A DNA stretch of 64,000 bases, taken from positions 1-64,000 of the IMG/VR virus record IMGVR_UViG_3300035661_000053. One strand, written 5' to 3'. A program made the position numbers and the translations under genes. Below the pieces are notes generated by a model. That model was given only the letters and a program-made list of their open reading frames with translations, was not told the DNA's origin and did no database searches. Below, piece after piece: positions 1 through 64,000 of this stretch (positions within the stretch are counted from its first letter, which is position 1; the number at the start of each line of letters is the position of its first letter). Origin of the DNA: a virus.

Positions 1-127
1 TCGCCGGTACTGCCTCCCTTTTGGGAGGCTTCGCCGGTACTGCCTCCCTTTTGGGAGGCTTCGCCGGTACTGCCTCCCTTTTGGGAGGCTTCGCCGGTAC
101 TGCCTCCCTTTTGGGAGGCTTCGCCGG
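1..127. repeat. Perfect 30-bp tandem repeat (4 copies plus partial) with internal palindrome
   Basis: Unit tcgccggtactgcctcccttttgggaggct; contains GCCTCCC-TTTT-GGGAGGC hairpin; runs off the left edge. Confidence 0.95.
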
Positions 128-145
128 ATGCTCATTATTTATCAT
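2..145 (-). CDS. Possible repeat-encoded protein MINNEH(PAKPPKREAV)n, partial
   Basis: ATG at 145 just downstream of a TATATTTG promoter motif; frame is open through the repeat, but so are the other minus frames. Confidence 0.35.
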   Translation of the reverse strand, partial: MINNEHPAKPPKREAVPAKPPKREAVPAKPPKREAVPAKPPKREAVPA

Positions 146-155
146 TTTCTTACGA

Positions 156-185
156 CAAATATACGAAGATTTATATAAATAAAAA
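156..185 (-). promoter_or_regulatory. FCB-type promoter (TAnnTTTG) with TTTATATAAA upstream
   Basis: Minus strand TTTATATAAA-tctt-CGTATATTTGT, nearly identical to 47916-47940. Confidence 0.6.
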
Positions 186-198
186 ATATTTATCTTCT

Positions 199-429
199 TC
201 ATTGTTTCCTCATTTTCTCATCTTCAATCTCGATAATCGCTCGCAATCCAGCGACAATCTTTCGCGCGGTCTCAATGCCAACATCCTTATAATTACCACC
301 TATCCAAAATCGAACTATGTGCAGTTGAGCCAGATGCTCAATTGTCAAATTTGCGAATGGAACCTTACCTCCTTGCAGGGTTCTCGTTTTCCTCGCCTTG
401 AACGAAAGATAGAATCCGGGAAACATCAT
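199..429 (-). CDS. Hypothetical phage protein
   Basis: 76-aa ORF overlapping the stop of the upstream gene, co-oriented. Confidence 0.55.
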   Translation of the reverse strand: MMFPGFYLSFKARKTRTLQGGKVPFANLTIEHLAQLHIVRFWIGGNYKDVGIETARKIVAGLRAIIEIEDEKMRKQ

Positions 430-959
430 TAGGGTATCACCCTTTCAAGCACGTCCCAAAATTCTATTTCATCGGGGACATTTTCAACTCTGCCATTAGC
501 AATGGTCCTAAGCCTCTCCATTGCAACTTCAATGGCAGTATCCAGAAGTCTTTTCAAGAATGCTTCTGGATTATTAAAGCGATCATGCTCATGTAAATCG
601 GCATACATGTCATCCTTCGTTGTATGCGGTGTTACAAATAATATCAAGCCCTCTAGAGGCGCATTCCTATCCGCGTCTAAGAAGGCCACCGCCGGATGCA
701 TCGACCCACTTACATTAGGTTCGAATATGTATCCAGGGATAGTATCATTGATGAAATTCCTCAACTGCTCTGCTGTGAGATTCCGCCTTATGAATTTTTG
801 GTATATTTTTGGCTCCCTACAGTCCACGGCGTAACCTCTCCAATCTGTCCCTATTTCGTTTTCTTTCATTTCGCCGGCTTCTCTACCCCAATTCTTACGC
901 CTAATTTGGTGGAATTGTTCTTTATTAACACACAAAATAGAATCATAAATAATTTTCAT
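429..959 (-). CDS. Hypothetical phage protein
   Basis: 176-aa ORF, protein-like composition. Confidence 0.7.
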   Translation of the reverse strand: MKIIYDSILCVNKEQFHQIRRKNWGREAGEMKENEIGTDWRGYAVDCREPKIYQKFIRRNLTAEQLRNFINDTIPGYIFEPNVSGSMHPAVAFLDADRNAPLEGLILFVTPHTTKDDMYADLHEHDRFNNPEAFLKRLLDTAIEVAMERLRTIANGRVENVPDEIEFWDVLERVIP

Positions 960-1121
960 ACTCGTACCTTTTTTAATAAATTTTAGATTTTATCACGTCG
1001 AGATTAGAATGAGACTGCCCGCTGGGAACTTTCCCATGTATGAATTTCCTGCACGCATTTTCGGGTAATCCATTGTGCATCCAGCATTTCTCATTAATAA
1101 TTAGCATTATGAATTCTCCCA

Positions 1122-1394
1122 TTATTTAATGTGTAATTCTGAAAGTATTTTTTGGTGCGCTTCTATTGGCTGCTGTAAAGCTATATCAGCAAGACAAGCT
1201 TTACTTTTGCGGTCACGAAGGGGCTCATTTTTCAAGAAATATATAAAGTCAATCTGATCTTTAGGCTCCATGCCCCGGTATCTTTCGAGAAAATGAATGG
1301 GTCTATCCCCATGTAAAATAAAAAGAGATTCGAACATTTCTGCACGTTCCATTGCTCTTTCATCAATGAGTTCTTTTTTTGATTTATTTGCCAT
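1122..1394 (-). CDS. Hypothetical phage protein
   Basis: 90-aa ORF with upstream AAGGA. Confidence 0.7.
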   Translation of the reverse strand: MANKSKKELIDERAMERAEMFESLFILHGDRPIHFLERYRGMEPKDQIDFIYFLKNEPLRDRKSKACLADIALQQPIEAHQKILSELHIK

Positions 1395-1442
1395 TACTTT
1401 TCTATCCTTTTTTTAATATAATTTTCAGGTGAGTTGAGCATC

Positions 1443-2606
1443 TTAAAAATATCTTTTTAATTCGTTTAATTTCCTCTCCTTTTCGGATAACTGAATGTAT
1501 TCAGCTATCATAGCCGTAATATCCTCTGGGTCATAACCAAAAGAACACATAGTCGTACTATGCACCGTGAGGTCACTTTCAGTTATTAATCCAGCTATAA
1601 TCGCATGGAAAGCTTCGAAAGGATATTTTATCCCAGACTTTTTTGCTTCGCATTCACTCCCAAATACTCGCTCTGGGGGGATCAACATCCTCGTTTCGGC
1701 AGTTTGATTCCGCAAATATTTGCGTGCAACATCCTGCCTACAATCGTAAGGTCTTGCGTATACTGATATTGCCCCACAATAATCACGCACTAAGACTTTT
1801 TTCCGCATCCCAATCGCGGCTTTTATTACCGCGGTTGGAAAATCTCTTTTGGAATTACAATTGCAAATATTGTCCCAACCCACTAAGCTTTCACGCTCGT
1901 AAGGCAGGGCATACATTCTATAGTCCACTGCCTCTGTAGGAACTCCCATTTCAAGGGTTTCCGCACGAAGGCAGGAAACGCAAATTATACCATAAGGAAA
2001 TTCATCCTCCTTTCGGTAATTTAGCACTCCGGGAGTTTCTTCTTCTTTTATTGTGCGGTCGCAAACATCGCACTTAAAGGTGCGATTATTCCTCAACTCT
2101 GCCGCCTCGTCGAAGCATGCTTGGCAACAATAATGCTGCTCTTCAGGCTCCATATAGAAGGCGCCCCTATAAACTTGAAAATTCAAACTATTATTTCCTG
2201 CATACTTAATGCCACAGTTGTAGCAAGTGTAAATTCTCATCTTCTTCTTGTGTTCCTTTTTCGTGACCACCCCCGTTACTCTCAATCTGTCCCCCGTATT
2301 CTCATTGTAATTCTCGACCCATTCTTTAGCTAATAAGAACCCCAATAGAGCCGCCTTCTCCTTACGAAGGGACTCTAATACCTTTTGTTGGTATTGTTCA
2401 CCGAACAAGTTTATTTGTTTGGAGTGGACTACTCCTTCGTATGCCTCTCGCCGCATCTCCATTTCCTCGACCTCCTTAAGTGAGTCTTCGCTCAAAAGAG
2501 AAACCGGCAAAAGAATATCTTTGTATAGTTTATATCGATGCCGGGTGCCAGTCGTTTTAATGGACAAGCAAAGAGCTGTATTTTCAGTATAACCCGCGTA
2601 ATTCAT
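1443..2606 (-). CDS. Cys-rich hypothetical protein, probably multi zinc-finger
   Basis: CYNC, YCCQAC, CDVC, CVSC motifs; AAGGAG RBS. Confidence 0.75.
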   Translation of the reverse strand: MNYAGYTENTALCLSIKTTGTRHRYKLYKDILLPVSLLSEDSLKEVEEMEMRREAYEGVVHSKQINLFGEQYQQKVLESLRKEKAALLGFLLAKEWVENYNENTGDRLRVTGVVTKKEHKKKMRIYTCYNCGIKYAGNNSLNFQVYRGAFYMEPEEQHYCCQACFDEAAELRNNRTFKCDVCDRTIKEEETPGVLNYRKEDEFPYGIICVSCLRAETLEMGVPTEAVDYRMYALPYERESLVGWDNICNCNSKRDFPTAVIKAAIGMRKKVLVRDYCGAISVYARPYDCRQDVARKYLRNQTAETRMLIPPERVFGSECEAKKSGIKYPFEAFHAIIAGLITESDLTVHSTTMCSFGYDPEDITAMIAEYIQLSEKERKLNELKRYF

Positions 2607-2907
2607 GATAGGACTCCTTTTATTGTTTGAAAGTTTTTAGTTAACAAAGGAATATAAAGAAAAAAGAAATGAGATGAAATAGAGAAGATAAACAATAATA
2701 CTTTGTATAACCCAGTAATTAAATGCTATATAAAAATGGCTTTCATAGAAGCGTTTTAAGCCTCGAGCTGCCTTTTGGAGCCGTATTTGTACCCCCAGAG
2801 CATTTTAGCCCCAAATTACCCCACTCCTCTGCGTAATAGACCCCATTTACGGGGTATCCAATGTGGGCATTTTGGGCAAATTCTGATATACCAGCTATCC
2901 AAAACGC

Positions 2908-2945
2908 AAAAAGGGCACTCGTACCGAAATACGGGGTGCCCTTTT
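2908..2945. terminator. Intrinsic terminator after the endolysin, possibly bidirectional
   Basis: AAAAAGGGCACTCGTA-CCGAAA-TACGGGGTGCCCTTTT. Confidence 0.85.
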
Positions 2946-2979
2946 AGACTGTTGTTTCTGAACTGTACGGAACTGGGTT

Positions 2980-3678
2980 TTACCTAACGAGCTCAACTGG
3001 CTTAATAGCCGCATCTCCATCGCTGGGTTTTTCCGGAATTAAGTATTTTTTTTCTGCCTGCTCAAGCAGATAATCATAGTCATCTAATCTTGTTGGTGTA
3101 TGCTTATCGTACCCAAGTCCATTGTATCTTATAGCAAATCGTTTGAAATTGTGGGAAATCAAATCAGGAGCCATCCCGGATTTAATAATGAAGTACGTGA
3201 ATGCCTGAAGGTGTCTATCCTCGGATATTTTGAAATCATTCAACATTGCTTCAGCAGAAGGGTATCCTGCCAGGTCATGATTAAAACCCATGACTTGAAA
3301 TTTGCCATAAGAGCAAGATTCTTGTGCTGCATTCTTATCGAGTAAAATTGCTGCTTGTACCTTCTGCCATTGTATTCCCGGGTCCCCGTAATGGCAAGCG
3401 TGTATATCCCAATTCCCTGTCAAGGATAATGGATACGTGAAAGTGAACGGGTATTCTTTTCCATGCGCGTCCTTTTTTGTCTGGGTTATGGTTACTGTCT
3501 TGTCCTTATATTTCCCTCCCGTGAGTCTCCCGAAAACATAAGGCTCAAAAAGTATTTTGAGATCACCATTTTCGAGAAAGCCACTTGACCCAGATTCGAC
3601 TTCAGCAACAGCTTTTATTACGCTTACAGCACAACCAATTTGCTTGGCAGAATCTTGAAATGCTTTTTCCGAGATCAT
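2980..3678 (-). CDS. Endolysin, N-acetylmuramidase family (DUF3380-like)
   Basis: KAVAEVES.G.GF, ILFE, SYGKFQVMGFNH, FAIRYNG motifs. Confidence 0.9.
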   Translation of the reverse strand: MISEKAFQDSAKQIGCAVSVIKAVAEVESGSSGFLENGDLKILFEPYVFGRLTGGKYKDKTVTITQTKKDAHGKEYPFTFTYPLSLTGNWDIHACHYGDPGIQWQKVQAAILLDKNAAQESCSYGKFQVMGFNHDLAGYPSAEAMLNDFKISEDRHLQAFTYFIIKSGMAPDLISHNFKRFAIRYNGLGYDKHTPTRLDDYDYLLEQAEKKYLIPEKPSDGDAAIKPVELVR

Positions 3679-4070
3679 GATGCCACTTCTTCAGCGTTTA
3701 CTTGTGATGCCGGGGGATTCACGATAACATTGTTATTTGTTACCGGGGCTGTAACACGGCGAGTATCGAAATACCCCATGACCATTGTTAGGATTGAGCT
3801 AAAGCCCAAAAGTGTGAGTATTATAATAACCCATGTCTCGGGTATTTCCGGGAGTGCCTTCGTAGCTCCTGCAATAGTACCATAATATTTTATGAAGTGC
3901 CCTATAACAAGGAAAGAACCCACACGCCTGAAAGAACCCTTCCCATCTGGCTCAGAAAGAATACTCTTCAGCCATTCCAACTGTGCAACCAGAAAAGACA
4001 CCACCGCGACAATAATAAGCCACACGTTATTAAAGCGTGTAGCCAACCAGTTATATACTTTCGAGATCAT
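3675..4070 (-). CDS. Putative holin
   Basis: About three hydrophobic segments; GKGSFRR motif; overlaps the endolysin start. Confidence 0.65.
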   Translation of the reverse strand: MISKVYNWLATRFNNVWLIIVAVVSFLVAQLEWLKSILSEPDGKGSFRRVGSFLVIGHFIKYYGTIAGATKALPEIPETWVIIILTLLGFSSILTMVMGYFDTRRVTAPVTNNNVIVNPPASQVNAEEVAS

Positions 4071-4157
4071 ATGTTTACCTTTCTTTTATATAAATAAAGC
4101 CTCATGGATACATGAAGCTTGAGTTTTTCTTTAACGCGGGATACCTTGATAGCCCGC

Positions 4158-4484
4158 TTATCTTACTGTACGTACAGTTTTAGTGAATAATTTCATTGTC
4201 GCGCCAGAAGAGAATCCAGATAGTTTCACAGTACTGACACCTTCAAAGTTCGCGGGGTCGATTACATAGTACTGATTTGCTGTCAATGCCGGGAGGACTA
4301 AAGCCCCGGTAGTATTATTCATGGGGTAGGCATCAGTGCCATCTGTTGAAGCGGATATTGTAACTCCGGCAGAAGCGGTGCCTGTCAAGAGTACGATACC
4401 ACAAAGGAGGTCCTCACCAAGACCCACGTATATGAAATCTTCGCCTGTTTTTACTGTTGCGTTTTTTATATTTTTGAGTGCCAT
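4158..4484 (-). CDS. Hypothetical beta-rich protein, possibly virion-associated
   Basis: 108-aa Gly/Thr-rich ORF; TAAATTTG promoter motif at 4520-4527. Confidence 0.65.
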   Translation of the reverse strand: MALKNIKNATVKTGEDFIYVGLGEDLLCGIVLLTGTASAGVTISASTDGTDAYPMNNTTGALVLPALTANQYYVIDPANFEGVSTVKLSGFSSGATMKLFTKTVRTVR

Positions 4485-4614
4485 TTTGTTGCCTTTATAC
4501 TTTATTGATTATCAATGGTCAAATTTACTTGTTTAAGGGCATCACCAGTAAATCCTGAATGATGACCCTGAAAGTACTTGGTACATCGCGTTGTTCTTCT
4601 ATTACAATTATCCT

Positions 4615-5043
4615 CTATTTTTGTTGTTCGCCTATTTCGGCGCTTTTAGCTTTTCCGTTCTCAACATGTATTTGTGCCCTTACTTCTTCTCGCAAAGCCT
4701 TCACCTCATTCGTGAGTTCATTTCTTTGCGAGTTCGCGAATATAGACGATATTGTGGCAAAAATAATAGCCACGAGAGAAGTCACACCTACGATACGCCA
4801 TACAACAGAATCTCCCTGCTTCTCATTGTCGACTTTAACAGAATCAACCGTGATCAATAAATCCTTTTGTATGCCCTCTTTACCGGTGAAGTACTCATTC
4901 GTCTTTCGAGTGGTATCATTTATTTGTGTTAAAGTTTCGAGAACCTTTGTTAGTACCCTGATGAACTCCGCCTGTTGCTCCATGACAACCTTGAGTTCAA
5001 GAATGTCGTTCTTATCAGTAATTGCCACGGGTTGTTTCGACAT
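4615..5043 (-). CDS. Coiled-coil single-pass membrane protein (holin/antiholin-like)
   Basis: Heptad-like N-terminus, TM segment IVGVTSLVAIIFATISSIF; lies in the lysis region. Confidence 0.6.
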   Translation of the reverse strand: MSKQPVAITDKNDILELKVVMEQQAEFIRVLTKVLETLTQINDTTRKTNEYFTGKEGIQKDLLITVDSVKVDNEKQGDSVVWRIVGVTSLVAIIFATISSIFANSQRNELTNEVKALREEVRAQIHVENGKAKSAEIGEQQK

Positions 5044-6220
5044 GCTTCGTGCTCATTTCTAAAAAATTATTCAAAACACTTCGGAGTTCCTTTGAACTAT
5101 TTGTTATTGCCTCGATGCTTTTAGCCCTGCTATAGTATTCTTCCCTTTCCGTTACATCCTGCATGATAGCTATAATCTTTGTCCCGTTGAAAGGGGACAC
5201 TACACATTCCCAGATTTCGTTTTCTACTTTATACTGGAAAATTCTTTTCCGCCTGTTTTGGCTCACGAAAGTAAAATTGGCTATAAACGTGTCCCGTGTC
5301 TCATCATCAAGTATCGTGGCACCTACATGTTGCCCCAAGAATTCTGAGGGCGCCGCGAAGAAATTCTCGGATTGCTCCGGGTAGCATTTCAAGTACTTTA
5401 AGTCATTATCCAAAATAAAGATGAGCGATTTGTTGGCCTCGATGATGCTTTTCAGCTCGATGCCCATTTCCCGCTGCTTCGTGATGTCCGATTTATAGGC
5501 AATAATATGGGTTACTTTGCCTTCTTCTGAATAAGGAACCGCGGTTAGTTCCTCCCAATACAGGGAGCCATCCTTTCTCTTGTTGCAAATTTCATTTTTC
5601 CATGTGCGACCATTAAGAACAGTCTCCCAGAGATTAGTGTAAAAAGTATCCTCATGCAAACCCGATTTGAAAATCCTTGTATGCGCCCCCAATAGTTCTT
5701 CTTTCGTGTATCCGGTTTGTCTTTCCATTTGCTCATTGACATACACGATGTTGCCTTCAATATCAACAATAGTCACACCCATGGGTATCTTTTCCGAGAC
5801 AACCTGGTATTGTAGCATTTCGGCGAACTTATTCAGAGCCCTCGTTGCATTTATTTGCTCTTTTTTTATCGAGTAATAGCTAACAAGCTCATCCCGATTA
5901 TAGGGCTTCAGAAAGAATTTATCAATGCCCATATCAATAAGCTTTATTAGCAATTCATTATTCGTGCTGGCAGTCATTACCGCGATATTTCGGTCTTTAA
6001 CGTTTTCTTGGATAACACGGATAAGATCAAGACCTGTATGCCCGGCACCCAAATTTATATCCACGAGAAAAAGATTTGGATTTTCGATACCTATTTTATC
6101 AACAGCATCATCGAAACCAGCAGCAACAATAATTTCGCTATCTTTCAGGACTTTCAACAGAATCTTCTTGGTAATCCAAACATGTTCTGGGTTGTCTTCA
6201 ACAATAAGCAGCTTACACAT
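5015..6220 (-). CDS. Receiver (REC) plus PAS/PAC plus PAS protein with no output domain
   Basis: LIVEDN, LVDINLG, MTA, LKP receiver motifs; YVN..TGYTKEELLG..LW..W..NKRKDGSLYW PAS/PAC; likely start MCKLL at 6220. Confidence 0.85.
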   Translation of the reverse strand: MCKLLIVEDNPEHVWITKKILLKVLKDSEIIVAAGFDDAVDKIGIENPNLFLVDINLGAGHTGLDLIRVIQENVKDRNIAVMTASTNNELLIKLIDMGIDKFFLKPYNRDELVSYYSIKKEQINATRALNKFAEMLQYQVVSEKIPMGVTIVDIEGNIVYVNEQMERQTGYTKEELLGAHTRIFKSGLHEDTFYTNLWETVLNGRTWKNEICNKRKDGSLYWEELTAVPYSEEGKVTHIIAYKSDITKQREMGIELKSIIEANKSLIFILDNDLKYLKCYPEQSENFFAAPSEFLGQHVGATILDDETRDTFIANFTFVSQNRRKRIFQYKVENEIWECVVSPFNGTKIIAIMQDVTEREEYYSRAKSIEAITNSSKELRSVLNNFLEMSTKHVETTRGNY

Positions 6221-6662
6221 GTGAGTACCCGTAAAAGATATATCCAGTAATGCCACACAAGAGAAGCTTTACAACCACCGGGGGAATGTGAAGGCGTTCA
6301 AGCTGAACAATTGTCCAATCAGTTATATCCCAATTCCCGTCTACTGAAGGGAGTGCATCGAAATCCCTTCCACGAAAAAAATCTATAAAGAAGTCATTCC
6401 ACAACCAACGTGATACACCAAGATACACGAAGGCAAAGCATAGACCCTTTACCGTGATGCCCGGGTATACCGCGACAATCATAACAACATGCACGATAGC
6501 TTTTTCAAAAATGTCGGCAACATGCCATACACCGATATTCTTTTTGTACAAAACAGGATTCGTAACCGTTGTACTTTCCATTGCGCGAATAAAACCTACA
6601 TCACGATAGGCTTTCACCCCATAAAAAATAATAACCAGAAGTGTCAAGATTGCTATTGTCAT
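6213..6662 (-). CDS. Multi-pass membrane protein
   Basis: Several hydrophobic segments. Confidence 0.65.
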   Translation of the reverse strand: MTIAILTLLVIIFYGVKAYRDVGFIRAMESTTVTNPVLYKKNIGVWHVADIFEKAIVHVVMIVAVYPGITVKGLCFAFVYLGVSRWLWNDFFIDFFRGRDFDALPSVDGNWDITDWTIVQLERLHIPPVVVKLLLCGITGYIFYGYSHV

Positions 6663-7027
6663 CGGTTACCTCGTATGATATATCCAACACAAAAACCCGC
6701 GACACCAAAAGCATAAGGACGGACTTTATCCCAAAAAGTAGGCTCGAGTGCATCAGCCTCCTTTTGCTTGAGAAGGAAGTTATCCTCGAGTAATTTTTGT
6801 TTCTGCTGGAGTAAATCAATCTCCTGATTCTGCTTCGCGATCACGAGATTTTTCAAGCTGTCAGCAGAAAAAAGATACTGGTAGTCCGAATAAATTTTTG
6901 TTATGAATTTAAGTTCTTCTTTGGTTACCTTGACTGAAGAGGAATCCAGCTTAGAAACCGATTGGCCGAAGCTTATAGTAGAAATTGATAAGACTATCAA
7001 TGTCAGTAGTATTACTGATGATTTCAT
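6659..7027 (-). CDS. Putative spanin-like protein
   Basis: Signal peptide MKSSVILL, coiled coil, C-terminal Gly-rich TM; overlaps the upstream gene. Confidence 0.55.
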   Translation of the reverse strand: MKSSVILLTLIVLSISTISFGQSVSKLDSSSVKVTKEELKFITKIYSDYQYLFSADSLKNLVIAKQNQEIDLLQQKQKLLEDNFLLKQKEADALEPTFWDKVRPYAFGVAGFCVGYIIRGNR

Positions 7028-7277
7028 TTCGTTGTTCTTTTTCTTTGTCAATTATTTTAATGGTATTCGTGTAGAAAAATACAGAGTCTCTTTTTCGCGC
7101 GATCAGGCTATCGATAGTTGCCATGTACTGCGTGTTCATTTTCACCTGCTTCTCGATTAAGGAAACACTCGTGGTAATGGACTTCATTGCTTCGTGTTGT
7201 TTGTATGCTAAAAAAATCAATAAAAATGCAACCACGATAATGGCTGCTTTTTCCAAATATTTAACCATACCCTTCAA
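6951..7277 (-). CDS. Putative inner-membrane spanin-like protein
   Basis: N-terminal TM and coiled coil; Rz/Rz1-like overlapping arrangement. Confidence 0.55.
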   Translation of the reverse strand: MKGMVKYLEKAAIIVVAFLLIFLAYKQHEAMKSITTSVSLIEKQVKMNTQYMATIDSLIARKRDSVFFYTNTIKIIDKEKEQRNEIISNTTDIDSLINFYYKLRPIGF

Positions 7278-7327
7278 ACCTTGTTTATTTATTGCTCAAA
7301 AATAACCCTATTCCCCCCTTAAAGCAA

Positions 7328-9775
7328 CTATATCCTTGATGAGTTGAGATCAAAGGTTGAACTGCCCAACCATATAGAACCTTCAGAATAATCCTCGCCC
7401 TCAACAGCAACGAGATGAAAGGTGGCTATCTTGGACCATTTATCCAACCGCAGGGATATGATAATGCATTTAACACCATCAACAAGAATTATAGAAGAAG
7501 GCAGCCAATCAAACATTTCCAGCGTGAGAGTGCAGGAGATTTCGTAATAGACATGCTTTTTCCCGTAAAAAGAAAAATATTTTTCAGCGAATGCCTCTGC
7601 AATAACATTAAGAGCATTCTGTTGGTCCGTTAAAACATTCCCGTCTGAATTATACAAGTATCTACTTGCCCGTATAACAATACCCCCTTTTTTCGTGGGA
7701 CCACTCCCCCCGTATATAATTTTGGGGTCTGATCCCGAGTAAGTACCCAGGTACATACCAATGTCCGTGAGCATTTTTTGGGTAACCAAAACATCTTTAC
7801 TCTTAAGATTGTGGGGTGTAATGTCGGGAAAACTATATGCCACCCCCGCACCATCAAGAGCCACATCAGAAATAACGCCATTCAAATCAGTGAGTGTTAT
7901 ACGCATCCATGTTTTCGCTGTAACCTTAAAAGCGTCTGTTAACTTGTCCCAAAATTCTTTCTTCGTACCACTTATGAAATTTATACCATTTAAAGAGAGA
8001 GAACCAATAGGCGTGTCAGTAGAAAGGTTGTCAATCACGGCTAATTTGAAATTGCCGTCATTCGTGACATACAAATACGCGCCGAAAGTATTCACGACAT
8101 ACTTGAGAGCATCAAAAGGATGCTGAAGGAAAGGTTGTTTCATGATCAACTGATTAAAGTAATCGTATGGTAACCTAAAATCCGCGTCAGTAAGAGCACC
8201 TACCGCGTAAGAAATACTCGCGTCACCCCAAGCATAAGAAATGAGAGACTCGAGTATACCAATCAACCTGAAGGCTTTCACGGCGTCCTCGTAGTAATAC
8301 TTGTTTATATACGCGGAGTCTTGTCTTATTTTTTGTTTTGGCTTTTTTATTTCCACGTACGCGACCTTCAAGTCTTTACCATAAACAGCCTGCACGTAGA
8401 ATTGTTTTGGACTCCCAGCAGGAATTGTGAAAGACATATTTTTCGTGATAATGACATTCGCGGTATAAGTTGTGCCATGAGGGTCAGCACAAAGACTTTC
8501 TATAGCAAGCGTTGTACGCACGCCATTAGCAATATCGACATAGCCATATTCATAAGTGCTATCAGGAAAAGTACTGGCCAAAAGAGTGGTCACCTCGTAG
8601 TCGCCTGGTTCCAGAAATTCAGAGACAAGAGCCTGCATACTGGAGAGATCAACATACTCCTTGTTTCTAAATAGCGTTCCCGGTACGAAGTCCGTTATGG
8701 GTGCATCCTCATAAAGTAACGTATTCGAGCCACCCGCGAAATCGTAGAGCTTCCAGAAGGTCTTTCTACCATTGTATTTATTGAAATAACAACCACGAAC
8801 AACAGTTGAAAGAATATCGGTTCTTTCAGTCGTGTCTGTACCCCCGTTAGCAGTATTGTCATACACGTTTATATCAGTATAATCATACATACGGGGTGTC
8901 CATATTTTCGTGTAGTATATGACCCAATCGGTACCCGTGGGAACTCTTGGGAATACTCTTATTTGTTGCCGCATAACCAATTCATATGCCGCGTTCTCCG
9001 TGCCGTAAATAGCGAGAGAGGATTCCCTTGCCTCCAAAACAAGAAGATAAGTACTTGCATCGTCATCAATCTCGGGGTCACCACAATCAGCGGGAGCCTT
9101 TATAATATCGCCCGCCCTGAAGTAAGTTATTAAATTCTCGTGGACTTTGAAAGTATTCAGATGATTTACCATGTCCTCCAAATGATCAGAACCTTGCGTG
9201 GACCAGTAATAAACAATAGTCTCATAGCTCAAAATGCTCGTACCATCCACATCATCCGTCGCGTATACCGTTATCTTTTTGTCTGTACTTGAAATAGGGC
9301 TCATTTGAATTATAGGATTCGCCTTCAATTCCATGTAGTAGCTATCTCTTAATTCTATCTCCCGGAGCATTGCAATACTACTCAGTTTGTCAAGAATATC
9401 AAAAGAGACAATATTTATGATTTCCCCGGTGGCATCCTTCATCAGGGGATACGTGATAGTCATAAAGTCAAGCACGCCATAAAAAATGTTCTTTTGCGTG
9501 GGTACATCTTCAAAAAGATACCAAATGGATAGTCTGAACAAGTACCTTTTCTTTTCATTAAAGGGCTTCCGCAAACGATCACGAACAATGTCCTCATAAC
9601 GAAATGTAACATTATAAGTATCAAAAGCAACAACCCCAATATCAGCAGGATTATCACTTTCGACTTTTTTACTAATTACACCGTCATTCAAAAGCCACGG
9701 TGTCCAGTCAATCCAATTCGCGTCAACGCCGAATTCCATGAACTCTATTTGATACTTGGGTTTTGGTTCACTCAT
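7328..9775 (-). CDS. Tail tip/baseplate hub-like protein
   Basis: 815 aa directly after the tape measure gene; beta-rich. Confidence 0.65.
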   Translation of the reverse strand: MSEPKPKYQIEFMEFGVDANWIDWTPWLLNDGVISKKVESDNPADIGVVAFDTYNVTFRYEDIVRDRLRKPFNEKKRYLFRLSIWYLFEDVPTQKNIFYGVLDFMTITYPLMKDATGEIINIVSFDILDKLSSIAMLREIELRDSYYMELKANPIIQMSPISSTDKKITVYATDDVDGTSILSYETIVYYWSTQGSDHLEDMVNHLNTFKVHENLITYFRAGDIIKAPADCGDPEIDDDASTYLLVLEARESSLAIYGTENAAYELVMRQQIRVFPRVPTGTDWVIYYTKIWTPRMYDYTDINVYDNTANGGTDTTERTDILSTVVRGCYFNKYNGRKTFWKLYDFAGGSNTLLYEDAPITDFVPGTLFRNKEYVDLSSMQALVSEFLEPGDYEVTTLLASTFPDSTYEYGYVDIANGVRTTLAIESLCADPHGTTYTANVIITKNMSFTIPAGSPKQFYVQAVYGKDLKVAYVEIKKPKQKIRQDSAYINKYYYEDAVKAFRLIGILESLISYAWGDASISYAVGALTDADFRLPYDYFNQLIMKQPFLQHPFDALKYVVNTFGAYLYVTNDGNFKLAVIDNLSTDTPIGSLSLNGINFISGTKKEFWDKLTDAFKVTAKTWMRITLTDLNGVISDVALDGAGVAYSFPDITPHNLKSKDVLVTQKMLTDIGMYLGTYSGSDPKIIYGGSGPTKKGGIVIRASRYLYNSDGNVLTDQQNALNVIAEAFAEKYFSFYGKKHVYYEISCTLTLEMFDWLPSSIILVDGVKCIIISLRLDKWSKIATFHLVAVEGEDYSEGSIWLGSSTFDLNSSRI

Positions 9776-12700
9776 AATCCGGCTCCACGTTTCATTTCCT
9801 GTATCCCAATACCTGCTATTTCCCCGGCAGTATACTTGTCAATAATAAGTATAGGTCTAACAGGATTCTCGAGATGCTTCGTTAAATTCTTATTCATGTC
9901 TTTCAGTTCACTATGCAGCGCGCTAGTGTTGGCACTAAAATTCATGGCATAGAGATCAGTCTTGATACCACCACCAAACAAACCGCCGTTCGCGAAGCCG
10001 TCATTAATAGCCTGAAGTAAGGGTAAGTGTTTCTTTGTCTGCTGGGCATTAACAATAAATTCGTTGTCACTAAGCAGAACAAGGTTTTTATCATCCTTCT
10101 CACCACCAACACCCCGGAATAAACCCTTTGGCAAATAGCTTATGCCTTTCCCATTTACATTAAGACCGCCTTCAGCAAATTTGGGTGGTGTTTGAGAGGC
10201 TGCTATTGCCAGTTCCGTGGCACCTGTTGCACCAATGATAATAGACAAAGGAATATTGGGGGGAAGCATCGCTAAAGCTGACATCACGCCGATCGCGGTA
10301 TTGGTAACAATTTGTGCCATAGCGAGAGCATGGGAGATTTCCCAGTCCTTTTTCAAAGCAGCATGCTTCCTCTGTTCCGCTTCTTTATCAAGTTGCTGTT
10401 TACGTATTTCAAATTGTTGACGAACCCGCTCCTTTTGATTCTCCGTTGTCGCGAAACGCATCGCGGAGTTTTCCTCGTTCGTAAGAATTACTTCTTGAGC
10501 TTTCTTCCAAGTTTCAACCTCATCAGTAATCTTTTGCTTCTTCCATTCAAAATACGTGTTAAAAGCGGATGTAATTCTATCCAGAAAATCCTTTGTCGTG
10601 TTGAATTTGGAGAGCATACTTTTCTTGTCAACCTTATCCGTTTCCTTATCCTTGTCCTTTGACAAAGCTATAATTTGCGCGTTACGCGCAGCAGTATTCC
10701 TGTCATAAAGATTAGCACGTTTCGTTTCCTCCGGGCTCAAAGGGACACCACTATTGCCTTTTTCGTAGTCTTTTCTCTTCTTGAGAATATCCGCGATACT
10801 CGCCTCTTCTTCTTCTTGCTTTGCTCTTATATCAGCTATTTTTTTGTCATACTGCGCTCTAATAAGAGACTTCTCAGCCTCTATTTTTTCTGTAGCATTA
10901 AACAAATGCTTGTAATCCTGGGAGTCTTCACCCATCGATTCAACGAGTTTAGAAAGCCTATCAATATTTACCTCTGCTTCTATATCAGCCGCTTTTTGTT
11001 CTTCGACCGTGAACAGTTTATTAATTCCCGCCTGGCTGGTATTTTTCAGGTTCTCTAATTCTTTTGCTTTTTGTTCCGGGGTTGTGGCATAATTAGACAA
11101 TATCCTTTCCCGGAGTTTTTCTTTCTTATCCTCTAAAGACTCGTACGCTTTCATTATAGAGTCAGCACTCCCTGAAAGATTTGTTATTTCTGCTTCCAGA
11201 TCAGAAGTTTTCTTTTGCGTGGCAGCATTTTCTTTCAAGTCCTTCGTGAGCATATCATACAAAACTTCTATTTGTACAAAGGAAAAGCCATTCTTCCTAC
11301 CCTCATCAATGAGTTGTCTTATTCTTGCAGTGTGATCTTCTTTTGCCTCCCGATATTTATTCTGCATCTCGATCATTGTCTTCTGTTCGGTAGCCTTTTC
11401 CTCCGGAGTACCCGCGGAGTAAAAACGAATCTCGGCAGCACTAAGGTCTTCTTTCATGCGATTGACCATGTTATCATAAGGAAGCATTTGCAGCTTGAAA
11501 TTTTCTGCTTCTGCTTGCTTTAGCATTTGATCAATCTCATTGGCCTGTCTAAAACCAAAATCCCTATTTGTATTCGCGAGCGCACGTGCTTTGAATTTCT
11601 TCAGTTCTGCTATTTTTTCGAGAACCTTTTTAGAGTAATCCTGAACACCTTCCTTGAAAGTTTTTTCTATTTCTGTCTGGGGAGCGGTGAGCCGTTTAAT
11701 AAGCTGATCGCTATTTCCCAGAGAAGCCATAGAAGCACTCATTTCCATGAGAGTGGAAGCAAGGTGGTTATACTGCTCAGTCATGATAGAAGCTTGTAGC
11801 TTGAATTCTTTCAACTCCTTTGTCAACGGGTCATCGTTGTACTTGTCCTTTGGCACCTTATCCTCGTCATTCGGAACAGTTGGCTTCTCTGCTATCTTCA
11901 CTGAATTTACAAGAGCATTATTCACGGCGATTCTTTTAGACTCAAGCATAGTAACCTGTGCCAAGTCCTTGTTGTACCTGTCAATAATATCTTGCACGTA
12001 GTCAGTTTTTTCAAAGTCCCCAAGAGAACTGATGTCAACAAAATCTACACCGAAAGCTGATTTAATAGCCTCCTTGTACTTGTCCTCGTCAAGCTTACCT
12101 TCCTTCGTGCTATACACGCCACCTAGAAATTGCTTAAAGAGCGATATAATTCCTTTGCTGTTCTCATTATCAATCCTTTTACGAAGGCTTGTAGCGATAG
12201 CGGTTATTTGGTTTGTTACCTGCTCTGGGGTTGCATCAACAGGTATAGCATCAATGTTCTTAATAATTTCAGCATTTATTTCCTGCTGAGGCTTTATGAT
12301 ATTATCAAGTTTGTGTGACAAGTTGGAGTTACTCTCGAATATACCGTATGAGCGTTTGCTTTCACCAATGGCATCCTTGTTTGCTTTTGACTTTGCATAA
12401 GAACGAACGTCCTCAATAGCAAGATCAATCGCGAGACCCGACATTTGAGTCCGCAAATCGATAGCTGTCTGTTTGAGTGCTGCCATTCTTTCGTTAATAA
12501 TGAAAAGCAATCCCGAAGTATTACTTGAAGAGATACCCACGTTATCAATTTGCGCTGCAAGGTCAGGGAAAAGTCTTTTAAGCACATTCGTTTTTTCAAT
12601 GAGTGCAGACTTCGCGGTAATAGCAGCGTTATAAGAGTCTGCCAGATCATTTACCTTAACACGCTGATTCGAAATTTCATTACTGAGTTTCTTTAAAGCA

Positions 12701-15432
12701 TCCGTGTCCAAAGCTGCTGTGGACAAAGTCTTTGCTGAAAGTTTAGCCCTTTTATCCTCGAGGTCTTCAAGTACTTTTACCTCGGCATCATAAAGAGCTT
12801 TTCTTTCTTTAATAGACTGAATGTATTCTCCATCGACCTTTTGGCCTTTATCCCCGGATAGTGCAGCAGCTTGCCGCCTGTCACGTTCCATTGTCATAGC
12901 AATATCACGAGCGTACTCAAGTTGCTTTACCTGCTTCTCAGTTAATTCTGCTTCTTCCTTGTAGTAGTCTATTCTCTGTTTTATAGCATCGGCTGTTGAG
13001 GCTCGCGCTTTTTCTGCTGACTCCTCAGCCTTCTTATCACTCTCTTCCCAGAAGCTCTTCACAGCACTATACACCGTGAGAACACCCGTGAGCAGAGCGA
13101 GCGGGGAAGAAAGAAACATTGCCTTGAGATCAGCCATAAGAGCCTTACCAAAAGACAGCAACCCGTTAAAAGCAGACTGCGCGATAGCAGATAAGGATAT
13201 TTCTTTTGTCTGCATCATAACAGCCGTGGTAATTTCCTCTTGTTGCGCCTTTATTTTATTCAAAACAAGACTCCGTTGTTCCTCAACGAACGAGGCTTCA
13301 ACTTCTTTTGCCGCCTGTTCAGCAACAAGAGACCTTATGCTGCCCTCCCGGTTTGCCCGTTCAGCCAATTGATCGTCATACTTCCGAAGATTCTTTGCGC
13401 CTTTTTCTGTCATCAATGCAGTGGCCTCCCAGCTAAGCGTTCCACGCTCATTTAATGCCTGCGCCTCAGTCATCATCTCAATTTCTTCAGCAATCTGTCG
13501 CAGTTTTGAAATTCGTAATTCAATACCCGCTGCCTCAGTAGCATTACCTTCTTCTAAAAGAATTTCTCTCTCTGTGTCTAAAGCAAGAATGTCAACCTCA
13601 ATAGACTTGACAAATTCTTTCTTTACCGCCTTGCCTATTTCAGCATCAACAATTTGTTCCTGCAATGCAAACTCAGACATAAGCGCCGCGTTGCCTCTTA
13701 TACGTTCAGTAGCCTCCTGCGTGGCAAGTATAAGCTTTTCCTGCATGGCACGAATTTCAGCCTGAGTTGTTCCGACTTGCTGTTCGCCATCAACTAAAAG
13801 TATTTTCTGTCGCTCGACGATCATATTCTGAATAGCCCTTGCTTTTTGGTACAAGGTATTCTTACTTTGTAAAATAGCAAGGTGTTCCTTGTCAATAAAA
13901 AGTTGCTCTTTCATTGTTGTTGGTTTAAGAGTTTCCGCGATATTCTTTTTTATTTGATCGCGAATTTCTGTGGCTTCTTGTAGTTCTTTTTGAAGTTCTT
14001 TTCTCGTCTCTTCATTAGGCTTAAACACGTTTCTTGACAAGAGCCCATTACCACCTATGACATCGTTTTTGAATTGCGCGTTTGCCACGGCTTTATTCGC
14101 GGTAATAAGCAGCTGTCTTTGCCGAATAATCTCATCCACATTATCAGGATTCACACCCGGGATGCCACTATTCATCATACCTGCACGAGTTGGTGTTTGA
14201 CGACCCATGACACCATACATATCTCGTTTTGCCATGCTCTCGATTCTGCTGGACATGTTCGTGGCTTCTTTATTCAAAATGCCCATAGCTTTAGCATGCT
14301 GCATAATTTGAGCAGAGGCAATACCATGCGACTCAGCCCAATTGTCAATTGTATTTTTCATTAGCCTGTTTGACAAAGCTTTACCCGCGGTGAGCATTAG
14401 AAAAGCATTAAGAGAATTCATCATCAAAGAAATAGAATTGTTGACGCCACCAAAAACAGCGGACACCCCTGTGAATAAAGTTTTAATGGGGCTTAGCATA
14501 TGGGACACAAAATTGAGGGAAGTCTCAGAGGTGTGCTTTATCGTGTCAGCAATTTCAATAATTTCTTTCTTATGCTGCTGAACGTAATTGGTCGTCTCGA
14601 TCAAGAATTTCTTTACTTCAGGCATGTAGGTATCACCAACACCCGCCATAACCTGCTGCATGATGTCCCGAAGGTTCTGCATGCGTCCCTGGTAGGTTTC
14701 CATCTGCTTATCCATCATCCCCGCGAAACCTTTTTTCTCGATTATTCGAGGAAGCGCATCAAGCAAGTCCTCAATAGAGGCATCAATTTCCCGTCCCCCT
14801 TTTTTAGTCTTAACATGTAGCTCATCCATGAAATCTTGGTAAGTCACTAGAAGCGTTCTGAACATTCTGAGGGCAATACCCTTCCTTCCTACCGCTAAAG
14901 CCTGAAAAGCAGCCAGAGCCTCCTCCATTGGCTTTCCAGAAGCAGCAGCAAGGTCACCCAGAGACCTCAAGGTATCCAACGAGTACCTACCAACAGCCTG
15001 AAGCTGATTTCCTGCCTCAATAACCTGTGTAACCGAGAAAGGAGTGACCGCAGCGAACTTAACCATTTCCTCAAACCGTTCCCTCGCGAGTTCAGTGTCC
15101 TTGAGCATTACACCAAGAGTTGTCCGGTATTTTTCAAACAGCCCGGAATCATCAAGAGGTGCAGAGATCACGGCCTTAATTTGTGTTACCATGTACAGGA
15201 TACGCTCAAAGGCAATAATGTTAAGAGACCAACCCCTGATATTTGTCTTTATCTCATTTATAAATTTGTTTATTTCAGTGAGATCAGCCTTTGTCTGCGG
15301 GGGGACAACCATATCACGAAGGGCTGAAGCAGAAGTTTGTTTGAGTTCTGTTATTCCGGATTTTATTCTCGTGAAGGCTTGCTCAATATCCTTAATATCA
15401 GCAATGAAACGGACTCCATCCTGTACGGGCAT
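9772..15432 (-). CDS. Tape measure protein
   Basis: 1,886 aa, helical; KFAAVTPF, LGDLAAASG tape-measure domain; FAEGG C-terminal motif. Confidence 0.93.
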   Translation of the reverse strand: MPVQDGVRFIADIKDIEQAFTRIKSGITELKQTSASALRDMVVPPQTKADLTEINKFINEIKTNIRGWSLNIIAFERILYMVTQIKAVISAPLDDSGLFEKYRTTLGVMLKDTELARERFEEMVKFAAVTPFSVTQVIEAGNQLQAVGRYSLDTLRSLGDLAAASGKPMEEALAAFQALAVGRKGIALRMFRTLLVTYQDFMDELHVKTKKGGREIDASIEDLLDALPRIIEKKGFAGMMDKQMETYQGRMQNLRDIMQQVMAGVGDTYMPEVKKFLIETTNYVQQHKKEIIEIADTIKHTSETSLNFVSHMLSPIKTLFTGVSAVFGGVNNSISLMMNSLNAFLMLTAGKALSNRLMKNTIDNWAESHGIASAQIMQHAKAMGILNKEATNMSSRIESMAKRDMYGVMGRQTPTRAGMMNSGIPGVNPDNVDEIIRQRQLLITANKAVANAQFKNDVIGGNGLLSRNVFKPNEETRKELQKELQEATEIRDQIKKNIAETLKPTTMKEQLFIDKEHLAILQSKNTLYQKARAIQNMIVERQKILLVDGEQQVGTTQAEIRAMQEKLILATQEATERIRGNAALMSEFALQEQIVDAEIGKAVKKEFVKSIEVDILALDTEREILLEEGNATEAAGIELRISKLRQIAEEIEMMTEAQALNERGTLSWEATALMTEKGAKNLRKYDDQLAERANREGSIRSLVAEQAAKEVEASFVEEQRSLVLNKIKAQQEEITTAVMMQTKEISLSAIAQSAFNGLLSFGKALMADLKAMFLSSPLALLTGVLTVYSAVKSFWEESDKKAEESAEKARASTADAIKQRIDYYKEEAELTEKQVKQLEYARDIAMTMERDRRQAAALSGDKGQKVDGEYIQSIKERKALYDAEVKVLEDLEDKRAKLSAKTLSTAALDTDALKKLSNEISNQRVKVNDLADSYNAAITAKSALIEKTNVLKRLFPDLAAQIDNVGISSSNTSGLLFIINERMAALKQTAIDLRTQMSGLAIDLAIEDVRSYAKSKANKDAIGESKRSYGIFESNSNLSHKLDNIIKPQQEINAEIIKNIDAIPVDATPEQVTNQITAIATSLRKRIDNENSKGIISLFKQFLGGVYSTKEGKLDEDKYKEAIKSAFGVDFVDISSLGDFEKTDYVQDIIDRYNKDLAQVTMLESKRIAVNNALVNSVKIAEKPTVPNDEDKVPKDKYNDDPLTKELKEFKLQASIMTEQYNHLASTLMEMSASMASLGNSDQLIKRLTAPQTEIEKTFKEGVQDYSKKVLEKIAELKKFKARALANTNRDFGFRQANEIDQMLKQAEAENFKLQMLPYDNMVNRMKEDLSAAEIRFYSAGTPEEKATEQKTMIEMQNKYREAKEDHTARIRQLIDEGRKNGFSFVQIEVLYDMLTKDLKENAATQKKTSDLEAEITNLSGSADSIMKAYESLEDKKEKLRERILSNYATTPEQKAKELENLKNTSQAGINKLFTVEEQKAADIEAEVNIDRLSKLVESMGEDSQDYKHLFNATEKIEAEKSLIRAQYDKKIADIRAKQEEEEASIADILKKRKDYEKGNSGVPLSPEETKRANLYDRNTAARNAQIIALSKDKDKETDKVDKKSMLSKFNTTKDFLDRITSAFNTYFEWKKQKITDEVETWKKAQEVILTNEENSAMRFATTENQKERVRQQFEIRKQQLDKEAEQRKHAALKKDWEISHALAMAQIVTNTAIGVMSALAMLPPNIPLSIIIGATGATELAIAASQTPPKFAEGGLNVNGKGISYLPKGLFRGVGGEKDDKNLVLLSDNEFIVNAQQTKKHLPLLQAINDGFANGGLFGGGIKTDLYAMNFSANTSALHSELKDMNKNLTKHLENPVRPILIIDKYTAGEIAGIGIQEMKRGAGL

Positions 15433-15451
15433 TTCTTATGATCTTTCTATA

Positions 15452-15484
15452 AATAAAAAAAGGGTTATCCTAAGATAACCCTTT
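15452..15484 (-). terminator. Terminator-like hairpin upstream of the tape measure gene
   Basis: AAAGGGTTATC-ttag-GATAACCCTTT followed by a T-run on the minus strand. Confidence 0.75.
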
Positions 15485-15502
15485 GGTGCAACTGAATGCA
15501 AA

Positions 15503-15802
15503 CTAGCTTTTGTACATGTGTATCGAATCATATATCTCGTTGAGCCTTTCGACCTTCTTCAGATATAGGGTGTAGAAGACTTCGCCTACTTTGCTTTTAC
15601 GTATTGCCTGATACTTTGTCACATCACCATCTGATAGTTGGTATAGTAGTTGTCTCGTTGCATTTGCCGCTATTTTTGGTTCGTATACTTCTGGGAGGTC
15701 ACCCTTCTTTTTTAGCTTTAGCTGACCACTCGCTAATTTTATTCGTTCATCAACTTCTTGAAGGAGTTGATTAAAGTTGTTATCAAATCCTTCCTTCCAG
15801 AT
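15503..15802 (-). CDS. -1 frameshift extension of the tail assembly chaperone (gpGT-like)
   Basis: Slippery T TTT TTA at 15808-15802; -1 frame open to TAG at 15503 (IWKEGFDNNFNQLLQ...LSDGDVTKYQAIRK...). Confidence 0.8.
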   Translation of the reverse strand: MWKEGFDNNFNQLLQEVDERIKLASGQLKLKKKGDLPEVYEPKIAANATRQLLYQLSDGDVTKYQAIRKSKVGEVFYTLYLKKVERLNEIYDSIHMYKS

Positions 15803-16128
15803 AAAAAATCCTGTAGCACGCTTGCTATCGACTTGTCGCCGACCTTCTTGAAATCGTTTTTGCGTAAGTCAGCAAATTCAGGCTCCCACTCCTCGCACAC
15901 GTCATTTTCATCCACGCGTACCAAAAGAATAGCAAGAGCCTGACCTATGACGCCTTGCTGCATGAATTTCATAAAGAGTGCGGTGATTATTTGCCACGCG
16001 TCCGTTATGTCCCCTGAATCCAAAGACAGATCAAGTTTTGTTAGCATTTCGCTGATAGCCGTATATTGCTCCAGAGATATTTCTTCGGGCAGAACGTAAG
16101 TGAAATCTTTTGTTTTAATTTTTTGCAT
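15739..16128 (-). CDS. Tail assembly chaperone (gpG-like)
   Basis: Lies between tail tube and tape measure genes; slippery site near the C-terminus. Confidence 0.8.
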   Translation of the reverse strand: MQKIKTKDFTYVLPEEISLEQYTAISEMLTKLDLSLDSGDITDAWQIITALFMKFMQQGVIGQALAILLVRVDENDVCEEWEPEFADLRKNDFKKVGDKSIASVLQDFLSGRKDLITTLINSFKKLMNE

Positions 16129-16163
16129 TGAAAATTGCTCCTAAATAAATGTTGAAATAATTA

Positions 16164-17318
16164 TTATAAGTACTTGTTAAAGTTAACGCCGTTTACTGGA
16201 TACGTTGTGTAATCGGGGTCATATTCACCTGTTAGAGTGAATGATGCTTCCCGCTTGTCATCATCAATCGTGACCTCGCCAATTTTGGTAATACCGTCCC
16301 GGCTGAAGATCAGGTTCTTTGTTCCTGCCGCGGAAGGATCGAGATCAATGATAATATCCGAGCTAAATGTCTCATGCTTCAGGATATTCTGGATACCCAT
16401 ATAGTCCGCACCAGAGCATGTTGCTTTCATTTCAACAGTTATAGCATTCATGAGTGAAGTATTGAAGCCATTTTTGCTGGATTTTGATTTCACGGTGCAC
16501 GAGAAATCCGTGATAAGAGCATCATCAAAATACGCGACGCATGACTGTGGAATGTAAGAGGGGTTTATGAACCCGGCTGATACCTTGCTGTCGTCAATCG
16601 AGGGTATTTTGTTTGCTGAATAACCAATTTGCCGAACACCAGAACCTTTAACAAGTTCAAGACCTGCCTCATAACGCATAGCCCCTTCAAGCGTTAATTT
16701 CAGTACACGCTCCTTGAGGCTAAATGTTAGATCAAAATCAATACCGAGATAACGGTCATAAATGTACGCCGCATCACCTGACATTTGGGAAGGTGCAGTA
16801 TCAACAACGAAAGTGTCCCCACCAACAGTTACACTAATAATATGTCTCCATTGCCCATTCAGAGAAACGGGAGAACCAATAGCATCCCTTGTGAGGCCAT
16901 GATTGATGTCCGTGGTTACCGTGACTCCCGAAGAAGTCCACGCGCCTAAGTTTTTATTTGCATCCTGTCTGAATACAAACAGACCTCCATCAGGAGCCGT
17001 GACAATCGCCGGGGCACCAGACTTCTGGATACCAGAGGACAGAATGGCAACATCACAGCCACCATTTCTGGAAAAAGCGATGATGTCTTGCAGCAAAGTT
17101 AAATCCATGATCTGCATGGTATTAACTTCTGCTTTGAAATTTAACATGTTAGGAAATTTCTTTCCTGTTCTGTCTTGTGTTTCATTGATATGGGTTATTA
17201 CAAGAGAACCATTTTGTCTTGTGCCCATTCCATGTACAGTTGAAGCAGTGAGGTCTGAAAACCCCGTGCCCCTCGGAGCAATGAAAGCCTCCTTGATACC
17301 CGCGGAAATAAAGCTCAT
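16164..17318 (-). CDS. Putative major tail/tube protein, paralog 2
   Basis: Position; shares N- and C-terminal motifs with 17603-19207. Confidence 0.65.
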   Translation of the reverse strand: MSFISAGIKEAFIAPRGTGFSDLTASTVHGMGTRQNGSLVITHINETQDRTGKKFPNMLNFKAEVNTMQIMDLTLLQDIIAFSRNGGCDVAILSSGIQKSGAPAIVTAPDGGLFVFRQDANKNLGAWTSSGVTVTTDINHGLTRDAIGSPVSLNGQWRHIISVTVGGDTFVVDTAPSQMSGDAAYIYDRYLGIDFDLTFSLKERVLKLTLEGAMRYEAGLELVKGSGVRQIGYSANKIPSIDDSKVSAGFINPSYIPQSCVAYFDDALITDFSCTVKSKSSKNGFNTSLMNAITVEMKATCSGADYMGIQNILKHETFSSDIIIDLDPSAAGTKNLIFSRDGITKIGEVTIDDDKREASFTLTGEYDPDYTTYPVNGVNFNKYL

Positions 17319-17344
17319 ATTCTTTTCCTTTTTAAGTTATTATT

Positions 17345-17590
17345 TTATAAAGTCGCACCAAAAGTAATCACGTCACCAGTAACAGAAATAAGATCAGGGT
17401 CGAATTTACCCGGGAGTATTACAGGAGCCTTTCTCTTATAATCATCAATGGTCGCGTCTCCTAATTTTGCCAGACACTTCTTATCGAAAATTAGGGTAAC
17501 ACCTTCGCCTAAGTCAACAATTAAATTAGCAGAAAGTCCTTCATATTTGCAGAATCGCAAGGGTACTGCTTTTACGAGTACTCCGCCCAT
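17345..17590 (-). CDS. Short C-terminal paralog of the tail tube protein
   Basis: LIFDKKCLAKLGDATIDDYKRKA..LPGKFD matches the C-termini of both neighbours. Confidence 0.55.
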   Translation of the reverse strand: MGGVLVKAVPLRFCKYEGLSANLIVDLGEGVTLIFDKKCLAKLGDATIDDYKRKAPVILPGKFDPDLISVTGDVITFGATL

Positions 17591-17602
17591 AACTTTTTAC
17601 TT

Positions 17603-19207
17603 TTAAGATACGTATACGTTAAAATAAATAGTGTTTTCTGCATCCGAAGATGCAACAAGATCAACGTCAAAAGTACCACCTAATGTTATGGTTGCTTCTC
17701 GTTTGTCATCATTGACTTCTATGTTCCCTAATTGCGTGAGACCATCCTTGCAGAACACGAGTTTCACCCGTGTACCAGTAACAGACGGAAGTGAAAGAAC
17801 AATATCCTCATGCATGACGTATCGCATAGCCTCTATGAGACCACCCACGTCCAAGCTTGAAGCCGTGGCTTTTAGCTCAACAGTGAAACCACTATACATA
17901 CTGACACCCCACGTATTCTTCTGTGTCTTTGACTTGATACTCCCGGTGAAATCAACAATATTCATTTCCTGAAAGTACACCTCAAGATTATTAGGTATAA
18001 AATCAGGCATGTCAAAAAAAGAGGATACTTTTTTTGAATCAAGCGCGGGAATACTATTAGAAGCAAAGCCCATCCGGGTGTACTGGCTTCCGATTATTTG
18101 AGCGATACCCTGAAGATAAGGCATTTGCCTCTCGAAGTTGAATTTCAAATAACGGTCTTTCAAACCAAAACTAAAATCGACTTCAAACCCCATACGGGAA
18201 TCCGCCGCCGTCATGATACCATTATTGGGTAAAACGTCCTGCGCGATAGGGAAAACCATGTAGGTGTTAGAAACTGCACGAGCCGCCATGTAGTCCGTGT
18301 GTGCCAGGATAGATTTGTTTGTATGAAAATGACAGACGCTATTGACCGGGTCATAGTAGCTATTTGGTGTGGGTGTGTCTCCTGGACCATGACCATAAGA
18401 GCCACGAACCAGCAGCCCTGTTCTCGCGTCAATCAGCTGTATAGCAGTACCCACGTTGACAGTAGGATAGCCCCCACCCTCCAGAGTAGTTGGCATCCAC
18501 GGGGCAACCACAACATAGTACCCTTTAGGAAGAATCACATAGGACTTTCCATTATCATCTGTACTGAAGCCTTCATAAGGTGGGTTCCCTGATTGGTTTC
18601 CTTCAACAGTGAAATTTTGCTTGTACATAACATCATCAACATAGATAACATCACCCGCGCGTAAATTTCTATTCTGCCATGTACCACTAAAAGCGATATT
18701 ATATGGGGTACCTTCAACAAAAATTGGAAGCGTTGGTGAGTTTGCCATATCAGCAAACAGGGTCATACCCCAGAGATAGCCACTATTCTCTGGATTATCA
18801 AACCTGAAGATACCACCTGTGTCCGACGTCATGATTGTCGCGCTCGGTGAGTCAGTGTTACCAGAGGAGACACGATCATTCACAATTTTTTTAAGACCAG
18901 AGGTGAGTATTGCTACTTCCATGCAGTTTTGTTTTGGTTTTGTCGCGAAAACCCTTTTCAACAATTGGTAGTCTATGATCTGCATGGTACCTATTTCAGA
19001 TTTAAAAGACATTTTGTTGGGATACTTTCTACCTTTGTTATCCGTGAACTCATCAACGTTGACTATGGTGAAATTCCCAGATTGCCTGGTACCTAAACCC
19101 ATAACAGGAGAATTTGAATCCTTGCTCAAATTCTCTTGGAGGCTTCTTTCCGAGAAAGCGCCATCACCGAGAAAGCATTCTTTAATACCCGCGTTAACAG
19201 TATTCAT
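17603..19207 (-). CDS. Putative tail tube protein, paralog 1, with large insertion
   Basis: AGIKECFL, GLGTRQSG, NDDKREA motifs shared with 16164-17318. Confidence 0.65.
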   Translation of the reverse strand: MNTVNAGIKECFLGDGAFSERSLQENLSKDSNSPVMGLGTRQSGNFTIVNVDEFTDNKGRKYPNKMSFKSEIGTMQIIDYQLLKRVFATKPKQNCMEVAILTSGLKKIVNDRVSSGNTDSPSATIMTSDTGGIFRFDNPENSGYLWGMTLFADMANSPTLPIFVEGTPYNIAFSGTWQNRNLRAGDVIYVDDVMYKQNFTVEGNQSGNPPYEGFSTDDNGKSYVILPKGYYVVVAPWMPTTLEGGGYPTVNVGTAIQLIDARTGLLVRGSYGHGPGDTPTPNSYYDPVNSVCHFHTNKSILAHTDYMAARAVSNTYMVFPIAQDVLPNNGIMTAADSRMGFEVDFSFGLKDRYLKFNFERQMPYLQGIAQIIGSQYTRMGFASNSIPALDSKKVSSFFDMPDFIPNNLEVYFQEMNIVDFTGSIKSKTQKNTWGVSMYSGFTVELKATASSLDVGGLIEAMRYVMHEDIVLSLPSVTGTRVKLVFCKDGLTQLGNIEVNDDKREATITLGGTFDVDLVASSDAENTIYFNVYVS

Positions 19208-19222
19208 TTTTTTCCTTAAGTT

Positions 19223-19678
19223 TTAGTTATTAATTCTTTGATCAAACACGAGAGTTGCACCACTCATTTGCATTTTGTCATCAAACTCATAGTCATCATA
19301 AGTGAGAGACACGAAATTATAGGCTATGTCTGGCCGATACGCGAAAGCGTACACGAGCTTCTTGACCACGTTGGTTATTCGTGCCTTGTATTCTCGCCAC
19401 GGAGAACCTATGGAGGGGCTTAGAATTTTTAGTCGTATTTGCCGTGTGCCGTATGCTAAATTTCCTTTCGCGCTTATTCCCGTTGGAAAAACGCCGGAGG
19501 CCTCAACAATAATCCCAACCTTAAAAGTATTGTCACCATTATCAAAATCAAAGACCTCGTCGGGGTCTATGGATATAAATGCTTCTGTAGCCGTGATGCT
19601 TGTTTCCAAATATTCTTTCAGATCATCCAATACTGGGACAACATCGACCCAATCAAAAAAACTCATATCTACTGGCAT
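19223..19678 (-). CDS. Putative tail terminator
   Basis: Size, acidity and position. Confidence 0.55.
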   Translation of the reverse strand: MPVDMSFFDWVDVVPVLDDLKEYLETSITATEAFISIDPDEVFDFDNGDNTFKVGIIVEASGVFPTGISAKGNLAYGTRQIRLKILSPSIGSPWREYKARITNVVKKLVYAFAYRPDIAYNFVSLTYDDYEFDDKMQMSGATLVFDQRINN

Positions 19679-20205
19679 TATGATATTCCCGTGTAATCCA
19701 AGTTTACTCTTTCTTTAACAAGAGACTCAACCATTTCTTTAATGGGTGGTACAGAGAGCTCAACATAATTAAAAGGTGGAATACCTTTTTTACCAATATG
19801 CCTGCGAATGAGGAAAAGAGTTCTTTGCAAATCCCTTTCATAATCATTCCCGGATTTTCTGCGATAAGACCGCCCATTTATCTTAGCATCATGGCGTATA
19901 ACAATGTGTTTCGCTTTAAGCCAAGCCTCAAGAGCATCAGCAGGTGGCATAGTTGACATAGCACGCCTACCATTAATAATGTTATGACTTTTAGGTAATG
20001 CAGAAAAGATTTCTATGTACACCTGTGACTGACTGAGTAGCCGTATTTCAGACTGTATGGAATTCAACAGCTGTCCCGTGGCTACCTTATGGTTCTCCTC
20101 GATGATTCGCTTTGTTATCGCCACGCCATTATTGGCTATCTTATTAGCCAGTTTACGCATATGATAGACTATTCGTCTTCGTAAAGTTATAGTAACGTCA
20201 GCCAT
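19678..20205 (-). CDS. HK97-gp10-like neck/tail completion protein
   Basis: VATGQLLNSI, GRR..MPP, IGKKGIPP; basic. Confidence 0.7.
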   Translation of the reverse strand: MADVTITLRRRIVYHMRKLANKIANNGVAITKRIIEENHKVATGQLLNSIQSEIRLLSQSQVYIEIFSALPKSHNIINGRRAMSTMPPADALEAWLKAKHIVIRHDAKINGRSYRRKSGNDYERDLQRTLFLIRRHIGKKGIPPFNYVELSVPPIKEMVESLVKERVNLDYTGIS

Positions 20206-20265
20206 GAGTCTTTCTTGTTTTTCGTTATGCCAAAGTTACTGCTTTTTAAGCAATTAAATCAATTT

Positions 20266-21303
20266 TTAACTTTTAGAAGGAACCTTCGCCATATTTAGCA
20301 CTTCAGATACAGGATTCACTACCTCTGCCGCGGGCAATTGCTGAACAGCCACCGGGGCCAGGGCAGACCGTCCTTGCAGGAGATCACCAAATAAAGTGGC
20401 AAGAATACCCGTGCCTTTTGACCCGGTAGCTTTTATCTCGATAGATTGCGTGTTGTCTGAATTTAGATTTTCAACATTAAACATAAGCTGGGATAGTACA
20501 CTTATCTCGTTTGTTAAATTCTTGTCAAGAACGCCACCATCAATTTTCTCATTCAGGACTGCACGCATAACACGCTCCTTTTGGATATTAACAAGAACAC
20601 GCATACCAGTTTTAGTATCACTAAAATCAGTATCCAGCGAAAAATTAAAAACGCAAGATTGATTCACCACAAATTTAGGGCACCGTCCAGCAAGATAGCA
20701 AGTGTTGCAAACAATGAGGTCATCCTGTAATAACGGGTTGGCTTCTATCTTCCGCACCTCGATCGTCTGGGAACCTCCTTGACTTTTAAGCTCACGGGTA
20801 AGCATGTTGAAACAATGATTGTAGAATTGCTTCTTTGTCACGCATAAACCACAGTCACGGGGACAGTCTGTGCCATTTTTTTCATGCGTTGTGAATAGCC
20901 ATTGTCTTGCTTCTTCATTTGAAGGAGAAAGGAAGAAAGATTGTATTTCACCTTCTGTCTGTATCTGATAGAATTCTACTGGATTCACAACGAGTTTATC
21001 AACCTTCTTTTGTATGACAGTATCCTTCTTCCCCTCGTTACAAGAATGACAGAGCGTCTCCAAATTCGTGAGGTCATTTGTCCCTCCAGCTGAAAGCGGC
21101 ACAATGTGATCTATTACCAATTCTACCGTGGGATCAGTTTTTGGAGATGCACCGCAGCGTTTACAACGATGCTGATCTCTTTCAAGAATCTCGAACCTTA
21201 ACTTGTGAGTTATCTCATTACGAAGCTTTTTCTTCTCCTTCGTGGTTAATTTCTTGCTGTCTTCTTCTGCTTGCTTCTTTTTCTGCTCTTTAAGTGTTGC
21301 CAT
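20266..21303 (-). CDS. HNH endonuclease fused to a Cys-rich C-terminal domain
   Basis: RDQHRCKRCG..DHIVP..GG.N...NL.TLC..CN; then CPRDCGLC and CNTC...CPKF...C; likely start MATLK. Confidence 0.8.
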   Translation of the reverse strand: MATLKEQKKKQAEEDSKKLTTKEKKKLRNEITHKLRFEILERDQHRCKRCGASPKTDPTVELVIDHIVPLSAGGTNDLTNLETLCHSCNEGKKDTVIQKKVDKLVVNPVEFYQIQTEGEIQSFFLSPSNEEARQWLFTTHEKNGTDCPRDCGLCVTKKQFYNHCFNMLTRELKSQGGSQTIEVRKIEANPLLQDDLIVCNTCYLAGRCPKFVVNQSCVFNFSLDTDFSDTKTGMRVLVNIQKERVMRAVLNEKIDGGVLDKNLTNEISVLSQLMFNVENLNSDNTQSIEIKATGSKGTGILATLFGDLLQGRSALAPVAVQQLPAAEVVNPVSEVLNMAKVPSKS

Positions 21304-22282
21304 TTTCTTCTTTCTTTTTCTTTCGTCTACCACGTCGGCCTTTCGGCGCAACCTTTGGTGCTACACCGTGCATTACTTCAAGCTCATTTGGTGTACACAT
21401 GTAAAAAGGATTCGTTTTAATGAAATCGCGTTCTGCTTCAGTGAGCCACCATTGTCTATTCAGTGTTCTCCTGTTAAAATTTTTCTCATTCATAAGCCAA
21501 GCATTGATATTGAATTTATTCACCTGCCGAGTATTATCATCCATGAATTTGCCAAAGTCAACACCCCATTTATGGCAGGTACGAAATTGCTGTCTACGAA
21601 TAGCTTCCTTCTTCGTGTAATCAATCGTCTCAAAGAAACTCCCATTCCAGACATATGTGATGCCATATTTACCACCACTAAAATACGTGGTTGAATCAGC
21701 ACTAAACAAGGGAAATTTATCAAATGACACGAAGTTTGTCATAGCGAACCCATGAACCAATTTCCTGTACCTGTAGGAGAGATTGTATACTTGCTCAAAG
21801 TATCCAGTATCAGTTTTTGAATTGATACCACCTGATGCACCTATAAAGTTATAACGATCAAAGTATTCGTAAAGATTCTTGTATGGTAGGCTATAATCGT
21901 GAGTGACATAGCAGACTCGCTGACCTTCTTTCTCCAATTGCTCAAATTCTTTATTCCAATCATAGACCTGTTTGTCCCCCACAAGCAGGTTAACATCATA
22001 GTTAGCGACCCAAAAGAGTCTCCCAATATACTTGGATGCGAAATTGAGATAGTCTGAAAGATATTTGACATGGTTAATTTTCTCGTGATTATCTTGTGCT
22101 TTTGAGAACATGGTGAAAGCCCCAGAATCAAGAACAACGAGAGGAAACATATCGAGAACTTCGTCAAAGGGAACACCCTTGTCAATAATATAGTAATAGG
22201 ACATCAGGACTTTCTTGACTCCCGCGCTATAGCAATCATTCCTGATCTGCCTGTCTTCCACACCCGCGAATATTAATTCCAT
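21290..22282 (-). CDS. dpdA: DpdA-like 7-deazaguanine DNA transglycosylase (TGT fold)
   Basis: LDSGAF, HGFA, SADSTT motifs; clustered with que genes. Confidence 0.8.
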   Translation of the reverse strand: MELIFAGVEDRQIRNDCYSAGVKKVLMSYYYIIDKGVPFDEVLDMFPLVVLDSGAFTMFSKAQDNHEKINHVKYLSDYLNFASKYIGRLFWVANYDVNLLVGDKQVYDWNKEFEQLEKEGQRVCYVTHDYSLPYKNLYEYFDRYNFIGASGGINSKTDTGYFEQVYNLSYRYRKLVHGFAMTNFVSFDKFPLFSADSTTYFSGGKYGITYVWNGSFFETIDYTKKEAIRRQQFRTCHKWGVDFGKFMDDNTRQVNKFNINAWLMNEKNFNRRTLNRQWWLTEAERDFIKTNPFYMCTPNELEVMHGVAPKVAPKGRRGRRKKKKEENGNT

Positions 22283-22286
22283 TTTC

Positions 22287-23261
22287 TCACCCGTGACAAT
22301 CCATAGGATTTATAAGACGTTCGTACACATTTTTTGCTGAGAAATGATTCACCACCATTTCCAAACTAAGAAAGCCTGCCTCATCAGTCCTTTGAGCTTT
22401 ATAAAGATCAGCTTGAAGAATATCCGAGTACAGGAAATTCCGTGGAAACAGATCATGATAAGAACCAACATCTCGGCATAAAGGGATAGTCCCTGTTGCG
22501 ACAGCATCCATAACGGAAAGGCCAAAGGACTCACAAAAGGCTGTGCTCACGATAATCTCGCAAGTGGATGCAAGCTTCTGGTATTCCTCCGAAGTAAGTC
22601 CCACGTGTAACTCCATATTAGGATGTTCCTTTGCTAGAGTTTCCGCCACGGATAAGGGTATTCGTCTCGTGCAAACATGAAATTCAAAATCAGGAAATTC
22701 ACGCATTAGTTTTTGAAAATCAGGAAATCCTTTTACAGGATTGTTAATATCATTTCCTGCCCAAATAACCGTCTTGCTTCTTTTAATAGAGGCATTCTGA
22801 AAAGGAAGCAAGGGGCAACCAATAGACCTATATTGTGATTCATGCAAACCATAAGATAAAGCTGTTGAAGAAGTTGACACGAGCATCGGTGTACAAAGAG
22901 AATTTTGCTTATAGTACGCTGGAGCGTGCACATAATCTTGATAATCCTTTGACACGTGCACGTATATCTCAAAAGGAATTTCCCTATCAAGACCAATCAT
23001 TTGTTGGAAGGGCAATTGCATAGAATCCAAGAAAATTATTTTCTCGATGTTCTCATGCCCGATCATTTCTACTTTCCCACGCAATTCAAGCATTGATTTA
23101 TAACCATAATAAGCAAGGTTTTCAAACAACGTTGAGTTGCTCAAAACGGAGATAGGCTCCCCATAAAAAAGGACACGATTATCCGCGACAGCCTCAAGAC
23201 GTTCCTGAAAATCCTTGCTCCAAGAATCAGCAGTCTTATGCAACCTGTTTATTAAAATCAT
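22287..23261 (-). CDS. Glycosyltransferase, GT-B fold (GT4-like)
   Basis: KGF..., ESFGLSVMDAVATG (Ex7E/D) motif. Confidence 0.8.
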   Translation of the reverse strand: MILINRLHKTADSWSKDFQERLEAVADNRVLFYGEPISVLSNSTLFENLAYYGYKSMLELRGKVEMIGHENIEKIIFLDSMQLPFQQMIGLDREIPFEIYVHVSKDYQDYVHAPAYYKQNSLCTPMLVSTSSTALSYGLHESQYRSIGCPLLPFQNASIKRSKTVIWAGNDINNPVKGFPDFQKLMREFPDFEFHVCTRRIPLSVAETLAKEHPNMELHVGLTSEEYQKLASTCEIIVSTAFCESFGLSVMDAVATGTIPLCRDVGSYHDLFPRNFLYSDILQADLYKAQRTDEAGFLSLEMVVNHFSAKNVYERLINPMDCHG

Positions 23262-23398
23262 TCAGCCACCTCACCCACCCCGGCATTTGGCTCCAGGTAC
23301 TCTAAAGTAACATGGGGGTCACCATTGGAAGAACCACGTGCACGTATGAATTTTATCCTTTTACCTTCAAGTTTATCTTCTTTTTTCTCGTCCATGCG
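23258..23398 (-). CDS. Small hypothetical protein
   Basis: Fills the gap between queC and the glycosyltransferase with overlapping ends (MDEKKEDK...). Confidence 0.4.
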   Translation of the reverse strand, partial: RMDEKKEDKLEGKRIKFIRARGSSNGDPHVTLEYLEPNAGVGEVAE

Positions 23399-24140
23399 TA
23401 ATTTCTTTCGTAATAAATAGTCGTGTTTTCTTAGCAATAGCATCCTTTATGCGGTGCTGTCTTTTCTCGCTATACTTATTTAGGTTCTCCAAGTAAGTAC
23501 GCGCCGTGGTTGACTCAGCAGGATTCACCGCGAAATTTCCTGTAATATCATTGTTTGCCAGAGCAACAAATTTTCGAAAGCAAGCCGGGCAATTACCACA
23601 TTCAATAAAACCCGAGTTACTACGAACCGGGCTATAGCAAGAATGTGTACTCACGAGCGAAGCTATGCCAGACTTGCCATAATTTTCAATGTACCAATGA
23701 ACCATGTCTGTTTTGTCCATGTGCACGAAAGGAGACTCCACGATGATATTTTTCCCGGACAGACTTGTAAGAAGCGTGCTCATGTTCATCATAAATTCTT
23801 GTGTCCTGTCAGGGATACTCATTTCATCCTCCTGAACAATAAGAGCAATCATGTAGCTGTTTGCTGCCGGGTATTCACGAAGTGCCATACTCGTTGCAAC
23901 ATGGCAAAGATAAGAATTCCGAAGGGGGATTTCAGCGTCATTTTTTTCGAATGCCCCAATGTGCATGCCCGGGGCATAATGTATTTTTCCTACATGATTT
24001 GTCCTCATAATGGACTTCATCTCAGCTTCCTGGTACCTATGCCCAAGAGGAACGTATACCCGCATATCGGGTTTCAAGTAAGCAGAAGCAATAAAGGAGT
24101 CAAGACCACCACTATACAGTAGGACTTTCTTTGGCTTCAT
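23373..24140 (-). CDS. queC: 7-cyano-7-deazaguanine synthase QueC
   Basis: LYSGGLDS PP-loop, IPLRN, SCY...CGNCPAC zinc site; likely start MKPKK at 24140. Confidence 0.85.
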   Translation of the reverse strand: MKPKKVLLYSGGLDSFIASAYLKPDMRVYVPLGHRYQEAEMKSIMRTNHVGKIHYAPGMHIGAFEKNDAEIPLRNSYLCHVATSMALREYPAANSYMIALIVQEDEMSIPDRTQEFMMNMSTLLTSLSGKNIIVESPFVHMDKTDMVHWYIENYGKSGIASLVSTHSCYSPVRSNSGFIECGNCPACFRKFVALANNDITGNFAVNPAESTTARTYLENLNKYSEKRQHRIKDAIAKKTRLFITKEITHGREKRR

Positions 24141-24900
24141 AATAATCACTAACCTCCTTCCGCATACCTTTCCAATGCTCGTTAAAAAAAGGCTCATAGC
24201 AACCTATATGCCACGCGGTCGCCTGACCCAATTGCACCCGTTTATCCTCCGGTATACTCAAGAATAATTCCGTGTCATAACCACGTTCACCTTTTTTATA
24301 GGCTATGAATGACTCGTAGAGAGCTAAAAAGCAATCTCTTTTTATAATATACGTACCCGAGACACCATACGCCGGACCAACATGATCAAAACGAACCTTG
24401 CCATACATCTTAAGTGGAATGTCCTTCCTCAAAATAATGTCGGTACCATCGGGGTTTGAAAAAACCTTGTCCGTGTAATCCGGGAAGCCACGTGCATTCT
24501 CGACATCAACCGTGGATATGACTATCATATCAGGGGTACATTTTTTGTCACTATCCAATTTTTCCATTGCTTCGACTATTTTCTGAAAGTCATTTTGAGC
24601 GATCAAAACATCGTCATCAAGCACGAGAAAAACGTCATACCCCTCGTGCGACAGAGCCCATCGTGCTTTCGCCGCGGGCATGGAGACATCATGAGAAACA
24701 AGGTGCACGTCAATAAGGTGTTTGTTTCGTTTAGCAATTGCGAATTCCGTTTTGAAGAATTTCGCGAAATCCATCGAGTACGTGAGAATTTCCCACTCTA
24801 TACTTATGCTCGTCGTGTTCAACAAGAGATTCGTCATAACCTTTGAGAACATGGCAAAGCGATCCTCCCGAACCATCGTTAAAATTTTAGCTGTTTGCAT
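24112..24900 (-). CDS. Glycosyltransferase, GT-A fold (GT2-like)
   Basis: YDVFLVLDDDV DxD motif; GERGYD and WH motifs. Confidence 0.7.
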   Translation of the reverse strand: MQTAKILTMVREDRFAMFSKVMTNLLLNTTSISIEWEILTYSMDFAKFFKTEFAIAKRNKHLIDVHLVSHDVSMPAAKARWALSHEGYDVFLVLDDDVLIAQNDFQKIVEAMEKLDSDKKCTPDMIVISTVDVENARGFPDYTDKVFSNPDGTDIILRKDIPLKMYGKVRFDHVGPAYGVSGTYIIKRDCFLALYESFIAYKKGERGYDTELFLSIPEDKRVQLGQATAWHIGCYEPFFNEHWKGMRKEVSDYYEAKESPTV

Positions 24901-25931
24901 GTATTAATTTTCCTTAAAAATTCCAGTAAAGCAGGTTTATCAGAATAATGCTGAAGGAGTGATGCTTCAACACTTGCCCCGTCTTCTTCCCTCGTTACTT
25001 CCTTGTACATTTTTCTGTCAAAACCATGCAATTTTTTATTCGCGCCCATCAAGTAAAGAGTATCACATTTGAAGCAGTGATAGCAAAAATCCATGAAGTC
25101 TTCACTATTACAATGAGCGAAGTCTACCTTCATCTTCTTGAGGGTCTCCAGAATAGTCAAAGAATCCATGTGACTTATTGGAGAAGCAACATGCTTACCC
25201 GCGTGGGAAAGAGAATTATAATAAGCTTTCATATCAAAGCCTTGAACAAGAATTAGATTATCCCAAACCTCCTTTTCATAGCCAACAAGAATATTTTGTC
25301 CGTTATAAAAAATAGGATACGCAAATTCAACGAGCACTTCTTTATAATATCTGTCATCCCCAAGAGCCCTTCTAAGTAATGAAAACATACTCCCCTCTAT
25401 AACAAAGTCACTCCTTCTTCTATCAGTTACCCCGAAAAACTCCGCGTACATAACTCTTATGCTTTCTGGTACGTTTGAATTGAGGTAAGAAATCATGGTG
25501 CTATCCTTACCACCAGAATACATTACCAAAAAAGGATAGACACTTTTTGTAGAGTCCTCAATGTTCAAACCATGATAAGAGACCTCCTTAAAAATTATTT
25601 TTTTATCCCGATTTTGTAATATTTCCAAATAGCTAATAACAACAGAAAACATTCTTTTATTCAGAAAATAAGGAACCTCAATCTCTGCCTCATCATAAAC
25701 GTAAAGGCAATACAGTAGAACATAATTGAGTTTATTCAAAAAAGGAGAGGTCTTGTGGTAAATAGCCTCTATTGATTTGAAGCCATCCTCATGCGAAACT
25801 ATAACACGAGTCAACTCTGGATTAGAGCCGAAGTCCAAGCGTACGTGCTTCAAAGTTTTATCCGAAATTATGTAACAAATATTAGTGTAATATACTGTTT
25901 TTATTTTATACAAAAAATACTCTTTGGGCAT
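24879..25931 (-). CDS. Second, divergent QueC-like PP-loop ATPase with N-terminal extension
   Basis: VMYSGGKDST PP-loop; HC...CYHCFKC zinc motif; start uncertain because the ORF-track start overlaps a terminator. Confidence 0.7.
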   Translation of the reverse strand: MPKEYFLYKIKTVYYTNICYIISDKTLKHVRLDFGSNPELTRVIVSHEDGFKSIEAIYHKTSPFLNKLNYVLLYCLYVYDEAEIEVPYFLNKRMFSVVISYLEILQNRDKKIIFKEVSYHGLNIEDSTKSVYPFLVMYSGGKDSTMISYLNSNVPESIRVMYAEFFGVTDRRRSDFVIEGSMFSLLRRALGDDRYYKEVLVEFAYPIFYNGQNILVGYEKEVWDNLILVQGFDMKAYYNSLSHAGKHVASPISHMDSLTILETLKKMKVDFAHCNSEDFMDFCYHCFKCDTLYLMGANKKLHGFDRKMYKEVTREEDGASVEASLLQHYSDKPALLEFLRKINTCKQLKF

Positions 25932-25932
25932 T

Positions 25933-25958
25933 AAAAAACCCGCCATAACAGCGGGTTT
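25933..25958 (-). terminator. Intrinsic terminator after the small basic peptide gene
   Basis: AAACCCGC-tgttatg-GCGGGTTTTTT. Confidence 0.8.
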
Positions 25959-25987
25959 GAGAAGAAGCATAGGAAATTTTGGGAGGC

Positions 25988-26119
25988 TTATTTGCCGCGT
26001 GCCCTTTTACCTACTTTAGGATTGGACTTGCTATTTACTTTGCCGCCCCGTGCCGGAGTGGCTTTGCCTTTCGCGGCAATCATCTTTCCTGCCGGTTTGC
26101 CTTTCGCGGAGTTACCCAT
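25988..26119 (-). CDS. 43-aa Lys/Gly/Ala-rich peptide, absent from the ORF track
   Basis: MGNSAKGKPAGKMIAAKGKATPARGGKVNSKSNPKVGKRARGK; GAAAGG RBS, TAATTTTG motif at 26166-26173, own terminator. Confidence 0.8.
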   Translation of the reverse strand: MGNSAKGKPAGKMIAAKGKATPARGGKVNSKSNPKVGKRARGK

Positions 26120-26182
26120 TTTCGTGACCTTTCATGTTAGAGATTAAGTTATTTTTTGCACTGCACAAAATTACCATGAACG

Positions 26183-26938
26183 TTACTTTAAATCAAGTGT
26201 TTTGTGCATCTGAGTGGATAATCGAACATTTGGAAAATCTTCAAGAAACAACAATAATTTATTTATCAATGTTTTATCTTTCTGAAAAACGTAGTAATCG
26301 GGTTGTATAAAGATTAGAGTATTCAATTTGAAGCCTTTACAAGTTGCAAAAATATTTCGCAAATCCCTTAAATCAGCATCAGTACCAACAACGAATTTCA
26401 ATTGCACATTAAAAGTCATATCAGGAGATAACCAAAATTCTACAACCTCCTTCGCGCGAGCAAGAGATGCATCTATTTTAGCCGAACCTTTTGTAGCTGA
26501 AGAAAGCTTTGGTGATACAGAAAAGAAAACATTATCATTAAGCATATCGAATAAAACTTTCCTGTCCGGGAAGGGATACCCGGAGGTCTCAACAGAAATA
26601 TAATCATAGCCATTCTTATGAAGCTTGCCAATCAGCCAATGTACTGATTCTGCTTGTTCCATAGGTTCACCCCCAGTTATGCAAATCCAAGCGTTCTTAT
26701 TCCAGCCCTCAACTATTCTTTTGTAAACATCAGCACAGAGCACTTTGAATTTTTTATTTTGTCTCCAAGAATTTTTAGTGTCACACCAAGCACAACCAAC
26801 AGTGCAACCATTCGTTCTGACAAACCTTGTCAAGAAACCACTTAAGAGACCTTCACCTTGTATAGAATCAAAAATTTCTTGCACATACAGCGAAGCAATA
26901 TTGCTATTAATCCCACTACGTCTCCTTTTCACGATCAT
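26183..26938 (-). CDS. queE: 7-carboxy-7-deazaguanine synthase QueE (radical SAM)
   Basis: EIFDSIQGEG, CTVGCAWCDT, ITGGEP, VETSG, SPK, QMHK. Confidence 0.92.
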   Translation of the reverse strand: MIVKRRRSGINSNIASLYVQEIFDSIQGEGLLSGFLTRFVRTNGCTVGCAWCDTKNSWRQNKKFKVLCADVYKRIVEGWNKNAWICITGGEPMEQAESVHWLIGKLHKNGYDYISVETSGYPFPDRKVLFDMLNDNVFFSVSPKLSSATKGSAKIDASLARAKEVVEFWLSPDMTFNVQLKFVVGTDADLRDLRNIFATCKGFKLNTLIFIQPDYYVFQKDKTLINKLLLFLEDFPNVRLSTQMHKTLDLK

Positions 26939-26953
26939 CCTGGTATCTACATT

Positions 26954-27511
26954 TTATTGAAAAAATTGTTTGTTACTTTGTAAAAGATTAAGAGCCTCCG
27001 CCTTATCAATGTCACCAAGCATACAAGATGTTGTCGTGACACTCCCGATACTTTTAACACCCCGTATTGTCATGCAAAGATGCTCCGCTGAACACACCAC
27101 GAAAATACCTTTTGGCTGAAGGCGTTTCATTATGTCTTCTGCTATATCCGCGGTAAGGTTCTCTTGCACCTGTGGTTTAGCAGAGTGGTATCCTATTATT
27201 CTCGCGATTTTGGAAAGACCTACAATGGTGCGATTACTGCAATGATATACAACACCAACCTTGCCAAAAAAGGGCAACAAATGATGCGCGCAATAAGAAG
27301 TGAAATTTATATTCGATACTGCCACATACCCATCCTTACCCTCGAACGTGGTTATCTTGGGTGGGTTCTTATACAGCCCGGAGAAAAGCTCCAGGTACAT
27401 TTTAGCAACCCTTTTTGGTGTGTCTTTCGTGTGCCCGTCAACAGGTAATTGAAGCCAAGCAAGCAGATCACCAATTATTTTCTCCCCTTCAGCTATATTT
27501 GGCTTTTTCAT
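26954..27511 (-). CDS. folE: GTP cyclohydrolase I
   Basis: TPKRVAKMY, CAHHLLPF, GLSKIAR, QE, HLCMTIRG. Confidence 0.95.
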   Translation of the reverse strand: MKKPNIAEGEKIIGDLLAWLQLPVDGHTKDTPKRVAKMYLELFSGLYKNPPKITTFEGKDGYVAVSNINFTSYCAHHLLPFFGKVGVVYHCSNRTIVGLSKIARIIGYHSAKPQVQENLTADIAEDIMKRLQPKGIFVVCSAEHLCMTIRGVKSIGSVTTTSCMLGDIDKAEALNLLQSNKQFFQ

Positions 27512-27513
27512 TT

Positions 27514-27771
27514 TTAATCCAAGAAGCTGAAGCTTGCTTTGTTATGGTCATTAATAATAAAAGTATGATCTTTTGAAATTCTCGACGGTATACGGCTATT
27601 GAAGAACTTGAAAGTGTTTGTAGCCTTATCATAACTTATGAGTTTACTGTTATGTAAATTATAGAAATTATAAGTGCCACCTACCTTCATTTCCCGTCCA
27701 TGAATAGAAGCCGTTGTTTGGAAGCTTTCCTTTTGCTTTCCTGATGAGCGATTCGCCCTTGAGCCACCCAT
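27514..27771 (-). CDS. 85-aa basic protein starting MGGSRANRSSG
   Basis: ATG at 27771 lies 1 nt after the stop of 27773-28858, implying translational coupling. Confidence 0.7.
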   Translation of the reverse strand: MGGSRANRSSGKQKESFQTTASIHGREMKVGGTYNFYNLHNSKLISYDKATNTFKFFNSRIPSRISKDHTFIINDHNKASFSFLD

Positions 27772-27772
27772 G

Positions 27773-28858
27773 TTATTTGATTCCTTTCTTTGCCAATTCT
27801 TTTCTAAAATTAGCGGCGTTTTCCATAAAGATGTCATCACTCAAATAAAATTGATCTGTCGAGTATCTACTTTCCTTCACGCCCCAGATCAAACGGCGGG
27901 AGGATATAACAGGTATATAAGAGTTCATGTACAAGGCGTTCTTGTCAATCGCGTGATACTGCACGATACGACTAACTGTAGAGGCACCAACGACAATTAT
28001 CTTAACACTGGGGTTCAGCAAAGACCTGATCAGCTTGAATTGTTTCACCGCGTAATCATGGTAAACTTCTTGACGTGCCATTTGAATTGGAAAATAGACA
28101 TGGGAAAAACCCGTCTTGTTAATCCAATTCGCGAAAGCTTTTGCATCACTCTCCCAAAGATACAAAAAACAAGGTATTGTTGGGAAACCATTATCAACCA
28201 AATCCTTGATAAACTTATAACTAAGGAGCCTATTCTGAACAGTTGAGCAAGCAGGTTGATTAAAGAAAAAGCTTACCGTGGGAGACATAACATATTCAAA
28301 TCCCTTCTCCCTAAAAGGCTTTGTCCAATCCCTTTGCAAGTACGCGTAAGTAGGGCTTGCAATGTTCATACCCTCGTTATTATAGACACCAAGATACTGC
28401 TCATTACTTTGAAAGACTTCTTTGCCGAATAACCAACTAAGCAAAGATTTATCATCATCTGACATGAGCAACCCTAAAGAGCATTGACGTGACTTTGCAA
28501 GATTCGTCAATCGTTTCTCCATACCCATTGAAAGCTTTGACAAAGGAAAGGTGAGTACTTTTTCGTGCGCGTCAATTTTCTGGTGGGTCACGAAAGATAC
28601 CTTTGGAAAGTCCACGGGTATTTCTGCAAGCTTGCCTAACCGGGGTGCACGATACTTTTCAATGTCAGGGAACATGGTTGCTATCGCGTAAGGGTTATCA
28701 GGAAAGAATTGTTTCGCATCCGCATGCTCGAAAGGTGCTTTAACAACAACTGTTTTTTCACAGTGCTTCTTATAATTGCAAGTAGAGCAATAAAAGTTCT
28801 CATCCTCAAGAGAAAAGTATTTTTCAGGAGAAATGATCATTTTTCTATCTTTAGCCAT
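27773..28858 (-). CDS. DUF4417-like, possibly TGT-fold protein with N-terminal Cys cluster
   Basis: CSTCNYKKHC; YVMSPTVSFFFNQP resembles the DUF4417 SPDFS.Y.D.P motif; G.PTIP and IIVVG; assignment from memory. Confidence 0.5.
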   Translation of the reverse strand: MAKDRKMIISPEKYFSLEDENFYCSTCNYKKHCEKTVVVKAPFEHADAKQFFPDNPYAIATMFPDIEKYRAPRLGKLAEIPVDFPKVSFVTHQKIDAHEKVLTFPLSKLSMGMEKRLTNLAKSRQCSLGLLMSDDDKSLLSWLFGKEVFQSNEQYLGVYNNEGMNIASPTYAYLQRDWTKPFREKGFEYVMSPTVSFFFNQPACSTVQNRLLSYKFIKDLVDNGFPTIPCFLYLWESDAKAFANWINKTGFSHVYFPIQMARQEVYHDYAVKQFKLIRSLLNPSVKIIVVGASTVSRIVQYHAIDKNALYMNSYIPVISSRRLIWGVKESRYSTDQFYLSDDIFMENAANFRKELAKKGIK

Positions 28859-28872
28859 AAAAGTTCCTTAGA

Positions 28873-29310
28873 TTATTCTTCATAACGTGCGCTACTCGTG
28901 GGAGTCTCGCACCATTCTACAAATTTTACTTTCGCAAAGCCATTGAATTTTTCTTTCAAAATTTGAAAACATAGCTTAGCAAGATTCTCCGCAGTGGGTG
29001 TTTCCTCAACACGCAAGATATTCTGAAAGACACCCGCGTGAGATAAAAGCATATTCAATCTTTCATCATCCTTGCACAAAATTAATTTATGATCAAATGT
29101 TTCCTCGATACTCTCCTTCAGGAAAGCTTTCACGGTGCCATAATCAAGAACCATACCCTCCATAGCTGTGCCTTTCATAATAGGTGAGGGTGTGCCTTCC
29201 AGGGCTATCGTGATACGAGCAGTATGACCATGTATACCCCTGCATCTACCATTATGCAGATGCAGAGCATGGCCATAGTCAACGGTTATCGTTTTCGTTA
29301 TCGTTGTCAT
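28873..29310 (-). CDS. queD: 6-carboxytetrahydropterin synthase QueD
   Basis: GHALH..GRC.GIHGH, FDH, PTAENLA, ETPTS. Confidence 0.93.
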   Translation of the reverse strand: MTTITKTITVDYGHALHLHNGRCRGIHGHTARITIALEGTPSPIMKGTAMEGMVLDYGTVKAFLKESIEETFDHKLILCKDDERLNMLLSHAGVFQNILRVEETPTAENLAKLCFQILKEKFNGFAKVKFVEWCETPTSSARYEE

Positions 29311-29572
29311 TCGTAGGTTCTTTGTTTATTCGTTTAATAATTGACACTAATTGCGCGTTTACTTCTTTTGGCCCCGGGGTTATTTTACCAAACCATTCTA
29401 TCCTGCCATAAAGTAAAAACAACTCAAGCATTTTATCGTCATCCAAAGTAAGCAGAGACAAAGACTCGTCATCCATCATGCCTATGACACCTGTCATAAT
29501 ATCATCATTGTCCATTTTGGCAATAGCATGATCGCCTACTTTTAAGTATTTTCGAAAATACCGTTCATCCAT
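29279..29572 (-). CDS. Hypothetical protein, possible Sm-like/SH3 barrel
   Basis: G.HAIAKMDNDDIMTGVIGMMDDESLSL pattern. Confidence 0.45.
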   Translation of the reverse strand: MDERYFRKYLKVGDHAIAKMDNDDIMTGVIGMMDDESLSLLTLDDDKMLELFLLYGRIEWFGKITPGPKEVNAQLVSIIKRINKEPTNDNDNENDNR

Positions 29573-29856
29573 TAGGATAGCCTGCAAGTGAAGATAATTG
29601 CTGTCCTTATGTCCCCTGAGATAGATACCTCCGTGAAACCGATTCGGGTGTTTATCGTTTTAGCCTTTTGACCGCATAAACCACCTGCTATAGCGATAGC
29701 TTTAACCGTTTGGTTTATTGACTGAAGACCTATTGCTGTTAGTGTTATGCACTTGAAGTTGTTGAATTCTGAAAAAATTGCTATAGCCAACTCTTTCGCG
29801 TTCGTGCTTCCCGCGACGCGCATTTCTTTTATTACTTCTTCTTTAACGTCTGACAT
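29572..29856 (-). CDS. spoVS: SpoVS family protein
   Basis: MRVAGST..., AIG..SINQTVKAIAIA, F.EV.I.G..RTAI. Confidence 0.85.
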   Translation of the reverse strand: MSDVKEEVIKEMRVAGSTNAKELAIAIFSEFNNFKCITLTAIGLQSINQTVKAIAIAGGLCGQKAKTINTRIGFTEVSISGDIRTAIIFTCRLS

Positions 29857-29901
29857 GTGATACTTTCAATTTTTGTTTCTCAAATATACAACAGATTTTC
29901 A

Positions 29902-30405
29902 TTATAGCTCTTTTATTCCCAATCTAACAGTCAATATTCTGCTTGCCAATTTGTAAGCCCTGTCGCAAGACTCGAATATAGATTTCAGCATGATATACCG
30001 GCCATTGGCTTTATTGTAGACTTCTTCTGCCTGCCTGTACTTATCGCTCGCCCTCACGGCATCCTTTCGCTCGTTCAGCGTCCCATCCTTCGTACCCATG
30101 AGAACAGAGGTTGTATGAGCAAGTTGTGAGTCAGCCACACCCCTGATAATTTCCATTTGCGCAAGTAAGCTACCATAAAAATTCTGGTAACCAATAAAAA
30201 TTGTCATGCATTTCTCAAGATACTGCAAGTCCCTTTGATACATGGTAGCAACGTGGTTCAAAAAATACGCGATCTCAATAGTAGGCTTAGAAATGAAATC
30301 AAGCTGATTCATCGCGGAAACAACCTCCTCTTGCTTGTGTAAGTCCTCGTAGGATCGAACAACTACAATAGGTTTTGGTATTTGTGACACACCTTGTACT
30401 TTCAT
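29902..30405 (-). CDS. Helical hypothetical protein, possibly a UvsY-like recombination mediator
   Basis: Helical pattern, C-terminal LASRILTVR; recombination context. Confidence 0.45.
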   Translation of the reverse strand: MKVQGVSQIPKPIVVVRSYEDLHKQEEVVSAMNQLDFISKPTIEIAYFLNHVATMYQRDLQYLEKCMTIFIGYQNFYGSLLAQMEIIRGVADSQLAHTTSVLMGTKDGTLNERKDAVRASDKYRQAEEVYNKANGRYIMLKSIFESCDRAYKLASRILTVRLGIKEL

Positions 30406-31211
30406 ACAGTTCCTTTCGTAATTTTTTTAATAGCATCCAATGTTTTGCACTTCATACAGTGAATAGCATAGGGGCAGTCCAGGTACATACCTTCCCCCGC
30501 GAGGCATTCCTGAAGAATTTTCACGTACGTTTTCCCGTTTATAAAATCTGTCGCCGTCTTTGCCAGAGCCAACATAGCATTCACGATTTTCATATCCGGC
30601 TTATCAAAAAAGAACTCCTTCATCGACTGATCATTCTTGTTAAAGAAAAGGATACAACCACGAACCTTTAGTGCGTACATGTATAAATTTATTTGCCCAA
30701 TATATTTAGGGCTTATATCCGCAATAGTATTCGTACTGCGGAATTTCTCCGTTCGCTGTGTCTTGTAGTCAATAACATACAAGTTACCATCCTGCAAGCG
30801 GATAACCTGATCCGCCGTACCACCAATATTGTAATCTTTCAAGGACTCAATAGGAACATCACATTTAGCAGTACTATCATAATTACGCATATAGCTTTCT
30901 TGAATTAACGCGTGAATAACATGACCAACATCAAAGATAAGCTCCAGTTTAGAGTCCTTCCGACTTTCCTTTTTCAAATCCATGTGTCGCAATTTCCCAC
31001 GTTCATCAGCCAAGCCGAATCCCATTTTTCTGGGACAGTCCCCATACATGCTAGAAGGATGAAAACCTTTAAAGGAACCCCGGTTAATACTAAAAGAAAA
31101 AGGTTGTATCTTATCTCGATTTTCGAGATACGTGTAGATTAATCTGATCATTGACACGTTTGATGATCTCGCTGATTTTGGATTCGTTGTTAGAAGGTCT
31201 GATAATGCCAT
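30402..31211 (-). CDS. Cas4-like PD-(D/E)xK exonuclease
   Basis: HPSS..DCPR, GTAD, IDYKT, QINLY, C..CPY..C. Confidence 0.85.
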   Translation of the reverse strand: MALSDLLTTNPKSARSSNVSMIRLIYTYLENRDKIQPFSFSINRGSFKGFHPSSMYGDCPRKMGFGLADERGKLRHMDLKKESRKDSKLELIFDVGHVIHALIQESYMRNYDSTAKCDVPIESLKDYNIGGTADQVIRLQDGNLYVIDYKTQRTEKFRSTNTIADISPKYIGQINLYMYALKVRGCILFFNKNDQSMKEFFFDKPDMKIVNAMLALAKTATDFINGKTYVKILQECLAGEGMYLDCPYAIHCMKCKTLDAIKKITKGTV

Positions 31212-31404
31212 CTTTTGTTATCTCTGTTATTGTTAAAACTTTTTTTGGTTTATTCTTTTCGCTGATTAAAGCGCGTAGAATAGCGTCCACTATTAGGTCC
31301 AATTCTTGAAAGGAATATTTCTGCAAACGAAGTACTAATACCTGCTCAACCCTCAGGGACACCATGTACTTTACTTGTAGGTATATCGCGTCTGATCGTC
31401 CCAT
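31198..31404 (-). CDS. Hypothetical protein
   Basis: 5-prime part of ORF 31111-31404 fills the intergenic gap; the remainder overlaps the Cas4-like gene. Confidence 0.35.
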
Positions 31405-31407
31405 ATG

Positions 31408-32514
31408 TTACCCTTCTTTTATTTGCCGTAGAGTGCAACGCTTTAGTAATTTGTCATCCCGAAACCCAACACTATTATCAATTCGGGGGTGGAAAAGTTT
31501 CTCACCTGTCCAGTGCTTGTACTTTACTGTTATTATTCGCCCCAAGTACGCGTTAGGGTGGTTAGTCATGTCGAGTCTGCGGTCGTTATCTATGCCCGCC
31601 ACATTACCAACGCTAATAATTTGCTCCTGCTTTATTAGACGCTTTACTTCACTAGGTGTTATATAAGTTCTGTTATCAAGAACCCTTGCTGCCTCCTTAG
31701 TTAACACGCCTATTTGAATAGCACCCACCTGTCCAGTATACTTGTTCTTCCCGGGTGTGAATCCTGTGATAATAACATCAATGTTTCTTTGCTTCAAGAC
31801 CTTTAGTGAAAGCCGGCTATTCAAATCCTTCACGACAAAGCCCTCGTACTTGAATTTAGGAGAATCCACAATCTCCTGAAGAGCAGCAAAGTAATCACCA
31901 GTAATACTTTTTGATTTACCAAATGCGTTTAGCACCGACGCGACAGGTTGTGAGCTAACTATTGCAAGCGTACCCTTAATGCTTTTCAATTTATCACCAA
32001 AGAAGCCTGCTATGGGTAGTGGGCTATTCTGAAGATTGTCATTCAAAAGACCCAGATGATTCTCAACATCACCATAAGTCCTGGACATGAAGGATTTACC
32101 CTCGAAATAAAGAATATCGTGCACGACAAGTTTAAGACCATGACCATAGGGAAATTTTTCAGCAAGAGTCTTTGCGCTACTGTTCATGATGCCCGCAACG
32201 AAGCCACAGATGACACCTTGCTCCTTGCCTAAGTGTTCCGCAACAGCCTCGGCAACAAGTATGGTCTCTTTCGTGCAGGGTATAGTTTCTTTTTTTAAGG
32301 TGGGAAAGCAGGATAGCTTCTCGTTTAAACCAGTAGTTTTTTTAGATTCACGTTTACTCGTAAGCCCGTATACTCTTTCATTTTCAACGTGAACATGGTA
32401 AAGAGCCCCGTTGTACTTCAAATTTACAACAAGATCATCTATCGCGTATTTTGTGTAGTCCGGGGTGAGACCACCCACGCCACCAAAAATTATTTGTCGT
32501 ATTTTACGCGCCAT
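31408..32514 (-). CDS. ATP-dependent DNA ligase
   Basis: KYNG (motif I), HDIL, YEGFVVK, C-terminal OB fold with HP and RDDK; likely start MARKIR. Confidence 0.85.
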   Translation of the reverse strand: MARKIRQIIFGGVGGLTPDYTKYAIDDLVVNLKYNGALYHVHVENERVYGLTSKRESKKTTGLNEKLSCFPTLKKETIPCTKETILVAEAVAEHLGKEQGVICGFVAGIMNSSAKTLAEKFPYGHGLKLVVHDILYFEGKSFMSRTYGDVENHLGLLNDNLQNSPLPIAGFFGDKLKSIKGTLAIVSSQPVASVLNAFGKSKSITGDYFAALQEIVDSPKFKYEGFVVKDLNSRLSLKVLKQRNIDVIITGFTPGKNKYTGQVGAIQIGVLTKEAARVLDNRTYITPSEVKRLIKQEQIISVGNVAGIDNDRRLDMTNHPNAYLGRIITVKYKHWTGEKLFHPRIDNSVGFRDDKLLKRCTLRQIKEG

Positions 32515-32589
32515 GAAAATTTCTCCGAATTTGTTTGTAGTGAATTTTAGTACCTCAAATATAAGAATATTGAGGCAAATAATCAAAAG

Positions 32590-32868
32590 TTATACCTTGA
32601 AATCAAAGACCATTTGTAGGTTATCCCGGATACCCTGCAAAGCTGTTCTTGTTGCAACCAGAGTAGCGAGTTGAAACCTCAATTCTGCCGCCTTTGATTC
32701 ATTCCCCTCATTCTGAGACAAAGCCACCAGTTTGCTTTCTGCCATAGAAAGATTGTCCACGATATTCACAGCAAGAAGGCTGTCAAATTGCTTAACGTGA
32801 TACTTTACAACTTTATCAGTCATTTTACTTTCATCTATTGCAAAAAATTTGACCATTTCTTGCATCAT
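32590..32868 (-). CDS. Hypothetical protein
   Basis: 92-aa helical ORF. Confidence 0.6.
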   Translation of the reverse strand: MMQEMVKFFAIDESKMTDKVVKYHVKQFDSLLAVNIVDNLSMAESKLVALSQNEGNESKAAELRFQLATLVATRTALQGIRDNLQMVFDFKV

Positions 32869-32873
32869 TTGTT

Positions 32874-32909
32874 AAAAAATAAAAGGGAAGAAGAAATTCT
32901 CCTTCCCTT
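32874..32909 (-). terminator. Intrinsic terminator
   Basis: AAGGGAAG-gagaatttctt-CTTCCCTT followed by a T-run. Confidence 0.7.
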
Positions 32910-32925
32910 CATCAAGGTATGGGTA

Positions 32926-33078
32926 TTACGTGGAGAGTTTCGCGATTGCTTTCGCGTTTCTTTCAAGAGCTTTTGTTACCATCTTGATAGACTTTTCGAG
33001 CCTTTTCTTTTCAGCGTTAAGCTCTTTGAGTTTCGCTTTTGTTTCCGCGGGTGTTAGTTTTTTAGGCATATTTGCCAT
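32926..33078 (-). CDS. 50-aa basic coiled-coil protein, absent from the ORF track
   Basis: MANMPKKLTPAETKAKLKELNAEKKRLEKSIKMVTKALERNAKAIAKLST; AAAGG upstream; followed by a terminator. Confidence 0.65.
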   Translation of the reverse strand: MANMPKKLTPAETKAKLKELNAEKKRLEKSIKMVTKALERNAKAIAKLST

Positions 33079-33120
33079 CCTTTCTGTTTGTATGATTATA
33101 GAACTCCTGCTACATGCAGT

Positions 33121-33315
33121 TTATAAACCTTCATCCTTCTTGTAGCCGTGGCATGATGACTTGATATACTTCCCATATTGCATATCATGTTTTTTTGTCC
33201 AAACACCAGGGCGTATTTTGAGATCACAATTTATTTTTGGTTTATTAATACCCTTAAAAGTCTTATTTGCCAACACCAAAACATACTCACAATCCAAGCA
33301 ATCAATATTTGCCAT
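33121..33315 (-). CDS. Small Cys-containing hypothetical protein
   Basis: CLDC...C...C. Confidence 0.55.
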   Translation of the reverse strand: MANIDCLDCEYVLVLANKTFKGINKPKINCDLKIRPGVWTKKHDMQYGKYIKSSCHGYKKDEGL

Positions 33316-33974
33316 TAAAAGAGTCTCCCATGCTTATTTGGTCTTGTTTGATTGTACCAATGCTTAATCTCAAAGACCTTCGTTATAGGGAAATAACCCT
33401 CCATGTTTGTGCTTATGTTATCGATAAGTTTACAAAAGCCATTTATTTGTGCAATTGCTGAAGTCCTTGAAATAGGGACTATATTAAGATCAATAAGCTG
33501 CCGGGTTATTGACAGCATGAAGGAACTTAAATCAGCAACAGTAAACTTTAAGTAATTCCTGCTGAAAGGTACTTGCTTTTCCATCAGGATGCCAAGTTTG
33601 CGTATGTTATCAATGGCTTGCTCCTCAATGCCGAATTTATCGAGCAGATAACCAAGAAGACCGAGCAACCTCACTTGTATATCAACAATTTCTTCTTCAA
33701 CAGTTCCCTTAACATGCATAGTGTAACCACGTACGCAGTATTCTTCCGGGGTGGCACCTAATTCATGCTCATCGTCAAGAAAATTCTTAAGACGTTCCAA
33801 GTCCAAATAAGAGCCACGCCGCATTGCCTCAACAACCTCACCAACCTCAGTGAGAACGAGGCATAGATGAAGATCAGGAATCATATCCTCCGGAGCTAAG
33901 AAGCCCTTTTCCCGCAAACCTGCATAAACCATTTTCGTGGCTTGATAAATATTTAGTGTATTAGGCTTGTCCAT
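33315..33974 (-). CDS. MazG-like NTP pyrophosphohydrolase
   Basis: TEVGEVVEAMR and EEEIVD motifs. Confidence 0.75.
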   Translation of the reverse strand: MDKPNTLNIYQATKMVYAGLREKGFLAPEDMIPDLHLCLVLTEVGEVVEAMRRGSYLDLERLKNFLDDEHELGATPEEYCVRGYTMHVKGTVEEEIVDIQVRLLGLLGYLLDKFGIEEQAIDNIRKLGILMEKQVPFSRNYLKFTVADLSSFMLSITRQLIDLNIVPISRTSAIAQINGFCKLIDNISTNMEGYFPITKVFEIKHWYNQTRPNKHGRLF

Positions 33975-34425
33975 TTACCCGTTCTTTCCGGGCTTGCCGC
34001 CGCATTTTTCTTTCGTTGAGGTATCGTTCGTCTTTTACAAGTTTAATTGGTGAATAGAGAGACTTAAGATACTGTTCTTCTTTCTTGTACTCCAAGACAA
34101 TTCTATCACTTCTCCTGTTATCAATTTCGGAAAGAATCAAGCGTGGCTGCTGTAGAAAGTACCTTATACACGCGCGCAGTTCCCGGTAAATACGAAAAAT
34201 CAAAAGTTCATCATTGCCATAACGCCCAATCGCGTACCCATCACGAGATCGCTTATATCGATCTAAGATAGAAGCTTTATACTGTCTGCCAATGACGACC
34301 TTAGCAGTCCCTTCCCGGACGCTATCGCTGTACTGTTTGAATATCTCATCTAAAGGCTGAACGCCTACTGTTTCTATAGCTTTTGTTTGCATTGAAAAGA
34401 ACCTTATATTGTTTGAAGTGACCAC
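33961..34425 (-). CDS. Hypothetical protein
   Basis: Operonic ORF. Confidence 0.6.
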   Translation of the reverse strand: MVTSNNIRFFSMQTKAIETVGVQPLDEIFKQYSDSVREGTAKVVIGRQYKASILDRYKRSRDGYAIGRYGNDELLIFRIYRELRACIRYFLQQPRLILSEIDNRRSDRIVLEYKKEEQYLKSLYSPIKLVKDERYLNERKMRRQARKERVNGQA

Positions 34426-34748
34426 ATCTTGTGAATTAAACCTTTTGCATGAGGAAAGTTTAAGAGTAGTATAGGAATCTTACCAACACGTATAGCATCC
34501 TGCTCTAACTTAACAAGCATATCAACGGTTATAGTTATTGAATTCGTGGTGAGAGCAGATTTAATATCCATAACCTGATCGCCTTTTATCATATCGCCTT
34601 TAAGGAAAGGAGTTGAACCTGAATTAGGTGTCTGTTTCGCGCCTAGCTTTTTTGCAATAATTTTCTCTTGCTTATTTGCCTGCTTTTTAATGCTATCCCT
34701 ATCGGATAGACTGAAGAGTTTTTTTTCTTTTTTTGGTGTGGGTATCAT
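34404..34748 (-). CDS. Hjc-like PD-(D/E)xK resolvase/nuclease
   Basis: QEKIIAKKLG..TPNSG...KGD...DIK. Confidence 0.7.
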   Translation of the reverse strand: MIPTPKKEKKLFSLSDRDSIKKQANKQEKIIAKKLGAKQTPNSGSTPFLKGDMIKGDQVMDIKSALTTNSITITVDMLVKLEQDAIRVGKIPILLLNFPHAKGLIHKMWSLQTI

Positions 34749-36058
34749 GTTGCCGCCTGTTCTACTTTTGTAAAGCATTGTTCCATCAGGGCAGCTGCCA
34801 AATCAGGGCGCTCGTCAAGAGCCTTTGCAAATTTGTCTGCACCCTGAAAACGATCATTCTTGTAAGTATACCACGCTCCCGCCTGCTTCACAATGCCAAG
34901 CTCAACGGAGACGTGCACAACGCTTAAGTTATTTACGATGTCATCCTTCAATATAGAATAGAAGAACTTTCCATATTGCCACGGCTTCCCGGTTTTGTTT
35001 TTAAGAATAGTGAAATTTATCCAGATACCCTCGATGAGTCTTTTCTCCTGACTTATCCAAACCTTTTCTCCGGCAGTGAAATCTATCGTGGTTGAGGAAC
35101 CATACTTAAGACCACCACCCCCACCCATAACACGAGAGTCACCATATGCGCCGATTTTCTCGCGCCATTGCTGAATGACAACAAGGATAGGCTCCGCCTG
35201 CTTCCGCACCTCAACCATCTTACCCTCCTTATCACGATACACGAAATCAAACCTACTATTAAGACGAGAAGTAAGCACACGAACAATCTTGTTCCATATG
35301 CGTGCCTGCAAACCTTGCTGGTAATCCTCAAGAGACTTTTCAGATTCCTCCTTACCACCTATTGCATCCACCGAATCAACACCAACGAAAGTAACTCGCC
35401 CGGTGTTAAGAGCCTCACGCATGACATCACCAACCTGCTGACTGTGTTCAGGATTAAACAAAACTACATTGTTATGCACGACACCGAATTTAGTCGCCCA
35501 TTCTCTTGTATAGTTATGTTCAGAATCGACAAGAAAAAATAAGGAATAAGACGGCTCACTACAATGTGAACATTCAATGTCATACTCGAGAGCATAAAAA
35601 GGCTTCTTGTGGTGGAATTTTTGATTGGGGCAATAGATGTTCTTCTTCTGGTGATTAGCGTAGTACTTCTTGGAGATGACAGTCGCGGGGTCAACAACAA
35701 CCTTCTTGAAATTCTTCTCCGTAATATGCCCCTCAAGGCAGGTGCCACAGATTCTTTGAGCTATTCCAGCGCCTATGTACATTGTTGTGGATTTTGTACT
35801 GCTCGCGGCTCCTACCAAAATATGCCAACGACCCCTCGTGTACCCACCTATCTTTATATCAATGGCAAAAATCCCCGTTCGAGACTTGACCATTTTAATG
35901 TCAGAGCCCACGCGTATAACCTCATCCTTGTAGGCGAGATTAACCGTATTCATGAGTCTGTTTTTAACATCCTCCGTGGTTTCTGTCTTTAATTCGTCTT
36001 TCTTTCCCGCCGTTGCGGGTTTTTTGCCTTCTATCTTCTTCGCCATGATTTTCTTCAC
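34745..36058 (-). CDS. recA: RecA/UvsX-like recombinase with zinc-finger insertion
   Basis: DIKIGG..RGR, GAASSTKS, VDSEH, VDSV, QAR, GGGGLKYGS, KNK, QAGAWY, FQG. Confidence 0.88.
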   Translation of the reverse strand: MKKIMAKKIEGKKPATAGKKDELKTETTEDVKNRLMNTVNLAYKDEVIRVGSDIKMVKSRTGIFAIDIKIGGYTRGRWHILVGAASSTKSTTMYIGAGIAQRICGTCLEGHITEKNFKKVVVDPATVISKKYYANHQKKNIYCPNQKFHHKKPFYALEYDIECSHCSEPSYSLFFLVDSEHNYTREWATKFGVVHNNVVLFNPEHSQQVGDVMREALNTGRVTFVGVDSVDAIGGKEESEKSLEDYQQGLQARIWNKIVRVLTSRLNSRFDFVYRDKEGKMVEVRKQAEPILVVIQQWREKIGAYGDSRVMGGGGGLKYGSSTTIDFTAGEKVWISQEKRLIEGIWINFTILKNKTGKPWQYGKFFYSILKDDIVNNLSVVHVSVELGIVKQAGAWYTYKNDRFQGADKFAKALDERPDLAAALMEQCFTKVEQAAT

Positions 36059-36069
36059 TTATAAGTTAA

Positions 36070-36195
36070 TAAAAAGACAACCTCTGCATCAGATGTTAGC
36101 ACATTCGCGTGACTATTGTGAAATATTCGCGTGGCCTTTATCCTGACAACGTATTCCCGAAGAAATTGCTTCTCCACGTTTCCAGAGGTCTCTAT
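36070..36195 (-). other. Structured intergenic element, candidate cis-regulatory RNA
   Basis: Closing stem ACCTCTG/CAGAGGT, inner AACGT/ACGTT and GAAG/CTTC stems, CACGCGAAT direct repeat, T-tail. Confidence 0.5.
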
Positions 36196-36202
36196 TTACA
36201 TA

Positions 36203-37570
36203 TTAGTCACGTTCTTCAAGGAAGGTCACCTTTTTCTGTAGGGCACCTTGCGTAAGCGGAGCAAGGTCTTCAGATAATTTCTGAATAGTGCCTTCTGCTT
36301 TTTGCTCCGGGGTTAATTTAACCCGACCTTCAAAAGTGAAGATGTCCCCAGTTGCGTAGGATTTCTCACCTGTTGTGCGTTTAATGCGGAATTTCAAACC
36401 TTCGAAATTTATGTTCTCCTCACCTCTAAGAGCGGCGGAAGCGACTTCCTTCAAAAATTCGTAATTCTGCTTAAAAACCATAAGCCGAATAGAATCAGTT
36501 ATAGTTTTGTTGTCCTTATTCTTATACGGCGTATGATCAATTACCTTGAACGCACGAGCAACATAAGCACGAGAAGTTCCGGCTTCACAGATAGGACAAC
36601 GCTTGCCCATCGGGGTGATGCAGGTCAACGTGTCATATTTACCGCCTATTTTAACAGAGTGCTCCTTAAAAACAAGCGGTTTTGGAGATATAATCGTGAT
36701 ATGCTTAACACCGCCTTTTTCGAGCCATGTACGGAAAGCTTTACGCTGTTCCTTGTTGTCCTCAACAAAAGTGTCTTCTTCTTCACCTGTGGCGAACCAG
36801 CTGCTCGTTTCGGTATTGTATTCTTCGTCATCACCACCTTGTACACCGGGTGTTCCAAAAGGGTCTGTATCCTCATCCTGCTTCTCACCACCGCCCTGGA
36901 GAGCTTCTTCAATTGCGTCACGGAGTTGCTCGTCTGTCATTCTCGCGATACCAACAATATCAAGCTCGTTATCAGAAACGAAAGCTTTGAGTTGCGCGCG
37001 ATCAAGGAGAGATAGATCAACGGGTTCGGGTTCCTGCTCCTCATCCTTATCCTCCTCCGGGGATTCGGGGGTCATGGCTGCACGAATAGCGGCACGAAGT
37101 TCATCCTCATCCATTTTTGCAATACCAGTAATTTCCAATTCCTTATCTATGATAAAAGCCTTGAGACCTTTTTTGTCCAGATCGTCAAGGTTGTCTGCTT
37201 CTGGTTCCAGCTCATCATCTAACTCCTCGTGATTCATGGTATCGGGATCAATGATGTCATCGTCTGAAGGCTCAAAACTATCAACCTCAACAGGGAAATC
37301 ATCAGCATCAAGCTCTTCCTTTTTGCCTTTGGTTTTCTTTTCGGGTTCAGGTTCTTTCACCTTTGATTTAGTGGGTGTCCCCGCAGCAGTCTTCTTGCTA
37401 AATGTTGTGGCATCAGCAAGGGTGTTAAGCTTGACTTGTTGCACAGAACCATCAGCCTCCCATTGCACCTTTGCAACCTTGCCAACAACGGCAAGTACTT
37501 TGCCGTAAATGACCTTTTTCTTCCCATCCAAAATGCCTACACGTGTACCTTTTTTAATATCATTAGCCAT
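36203..37570 (-). CDS. gp32-like ssDNA-binding protein with N-terminal extension
   Basis: C-terminal H...TC....CPICE and IKRT; two Rho-N-like helical repeats; acidic linkers. Confidence 0.65.
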   Translation of the reverse strand: MANDIKKGTRVGILDGKKKVIYGKVLAVVGKVAKVQWEADGSVQQVKLNTLADATTFSKKTAAGTPTKSKVKEPEPEKKTKGKKEELDADDFPVEVDSFEPSDDDIIDPDTMNHEELDDELEPEADNLDDLDKKGLKAFIIDKELEITGIAKMDEDELRAAIRAAMTPESPEEDKDEEQEPEPVDLSLLDRAQLKAFVSDNELDIVGIARMTDEQLRDAIEEALQGGGEKQDEDTDPFGTPGVQGGDDEEYNTETSSWFATGEEEDTFVEDNKEQRKAFRTWLEKGGVKHITIISPKPLVFKEHSVKIGGKYDTLTCITPMGKRCPICEAGTSRAYVARAFKVIDHTPYKNKDNKTITDSIRLMVFKQNYEFLKEVASAALRGEENINFEGLKFRIKRTTGEKSYATGDIFTFEGRVKLTPEQKAEGTIQKLSEDLAPLTQGALQKKVTFLEERD

Positions 37571-37575
37571 GTTCC

Positions 37576-37800
37576 TTATCCTTCTTTGTGTGAGTTTATA
37601 TTTTTGCGTTTTACACGCATTAGTTTATCAATCTCAGGTTTCATTTGTGTCTCCACGAATGCTTTCGCACGCAGAGCGGCTTGCTGCGGGGTCTCCCCCA
37701 ATTTGCAATCCGTTGCATAAGCTATCTCTATGTTGACAGGTTCATACTGTGTAACTTGTATCTTTTGTCCAAACGTTACACTAACTCTATCGGCGGGCAT
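37576..37800 (-). CDS. Hypothetical phage protein
   Basis: V.VTFG.KI...QYEPV.IEI pattern, typical of small phage proteins near SSB genes. Confidence 0.65.
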   Translation of the reverse strand: MPADRVSVTFGQKIQVTQYEPVNIEIAYATDCKLGETPQQAALRAKAFVETQMKPEIDKLMRVKRKNINSHKEG

Positions 37801-38293
37801 TATCTTCTTCCTTCTTCTGCTTAATTTTCAAAATAGCCCACTCTTTTCTGAGTGTTTCAAAAAATACCGGCAAGTCCCTGTTTGTTCGGACAATTTTAGT
37901 CCAAACCCTTTGAATGAGGATTACTTGCGCTTTCGTGTAATATCTCATTTTGTTGTAGATTACAGGCTTCGGGAAACTGTTACTTTTCTCCCAAAGCTTG
38001 ATTGTCGCGGGTGTCCTATCTATGAGCATAGCTACATATGATATTTTCGCGCATTGGTGAACAATCCCATTTATACGCAATTTTCTCCAAATACGCTTTT
38101 CCTGCTTGTATATCTTGCGAAGTGCTCGCTTCTCATCCTGCTTCCTTCGCGTGTTTTCACTTACGCGCTTTTTTTGCGCGTCACGAAAAATGGGATCAGT
38201 CCTATAACGCATTCTCGCGCGGGCAAGAATCTTATGTTTATTCTTGTCATAATAGGTTGTCTCAGAGCCCTTTGAGGTATTCAGTTGGGGCAT
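37787..38293 (-). CDS. MerR-like HTH DNA-binding protein
   Basis: VAMLIDRTPATIKLWEK...P..RYYT..QV. Confidence 0.7.
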   Translation of the reverse strand: MPQLNTSKGSETTYYDKNKHKILARARMRYRTDPIFRDAQKKRVSENTRRKQDEKRALRKIYKQEKRIWRKLRINGIVHQCAKISYVAMLIDRTPATIKLWEKSNSFPKPVIYNKMRYYTKAQVILIQRVWTKIVRTNRDLPVFFETLRKEWAILKIKQKKEEDNARR

Positions 38294-38780
38294 TTGACAC
38301 CATCCTATGGAGTTGTTTTTCTGTTAATTTTGCTCGATTCGCGAAAGCCTCAAAATTTGAGGCTGTAAGTTTACGCTTAACGGTTAAGCACCCAGAAGCA
38401 ATGAGGTTTTTTCGTAATTTAGGGGACAAGCTTTCCATATCTACTATATACGTTAAGTCATAGACCTCAGAATCCTCGAGTCCTTTCTTCTTGAGATACT
38501 CGTCAATTTCTGGCTCATCAAACGTGTAGTTATTACGAACACTCAGGGTTATATGGCCTGAATCTGCTTCAATAACACCTTTCGATTTTTTAGCCCTACG
38601 TATGAGTTCTTCTTTCGCTATTCCCTCATACAAATCAATGAAAGTTCGCATTTTATGAAGTGTGTCAACGATGCTATCAGCGGTAGCTCTTTTAACCGCC
38701 TGTTGCATCTGATCTTTAGTCTGCTTGAGGAAATCGAGAGAGAATACCTGTCTAACAATAGTTGACATTTTTTTTGTCAT
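38262..38780 (-). CDS. Hypothetical phage protein
   Basis: 172-aa ORF with AGGAG RBS. Confidence 0.7.
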   Translation of the reverse strand: MTKKMSTIVRQVFSLDFLKQTKDQMQQAVKRATADSIVDTLHKMRTFIDLYEGIAKEELIRRAKKSKGVIEADSGHITLSVRNNYTFDEPEIDEYLKKKGLEDSEVYDLTYIVDMESLSPKLRKNLIASGCLTVKRKLTASNFEAFANRAKLTEKQLHRMVSNAPTEYLKGL

Positions 38781-38884
38781 TAGAAGCTCCTATGAAATAA
38801 ATGAAATAATGATACAAAAGTGGTTAATTTTGTTTATTAAACATAGTACTTTTTTAAATACTATCCAAATAAAAAATTAAAAAA

Positions 38885-40300
38885 TTAAAAATAATCTACT
38901 TTATACCCCCATTTCCTGTACATGGTATACCTTTTGTCCGCCATACCTTCTAGCATACGTATGCCCTTGTCCGCGAAATCCACAACAAAAGGTTCCTTTC
39001 CCTGCATTAATCGTTGCACCCTGCCAATTGTCTGCTCAAGCATTACTTTTGAGGAGAAAGGCATCGCTAAAATAAGCCCCTCCAGGGTTTCCACATTCAG
39101 ACCAAGACTGGCTTTCTGGTATGTCGCGAATAGTATATCAGCCGAATCCATCTCTATCTGTGTGGGTGTAGGAATTATTTCTTGTTTCATTCCTTGCGCC
39201 CTCTGCTTCTTTGTGAGTTTCTTTGCACCATACATTCTACAAACTTTCTTATTCGGGAATTCCCGACGATACTGAGCAGCCATAAAATCCAGCTGTGCTA
39301 TGCGATCAGACAGAACTACCATTTTCTTTGATGCCAATTTTACAATGTATGAGAAAATAAACATATTTCGATCAACGTTCTTCTCCAAATACATCTTGAG
39401 ACCAACAAGATATGGTAGATACGACGGTATATATGGCTTATCGGAGTGCACAAATTCTGCAATGCCAACCTCAACAGGCATGTTCCGCACATTCTCATGC
39501 ATTACCAGATTTGAAGACAAATGCAAGTAAGAGTACCTTTCCATCCCATCCTCTCTCTTTGGGGTAGCTGTCAACCCTAAAGATGCTATCCTGTTGAACC
39601 TCGTGAAAGATCGCAAGAACATTCTCGTTGGCAAAGTATGTACCTCATCAACGACGATAAAATCAAAAAGATTATTTATTTCCTTTCCAAATGTTGATGT
39701 CATCAAAGATTGGAAAGTCCCTATTACTACTTTGCCATCCTTGAATTTACCGTTACGCAGGGTGCCTATTTCGTTATCCTCAAGACCAAGCACCTCCTTC
39801 AACTCCTTGCGCCATTGCTCCGCGAGAAAATCCTTGTGCACCAGAATAAGGGTCTTCATTTTCAGGTGCGCGATAATATTGCATCCCATGAAAGTCTTCC
39901 CCTCAGCAGGTTTCGCGACAATCACCGAACCACCAAACTTTTTAATGTTTGCCAATGATGCATTGATTGTTTTCTCCTGCTGAGGCGACGGGGTTTTTTC
40001 TTTAGCAATTTGAAAATCTATGGTATTACATTTCAGCATTCTGGAAGTAACAAATTCTTCTATCCTTGTTACTGAAGGCTCAAAGAAATAGCGAGGCACC
40101 GCGTAACCAGACAACCCTTGTTTATTCTTTACAGGGTAATAAAGCTTTATGTCAAAATTCTCATCCTCATCCACGGGGATGCCCATGCGTATTTTCGCGC
40201 GTATCATGTCCGAAGCAGTGATTGTGAGCTCCTGCTTTTCCATTTTTGTAAGATAGCTAACAATAAAATCTTTGCTAAACCCGTATGCTGTTCTAATCAT
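38885..40300 (-). CDS. Superfamily 2 (DEAD-like/UvsW-like) helicase
   Basis: AEGKT, DEVH, GLTATP, GLNV, QTIGRVQR. Confidence 0.92.
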   Translation of the reverse strand: MIRTAYGFSKDFIVSYLTKMEKQELTITASDMIRAKIRMGIPVDEDENFDIKLYYPVKNKQGLSGYAVPRYFFEPSVTRIEEFVTSRMLKCNTIDFQIAKEKTPSPQQEKTINASLANIKKFGGSVIVAKPAEGKTFMGCNIIAHLKMKTLILVHKDFLAEQWRKELKEVLGLEDNEIGTLRNGKFKDGKVVIGTFQSLMTSTFGKEINNLFDFIVVDEVHTLPTRMFLRSFTRFNRIASLGLTATPKREDGMERYSYLHLSSNLVMHENVRNMPVEVGIAEFVHSDKPYIPSYLPYLVGLKMYLEKNVDRNMFIFSYIVKLASKKMVVLSDRIAQLDFMAAQYRREFPNKKVCRMYGAKKLTKKQRAQGMKQEIIPTPTQIEMDSADILFATYQKASLGLNVETLEGLILAMPFSSKVMLEQTIGRVQRLMQGKEPFVVDFADKGIRMLEGMADKRYTMYRKWGYKVDYF

Positions 40301-40436
40301 AGCTTATGATCACTTCTGTCCCGATTAATTAAATACATGAGTTCCTCATCGTCATCACGAAGAAGTATTTCGATAATGCCAAGTTGTACTTGATATTCTT
40401 TTCCCTTGTTTTTATCTCGCGCATTTGTTTTGTTCC

Positions 40437-42431
40437 TTAATGTACTTCTCTCCAAGACATGCCGATATTCGGCTCGACCTTGAATTTTATGTTTTTAATA
40501 ATGTGTGACAGGGACGTTTCCATTTCCTTCTTTATGATAGGAACGAAACCTTCCGCCTTGTCCTCGTCTACCTCAAGCAAAAGCTCATCATGTATCTGAA
40601 GAACGATTCTACAGCTATCTCCCTGGCATATTTGTTGCCAAATATTTATCATGGATTGCTTAACCAAGTCACCCGCGGAGCCTTGAATAACAGTAGATAC
40701 TGCGGCGTTCTTCGCGTTGTTATGCCGCCACCAGTTTCCCCTGTCCATATCCCGAATGCCCATAGATAATAGACAGCGTCTTCTGCCGAGTATTGTGCAT
40801 ACCCAACCTGTTCTTATAGCGCTCGAATGCACGCGTTCAACAAAAGCACCCACGACCTTCAATTCTTCTTTCCAAGCCCTCACCAGTTTCTCCGCGAGGT
40901 CTTCTGCTATTCGAAGCTTGCGAGCAAAAGTCTTGTACCACATACCATACAACAAGCTAAAATTGGATTCCTTCGCTTTCCACCTTTCAATAGGTATACC
41001 AATTCTGGCAGTCATATTGTCAGCCATTCGCTGATGCACATCGCGATCATTGTTATACGCATCCAGAAGAAAAGGGTCGTTTGAATACGCGCCCATCATT
41101 CTCAATTCCAGCTGGCTTTCATCAGCACCTATGAATACTTTGCCGGGCATTGGAATGAAAATAGATCGCATGTCAATGAAATAAGGCTTAAGAATAGCTT
41201 TTAATTGCGCCTGTCTTTTCGGGGACTGTTTTGCAATTATATCTTTTACTTCTTTCTCCGTAATAAATAAAGCCTTTGTTTTTAGAAGACCTAATTTTAT
41301 AAGCTTTCGTGTTATGAGTATCAACATTGGAGTAGGGTCACGGGGCTGATTTTGCATATTAGGGTGGGTGCTTGAAAGTCTCCCGGTTCTGGTGCCTATT
41401 TGATTGAAATTGTACCCGGTGAGAACAAAAATACCTTTATCAACCTCTACTATCTGATCTTCAATGCCTTGAATGAAAGTGCTGTTTAGCGTCATTAAGC
41501 TACGCCTGTGCAGTATCAGTTCTATAATCAAGCCACCCTGCTTCTCCTGAAGCTCATCAAGAGCATCCTCATCAAGAGTGTAGTTTCCTTCCGCGGTCAT
41601 TCCTTTTTTCTCCGCCTGCTTAATCATGAATTCAGTTGGCTTTTTTCTTTTTATTTTGTAGCCGTGGCGAGATAAAGCATCTCCCAGTTGCTTCTGTGAA
41701 TCAAAATTTATTTCCCCTAAAATATCCGTGAGTTTGGTTGTTATAATGTCTATCTCATCAAAAAGATTTCGTGCGAACGCATCATACAAAGGTTTATCTA
41801 TTCGTATATAATTCCTCTCTACATTCATGTCCCGCATAACCTCCATGAGCGGAAGATCATGCTTATAATAAAGGTCTTTCACCCTCGGTAACTTGTCAAG
41901 CTTTGATTGGAGATCAAGATAGAGCTTCATTGTATTTATAGCGTCATCCTCACCATACTGGGAGAATACTGCAAACCCAGCCTTCTCAGCCTCCTTATAC
42001 TTTACAGTGTCCTCCTTGCCGTATTCATCTATCATTATAGATTTTAGCCCATGTAAGCGCTCCGTGTTTATAGCGTGGTGAGCAAGTATGGTGTCCTCAA
42101 CCTTATCAATAGGAATATTTATGCCAATTTTCTTCAAAACGCTTGTGTCAAATATAGCGTTATGAAAAACAACTTTTTCTGACCTCTGGATTAATTTTTC
42201 CAGAACAGCATTAGCCGCATTATAAGGGAGATTCCGGTACTCAGTCTTTTCTATCATGTTGAATTCATGACTAACAGGTACATAACAAGCGATAAGTTTA
42301 CCACTTTTGGCTTTATAGCATATTGACCAACCTTTTGGCAACATATTGGGGTGGGTTTCGAAATCGAGACTAAAGACTGACGGCACCTTTGCCGCGAAAT
42401 CCCGCAAGTCTGTCATAGATTGTATAAGCAT
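40437..42431 (-). CDS. polA: Family A DNA polymerase with 3'-5' exonuclease
   Basis: DFET, HNAIFD, TGRLSS..PNMQN, DESQLELR, KESNFSLLYG, IQGSAGD, IHDEL. Confidence 0.95.
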   Translation of the reverse strand: MLIQSMTDLRDFAAKVPSVFSLDFETHPNMLPKGWSICYKAKSGKLIACYVPVSHEFNMIEKTEYRNLPYNAANAVLEKLIQRSEKVVFHNAIFDTSVLKKIGINIPIDKVEDTILAHHAINTERLHGLKSIMIDEYGKEDTVKYKEAEKAGFAVFSQYGEDDAINTMKLYLDLQSKLDKLPRVKDLYYKHDLPLMEVMRDMNVERNYIRIDKPLYDAFARNLFDEIDIITTKLTDILGEINFDSQKQLGDALSRHGYKIKRKKPTEFMIKQAEKKGMTAEGNYTLDEDALDELQEKQGGLIIELILHRRSLMTLNSTFIQGIEDQIVEVDKGIFVLTGYNFNQIGTRTGRLSSTHPNMQNQPRDPTPMLILITRKLIKLGLLKTKALFITEKEVKDIIAKQSPKRQAQLKAILKPYFIDMRSIFIPMPGKVFIGADESQLELRMMGAYSNDPFLLDAYNNDRDVHQRMADNMTARIGIPIERWKAKESNFSLLYGMWYKTFARKLRIAEDLAEKLVRAWKEELKVVGAFVERVHSSAIRTGWVCTILGRRRCLLSMGIRDMDRGNWWRHNNAKNAAVSTVIQGSAGDLVKQSMINIWQQICQGDSCRIVLQIHDELLLEVDEDKAEGFVPIIKKEMETSLSHIIKNIKFKVEPNIGMSWREVH

Positions 42432-42496
42432 AAAAATTCTCCAAAATTTTGCAATGAATGCTATAATATAAATAATTTTTTTCTATATAAAAATAC

Positions 42497-43480
42497 TCAA
42501 ACAATACTTTTATACAGCGTAACGCCTTCCAATACGTGAGCTAATGTCTTAGCTGTGGGTATCTTAGCGGGGTCTTGATAATCATACCGGGCACGCCATA
42601 TAAGGGGCACCTGCTTTGAAAGCCTCGTGTATATTCTCTTCTCCATATCTATACCCGCTTGATCGTTGTCTCCCATGAGTATTAATTGCGCGAATTTTTT
42701 TCTCATGGCAGACACTTGATGTAAGCCCACATTGCTGCCGAAACAACCAACAACAGAAAACCTTTCAAGTAATTTTAATTGCTTCAGGAACATGTAGATG
42801 CGAAGGGCATCATACATACCTTCCACAACAATAGCTGTCTTTGCTTTACTCAGCCAACCCAGATATAAATAAGACTCAGTATTGAAGTTATTCGCATACT
42901 TTGGGAGTCTCCCATCAATATAATGTGACACGTACCCAACAAGTTTACCATTATCAATTTGAGGAAAAACCGTTTGCTTATTCTTCATGTCATAGAGCAA
43001 ATTCGCGTCAACAAGAATATCCTTAGTTAAGCCCCTCTTGTTTAAGTTATAGTCTAAGAACTCTTTACTATTGGCATCAAAGTGCTTCACAGCTTCTTCA
43101 ATAGACTCAGTCCTCGTTTCATCCGGTGCAACATCTATTCTTTCATTGTATCTCGGAAAAACAACCTTGAAGGAATTCTGTATTTGATAGGGATTACCAA
43201 TAGTCTTTACAAGGCCCTCTTTTTGAAGTTCGAGCATAAAAGCAACGAACGTTCTGAAAGAGCGTTTACAAGTAAAGCAATGTGCCTTGAAACCCTCATC
43301 TGTCATCTTGATTCCGAAAGAGGGCTTCGAGTCAATAGAGTTCCTGTGACCGCTTACCGGGGCAAAAGGGCACCCGAACATGATATTCCCGGAAGAAGAG
43401 CGTGTAGTGCCTATTCTGATGCCAACACCCCTCAAATATTCAAGTATTTGAGACTGCAAAGCCTCATTATTGTCAATCAT
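42497..43480 (-). CDS. DnaG-like primase
   Basis: CPF..H...CFTC zinc finger; VEGMYD and DNDQAG TOPRIM motifs. Confidence 0.88.
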   Translation of the reverse strand: MIDNNEALQSQILEYLRGVGIRIGTTRSSSGNIMFGCPFAPVSGHRNSIDSKPSFGIKMTDEGFKAHCFTCKRSFRTFVAFMLELQKEGLVKTIGNPYQIQNSFKVVFPRYNERIDVAPDETRTESIEEAVKHFDANSKEFLDYNLNKRGLTKDILVDANLLYDMKNKQTVFPQIDNGKLVGYVSHYIDGRLPKYANNFNTESYLYLGWLSKAKTAIVVEGMYDALRIYMFLKQLKLLERFSVVGCFGSNVGLHQVSAMRKKFAQLILMGDNDQAGIDMEKRIYTRLSKQVPLIWRARYDYQDPAKIPTAKTLAHVLEGVTLYKSIV

Positions 43481-43587
43481 GGGAAACTAAACTCCTTTTT
43501 GCTGACCTTGTAGATTCCACAATAGCAAAGCAACCTTCTTCCTTGAAATGCTTCCGCTTCATATTCCCATCACAATAAAAAGCTGAC

Positions 43588-44823
43588 TCACCCATTAAAG
43601 CTATCCTCCGTGTACTGTCCACCCTCATTTTCTGGAATCTCTTCAAAATTCCAGTTCTCGAAGTCCCAAACGTTAAGACCCTTCGCCCCATTACGCGCCA
43701 TTCTTGTCTTTAGAAATTCAAAACCCATCAAAGGTGGAACATTCATAAGCATGGCCTGACTCTGATAAATCTTGAGTAAAATGTCAACGTCCTGCCGGAC
43801 AGATTTTGCATAAGCAATATCCCCATCAGCGTTAAACTGAAAGGTTCCTATGAAGGGCGTTTTATACTTCTTTGTTAACGCTTGTATTTTTCGTGAAGCA
43901 ATCATAGTATCCTTGAATAAATCCTTCCCTGTCTCTACTGACAGATAAACACCGTCTATGAAGACAGCCGCAGGCTCAAGCCTGATCATTTCGAGCTCAA
44001 TGTCATCAATACTTTTCCCCGCCCCGGATATAACATGAACCTTGCCCATTTGCGTGTACAAGCTTGACAGTTGCCTAAGCCTGCTCTCCTCCTCAGCATT
44101 GAGCCTGCCTTCACGATACTTTGTCGCGGAAAATTCCCCCACAATAGAATCACACCTTGTACTTATATCCTCAACGGACATTTCGTTTGTAACAATAAGA
44201 ATACACCCGTCTACTTGTGCCGCATAATTCATAGCTACACGCAGAAAGAAATACGTCTTACCTACACCTGAAGTACCTATGATGCCTATGTATTCCGTGC
44301 GTATACCCCCAACAACCTTGTCGAAGAACTCAAAGCCTGTTTGCACGCCTATAACACCTTCATTCGCCTTCGTGCGTTCATACAGGGCTATCCGTTCTTC
44401 CAGGGAAGCGTCTACCGTTTCCGAATCAGCCATTTGAACCTCGGATAGACCTATCCTTAAATCCTGAAGACTTTTCTCCGCCTTTGCAAGGTCCATGCTG
44501 AAAAGCTGATTCTGCATGGTTGCTAGATATGTAGTGAACAGTTGATATTTTCTGCGCCCGTATAACTCGTCAATGTAGTATGACAAAGCATCCTGTGGGC
44601 GGGTGAGTTTTAATTGTGGAAACTTTAGGGAAAGAGCTGTTTTAGAAGGAAGTTCACCTTTTGATTTCTTATAGTAATCAAGGATAAAAGTATAAGCGAG
44701 TCTTTCTTCGCCCTCTAGTAAATCTACGGGTACCTTTTTTATTGCCTGTGTGAATTCCTCTTTTGTTGATGCTAATATTCCACCTAAAAATTCATTGTCA
44801 ATGTTTTGTGAAATTTCTGCCAT
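43588..44823 (-). CDS. DnaB-like replicative helicase
   Basis: GTSGVGKT, NEM, IDGVYL, Q.N, QDVD, K.R. Confidence 0.88.
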   Translation of the reverse strand: MAEISQNIDNEFLGGILASTKEEFTQAIKKVPVDLLEGEERLAYTFILDYYKKSKGELPSKTALSLKFPQLKLTRPQDALSYYIDELYGRRKYQLFTTYLATMQNQLFSMDLAKAEKSLQDLRIGLSEVQMADSETVDASLEERIALYERTKANEGVIGVQTGFEFFDKVVGGIRTEYIGIIGTSGVGKTYFFLRVAMNYAAQVDGCILIVTNEMSVEDISTRCDSIVGEFSATKYREGRLNAEEESRLRQLSSLYTQMGKVHVISGAGKSIDDIELEMIRLEPAAVFIDGVYLSVETGKDLFKDTMIASRKIQALTKKYKTPFIGTFQFNADGDIAYAKSVRQDVDILLKIYQSQAMLMNVPPLMGFEFLKTRMARNGAKGLNVWDFENWNFEEIPENEGGQYTEDSFNG

Positions 44824-44831
44824 GATAACCC

Positions 44832-45248
44832 TTACATGAAATATTTTTTGAAATCATCGTCAAGCAAGATAGCCTGCCTACAGATGTACCGTTTCTCTAA
44901 CGTTGTGAAATGCATCGAAGGATTCGTAACCAAAAGCCATTTCTTCAGCATGTCTTCCGAGCTCATAAAAAGAACATCGAAGGGCAGACCGAAGGTATCA
45001 TTTATAATTTCTTTTATCTTGCTCGCATGATCATTGCACACAATAACAACACGGTCAATATTCCCATTCGTTAAATGACCCTTCAAAGTATTGAAGACTG
45101 TGTGCGCGTGCTTAGATAATTCAAGCGTTGTCTTTTTCCAGAATAACCACTTTTTAGTGGTTGCGCGTATGAAAAGAGCATCAGCATCAATGCTAATCAC
45201 CAAAAGTTCTGGCCAGACGTCCTGTGACAAATCATTGTTACGCATCAT
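44832..45248 (-). CDS. Hypothetical protein
   Basis: Operonic ORF. Confidence 0.6.
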   Translation of the reverse strand: MMRNNDLSQDVWPELLVISIDADALFIRATTKKWLFWKKTTLELSKHAHTVFNTLKGHLTNGNIDRVVIVCNDHASKIKEIINDTFGLPFDVLFMSSEDMLKKWLLVTNPSMHFTTLEKRYICRQAILLDDDFKKYFM

Positions 45249-45543
45249 TCGACCCGTCATAATGAAATATGCTATTTTGGCTATAACGGGGGAACAAAAG
45301 AGGTTCGTCTTTTACAAGACCAAATAAAACCCTTGATGAACCCAGCTGCACCAAGTTAAGGGTAACCCGAAAGGGATTCGCATTAGAAATTCTGGCAGAC
45401 AAGAAAACATTGTTCTTTACCGCGTCCCGGATAATATCCGTGAAGCGTATCTTTGTGAGGTTATCATTAAATAAAAGAATGATCTCCGTGTTGTTGTCCT
45501 GCAAGTGTTGAACCACACCTTGCACGCCCATTGTCTGTTTCAT
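45238..45543 (-). CDS. Hypothetical protein
   Basis: Operonic ORF. Confidence 0.55.
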   Translation of the reverse strand: MKQTMGVQGVVQHLQDNNTEIILLFNDNLTKIRFTDIIRDAVKNNVFLSARISNANPFRVTLNLVQLGSSRVLFGLVKDEPLLFPRYSQNSIFHYDGSNDA

Positions 45544-45806
45544 CTCTTTTCTTTCTTTTTTAATCTTTTATTCGCGAAAAAAAGTGCTATACTACCTAAA
45601 AAAGTAGTTCGTAATTCTGATATAATCCGTTCATTCTCAACACCTTTAAGCAAGGTCGCGTAAGCTGTCTGTATGTTATCCCGAACAACAGTCCCCAGGT
45701 AAGCGCCTACCGTTTTTAATAAGCGTGCCTCCAAGTCAAGGATTGCCTGCAAATAGTTGCTGCCTGTTTCTTTTTCCGTTGCCGTTTCTTCAAGCTGTTC
45801 TGCCAT
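45540..45806 (-). CDS. Hypothetical protein
   Basis: Operonic ORF (MAEQLEE...). Confidence 0.55.
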   Translation of the reverse strand: MAEQLEETATEKETGSNYLQAILDLEARLLKTVGAYLGTVVRDNIQTAYATLLKGVENERIISELRTTFLGSIALFFANKRLKKKEKR

Positions 45807-46069
45807 GTTATAACCCAATCAAATTCGTCTATTAAAATATCACTAAAAATATGGGTGCAAATAATTATATAACCCTTATGATAAAAAGAACCTCTATGTC
45901 TCTTGACACCTAAACGTTTCATTTCACGTATGAAAGAAACGAGTTCATTTGCCGGACTCACGAGAAGGATAGCATTGCCTTTTCTACAGAGGTTAAGAAC
46001 CTCAAGTGTTCTTTCCTCAACGTCGCTACAGTCAATTTCTCTTTCTAATTTCATCAACCTTCTCATCAC
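45716..46069 (-). CDS. Hypothetical protein
   Basis: Operonic ORF. Confidence 0.5.
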   Translation of the reverse strand: MMRRLMKLEREIDCSDVEERTLEVLNLCRKGNAILLVSPANELVSFIREMKRLGVKRHRGSFYHKGYIIICTHIFSDILIDEFDWVITWQNSLKKRQRKKKQAATICRQSLTWRHAY

Positions 46070-46631
46070 GTATTATAGAGCTCATATTCTTGCCCTCCAA
46101 ATGATAGATGATGTACTCATTACTTATGAAATTTTGAAGGGATAAACTGTACATATCGCCTATCGTTGAGGTGGAACCATTCGTGCAAATTATGGTTACT
46201 TTTTTATTATTGAACCTGTACCGTAGTAAATTCTCAAATTTTGTCTCAACGAAACCAGATTTTGAGCCCCTATATTCTTGTCCAAAGTCATCAATAACAA
46301 GTATGCGTACTGAACCGAGATACTCAACCCAAAGGACACTATCGTCTTTTCTTGCCTGCGTGTTGAAATAACCTTGCAAAGTCGGGGCATCAATGAAATG
46401 CACATAGGGCTCCTTCAAATCATTCTTGAAGAAATTTAAAATCGCATGGCAAATCCAAGTTTTGCCTACGCGATAATCGCCGTAGATATAATAAGAAAGG
46501 CTATCCTTGTAGAGAGTCTCCTTGCTCAATCTACGAAAGAACCCTACCAATTTCTGGAGGGACGGTGAAGCCTCCTCATGAAGAGTATCAAAGGAGGCAT
46601 CCGCGTATCGCGCGAGCATACCATTAGCCAT
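46032..46631 (-). CDS. DnaC/IstB-like AAA+ helicase loader
   Basis: YGDYRVGKT, LVIDDFG.E, R.R...TIICTN. Confidence 0.85.
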   Translation of the reverse strand: MANGMLARYADASFDTLHEEASPSLQKLVGFFRRLSKETLYKDSLSYYIYGDYRVGKTWICHAILNFFKNDLKEPYVHFIDAPTLQGYFNTQARKDDSVLWVEYLGSVRILVIDDFGQEYRGSKSGFVETKFENLLRYRFNNKKVTIICTNGSTSTIGDMYSLSLQNFISNEYIIYHLEGKNMSSIIRDEKVDEIRKRN

Positions 46632-46819
46632 TAGATGTTCTCCTTCACCATGAGAGGAATAATGGAACCAAAAATACAAGCTCGAAGAGCAAGAGCAAGG
46701 CGACCTCCTTCTTGCTCCCCATGTATGCTACTCCTTAATAAGCTTGTGCCCTCCGATTTAAGAAAATCAAAATCAAGGGCATACACCTTAAAAGTTGTCA
46801 CCACTGAATGGTGTTGCAT
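46631..46819 (-). CDS. Small hypothetical protein
   Basis: Gap-filling ORF with GAAAGG RBS. Confidence 0.4.
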   Translation of the reverse strand: MQHHSVVTTFKVYALDFDFLKSEGTSLLRSSIHGEQEGGRLALALRACIFGSIIPLMVKENI

Positions 46820-46835
46820 TTTGTGACCTTTCTAC

Positions 46836-47258
46836 TTATGCTTGATAGATTGTTACTATTGTTCGTGGTGTTACCTTATCCAGAATGGAAGCATCCACAC
46901 TATACCTTCGTATATTATTGTCGTTCGTGATCAGCCCATTATGCTGAAAAATATCAAAAAGAATTTCGATACTCGCGTCCGAGAGAGGGTTCTCATAACC
47001 AATATCAAAATGCCAATGATAAGTGCGTATGTCTAAAGGAAAAATCTTATGCCGTTCTTTGAGCCTACGAATTTGTTTCTCAACAAGAGTGACATATGAT
47101 CGTGCTTCCTTTCCCAGAACAAAAGAAGACCCGGTGAAAGACCTTTGGTTCTTCATACTTGCCGGGGAGCCATACAAGACAAATCGCAAGATAATATCCT
47201 TATCCGATAAGTTTAGAGCCGGACTCAGAATCGGTTGTGTTAGGTCTTTTATATTCAA
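46836..47258 (-). CDS. RusA-like Holliday junction resolvase
   Basis: GSPASMKN, D.FQ..GLI.NDN.I, PRTIVTI. Confidence 0.65.
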   Translation of the reverse strand: MNIKDLTQPILSPALNLSDKDIILRFVLYGSPASMKNQRSFTGSSFVLGKEARSYVTLVEKQIRRLKERHKIFPLDIRTYHWHFDIGYENPLSDASIEILFDIFQHNGLITNDNNIRRYSVDASILDKVTPRTIVTIYQA

Positions 47259-47556
47259 CAGAACTCCTCGTCTTTCTGCTCTTAGTAAAGTAATCGAAAA
47301 AACTCATTCGAAAACCAAAAATAATGGCCATTGTCGGGTACGTGCTGATGATGTTGAAATCATCTTTAATACTCGACCATTTCTTGCATGTTTGATCAAT
47401 GAGATTCTTGCACTCGGACAATGAATACTCGGAGAGCATATTTTTACAAAGAGTGACGTCTTTTATCGTTCGGTTAATTCGTCTGCCGAAATAAAAGTCA
47501 ATTTGCTCCTTATAATAAATAAATAATTCTACAGAAGGGGCGTATTGCTTAGACAT
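47200..47556 (-). CDS. Hypothetical protein
   Basis: Operonic ORF. Confidence 0.55.
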   Translation of the reverse strand: MSKQYAPSVELFIYYKEQIDFYFGRRINRTIKDVTLCKNMLSEYSLSECKNLIDQTCKKWSSIKDDFNIISTYPTMAIIFGFRMSFFDYFTKSRKTRSSVEYKRPNTTDSESGSKLIG

Positions 47557-47878
47557 TTGCTACCTTTCGGGGAATTATTTTCACAGCTGTCTTTTTGTTT
47601 TTAAAGTAGGCTTGTTCCTTGCCATTTACTTTGATGATACACTTTTCCAAAAGTGCATCGAACATCTCTTTCGTGCCGCCTTTCGCGATAAAATCCTTCT
47701 CGAGTTGCTCTTTAACAGCTGGCAAACCCTTTTGGAAGAACATTTGGTACGTCGCGTCCTTACTGTGAAGGATTCGTGCACCTAATTCCACGATAGCCAG
47801 AACTATCTCACCATTTACCTTTTTGGGTATCGTGATAGTCCTTTTTATAGTCATAGTATCCTGATATACTACAGGCAT
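47549..47878 (-). CDS. Hypothetical protein, first gene of the replication operon
   Basis: AAGGAG RBS; downstream of a promoter motif. Confidence 0.7.
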   Translation of the reverse strand: MPVVYQDTMTIKRTITIPKKVNGEIVLAIVELGARILHSKDATYQMFFQKGLPAVKEQLEKDFIAKGGTKEMFDALLEKCIIKVNGKEQAYFKNKKTAVKIIPRKVANV

Positions 47879-47915
47879 TTTGAGACTCCTTTTTAAGTGA
47901 TTGAATTTTGTGGGA

Positions 47916-47945
47916 ACAAATATACGAGTTTTTATATAAAAAACA
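47916..47945 (-). promoter_or_regulatory. FCB-type promoter driving the replication module
   Basis: TTTATATAAA-aact-CGTATATTTGT. Confidence 0.65.
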
Positions 47946-48000
47946 AAATTATTTTATATAATTTTTTAACAGCCTATAGAGCCATTATAAACGTATTTTG

Positions 48001-48429
48001 TTAGATATTTGAGGTTCTGCTGAAAGCAGAAAGAGACGTGACAAAAAAGTCTATGAACATAGCCATATTGTAATTGTTTACAAGTTGAACATTGCTATCA
48101 ACATAGTCTATCTCACTGATAGAGTAAGAGACACCACCAAGAACAATCTTGTCCTTTAATTTTGGAATATCGTGATCATTGAACATTAAAGCTGGACAGA
48201 CAATATGCGTCTCATGCTTTGTCCGCAAGTATCCAAAAATAGATAGATACCCTTCTACCTCCACCAAACCCCGGATAGGGAAGCTATGCTCAACAGAATG
48301 CACGCCATTCACCGCGCTGAAATAAACGGCATCATGGCCTTCATTCTTTATAAGGCTTATAACGTCTTGCTGGGCGAGGGACATTGTTTTTGCATCCGAA
48401 GTACGCAGAAGGATATTATCTAATCTCAT
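48001..48429 (-). CDS. Putative head-closure protein
   Basis: Position; P..KDKIVLGGVSYSI pattern. Confidence 0.55.
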   Translation of the reverse strand: MRLDNILLRTSDAKTMSLAQQDVISLIKNEGHDAVYFSAVNGVHSVEHSFPIRGLVEVEGYLSIFGYLRTKHETHIVCPALMFNDHDIPKLKDKIVLGGVSYSISEIDYVDSNVQLVNNYNMAMFIDFFVTSLSAFSRTSNI

Positions 48430-49190
48430 ATACTTATCGACTTCTTTACGCTTGATTGCACGCCGTTGTAATTTTCAACGATCACGTTGTACCCGTAAGT
48501 CTTACCTGGAGTAACATTTGCATCAATAAATTCCGTCTGTGATAAATCCGTTTCGCTTGCAAACAAGTTAACAGTATCGTCGACAATTTTTTGAATATAT
48601 AATGCAGAAAAATCGGGGAAGAAACCAAGCAGCAATGTTAGCGTTATTGTGTGCGCAGTAGCGTCATAAGCGAGACTAAAATTAATCTTGCCTTTATCAG
48701 GGGCTTTATTGAATTCATAAGGCTCATTTGCACCAGTCCTATCATCCTTCTTGAACATGACAGACTGTGTTACGTTAGACACCGCGAGATCATCACCAGA
48801 GTCATCAATTAATTTTGACAAGGTTACTGTTAGGTACCTCGCGATATTAACCCATTCTGATGGTGGCAACCTTTCGATGTTAGCCTCACGCATGTTATAC
48901 TTGGCATAGCGAGCAGAGTTGATAGAAAGAACAGTAGCAAGCTCAATCCGTGCATGAAGCAAGATAATTATTTGCTGTATGGCATTGCACATTTCAATAC
49001 TTGGTATCTTTCCTTTATAAACTGTAGCAAGTGACATTGTCAGCTCGTTAAGCAATTCATCATCAGACCAAACCTGAAGAGACGTGTCAGGTACAAGGGA
49101 ACCCTCAATCGCGCCGGGCTTTGTAGGATTATCACCTATTTTTTGCCGCAGGAGATCAACAAGCTTTTCTGATATTGTTTGCGTTGCCAT
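48426..49190 (-). CDS. Putative head-tail adaptor with C-terminal FN3-like domain
   Basis: LRQKIGD..WSDDEL N-terminus; FID.NV.PGKTYGY.V...N.NG.QS. Confidence 0.65.
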   Translation of the reverse strand: MATQTISEKLVDLLRQKIGDNPTKPGAIEGSLVPDTSLQVWSDDELLNELTMSLATVYKGKIPSIEMCNAIQQIIILLHARIELATVLSINSARYAKYNMREANIERLPPSEWVNIARYLTVTLSKLIDDSGDDLAVSNVTQSVMFKKDDRTGANEPYEFNKAPDKGKINFSLAYDATAHTITLTLLLGFFPDFSALYIQKIVDDTVNLFASETDLSQTEFIDANVTPGKTYGYNVIVENYNGVQSSVKKSISI

Positions 49191-49564
49191 TATAGCGCGT
49201 CGCCTGATTCTCTAAGAATCCTCGCGAGTGACTGTGGTACCTTGTGAATTTTTTTCTCATGCAAGAAGCGAACGACACCCGCATAAAAATGACGGCCAAC
49301 ATCTTTTTTCATGAGAATAGCTTCCATAGGTTCTCCGTCTGTGAAATCGTCCACGGAAGCTTCCTGGACATCAGGAATCTTATCTTGTTTAGATTCAATA
49401 ACAGTTGCTACTTCTGGGGTGACAACCTCCTCTGAAACAGCGTCTTCTTGTACTTCAGGAGCATCGTCCTGAGTGGTAAGAGTTCCGTCTTCCAGCTGAA
49501 CATCATCGGTAAGTTCTTTTCCCACGGCGTATTTCCCGTCTTTTCCATTCTTATCTTTACCCAT
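49190..49564 (-). CDS. Hypothetical capsid-associated protein
   Basis: Follows the MCP; acidic N-half; KVPQSLARIL C-terminus. Confidence 0.65.
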   Translation of the reverse strand: MGKDKNGKDGKYAVGKELTDDVQLEDGTLTTQDDAPEVQEDAVSEEVVTPEVATVIESKQDKIPDVQEASVDDFTDGEPMEAILMKKDVGRHFYAGVVRFLHEKKIHKVPQSLARILRESGDAL

Positions 49565-49611
49565 TGTGGTAATCCTTTATGTTATTCTTGTAATAAAAAT
49601 ATTGTGTTAAA

Positions 49612-49666
49612 TAAAAAAGGTGCTCCTTGTGGCTACCTTGCTTACAGGTAAACACAAGTAGCACCT
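49612..49666 (-). terminator. Long hairpin terminator
   Basis: AGGTGCT/AGCACCT, CTTGTG/CACAAG, TACCT/AGGTA nested stems followed by TTTTTT. Confidence 0.8.
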
Positions 49667-49850
49667 TAAAAGTCAGGGGTGCAGTCCCGAAGTGGCTTCA
49701 CCCCCTCCTTGCGGATTATGCCCTCAGCACTGAGCATCAGGCAGTCCTCCTTCCAAAGGTTCGGAGAGTCTGACCACGAAGTCCCACTCTCCTCTCCTAC
49801 ACGGAACCAGAACCAACAGCCGAACTGACGAATCCGGTTCAATGTGTTGA
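49667..49850 (-). ncRNA. Candidate structured ncRNA downstream of the MCP gene
   Basis: GC-rich; stems GAACCGGA/TCTGGTTC, GGAGAGT/ACTCTCC, CTCAG/CTGAG, TCC-GCAA-GGA, GGGGTG/CACCCC; TTCG-containing loops. Confidence 0.55.
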
Positions 49851-49855
49851 ATAGC

Positions 49856-50887
49856 TTACGCTGTTTCTATAACAATAATTTCCTCATTGTTAATTTTCCC
49901 GGCACCTTGAATTGTATAATACGCGATCGCGCGTTTACGACCAAAGGATGAATAGGAAGGGTCTTCCCGGAGTTCAACCTCATACGCGATAGCCCAACCA
50001 TAAGCGCGAGCCGAAATAAGAGCCGCCTTGTAAATAAACGGGGTGCTGAGTGATCCAGTTGCAGCCTTGTTCAGAGCGGCAGCATAGCTTGAGTCAGTAG
50101 GGTCAGCAGCTCCGTTAGGAGTGTTGGTAGTCTCGATGAAGCGTACTCCATTGTACTCCCCTATCTCGCCCTTGAATATCATTTCAGGATAAGCATATTG
50201 TTTAATAGAGTTAAGAGCATTTTTAAGAGCACGAGCCTGATGAGGATGAACAAAGCAAATGTAGAACTCCCCGTTCGCATCAGCAAACTTGAGCACATTT
50301 GCAGTATTCATTTGCTCAACAGCGGTATCAATATCATCCAGTGACAAGGTATTGACGACAGCATTTCTGTTCGCCGCTTTGTTAGCATAGATAACCTGTG
50401 TGCCAGAGAAAACGGCATCACGAAGCATATCATCAGTAACACGAGCATAGTCACGACCGAGGGAGATAGACGCGATGCTCATCTCATCCATGAAGGACAA
50501 AGAAAGCATTTTGCCTGTAACGCCTGCGGCGTTCATGTACTCCGTAACCTGAATAGGAACGGTAGTTTTGCTAAGTGACTTGATGACAACATCAGAATCT
50601 TCAGCAATTGCACCGCCACGGGCGAGGTTATTGTACTTGCTGAACACAATAGTGTCGCCGGGCTGCGCGATAAGGTCTTTTTTCAAAACAGCAAACTGAT
50701 CATACTTCAATGCAGGAGCAGCACTAAATAGGAGCTCATTCGTGTGCACCTTCAGGATGTTAGCTGGAATACCGGTCATGTTATTTCCATCAGCGGTAGC
50801 CGTGTAACCCTGACGCATTGCAGGAGCCACCATTTTCATGAAGAGTTTTTCAGCACTTTTTCCGTGCTTCTTAGAAATCAAGGACAT
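49856..50887 (-). CDS. Major capsid protein (N4-gp56-like family)
   Basis: QFA......G.TI.F.KY, YICFVHP, GEIGEYNGVRFIETT, FGRKRAIAYY. Confidence 0.9.
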   Translation of the reverse strand: MSLISKKHGKSAEKLFMKMVAPAMRQGYTATADGNNMTGIPANILKVHTNELLFSAAPALKYDQFAVLKKDLIAQPGDTIVFSKYNNLARGGAIAEDSDVVIKSLSKTTVPIQVTEYMNAAGVTGKMLSLSFMDEMSIASISLGRDYARVTDDMLRDAVFSGTQVIYANKAANRNAVVNTLSLDDIDTAVEQMNTANVLKFADANGEFYICFVHPHQARALKNALNSIKQYAYPEMIFKGEIGEYNGVRFIETTNTPNGAADPTDSSYAAALNKAATGSLSTPFIYKAALISARAYGWAIAYEVELREDPSYSSFGRKRAIAYYTIQGAGKINNEEIIVIETA

Positions 50888-51006
50888 GTTATTTTCCTTT
50901 AAGTTATTTTAAGATGTTATAGATATTTTTTAGTAGCTATAACTTAAAGGACATTGAAATTTAGCGTGAATACTTTACTATGAACAGTTTTGCTAATTTT
51001 AAGTTT

Positions 51007-51777
51007 TTAATTCTGTTTTAATTTTGCTCGTTCTGCTTCGTATACCTTGCTGAGCTCAGACTGCTTGCGTTGCTGATAATCGAAGCCATTACGCAGTTTG
51101 CTAATGTCGAGCCGCTCAATGACCACAGGTGCTGGAGGTTCTTCACCACCTGGTACCTTTACTTCTGGGGCAATTTTCAAATTCGAACGTATGGTTGCCT
51201 CCATTTCAGAGTAACGGCTTTTCGCATTTTCAGCACTTGCCATAATTTCGGCTTCCGTATTTCCCTGAATAAGTTCTGGGAATATTTTTCCCTGCGCCTG
51301 CGCGATAACCGTCTGCTTCAAGGTCTCCAATTTCTGCTGATCAAATGCCTTCTTAAGATTTTCGTTCTCAATTTTTGTTTCCGTGAAGGCATCCTCTAGA
51401 GCAGCAAGTTTCGCGTTCATTTCTCTGGTAGAAGCTTCAATAGCTTCAGACGTTTTCTTGTCGAGCCCTTCTGTCTTCTTCTGTACCTCATACGCGTTAA
51501 GCTTTTCAGCAAGGTCTTTCTTTTCCTGCTCAAGAGCTGCTACCTTAGCATCAGACTCATTCTTTTTTTGAGCGAGATTGTCTCGTTCTGCTTGAGCAGC
51601 CTGCGCTTCCTGTTGAGCCTTCTCAATATCAGTATGCAACTGAGATTTTGTCTGCGTTGCCGCTGTCTTCATTGCCTCCGTTGCGAGGTTGCGCACCTTT
51701 ACGAGGTCCTCAGGTGTTACTTTCTCATCATCATACGAGTAATCAATACCTGCAATTTTTTCTGTCTTGATAGCCAT
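51007..51777 (-). CDS. Capsid scaffolding protein
   Basis: Coiled coil; PELIQGNTEAEI; directly upstream of the MCP. Confidence 0.8.
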   Translation of the reverse strand: MAIKTEKIAGIDYSYDDEKVTPEDLVKVRNLATEAMKTAATQTKSQLHTDIEKAQQEAQAAQAERDNLAQKKNESDAKVAALEQEKKDLAEKLNAYEVQKKTEGLDKKTSEAIEASTREMNAKLAALEDAFTETKIENENLKKAFDQQKLETLKQTVIAQAQGKIFPELIQGNTEAEIMASAENAKSRYSEMEATIRSNLKIAPEVKVPGGEEPPAPVVIERLDISKLRNGFDYQQRKQSELSKVYEAERAKLKQN

Positions 51778-51837
51778 GTTACTTTTCCTGCGAATTTTAA
51801 GTTATTGAATGATTGTTTAGATTAAAAATATTCTACA

Positions 51838-51880
51838 AATAAAAAAAGGTGTGCATTAATGCAATCATCAATGCACGCCC
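51838..51880 (-). terminator. Intrinsic terminator
   Basis: GGCGTGCATT...AATGCACACC followed by a T-run. Confidence 0.7.
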
Positions 51881-51888
51881 AAGAAGAA

Positions 51889-52104
51889 TCAGGAAACACC
51901 GAGATTCTGGGAAGTACCTGCTGGTTGCTTGTTGTATGGCGTAGGAATTGCCCGGAGATCATCATTTTTTCCCTGCGGCATAGATTTCGTGGGAACACTT
52001 GCTAAATTGTTTTTCGTAACACCGCCGGTTACAGTTCTTGCTGCACCAACTGCATTAGGCGTGCCAGTTTCCTGAACCTTAAAAACTGAAAAATCTTTCT
52101 CCAT
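51889..52104 (-). CDS. Small low-complexity protein, possibly virion-internal
   Basis: 71 aa; AAAGGA RBS; own terminator. Confidence 0.65.
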   Translation of the reverse strand: MEKDFSVFKVQETGTPNAVGAARTVTGGVTKNNLASVPTKSMPQGKNDDLRAIPTPYNKQPAGTSQNLGVS

Positions 52105-52211
52105 GACTTGTCCTTTTTATTTGAGTTGTTAATATTTTCAAAGCAATAATAAGCTATAAAGTTTTATTAACGCAAATAAAAAAATAGCTTACATAATTTT
52201 AAGCGCATGCC

Positions 52212-53891
52212 CTACTTCATCATGTTCTTCATCGCGTTATCATAAGTTTGCTGACTATGCACATCAGGATTTGTATTCATATTGGGTTCCTGCGTTTTTC
52301 TTGTTGCATTCGTGACAACAGTGTCACCCGCGAGAGAAGCCGCTTGTGCCATATCGTCACGAATTTCTTTTTCAATTTCCTTAGACTCAATATCAGTGAT
52401 ACCAATGTATGCACGAGCATAACGAGTAGACCACAAGCCTCCCGCAACCATATTTATCGCCATGTCAGCATCTAACTTTTCATCTCTTGGCATGGGGTTC
52501 TGCCACGTGATATAAGACTCGTATAACTCCGTGGGTATATCGTCATCTTGTATCATAGCAAGAGAATCATACTGAGTAAGATTGTCTTCTTCTATTGGAC
52601 TTTCAAAAGGATAATTCTGTTTTCTCGTTATCTCATCATAATTGCTGTAAGCTTTATTGAATTGGTCAAGAGCCTCTTTTATTATAGCTCCCGGCTTTAG
52701 TGTACCCTTCAAAAAAGCAATTTTCAGAATTGTCTTATTCATTTCAAGAAAGCCTGCCCCGTAAGTAATTCTCTTTTGCTCCATGACTTCAATCATGGGC
52801 ATATACTGAAGAGCCACCGCGATACCTGCCGTGTTAGAGATACTCGTGGGATTGCGCACTGCAATGGAAGGTATTCTTGCTTGCGAAAGAATAGCTTCTT
52901 CGAGTCTTGCAAGATGCGCAGACGCCGCTTCGAGATCAGAGTTAAGCATGAGGTTATTTATCGTTGCTCCCGCGGGTAACGACCACACGCGATTAGCCCC
53001 CCTTTGCAGGTCAGAGGCTTTTGCACCAATAATCACAGTTACGGGAGAAGCGTGATACTCGATAGTTTGCTGGATATTCTGGAGGGCTTCATCGTATTTC
53101 TTGCTGAGATCATTTGAACCAACGAGATCAGAGACACCAAAATAATCAAAAGCGAGGGGACTGTTCCTGAAATGCACAATAGGAATATTTGGTAGCACGT
53201 AACTCTCTGGGTCACTTGCAGGTTTATCCTCCATCAATTGCTGTCTCGCTCCAGGAGTATAGTAATACCCCGTTTGCAATTCCCCGTATTCAGAAAAACC
53301 AAAATTTGCTTTCGTGACAATTTCCTCGGTACCATAATAGAGGAAAGAGTGTAATTTGCCACGATCTAAAATGGGAAAGCATTTCAAGGGGTTCAGCAAT
53401 TCAAACAAAACGTCCTTCTGGTCTTCAAGTATCAATATCCAACCATCACCAGTGATACCTCCAACAAGACCGAGCTCCAAACCCAATTCATTATTTTCAC
53501 GATTGCCGAGTTTGTTTCTCTTGTACTGCCTTTGTAACCAGCGTTCTGTCGAGGGAAAATCCGTCGCCACGAGGAAACCTTTATTCATGAGGAAAGCAAG
53601 ATGCTTGTCAACAATAATTTTAGAGTAATTCTTCTCAATAAACCTGTTTTTGTACGTGACACCTCGAGCCTCTATCTGATTCCAATGATGCCCTATATAC
53701 ATGTTAAAATTTTCCACGTACGAGTTGAGCCGTTGTTGGTGTCGTTGCACGAGTTGCTGATATAGAGTTTTTGAAACCTCCGTGTCAACCTCCATATTCT
53801 GTGCCTTCATAAACGTGGAATTACGGAAATCAAAACCACGACTCATGACATTTGGGTAATCGGTTAGTCTCTTAGCTAAACCTCTTAGCAT
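52212..53891 (-). CDS. Portal protein (SPP1 gp6-like)
   Basis: Follows the terminase; IPIVHFRN, GVSDL, SNTAGIAVALQY. Confidence 0.9.
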   Translation of the reverse strand: MLRGLAKRLTDYPNVMSRGFDFRNSTFMKAQNMEVDTEVSKTLYQQLVQRHQQRLNSYVENFNMYIGHHWNQIEARGVTYKNRFIEKNYSKIIVDKHLAFLMNKGFLVATDFPSTERWLQRQYKRNKLGNRENNELGLELGLVGGITGDGWILILEDQKDVLFELLNPLKCFPILDRGKLHSFLYYGTEEIVTKANFGFSEYGELQTGYYYTPGARQQLMEDKPASDPESYVLPNIPIVHFRNSPLAFDYFGVSDLVGSNDLSKKYDEALQNIQQTIEYHASPVTVIIGAKASDLQRGANRVWSLPAGATINNLMLNSDLEAASAHLARLEEAILSQARIPSIAVRNPTSISNTAGIAVALQYMPMIEVMEQKRITYGAGFLEMNKTILKIAFLKGTLKPGAIIKEALDQFNKAYSNYDEITRKQNYPFESPIEEDNLTQYDSLAMIQDDDIPTELYESYITWQNPMPRDEKLDADMAINMVAGGLWSTRYARAYIGITDIESKEIEKEIRDDMAQAASLAGDTVVTNATRKTQEPNMNTNPDVHSQQTYDNAMKNMMK

Positions 53892-53894
53892 CTT

Positions 53895-55541
53895 TTATCT
53901 CCAAAAATTTTTATCAAATTGGCTTACGGAATATATGGAATCTTGTGTCTCTAAAGCTATATCATCTATTTTTGTCTCAACACCATACACTGCCAAAGCA
54001 AGTGAATCAGGGTAGTCATCATGACCCTGCTCGGATGAATGATTCACTACAAGATAACCGTTCTTCACATTCTTTGTCATATTTGAAAGTTGTGTTATAA
54101 AATTTTTCCATTTCCGCAATTGCTTCGCGCCTGAAGAATTTGGAAAGGTTAACCTTTTGGCAAGAAGCTCCTTATACAACAACGAGTACATGGTTGACTT
54201 TGACTGCGTGCTGAAAACAAAAGGCATCACATTTTTCGAGCTATACTTATTCTTCAGCCTGTCAAACATGGGAGCACCAACACCCGTGGCATCAACAACA
54301 AGGGTGTCCCATTTATAGTTATCTATGAATTCACAAATTTGATAGAACTGCGCGTCATAATCGTCACCACTAAGCTCCAACCAGTTCTTTATTTTTTTAT
54401 CATGGCGCAAAAGCCTGCTATCAGAGTCAATGAGTATAGGGTTATCCCAATCAACCTCCAGAACAGTTACGACAGTGCTATCAAACTTTTTAGCAATGTC
54501 AACACCGATAACGTGTACTTTTTTGCGATCAAAAGGGGCAGTATAAAAGTCGCCACCTAAAGAAAGCAAGTACTCCTCGGTAACAAACATACCAGACTCG
54601 ATGAGCCATTTCAAACAGTAGCTCATTTGAAACTCATCAGAAAATTCACCAAGCTTTTCTTTTTCCTTCTCCACGTACCTGCGATAATACTTGTTGTATT
54701 TCCCGGCGAGAATATAATCAACCTCGTAATGATTCTTATGCGCGCGCTTTTTATTCATATCCTTGTCTTTATTCATTTTTATGATGTCATAAAAATAAGA
54801 CTTCTCAGTATGCACAGAGCCAAGATGTACAGTAGTTCCCAATGTTGAAGAGAGCATGGGTGAAATGGATTTCTTCAATATCGTGTCATTCATCAATTGA
54901 GTTTCATCAGTAACAACCAAATGATACGTGTCACCTTCAATAGCAACACGGGGGTCTGCGGATTTTACTTTGATAATAGAATTGTGCGGGAGCGCGGACA
55001 AATAATAGCTAAGCCTTTCTGGAAAACGCATACCAATATCAGGGTCAGAAAGTATTTCCCGTGCCTCATCCCTCTTGAAGATATTATTCACCTTGTTGCC
55101 GATAATAGCTGAACGGTCATAGTCAGGGGCGTACACGCCCGTGAAGAATCCCTTTTCAAATCTTATTATATGTGTTCTGATTTCCTGCTCACGAAATAAC
55201 CTTCCCAAAATAGGGAAAAGAACACTCATGGCGACTATTAAGCCGGATATGCCTGTACTTTTGCCGGACTGCCGAGAGAACAATTGCGTGATAGTTTCGC
55301 CATCAGCAATAATCAAAGAGTAAAGAATCCTTTGGTTAACCTCACGTTGATAGGGGTAAAAAGGAAAACCTTGAAGCAACTCCGCGAATTTTATAATAGC
55401 GTCAACTATCTTTTGCATGGTTAAGCGATCAAGCTTTAAGGCATTAATTTTCGCCTTATCAAGTATCTCCTCATCACTCAATTTTTGAGAAAAGGAGGAT
55501 TCCATTTTCTGCGCGTCAGGTGTTTTTGATGTTTTAGCCAT
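53895..55541 (-). CDS. Terminase large subunit
   Basis: SRQSGKS, VVTDE, GVDIAK..DSTV, DATGVG, HDDYPDS. Confidence 0.93.
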   Translation of the reverse strand: MAKTSKTPDAQKMESSFSQKLSDEEILDKAKINALKLDRLTMQKIVDAIIKFAELLQGFPFYPYQREVNQRILYSLIIADGETITQLFSRQSGKSTGISGLIVAMSVLFPILGRLFREQEIRTHIIRFEKGFFTGVYAPDYDRSAIIGNKVNNIFKRDEAREILSDPDIGMRFPERLSYYLSALPHNSIIKVKSADPRVAIEGDTYHLVVTDETQLMNDTILKKSISPMLSSTLGTTVHLGSVHTEKSYFYDIIKMNKDKDMNKKRAHKNHYEVDYILAGKYNKYYRRYVEKEKEKLGEFSDEFQMSYCLKWLIESGMFVTEEYLLSLGGDFYTAPFDRKKVHVIGVDIAKKFDSTVVTVLEVDWDNPILIDSDSRLLRHDKKIKNWLELSGDDYDAQFYQICEFIDNYKWDTLVVDATGVGAPMFDRLKNKYSSKNVMPFVFSTQSKSTMYSLLYKELLAKRLTFPNSSGAKQLRKWKNFITQLSNMTKNVKNGYLVVNHSSEQGHDDYPDSLALAVYGVETKIDDIALETQDSIYSVSQFDKNFWR

Positions 55542-55556
55542 TATTTTATTTTTTTG

Positions 55557-55799
55557 TTATATATAAATATAACAAAATTTCTGTAGAACTGGATACTGAT
55601 TTATCGTGTCATAGTATTTTTTATGCTCCAAGCATTCCCTTTTCAAAAGAAAGTTCACGTCATCAATTTCACAACCGAGGACACCCACGGAACCCTGAAC
55701 GTAATCCACCTTCTCCAAAATAGCATGGTCTTTCTTCTTGGGATGTCTGAGGAGTTTTCTACCTCGGCAATTCTCTTGTGATTTTATCATTAGCATCAT
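55557..55799 (-). CDS. Hypothetical protein
   Basis: 80-aa ORF upstream of the terminase. Confidence 0.45.
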   Translation of the reverse strand: MMLMIKSQENCRGRKLLRHPKKKDHAILEKVDYVQGSVGVLGCEIDDVNFLLKRECLEHKKYYDTINQYPVLQKFCYIYI

Positions 55800-55873
55800 T
55801 CGTTATTGCTGCGGGGTAAATTGTTGCGAAATGTATTCGCTTATTTAATCCCTAAATTTAGTCTCAAATACCT

Positions 55874-56356
55874 TCAGAAACGTCGGCGAAGCCTCTGATT
55901 TTTTCGGCAGAAAAAATCAGACCTCAAAACCATGTTTTCAGCATTAATACGTAGTATTAATGCGTTATTATTATTATAAGTAATTAATAGTTGCAGGTTT
56001 CCCGTAAACGGAAAACCCGTTTACGGCTTATGTTTTTCATGTTGTGGAACCTCGAAAATTGTATAGTTATAACCGTTGAATTTGTTCTGGCTCGTTCTTA
56101 GTTGTTTTCTTTGCATGTAACCGAGATCAATTAATTCATTTATCGCGCTTAGTATACTTTCCCTGCCATCACGGAAATGCTTTTGTAGTTCCGATACATA
56201 GAGTACCCAAGTGTCAGGCAAAGACATACAATAGCAGTGTAGTCCCTTTGCTTTAAGAGAGAGACGGTTATCCCGTAGAGCATGGTTATTAATAATCGAA
56301 AAGCCTTCTGTGTGCTTTACCCGGATAATAGTTTTCCCTTTATTAATTTTTTTCAT
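55874..56356 (-). pseudogene. Winged-HTH phage replication-initiator-like gene with in-frame stop at 56021-56023
   Basis: LRDNRLSLKAKGL..S.P..W...EL...GY domain; frame continues P*TGFPFTGNLQLLITYNNNN. Confidence 0.55.
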
Positions 56357-56541
56357 CTCTTGTTCTCCATAATCCGTGCAAAAACAAGACCACCATTAAG
56401 AACGTGGGTGTATTCTTCAGGTTGATACATTAGGAGAAGAGGAATAAGCTGGAAGTGTAGTTCGTTAATTTCTTTCTGCATAAGATAGCTCCTTTGAAAA
56501 GTGTTAGTGAATTCTTATCGAAGTATGGTTGCTAATATAAT

Positions 56542-56580
56542 AAAAGTCCCTCCCAATCCAAAAGTAGGGAGGGACAAAAA
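56542..56580. terminator. Hairpin, probable terminator
   Basis: GTCCCTCCC...GGGAGGGAC flanked by A-runs. Confidence 0.6.
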
Positions 56581-56932
56581 GGCTTCATTAGAGCCGTTTT
56601 AAGCGAGGAAAAGGATTTTTTGGGGTATTTCCTCGCCTGAGCCTTTTTTAGGGGCTTTTTGCCCCATAAATGGTCGTTTTACGGGCATTTAAGAGGGCTA
56701 TTTGAGGTACTTTTTGCCAGATAGACCGGAAAACGTGCCATAACGTGCTTTTTATATAGAAAAATATATATAATTTCTTATTCACGATGCCATCAGATAA
56801 GGAGCAAAAAAACAACCTTGTCTAATGGCTTTGTAGCCCGATAAATTAGCAGCCACAGTAATAACAGCGCAGCCTAAAAGATAAGTTGCTTTGGCATCGT
56901 TTGATGCGCGCTCCGCGATGCCACGCGTTTTA

Positions 56933-57121
56933 TTAGCTATAGAAATAATCATGTCTTTGTTTTCTTTCTTTTGCTTTCTTTCTTCCACGCGCGACTGCTT
57001 CCTTGTTAGCAATTTTTTTGCAATCATTGCAGTATTTACTTTTTACATCACCAGTGCAACTTTTTCTGCATATTGCACATTTGTATTCTACTGACCGATC
57101 AGTTTTCAGAGTAATTTGCAT
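56933..57121 (-). CDS. Small zinc-finger protein
   Basis: CAIC...KYCNDC plus basic tail. Confidence 0.55.
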   Translation of the reverse strand: MQITLKTDRSVEYKCAICRKSCTGDVKSKYCNDCKKIANKEAVARGRKKAKERKQRHDYFYS

Positions 57122-57483
57122 AGAAACCTTAGTATTATTTGGTAGGATATTGAGAACCATTTGTACTGCCATTCCGAGTACATAATTTCTAAAAACCAAG
57201 AGGCGCACTCAAAATAAATGACCCACCATTTCCAAGCACCATTTGAATCATGCATAAAGAAGTCTTGTCCTATATGCAAGTTCCAGAGTGGTATCCAATA
57301 GCAGTACCAAGTGTGATGAGCCCATTTGTAAAATCTATCCCAATCTTTTGGGTCTTTTTGAAAGAGCCTTCCTAAGTCCGGGGTCATAGATATAACACAA
57401 GCAACACCCAGTATAAGAATGTTGCTTGTGAATAGACGAGTTAGCAGGAGTCCTTGTACCCCGTGCTGCGGCGTTGATGCCAT
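57106..57483 (-). CDS. Membrane protein resembling YdjM-type metal-dependent hydrolases
   Basis: PDL...HH..LH...D..H, Trp-rich. Confidence 0.45.
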   Translation of the reverse strand: MASTPQHGVQGLLLTRLFTSNILILGVACVISMTPDLGRLFQKDPKDWDRFYKWAHHTWYCYWIPLWNLHIGQDFFMHDSNGAWKWWVIYFECASWFLEIMYSEWQYKWFSISYQIILRFLCKLL

Positions 57484-57499
57484 TAGTTTATTGATGCCA

Positions 57500-58342
57500 T
57501 TAGTTTATTGGTGGCGTACTTGATACATCAGGTGGCTTTATCATCGGGGTAGGGGGTGGAGCAGTCGCAGCACCATTTCCTTTTATTTCCACTGGTGAAG
57601 TATTAACTGGATGATGAACCGGTCGTTTCGTGGGTGCGGTTTTTGTTGAGTCAACCTGCATTGCTTGTGGTACGGGTATTTTTTTTGTTTTTACTGGCAT
57701 TGTTGGTGTTCCTTGTAATGGTATTTGACAACCGAGCAATCGCTGAATATTTGTTATATCTGTTTCTGTTTTACGCGTCTGTTTTGTATTGTCATAGATT
57801 GTACAGTGTAATATAGCATTATTTGACAACGATTGCACTACTCTCCAATAATGTCTTGGAAGGAGAATTCGTATGTCACTATAATAATATGTAAGGATGC
57901 AATCTTGGTAGCTTATTCCAGCAATGATCCATAAACTATCAGATTGACTTTCTTGCCGATTTAGAGATTCATCAAGTTTCCATATTATTCGGTTAAGGTT
58001 TGGTGTTAGAGGCACCGCATCGTAGTATTTAAAAGTGCTATTCGTTAAAGCGCATGAGTCTGCAAAATCCTGAATGCCTGCTAAATGACCCCTATCATAG
58101 CCGAGGATTGCGCGGTTTATATTTGCTGCGATGTAAGTATTCGTGTCTACTTGAAAGCCCATAGTATCACGGTTACATGAGTCGCTCGCGTGCCAAAGCT
58201 TGAAGGTTACGAAAACTGGAATTTGGTATTTCCTGTTGTAATAGGATTTGTAGCTGCCCCGGTCGATCACCGTATCATAGGGTGCTTGCGCGAATGCGCT
58301 GAACAGCAAGAGGATTGAGAAAATGAATGTTTGGAGTTTCAT
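57500..58342 (-). CDS. Secreted DNA/RNA non-specific endonuclease (NucA/Serratia type)
   Basis: Signal peptide; YDRGHLA, LNR.IW...E; Pro-rich tail. Confidence 0.85.
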   Translation of the reverse strand: MKLQTFIFSILLLFSAFAQAPYDTVIDRGSYKSYYNRKYQIPVFVTFKLWHASDSCNRDTMGFQVDTNTYIAANINRAILGYDRGHLAGIQDFADSCALTNSTFKYYDAVPLTPNLNRIIWKLDESLNRQESQSDSLWIIAGISYQDCILTYYYSDIRILLPRHYWRVVQSLSNNAILHCTIYDNTKQTRKTETDITNIQRLLGCQIPLQGTPTMPVKTKKIPVPQAMQVDSTKTAPTKRPVHHPVNTSPVEIKGNGAATAPPPTPMIKPPDVSSTPPIN

Positions 58343-58385
58343 AGAGTTTCCTTTTATTTATTGAATAAGCTCATTAGAACCAAAA

Positions 58386-58655
58386 TTAAAGATCAAGAAT
58401 TTTCGTGGATACAAACAAGGCATCAAATTTTTCCCGGGTGACAGGTATTTTATCGAGGGTGGAAAAAGTAAGAATGCCTGTCTTCGAAGTAACCTTGTTA
58501 TCATAATGAACAAAAGAGTTTTTAGTTATTGCAAAATAACCTTTTCTTTCGCGCATAACAACAGGATTTTCGTGGAAAGCAACGTTTTTCATAATTGATC
58601 CTAAACATTTTAGTATCGTTTTTTGAATACTTCTGGATTGAAAAAGATTTGGCAT
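58386..58655 (-). CDS. Hypothetical protein
   Basis: 89-aa ORF. Confidence 0.45.
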   Translation of the reverse strand: MPNLFQSRSIQKTILKCLGSIMKNVAFHENPVVMRERKGYFAITKNSFVHYDNKVTSKTGILTFSTLDKIPVTREKFDALFVSTKILDL

Positions 58656-58957
58656 TTTATTTCTTCTTCAATTTTACTAATAGCATCCCGGTGCGCACGT
58701 TTTAACTACAGCACCGTTTTCTTTTTTCTTTTGCTCAAAAGAAGGCGAATCGAGTTTTTCACCGCTATCAAGATGAATAGGCGTGATAGCCTGAAACTCA
58801 AAGTAGACAATTTTCTTTTCATTTCTGCCATATTGCAATTGAGTTTGCTTCATTTTTAATCATCTGCCTTAATGAAAATGTTGCTTAATAATCTGCCGTT
58901 CTTTCTCTTTTAATAAACGTGCAACTTACGAAATCTATTTTTGTAGCAGTTTCATTT

Positions 58958-59806
58958 TTATTCATTATCATCTCCGTCCATAAATGATAATGTGTCATTA
59001 TTATTCACGGGTAAATAATTAGTCCAAAGAGCTTCTCTTTTTTCTGCTTTTGAAGAATTTATCTTTTTTAATGGACCAAACGAGACATTCCAGTCTCCGT
59101 ATAGCTCCGACATTAAGTCACACTCATAACCAGAAACAGCAACCTTTCCTTTAGCTGAATGCAAAGCTTTTGATAACTCTTTATGGTCGGGATTCTTCAT
59201 TTCATATTTATAAGCATTTGAATCTGATCTTGATTCGTGAGGGTATGGTGGGTCGCAATAAAAAAGAGTATCCGGGCTATCAAATCTTTCTATAACTTCG
59301 AGCGCGGGTCTATGTTCGATTTGAACTCTTAGTAATCTTTGTGAAATTTCTGATAAACCCTCAACACTTCCAAGCCATCTAGAAACAGCACCCGCCATTC
59401 CCGCTCTACTAGTCAAAAGACAGTGCGCCCATCGACCACCACTTGCCTTTTGAGCGAGTCCGGTTCTGACCTGTCTGGCTCTAATAAAAAATCGTCTAGC
59501 CCTCTCCATTTCGCTTATATCAGCATCTATCGTTGAGGAAAGTTCAAATTCTTCTCTAGAAAAAGGAGTCAGTCCAATTTTTTCTATTAATTCATCCTTA
59601 TGGTCACGCAACACTTCAAAAAAATTTGTTATGTCGCTGTCTAGATCATTAAAGGTTTCAATCGGGGAGGGCATTCTATTTAAAATAACAGCGGCTGAAC
59701 CACCAAATGGTTCACAATAGTGGAGTGTTTTTGGTAATAATGGTAATAGCCACTCCAAATGACTGAATTTGCCACCGTACCAACCAAAAGCTATTTTTTT
59801 TGTCAT
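58958..59806 (-). CDS. Dam-family (D12 class) N6-adenine DNA methyltransferase
   Basis: WYGGK, EPFGGS, NDLD, YCDPPY. Confidence 0.92.
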   Translation of the reverse strand: MTKKIAFGWYGGKFSHLEWLLPLLPKTLHYCEPFGGSAAVILNRMPSPIETFNDLDSDITNFFEVLRDHKDELIEKIGLTPFSREEFELSSTIDADISEMERARRFFIRARQVRTGLAQKASGGRWAHCLLTSRAGMAGAVSRWLGSVEGLSEISQRLLRVQIEHRPALEVIERFDSPDTLFYCDPPYPHESRSDSNAYKYEMKNPDHKELSKALHSAKGKVAVSGYECDLMSELYGDWNVSFGPLKKINSSKAEKREALWTNYLPVNNNDTLSFMDGDDNE

Positions 59807-59933
59807 AAAACTCCTAAAATTAAATACAAATACAACCTTTTAAGAAAAATAAGTTAAAAACAAGAATATTTGACAGTTTTTTATCATGTATAAAATGAAT
59901 TTACAAGGGACAGAAAACAGTACCATTGGTTAA

Positions 59934-62522
59934 TCAAAAAACTCGATTGTCCATTTTCGAATATATGGTACTACCAATCAGAGTGGTCGCCTTTTCGCTA
60001 TTGATGAGTCTTGATACCTCCCTTATAAAACTCTCTGGATTTATCCTGAAATTCGCGAACGTTGATTTTTTTATTCCCTGCAAAATCTTCACAACTGTTT
60101 TGCGGGTTAAATTGGTTTCCTTGACAATTTTGGTGATAAGATCATATTTAAGAGCACCCAGTAAAGACCCCGTTCTTTTGACAACGTTTTTCTTTTTCGT
60201 CATGCTTTCGCCTGATTTTAGACTGGATTCATCAATCTGATCTTTTTGTTCTCCTTCTGTAATTATTACAAGAGCCTCTTTCACTTCTAATTTGGTATCA
60301 AGCGCGTTAATAACCTTTTCAATCAGTTCTTCGCTATTAAAATCAACCTCATAAATTGTTTTTGCTTCAATCCTGTTCCATAAGTCTTGGGATTCCTTCT
60401 TCACGAAGTTAGAGTTAGCTTGTAATGCCACTTCATTAATGTTGTTTTCTTTCTCGTTATCAGCAGCCTTAAAATTAGCCGTGGTATAAATACTTTGTAT
60501 TAAGTCAATTACTGCCTCTTTGAAGTCCATTAATTCTTCAGGAAGTTCGACTCTATCCACTTCAACGTCTTCAATAAATTGGTCAGTAATTTTGTATTCT
60601 TTATCCACGTACCCCTTTATCCTGAAGGTAAGAATCAAATCCATTGCCTTCTGATTGTCAAATACAAGTTTTTTTCCTTCCCTATTCTTCAGAATATGAC
60701 CAACCAATATACCTGTGGTTAATTTAGTGGGTCTCTCGGAAAGAGATTCCACAATTTCCTTTTGCAGATCACGGGCGAAACTATCATAAGACTCACTGGC
60801 AATAACGGTAAGCGTGTTAAAATTGAAAAATTCGTGCCCTAATACAGAATAATCCATTCGTTCCCCGGTATTATTGACACAAATTCGCAAGCCCCTGCCT
60901 ATTTCCTGCCTCTTACTAATCGTGGACTGGCTATGCTTAAGTGTGCAAATTTGGAATATATTCGGGTTGTCCCAGCCCTCCCGAAGAGCAGAATGAGAAA
61001 AGATAAATCTTGTTGGCTCACCCAAGCTTAACAACCGCTCTTTGTTCTTCATTATCAGTTCGTAGGCGCCCCCATCGTCACTTCCACCTTCGGTTTTCTT
61101 TTCGGTAGAGTCAATAAATTGTCCTTTTTTATCAATTGAGAAATATCCCTCGTGTATTTCTTCTACAGAATGAAGATTCAGGTAATCATTATAATCTTTT
61201 TCAAACGGGCTTTGCTCTTGTATCGCCTTTCTGTATTCATCTTCAAATATCAACGCGTATTCACCCTTTAACGGGTTGTTATTATCATCATAGGCCCGGT
61301 ATTTGGCTACTTCATCAATGAAGAATAATGACAATACCTTAATCCCCTTCCGGTAGAGCATTCTTTCTTTTTCGATATGAGATTTTATCGTTTCCCGTAT
61401 CTGGATTCTTCTCACGTGTTCCTCGTCAACATCTCCAATGGTTTGCCCTGCATGAATTTCAACCCCGTTGGTAAACACGACCCTGTTTTTCAGCCCATTA
61501 ATTTCTCTAACAATAAAACCCTTGTATTGAGCTAATTTACCAGAGTGCTGATATAAGTCATCCTTTTCCGAAATATGCTTAATTACTTTTTTTATCCCAG
61601 TTTTTTGATTAACCTCCATTTCAATGAATGCGGTTGGATAATGCTTTGAACTTATTTGTACCCGATCCAGAAACAGATAACTGTTTGTGCCACTATTCCT
61701 TATGACTTCAATCCCTTTTACGTTTATCCTTTTCACAAGTTTCTGATTATACGCGTCAATTGCATCGAGGCGGTAAATTTTATTGTAATCTCTTTTATGT
61801 GTAGCGGAATAGCGAAGATTAAAGAGCGGGTTAAATTCATGAAGAAGCGATTCCGCTTTGTCTCCAAAGCGCTGTGGCTCATCAATAATAAGTATCGGGC
61901 GAGCCCTTTTGATTATATCTATCGGTTTTTCAGACTGAATACTATCTAACTTTTGATAGATTTTCCGAGATTCTTTGCTTTTCGTGGCAAATGCCTGGTA
62001 ATTCATTATAATTACTTCTATGTTAGAAGTATTAGCAAAGTTCTTGATATTCACCAGGTTGGATTTGTTCCGCGCGTTGTAAATAGTAAAGCGAATCTTT
62101 TTCCCGTAAATTTCCTGAAAATGATCGGCTGTAATTTCCAGAGACTTATGAACGCCCTCTCGAATTGCAATAGAAGGAACCATTATGATGAATTTACTCC
62201 ATCCGTAATGAGCATTTAATTCATACATGGTTTTGGTGTAGACATAAGTTTTACCCGTCCCGGTCTCCATTTCAATGGTGAAGTTCATCCCCTCTAATGC
62301 CTTATTGACCTTTAACCCCTGATCCTTCTGAACCTCCCGAATGTTTTTAAGTAGTTCCTCGGGGGTTAGATTCAGTTTTTTATTTGAAAATATTTCATCG
62401 CCGAATAACCCGTGTCTTCTGACAAGTTCTTCGCGTTTCCCTTTGGACTGACCAATGAAACAGTTAACTACTGCCATTGTTGCATCAAACTGATATTGTT
62501 GCTGCTTGAATTTTAATTTCAT
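59934..62522 (-). pseudogene. res: Type III R-M Res subunit, C-terminally truncated
   Basis: EMETGTGKT, IIDEPQ, RYSATH, ALREGWDNPN, QEIGRGLR; no C-terminal PD-(D/E)xK nuclease. Confidence 0.75.
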
Positions 62523-62523
62523 T

Positions 62524-63999
62524 CTATATCACCATAATGACTGTTTCCGGAGAAAGTCTTTTGAAGCGTTTTTCTACATTAATTTTATCCTTGTCATACG
62601 CAAAACACGCGTCCTTAAAGACCATTTTGGAAGGTTTCATATCAGCAATCACGTTCACTATACTAAAATTAATGTTGTCATCAAAACACGCTACAAGAGC
62701 GTTTTCCTGAACGACAAGCACACTATTTCCAAGAATTTCACGCTTATCGATCGATAAAGATAATTCCAGACCAAGATCAAGCATCACCTGGGTAAGTAAA
62801 TCTTCCGGTGTTCTGTCTTCCTTAATATTGCTCTCGAATGCCGATAGTTGTTCTTGTGTTATATCCATCGGGTGATAAAAAGCATCCTTCATGTTGCTTG
62901 AATCAGTCTTGTATACTCGGAACCCAATATCGAGATTTTTAATGTGCTCAATTTTTAATTCGAGTTCTGACTTCTTTTCCCTCAGTTCTTCGCTCCCAGC
63001 TAAGGTTTTGTATTTTAATTCACGATTGATTTTCGTGAGTTCGATTTCACGCTCTTTCAAGTATTCATCTTTTATTCTCCTCCCCGCGCGTCGAATTCTT
63101 TCTTTGCCTATCTCTGATACATTTGTTGGTTTTCCCAGAGAATTTAGAAATTTAATGCTGGCTAATATTCTCTTCTTCTCGTTCGCATCCCTCGCCTTTT
63201 TTTCGTCAAGTTCTTCCTGTAGTTGCACTAAAATATATTTCAACTTTGAATGATTCTCAATATTGAACTGATAAACCGCCTCCGCGGTCGTTGCTGATCC
63301 GGCAAAGAAATCAAGAACTATATCATTTTGTTTGCAAACAAAATTTATCAAGTATTTTATTAAGCTAACTGGTTTTGGGTAATCAAAATAATATCCACCA
63401 AGCAGCTCAATTAACTCACTTGATGCATTTTCATTAGTGCCCACACCATTCTCTTTCTTATTTATAAGAGGAGATGTGTATTTTTCCTTGATATAATTCG
63501 TTGGTCGCTTATACCCTTCTTCATCTCTAATAAATCTAATTGATAGTTTTTCGGATTTTATTAAAAATTTTGTTCCTTTCTGTATCTCGGCATTAAGGAA
63601 ATCCTGTGTCCACTTAAACTCACCCTCTAAAATAAAATCGCTCTTTGAATAGCCGTCATGAATAATAATGTCCTCGCTCAATGTTACTCTATCATACAGC
63701 CCGGCTGCTAATTTCCCATTAGGAAATTTATCTTTTCTAAAATAAACTGATTCTTTTGGAAATTTCAGAGCAACAACTGAATTCCCAGAATTTAATAGTG
63801 GCTGGTCTCCTCCATCCAATAATTCTCCGTTATATTTTTGGGAATTTTTATATTTTTCATAACACAGTATGTATTCATTTGTCTTTCTTGATTTAGTTGA
63901 AAGTGCGGGTGGAGTTGAGGTCTTAACCCAAGAGAATATTTCGACAAAATTTTCCTCCCCGAATGTTTCGTCAAGAATTGCTTTTAAATTTTTAAGCTC
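62524..63999 (-). CDS. mod: Type III R-M Mod methyltransferase, 5-prime end outside the window
   Basis: Frame open from the window edge (DETFGEENF..NEYILCY); FDYPKP, LDFFAGSATTA, DIGFRVYK. Confidence 0.92.
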   Translation of the reverse strand, partial: ELKNLKAILDETFGEENFVEIFSWVKTSTPPALSTKSRKTNEYILCYEKYKNSQKYNGELLDGGDQPLLNSGNSVVALKFPKESVYFRKDKFPNGKLAAGLYDRVTLSEDIIIHDGYSKSDFILEGEFKWTQDFLNAEIQKGTKFLIKSEKLSIRFIRDEEGYKRPTNYIKEKYTSPLINKKENGVGTNENASSELIELLGGYYFDYPKPVSLIKYLINFVCKQNDIVLDFFAGSATTAEAVYQFNIENHSKLKYILVQLQEELDEKKARDANEKKRILASIKFLNSLGKPTNVSEIGKERIRRAGRRIKDEYLKEREIELTKINRELKYKTLAGSEELREKKSELELKIEHIKNLDIGFRVYKTDSSNMKDAFYHPMDITQEQLSAFESNIKEDRTPEDLLTQVMLDLGLELSLSIDKREILGNSVLVVQENALVACFDDNINFSIVNVIADMKPSKMVFKDACFAYDKDKINVEKRFKRLSPETVIMVI

Positions 64000-64000
64000 T

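Follow-up and report, generated by a model that had tools for sequence, protein, structure and literature searches.

Two orphan modules in a phage 7-deazaguanine operon hint at base-tagged proteins in a virus

The window analyzed here is a stretch of 64,000 nucleotides from an uncultured phage record, and its minus strand carries a block of 7-deazaguanine genes (Table 1). The open reading frames named in a preliminary description of this DNA are all present at the places given there. The genes around 24879-28858 form the central part of a phage operon that modifies DNA with 7-deazaguanine, and two orphan modules lie within it.

Table 1. Genes and features of the 7-deazaguanine block, in minus-strand order
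Feature	Position	Strand	Evidence and remarks
QueD (CPH4 synthase), first gene of the block	28873..29310	-	phrog_2389, E 2.8e-27; C-x3-HGH; syntenic in L002 and L003
361-aa orphan TIM barrel, TGT/DpdA-like fold	27773..28858	-	N-terminal CxxC-x5/6-C conserved; fold searches
85-aa basic protein, MGGS start	27514..27771	-	translationally coupled to the barrel gene; pI 10.1
FolE (GTP cyclohydrolase I)	26954..27511	-	Pfam PF01227, E 4.9e-52
QueE (CDG synthase, radical SAM)	26183..26938	-	phrog_2076, E 3.8e-33; Pfam Fer4_12, E 1.3e-7
43-aa very basic peptide, MGNS start	25988..26119	-	lineage-specific insertion; AAAGG 8 nt before the ATG
Intrinsic-terminator-like hairpin	25933..25958	-	9-bp stem, 5-nt loop, T-run; -13.5 kcal/mol; between the 43-aa gene and ATG 25931
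350-aa orphan QueC-superfamily enzyme (putative)	24879..25931	-	extra N-terminal domain, PP-loop ATP pyrophosphatase, QueC-type four-Cys site
GT-A-like protein (weak)	24112..24900	-	Pfam GT2, E 0.0058, under cut-off
Divergent QueC	23373..24197	-	Pfam QueC, E 2.4e-16; phrog_1550, E 2.1e-19
GT-B glycosyltransferase-like protein	22287..23261	-	phrog_2170, E 1.2e-7; Pfam GT1, E 1.9e-4, and NCBIfam IagA/BgsA, E 3.6e-9, both under cut-off
DpdA-type DNA transglycosylase	21290..22282	-	phrog_887, E 3.7e-27; 47% identity with the L002 counterpart
HNH-domain protein, end of the block	20266..21351	-	Pfam HNH, E 3.6e-12; syntenic in L002

QueD, FolE and QueE would make 7-carboxy-7-deazaguanine (CDG), and further along the block are QueC, DpdA and a pair of glycosyltransferase-like proteins. 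The QueC gene, whose product has 255 residues if translation starts at 24140, had been called canonical. Its Pfam match bears out the name, but the protein is divergent: it scores 44.9 bits against TIGR00364, for which the cut-off is 150, and among solved structures it comes closest to QueC of B. subtilis (E 0.0033). The assignment of dpdA was upheld by the PHROG match. For the GT-A-like protein, the PHROG search returned no family.

The first orphan module is the 350-aa enzyme, for which further in-frame ATGs occur at 25946 and 25970. It contains both YSGGKDS and C-x8-C-x2-C-x2-C with the QueC spacing; an SGGKDS-type PP-loop and this four-Cys arrangement are given as QueC hallmarks in a preprint on the QueC family. 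Pfam, PHROG, PADLOC and NCBIfam assigned it to no family, apart from a PP-loop-only hint (E 0.08), and none of the QatC- or Cap9-type library models matched. A 14-row profile of its family was aligned by hhalign with the window's own QueC (77%, E 2e-5, 99 columns), over the substrate and zinc half rather than the PP-loop. VIA-align matched its fold to Cap9-CdnD (9nto_B, Z 9.8, 150 of 181 aligned, rmsd 3.6) and QueC (3bl5, Z 8.7, 161 of 195 aligned), at scores with which other PP-loop families tie (3k32, Z 10.5; LarE, Z 9.7; TilS, Z 9.3). The top match in the viral library BFVD is a phage QueC (E 1.3e-4). Motifs, profile alignment and predicted fold thus support placing this protein in the QueC superfamily, as the divergent PP-loop/zinc enzyme that it had been taken for.

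The second module consists of the 361-aa protein and the small basic protein encoded after it. No library family, Pfam and PHROG included, matched the larger protein. The label "DUF4417-like" applied to it previously comes solely from look-alikes in the ESM Atlas (feature score of 0.96, TM 0.59-0.71), and the Pfam DUF4417 model gave no match; the Atlas model reached TM 0.55 against TGT clusters. The AF2 model is weak (pLDDT 44.4). Searched with Foldseek, it returned TGT in nearly all of the best 50 rows (E 8.5e-4), with DpdA at rank 12, and VIA-align gave Z 9.6-10.1 over 215-224 residues to arcTGT and Z 8.4-8.5 to DpdA (7ui4), other TIM barrels scoring within about 1 Z. Alignment with DpdA by hhalign gave 0.7%. 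These fold searches, with weak models, support a TIM barrel, matched best by TGT and DpdA, as had been suggested. All 6 of the listed strain SNPs in the barrel gene are synonymous.

The ATG of the 85-aa frame lies 1 nt past the TAA of the barrel gene (TAA-n-ATG) with AAAGGAA upstream, which confirms the coupling described earlier, and its stop lies 2 nt ahead of the ATG of FolE. Some gene callers use upstream starts that give an alternative reading of 107/108 aa. Pfam and PHROG searches found no family for the 85-aa protein, and the listed strain differences in its frame are three changes in two codons, all non-synonymous and none synonymous.

Context was compared in three syntenic phage loci, namely the window and the relatives L002 and L003; the other 11 homologues came without retrievable context. 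The gene of the 350-aa enzyme follows QueE in all three, and in L002 and L003 the two genes share 4 nt at the QueE stop. Two loci, the window and L003 (29-33% identity), have the barrel, and both times a small basic protein starting MG[GS][SN] directly follows it. In L003 this is an MGSN protein with a TAATG overlap, which has no detectable similarity to the 85-aa protein beyond the start; for one 90%-cluster variant of it, from a contig of 1009 bases, the gene call has another N-terminus that lacks Met-Gly. L002 has an enzyme of the 350-aa type and neither barrel, Met-Gly partner nor Pfam QueC; its neighbors are a DpdL-like protein (LxxxHRH), two GT-B-like proteins and a methyltransferase. 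Therefore, the conserved job of the enzyme cannot depend on the barrel or its partner. Barrel and partner are acquired or lost together, and QueC co-varies with this module across the three loci, whereas the 350-aa enzyme does not.

The 43-aa peptide fares differently. The frame, its AAAGG and the hairpin beside the QueC-like enzyme are real, but the peptide is missing beside both context-bearing homologues (L002 and L003) and so is present in only one of the three loci. It has a pI of 12, with 13 K+R and no acidic residues; its gene has 52% GC against 35-36% in the flanking genes, and gene callers report it on 4 contigs. The gene is a later insertion that brings along a ribosome-binding site and a terminator-like hairpin. 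A 71-nt stretch covering the hairpin region gave z -1.57. In addition, 32 nt at 25927-25958 were found again on an unrelated 1503-base contig.

Met-Gly starts occur in 6 of 90 crude genes of the window and in 16 of 468 genes over 14 sources. The narrower pattern MG[GTSN][SN], which was defined post hoc with the data already seen, opens 5 ATG frames of at least 20 aa on both strands of about 118 kb (window, L002, L004 and L003), and 3 of these are the small proteins of the cluster. In the portions of the literature available, the acceptor of deazaguanylation is Gly2 and the acceptor motifs are MGGS in type IV CBASS CD-NTases (CdnD) and MGTS in QatB; the N-termini of the small proteins fit these motifs, as had been pointed out. 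Taken as a whole, the earlier interpretation is supported in part: by the QueC-like enzyme, the TGT-like barrel, the acceptor-like starts and the small protein after the L003 barrel, but not by the distribution of the 43-aa peptide, by L002 or by the library models of QatC or Cap9 type.

An additional QueC-like enzyme, a barrel and Met-Gly proteins in one operon hint at base-tagged proteins in a virus. The reading preferred here, tentatively and at somewhat below even chances, is that of a Cap9/Cap10/CdnD-like deazaguanylation module within a phage DNA-modification operon. The sequences show the order of the genes, their motifs and class of fold, their synteny and their co-variation, whereas the substrate, conjugation and binding steps of the module and all that would lie downstream are inferred. 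The 350-aa enzyme would adenylate the carboxylate of CDG and hand CDG to an amine. The small basic Met-Gly-Gly-Ser protein coupled to the TGT/DpdA-type barrel would lose its methionine, after which either QueC-like enzyme could link CDG by an amide bond to the Gly2 amine of this 85-aa protein, and the barrel would bind the deazaguanylated N-terminus. The 43-aa peptide may be a second acceptor.

Almost equal in likelihood, and likewise short of probable, is a route of hypermodification of small molecules or DNA alone, with all proteins left unmodified. The 350-aa enzyme would then be an amide synthetase that converts CDG, free or in DNA, to ADG or an N-substituted amide, a product that the glycosyltransferases would decorate; the barrel would serve as another DNA transglycosylase, acting with a second base and aided by a small accessory subunit; and the Met-Gly starts would be coincidental. 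Such chemistry agrees with the L002 enzyme and its neighbors, with glycosyltransferase-like genes in all three loci, with DpdA (7ui4) among the best fold matches of the barrel and with the commonness of MG starts in general. It also has a precedent in phage DNA: according to the available part of its description, CmoY of the CmoX/CmoY (5-carboxymethylcytosine) system is an ATP-dependent amide ligase that extends the carboxylate of a DNA base to give 5cxmC-glycine amide, although base, enzyme fold and pathway differ from those considered here. Against this route, the two post-barrel proteins are otherwise unalike and both start MG[GS][SN], a third start of the type MG[GTSN][SN] stands ahead of the 350-aa enzyme and the pattern is rare elsewhere, and barrel and partner come and go together.

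A speculative extension nested in the deazaguanylation reading is improbable: the barrel or DpdA would exchange the peptidyl-deazaguanine into phage DNA, giving a genome with covalently attached small basic proteins. With pI values from 10 to 12 the candidate acceptors are strongly basic; DNA is the known end point of the operon through DpdA; and the type IV CBASS authors, in the part of their report available, raise the point that the base linked to the protein has a free N9 and might be integrated into nucleic acid. However, catalytic residues could not be placed in the barrel model (pLDDT 44), and the Cap10 structure, as far as its description was available, has the nucleic-acid surface remodelled away. 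Least probable are Met-Gly decoys that mimic the N-termini of CdnD or QatB and together with the barrel sequester or misdirect Cap9/Cap10 or QatC of a host, since the genes lie within the phage's own CDG pathway, to which they are coupled, and the literature searched contained no report of phage-encoded Cap9/Cap10-like genes, even though the N-terminal motifs equal those of host defense substrates in the accounts available and the 43-aa gene resembles a self-contained insertion.

Among known systems, canonical QueC (preQ0 synthase) shares with the 350-aa enzyme SGGxDS, the four-Cys spacing, detectable profile homology, the fold and a gene beside queE. It differs in that neither the Pfam nor the TIGRFAM model of QueC matches the phage enzyme, in which YxQxHxxE, VPxRN and YPDC were not seen and which has about 125 additional N-terminal residues. 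QatC of QatABCD, in the portion of the literature available, likewise combines a QueC core with an N-terminal addition, remodelled pocket motifs and a partner, QatB, starting Met-Gly-x-Ser, and the Atlas model of the enzyme reaches TM 0.51-0.53 to a QatC cluster. However, QatC models give no match, the zinc motif of the phage enzyme has canonical QueC spacing instead of the QatC variant C-x19-CGxCxxRR, and QatA and QatD neighbors are absent. The described phage 7-deazaguanine pathways (DpdA1-4, QueC*, Gat-QueC, DpdL, DpdM, DpdN) resemble the block in uniting FolE, QueD, QueE, QueC and DpdA, and L002, with a DpdL-type protein and no QueC, agrees with the DpdL phages as described; the available part of that description mentions neither of the two orphan families seen here, nor the glycosyltransferases or Met-Gly partners.

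Type IV CBASS, in which Cap9, Cap10 and CdnD carry out N-terminal deazaguanylation (NDG), provides the parallel for the preferred reading. The available part of its description likewise places an ATP-dependent QueC-like enzyme, a barrel of the TGT fold and an MGGS partner in one operon, with chemistry that would start from CDG. The phage partner, however, is an 85-aa basic protein and not a CD-NTase, and the phage enzyme, 350 residues long, carries an additional N-terminal domain and does not have the canonical pocket motifs of QueC, which are retained in Cap9. Moreover, the operon makes CDG itself and also encodes DpdA and glycosyltransferases, and its carrier is a phage instead of a defense island.

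The window covers the initial 64 kb of an uncultured virus record of 72,277 bases. Its deazaguanine block extends over 20266-29310, with every gene on the minus strand. The gene list and coordinates of the preliminary description were borne out by library searches of the window. FolE, QueD, QueE and DpdA are present in one block, as in phage Dpd-type operons, and the same holds for two distant relatives with conserved synteny, the phage contigs L002 and, up to the contig end, L003. Just upstream of the block is a SpoVS-like gene that is kept in both L002 and L003, and further upstream are genes for a nuclease, a ligase-like protein and a RecA-like protein. Three window ORFs between 16164 and 19207 all match one 328-aa protein of L002 and may reflect the splitting or duplication of a structural gene. 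An Rfam search gave one sub-threshold match (15.5 bits; gathering score 105), and a promoter and terminator scan found signals no richer than in shuffled sequences.

Coordinates of the block genes, of other window features and of selected genes in the two related contigs
Feature	Locus	Coordinates	Strand	Library match or remark
Lys/Gly-rich protein, 124 aa	window	49190-49564		no Pfam family
RecA-like protein	window	34745-36058		
ATP-dependent DNA ligase-like gene	window	31408-32586		
PD-(D/E)XK nuclease	window	30402-31211		
SpoVS-like protein	window	29572-29856		Pfam E 1.2e-14
QueD	window	28873-29310	-	phrog_2389 E 2.8e-27
361-aa protein	window	27773-28858	-	matches no library family
85-aa ORF	window	27514-27771	-	matches no library family
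FolE	window	26954-27511	-	Pfam E 4.9e-52
QueE	window	26183-26938	-	phrog_2076 E 3.8e-33
43-aa ORF	window	25988-26119	-	matches no library family
350-aa protein	window	24879-25931	-	matches no library family
Weak GT-A-like protein	window	24112-24900	-	Pfam GT2 E 0.0058, below cut-off
Divergent QueC	window	23373-24197	-	Pfam E 2.4e-16; TIGR00364 44.9 bits against cut-off 150
GT-B-like protein	window	22287-23261	-	phrog_2170 E 1.2e-7
DpdA	window	21290-22282	-	phrog_887 E 3.7e-27
HNH protein	window	20266-21351	-	Pfam HNH E 3.6e-12
ORF matching the 328-aa L002 protein	window	17603-19207		
ORF matching the 328-aa L002 protein	window	17345-17590		
ORF matching the 328-aa L002 protein	window	16164-17318		
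113-aa protein	L002	10903-11244		phrog_17812, function unknown
Glycosyltransferase-like genes	L002	11244-13143		
SAM methyltransferase	L002	13140-13709		
328-aa protein	L002	16840-17826		
Barrel homologue	L003	6521-7480		
Glycosyltransferase-like gene	L003	8364-9248		
HAD-like protein	L003	10903-11265		
Glycosyltransferase-like gene	L003	11262-11915		

The 350-aa protein is an orphan in the family libraries. The QueC models of Pfam, TIGRFAM and PADLOC and the QatC models of PADLOC and NCBIfam gave no match to it, and the sole hints were PP-loop matches at E 0.08. A word-indexed search returned the protein itself only, and exhaustive phmmer searching found 14 proteins at E <=1e-3 including the query, the 13 others sharing 26-32% identity with it. 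The alignment consists of 12 of these 13 homologues, with the L003 protein added later; P0015, a homologue of 571 aa (E 4.9e-4) that matched in seven short stretches, was left out of all alignments.

According to the accessible part of a preprint on the QueC family, SGGxDS and C(x)8CxxCxxC are the two hallmarks of QueC, and the canonical pocket is formed by YxQxHxxE, VPxRN and YPDC. Both hallmarks are found in the 350-aa enzyme, the PP-loop as YSGGKDS and the zinc motif near the C-terminus as C-x8-C-x2-C-x2-C (C274, C283, C286, C289). Across the 13-14 rows of the alignment, G141, D143 and S144 of the PP-loop and C274 and C283 of the zinc motif are invariant, while S139, K142, C286 and C289 are kept in 90% or more of the rows; homologues differ in the first gap of the zinc motif. 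Other conserved positions are an E..P pair, G.EKE.W and S250; across the family the zinc site reads C...C-Y-x-C-x2-C. None of the three canonical pocket motifs appears in the family consensus. In a profile comparison (hhalign), the family matched the Pfam-positive QueC of the same window (77%, E 2e-5, 99 columns), the matched columns being the pocket and zinc half and not the PP-loop.

An AF2 model of the enzyme (14 rows, pLDDT 70.6, pTM 0.71) was aligned with 48,161 PDB representatives. By VIA, a method independent of Foldseek, the scores were Z 10.5 for MJ0690, 9.8 for Cap9 in the Cap9-CdnD complex (9nto_B; 150/181 residues, rmsd 3.6), 9.7 for LarE, 9.3 for TilS and 8.7 for Bacillus subtilis QueC (161/195 residues). 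The Cap9 score ties within 1 Z with those of 3k32, LarE, TilS and ThiI, and thus the fold alone says only that the protein is a PP-loop ATPase. In a library of viral structures, the best match was a phage QueC (E 1.3e-4, target TM 0.52), and other phage QueCs took ranks 2, 9 and 29. Foldseek against the PDB gave nothing at E <=1e-3; its best rows, all with TM <0.2, came from RNase H domains of retroviruses and probably stem from the N-terminal domain of the enzyme. These approximately 125 extra residues are modeled as a separate alpha/beta domain with weak RNase-H-like matches (Z ~5).

We judge the 350-aa enzyme to be a divergent member of the QueC superfamily, as had been proposed from the sequence: the PP-loop and zinc motifs, the profile match to the window's own QueC and the phage QueC at the top of the viral structures all agree with this. 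It falls outside the canonical QueCs and, by their defining features, outside the Cap9 and QatC families. A longer reading of 363 aa from a start at 25970 was set aside because a hairpin would fall within the coding sequence. Run X4 has one depth-5 contig in which the ATG at 25931 reads ATA (change at position 25929), and for this reason the hairpin-loop ATG at 25946 and the ATG at 25970 are kept as possible starts.

Relatives of the block are scarce. Scans of viral, metagenome and genome contigs found L002 and L003 only, and the synteny counts cover these two and the window. A megablast of 21000-29500 and tblastn with the 363-aa, 361-aa, 43-aa and 85-aa proteins and with P0012 found no match in the phage collection, and word-indexed searches recovered nothing beyond their own queries except P0017, for the barrel. 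Both orphan families are absent from eleven loci that carry a distant DpdA (L005-L015). L002 is a viral contig (26,208-base record) whose proteins are 30-59% identical to those of the window, and its gene order is QueD, FolE, QueE, the enzyme homologue, a 113-aa protein, two GT-B-like genes, a SAM methyltransferase, DpdA and HNH. L002 lacks the barrel, any small Met-Gly protein and QueC as a set; for QueC, the Pfam model found no match in its record at E up to 1. L003 is a metagenome contig with the order QueD, barrel homologue, 104-aa protein, FolE, GT-A-like gene, QueE, enzyme homologue and HAD-like gene, and it ends after a truncated ORF weakly like the GT-A protein of the window.

The enzyme gene follows QueE in all three loci, with a 4-nt stop/start overlap in two of them. 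The barrel is placed between QueD and FolE in two of the three, and in both of these the next gene, coupled to it, encodes a small basic Met-Gly protein. The 43-aa peptide and its terminator were found in one locus of three. In these loci, the expectation that small Gly-start ORFs accompany the homologues holds for the barrel partner and fails for the 43-aa peptide, which is no constant companion of the enzyme.

The 361-aa protein matched no family in Pfam, PHROG, PADLOC or NCBIfam searches, and the only homologue found is that of L003 (29-33% identity). Its former label, DUF4417-like, is not supported by Pfam: model PF14386 gave no match at E up to 10 to either protein and none in a six-frame search of the record. 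ESM Atlas look-alikes (feature score 0.96, TM 0.59-0.71), in whose clusters 23% of members carry PF14386, are the sole source of the label; Atlas TGT clusters reach TM 0.55. The AF2 model is poor (two rows, pLDDT 44.4) and reasonable only from about residue 220 on. With this weak model, TGTs made up almost the whole of the Foldseek top 50 (best E 8.5e-4), with DpdA at rank 12, and VIA placed archaeosine TGT first (Z 9.6-10.1; 215 residues at Z 9.6), before DpdA (Z 8.4-8.5), QTRT2 (Z 8.1) and bacterial TGT (Z 7.9). Other TIM barrels reached Z 7-8.6 on the same model, mostly over shorter stretches, and Cap10 was absent among the best 50 matches listed in each fold search. No similarity to the phage DpdA pair was found by hhalign (0.7%), and a PDB sequence profile search gave only MBP fusions at E >0.2. 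Of the earlier TGT-like claim, the TIM barrel stands in our judgment; TGT/DpdA is the best assignment by these weak-model matches but unproven. The N-terminal CxxC-x5/6-C (residues 24-33) and the Cys in NQPxCSTV are kept between the barrel and its L003 homologue, the sole two members, and the CxxC-x5/6-C cluster may be a metal site.

The 85-aa ORF is tightly packed between its neighbors: its ATG comes one base past the barrel TAA, with AAAGGAA upstream, and its stop is two bases before the FolE ATG. The predicted protein begins MGGS and has a pI of 10.1. Some gene callers use a 107/108-aa reading from upstream starts that overlap the barrel gene. The L003 partner begins MGSN in a TAATG overlap with its barrel gene, with in-frame stops just upstream; its 90% cluster has three members, and for one of them, on a contig of 1009 bases, the gene call gave another N-terminus lacking Met-Gly. 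The two partners show no similarity beyond the start. A co-fold of the barrel (two-row alignment) with the 85-aa protein, run without controls, scored 0.00 against a mark of 0.32 and is evidence neither way.

The 43-aa peptide begins MGNS, has a pI of 12 and contains no acidic residue. The GC content of its ORF is 52%, against 35-36% in flanking genes. AAAGG is located 8 nt upstream of its ATG, and a 9-bp hairpin with a T-run (25958-25933), absent from the list of the terminator scan, follows the ORF. The reading as a chance frame, with the opposite strand open too, was dropped in view of the ribosome-binding site, terminator and gene calls, which favor a genuine gene. A copy of the 32-nt terminator hairpin (25927-25958), differing by one mismatch, is found on an unrelated contig of 1503 bases from the same metagenome runs, with flanks unlike those of the window.

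All three small proteins (MGGS, MGNS and the MGSN of L003) were scored as having the Met-Gly-(G/T)-Ser acceptor start of N-terminal deazaguanylation; in the accessible parts of the publications, the acceptor starts are MGGS for CdnD and MGTS for QatB. Removal of Met would expose Gly2 in these proteins. A Met-Gly start alone is not unusual, being found in 6/90, 4/30 and 1/19 of the crude genes of the three loci and in 16/468 over 14 sources. One further protein of this kind, the 124-aa Lys/Gly-rich one, lies far from the deazaguanine block. The pattern MG[GTSN][SN] was defined post hoc and is wide enough to cover both published starts. Among ATG frames of 20 aa or more, taken from both strands of the window, L002, L003 and a further locus, L004, it agrees with five; three are the cluster proteins, one is a frame of 25 aa, and one starts at an internal Met within a longer ORF. 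The apparent enrichment in the cluster, in three loci and by a post hoc pattern, is suggestive.

Strain variation bears on the same genes, with 40 of 55 differences listed. All six listed in the barrel gene are synonymous, and therefore this gene is under purifying selection. Among those listed, QueE carries 13 (11 synonymous, 2 non-synonymous), the 350-aa enzyme 18 (10 and 8) and the 43-aa ORF none. The three listed in the 85-aa ORF are all non-synonymous and affect two codons (Glu to Pro, Arg to Ser), in agreement with its cluster variants; the N-terminus is unchanged.

In the available parts of the published work, QueC adenylates the carboxylate of 7-carboxy-7-deazaguanine (CDG) and then adds ammonia, Cap9 takes the Gly2 amine of CdnD instead, and Cap10 is a TGT-fold barrel that holds the modified CdnD N-terminus. 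In the reading we prefer, to which slightly less than an even chance is given, the barrel and its coupled MGGS protein would act as a Cap10/CdnD-like pair, and the CDG amide link would be supplied by either the 350-aa enzyme or the Pfam-positive QueC. The latter co-varies with the barrel module in the two loci that can be read, being present in the window and absent in L002. The 350-aa enzyme is universal in this phage group and in L002 does its work with no partner; its main role is probably to make a different type of CDG amide.

A second explanation, which we consider quite possible and on balance doubtful, is that the whole set serves small-molecule or DNA chemistry, leading to a new, probably sugar-bearing deazaguanine, with the barrel as a second DNA transglycosylase. 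Glycosyltransferase-like genes are present in all three loci and, together with the methyltransferase of L002 and the HAD-like protein of L003, suggest a sugar-bearing derivative. They point outside the eight derivatives in the accessible part of the 2023 phage paper. A precedent is CmoY, which in the part of its description available ligates glycine to a base carboxylate. Returning to the Cap10/CdnD-like pair, a further step nested within it, transfer of the peptidyl base into DNA, is unlikely. This is the proposal of the preliminary description, that the phage couples CDG by an amide to the N-terminal Gly of its own small basic proteins and that a TGT-fold enzyme swaps the base into DNA; such a system would be categorically new. 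The available text of the type IV CBASS authors notes that a free N9 could permit integration into nucleic acid and that they did not find the target. If the exchange were true, the genome would carry proteins covalently attached via a 7-amido-7-deazaguanine linker, and DNA would be named as the long-sought kind of target for Cap10-type transfer in type IV CBASS. A role of the Met-Gly module as decoy against Qat or type IV CBASS defense is the least likely of these readings and is given little weight.

Protein deazaguanylation is so far known from bacterial defense alone, in type IV CBASS and probably in Qat. The present cluster places a QueC-like enzyme, a putative TGT-like barrel and an MGGS protein in an operon that makes CDG and modifies DNA, in a virus and not in a host, and it offers a compact test of the question of the downstream target. 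Even if no protein is modified, two uncharacterized families are defined in phage 7-deazaguanine pathways. The accessible literature holds no description of either orphan family, of a phage Cap9/Cap10-like module or of a glycosylated deazaguanine; relatives of these proteins may be named in the network tables that accompany the QueC preprint and in supplementary Data S1 of the 2023 phage study.

Compared with known systems, Cap9 is a minimal QueC of ~185 aa that keeps the canonical pocket, whereas the 350-aa enzyme has an extra N-terminal domain and lacks the pocket motifs. Cap9 adjoins a CD-NTase, but no CD-NTase gene was found among the annotated neighbors of the 350-aa enzyme; QatA, QatB and QatD are likewise missing there, and the neighbors are que and dpd genes. 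The zinc motif of QatC is the variant C-x19-CGxCxxRR, whereas that of the 350-aa enzyme has the canonical spacing. The accessible part of the 2023 phage paper describes LxxxHRH as the DpdL change from the QueD signature, in phages that have FolE, QueD, QueE and DpdA and no QueC. In L002 the 113-aa protein directly after the enzyme homologue has LxxxHRH, and with the same gene set, again without QueC, this contig resembles the DpdL phages.
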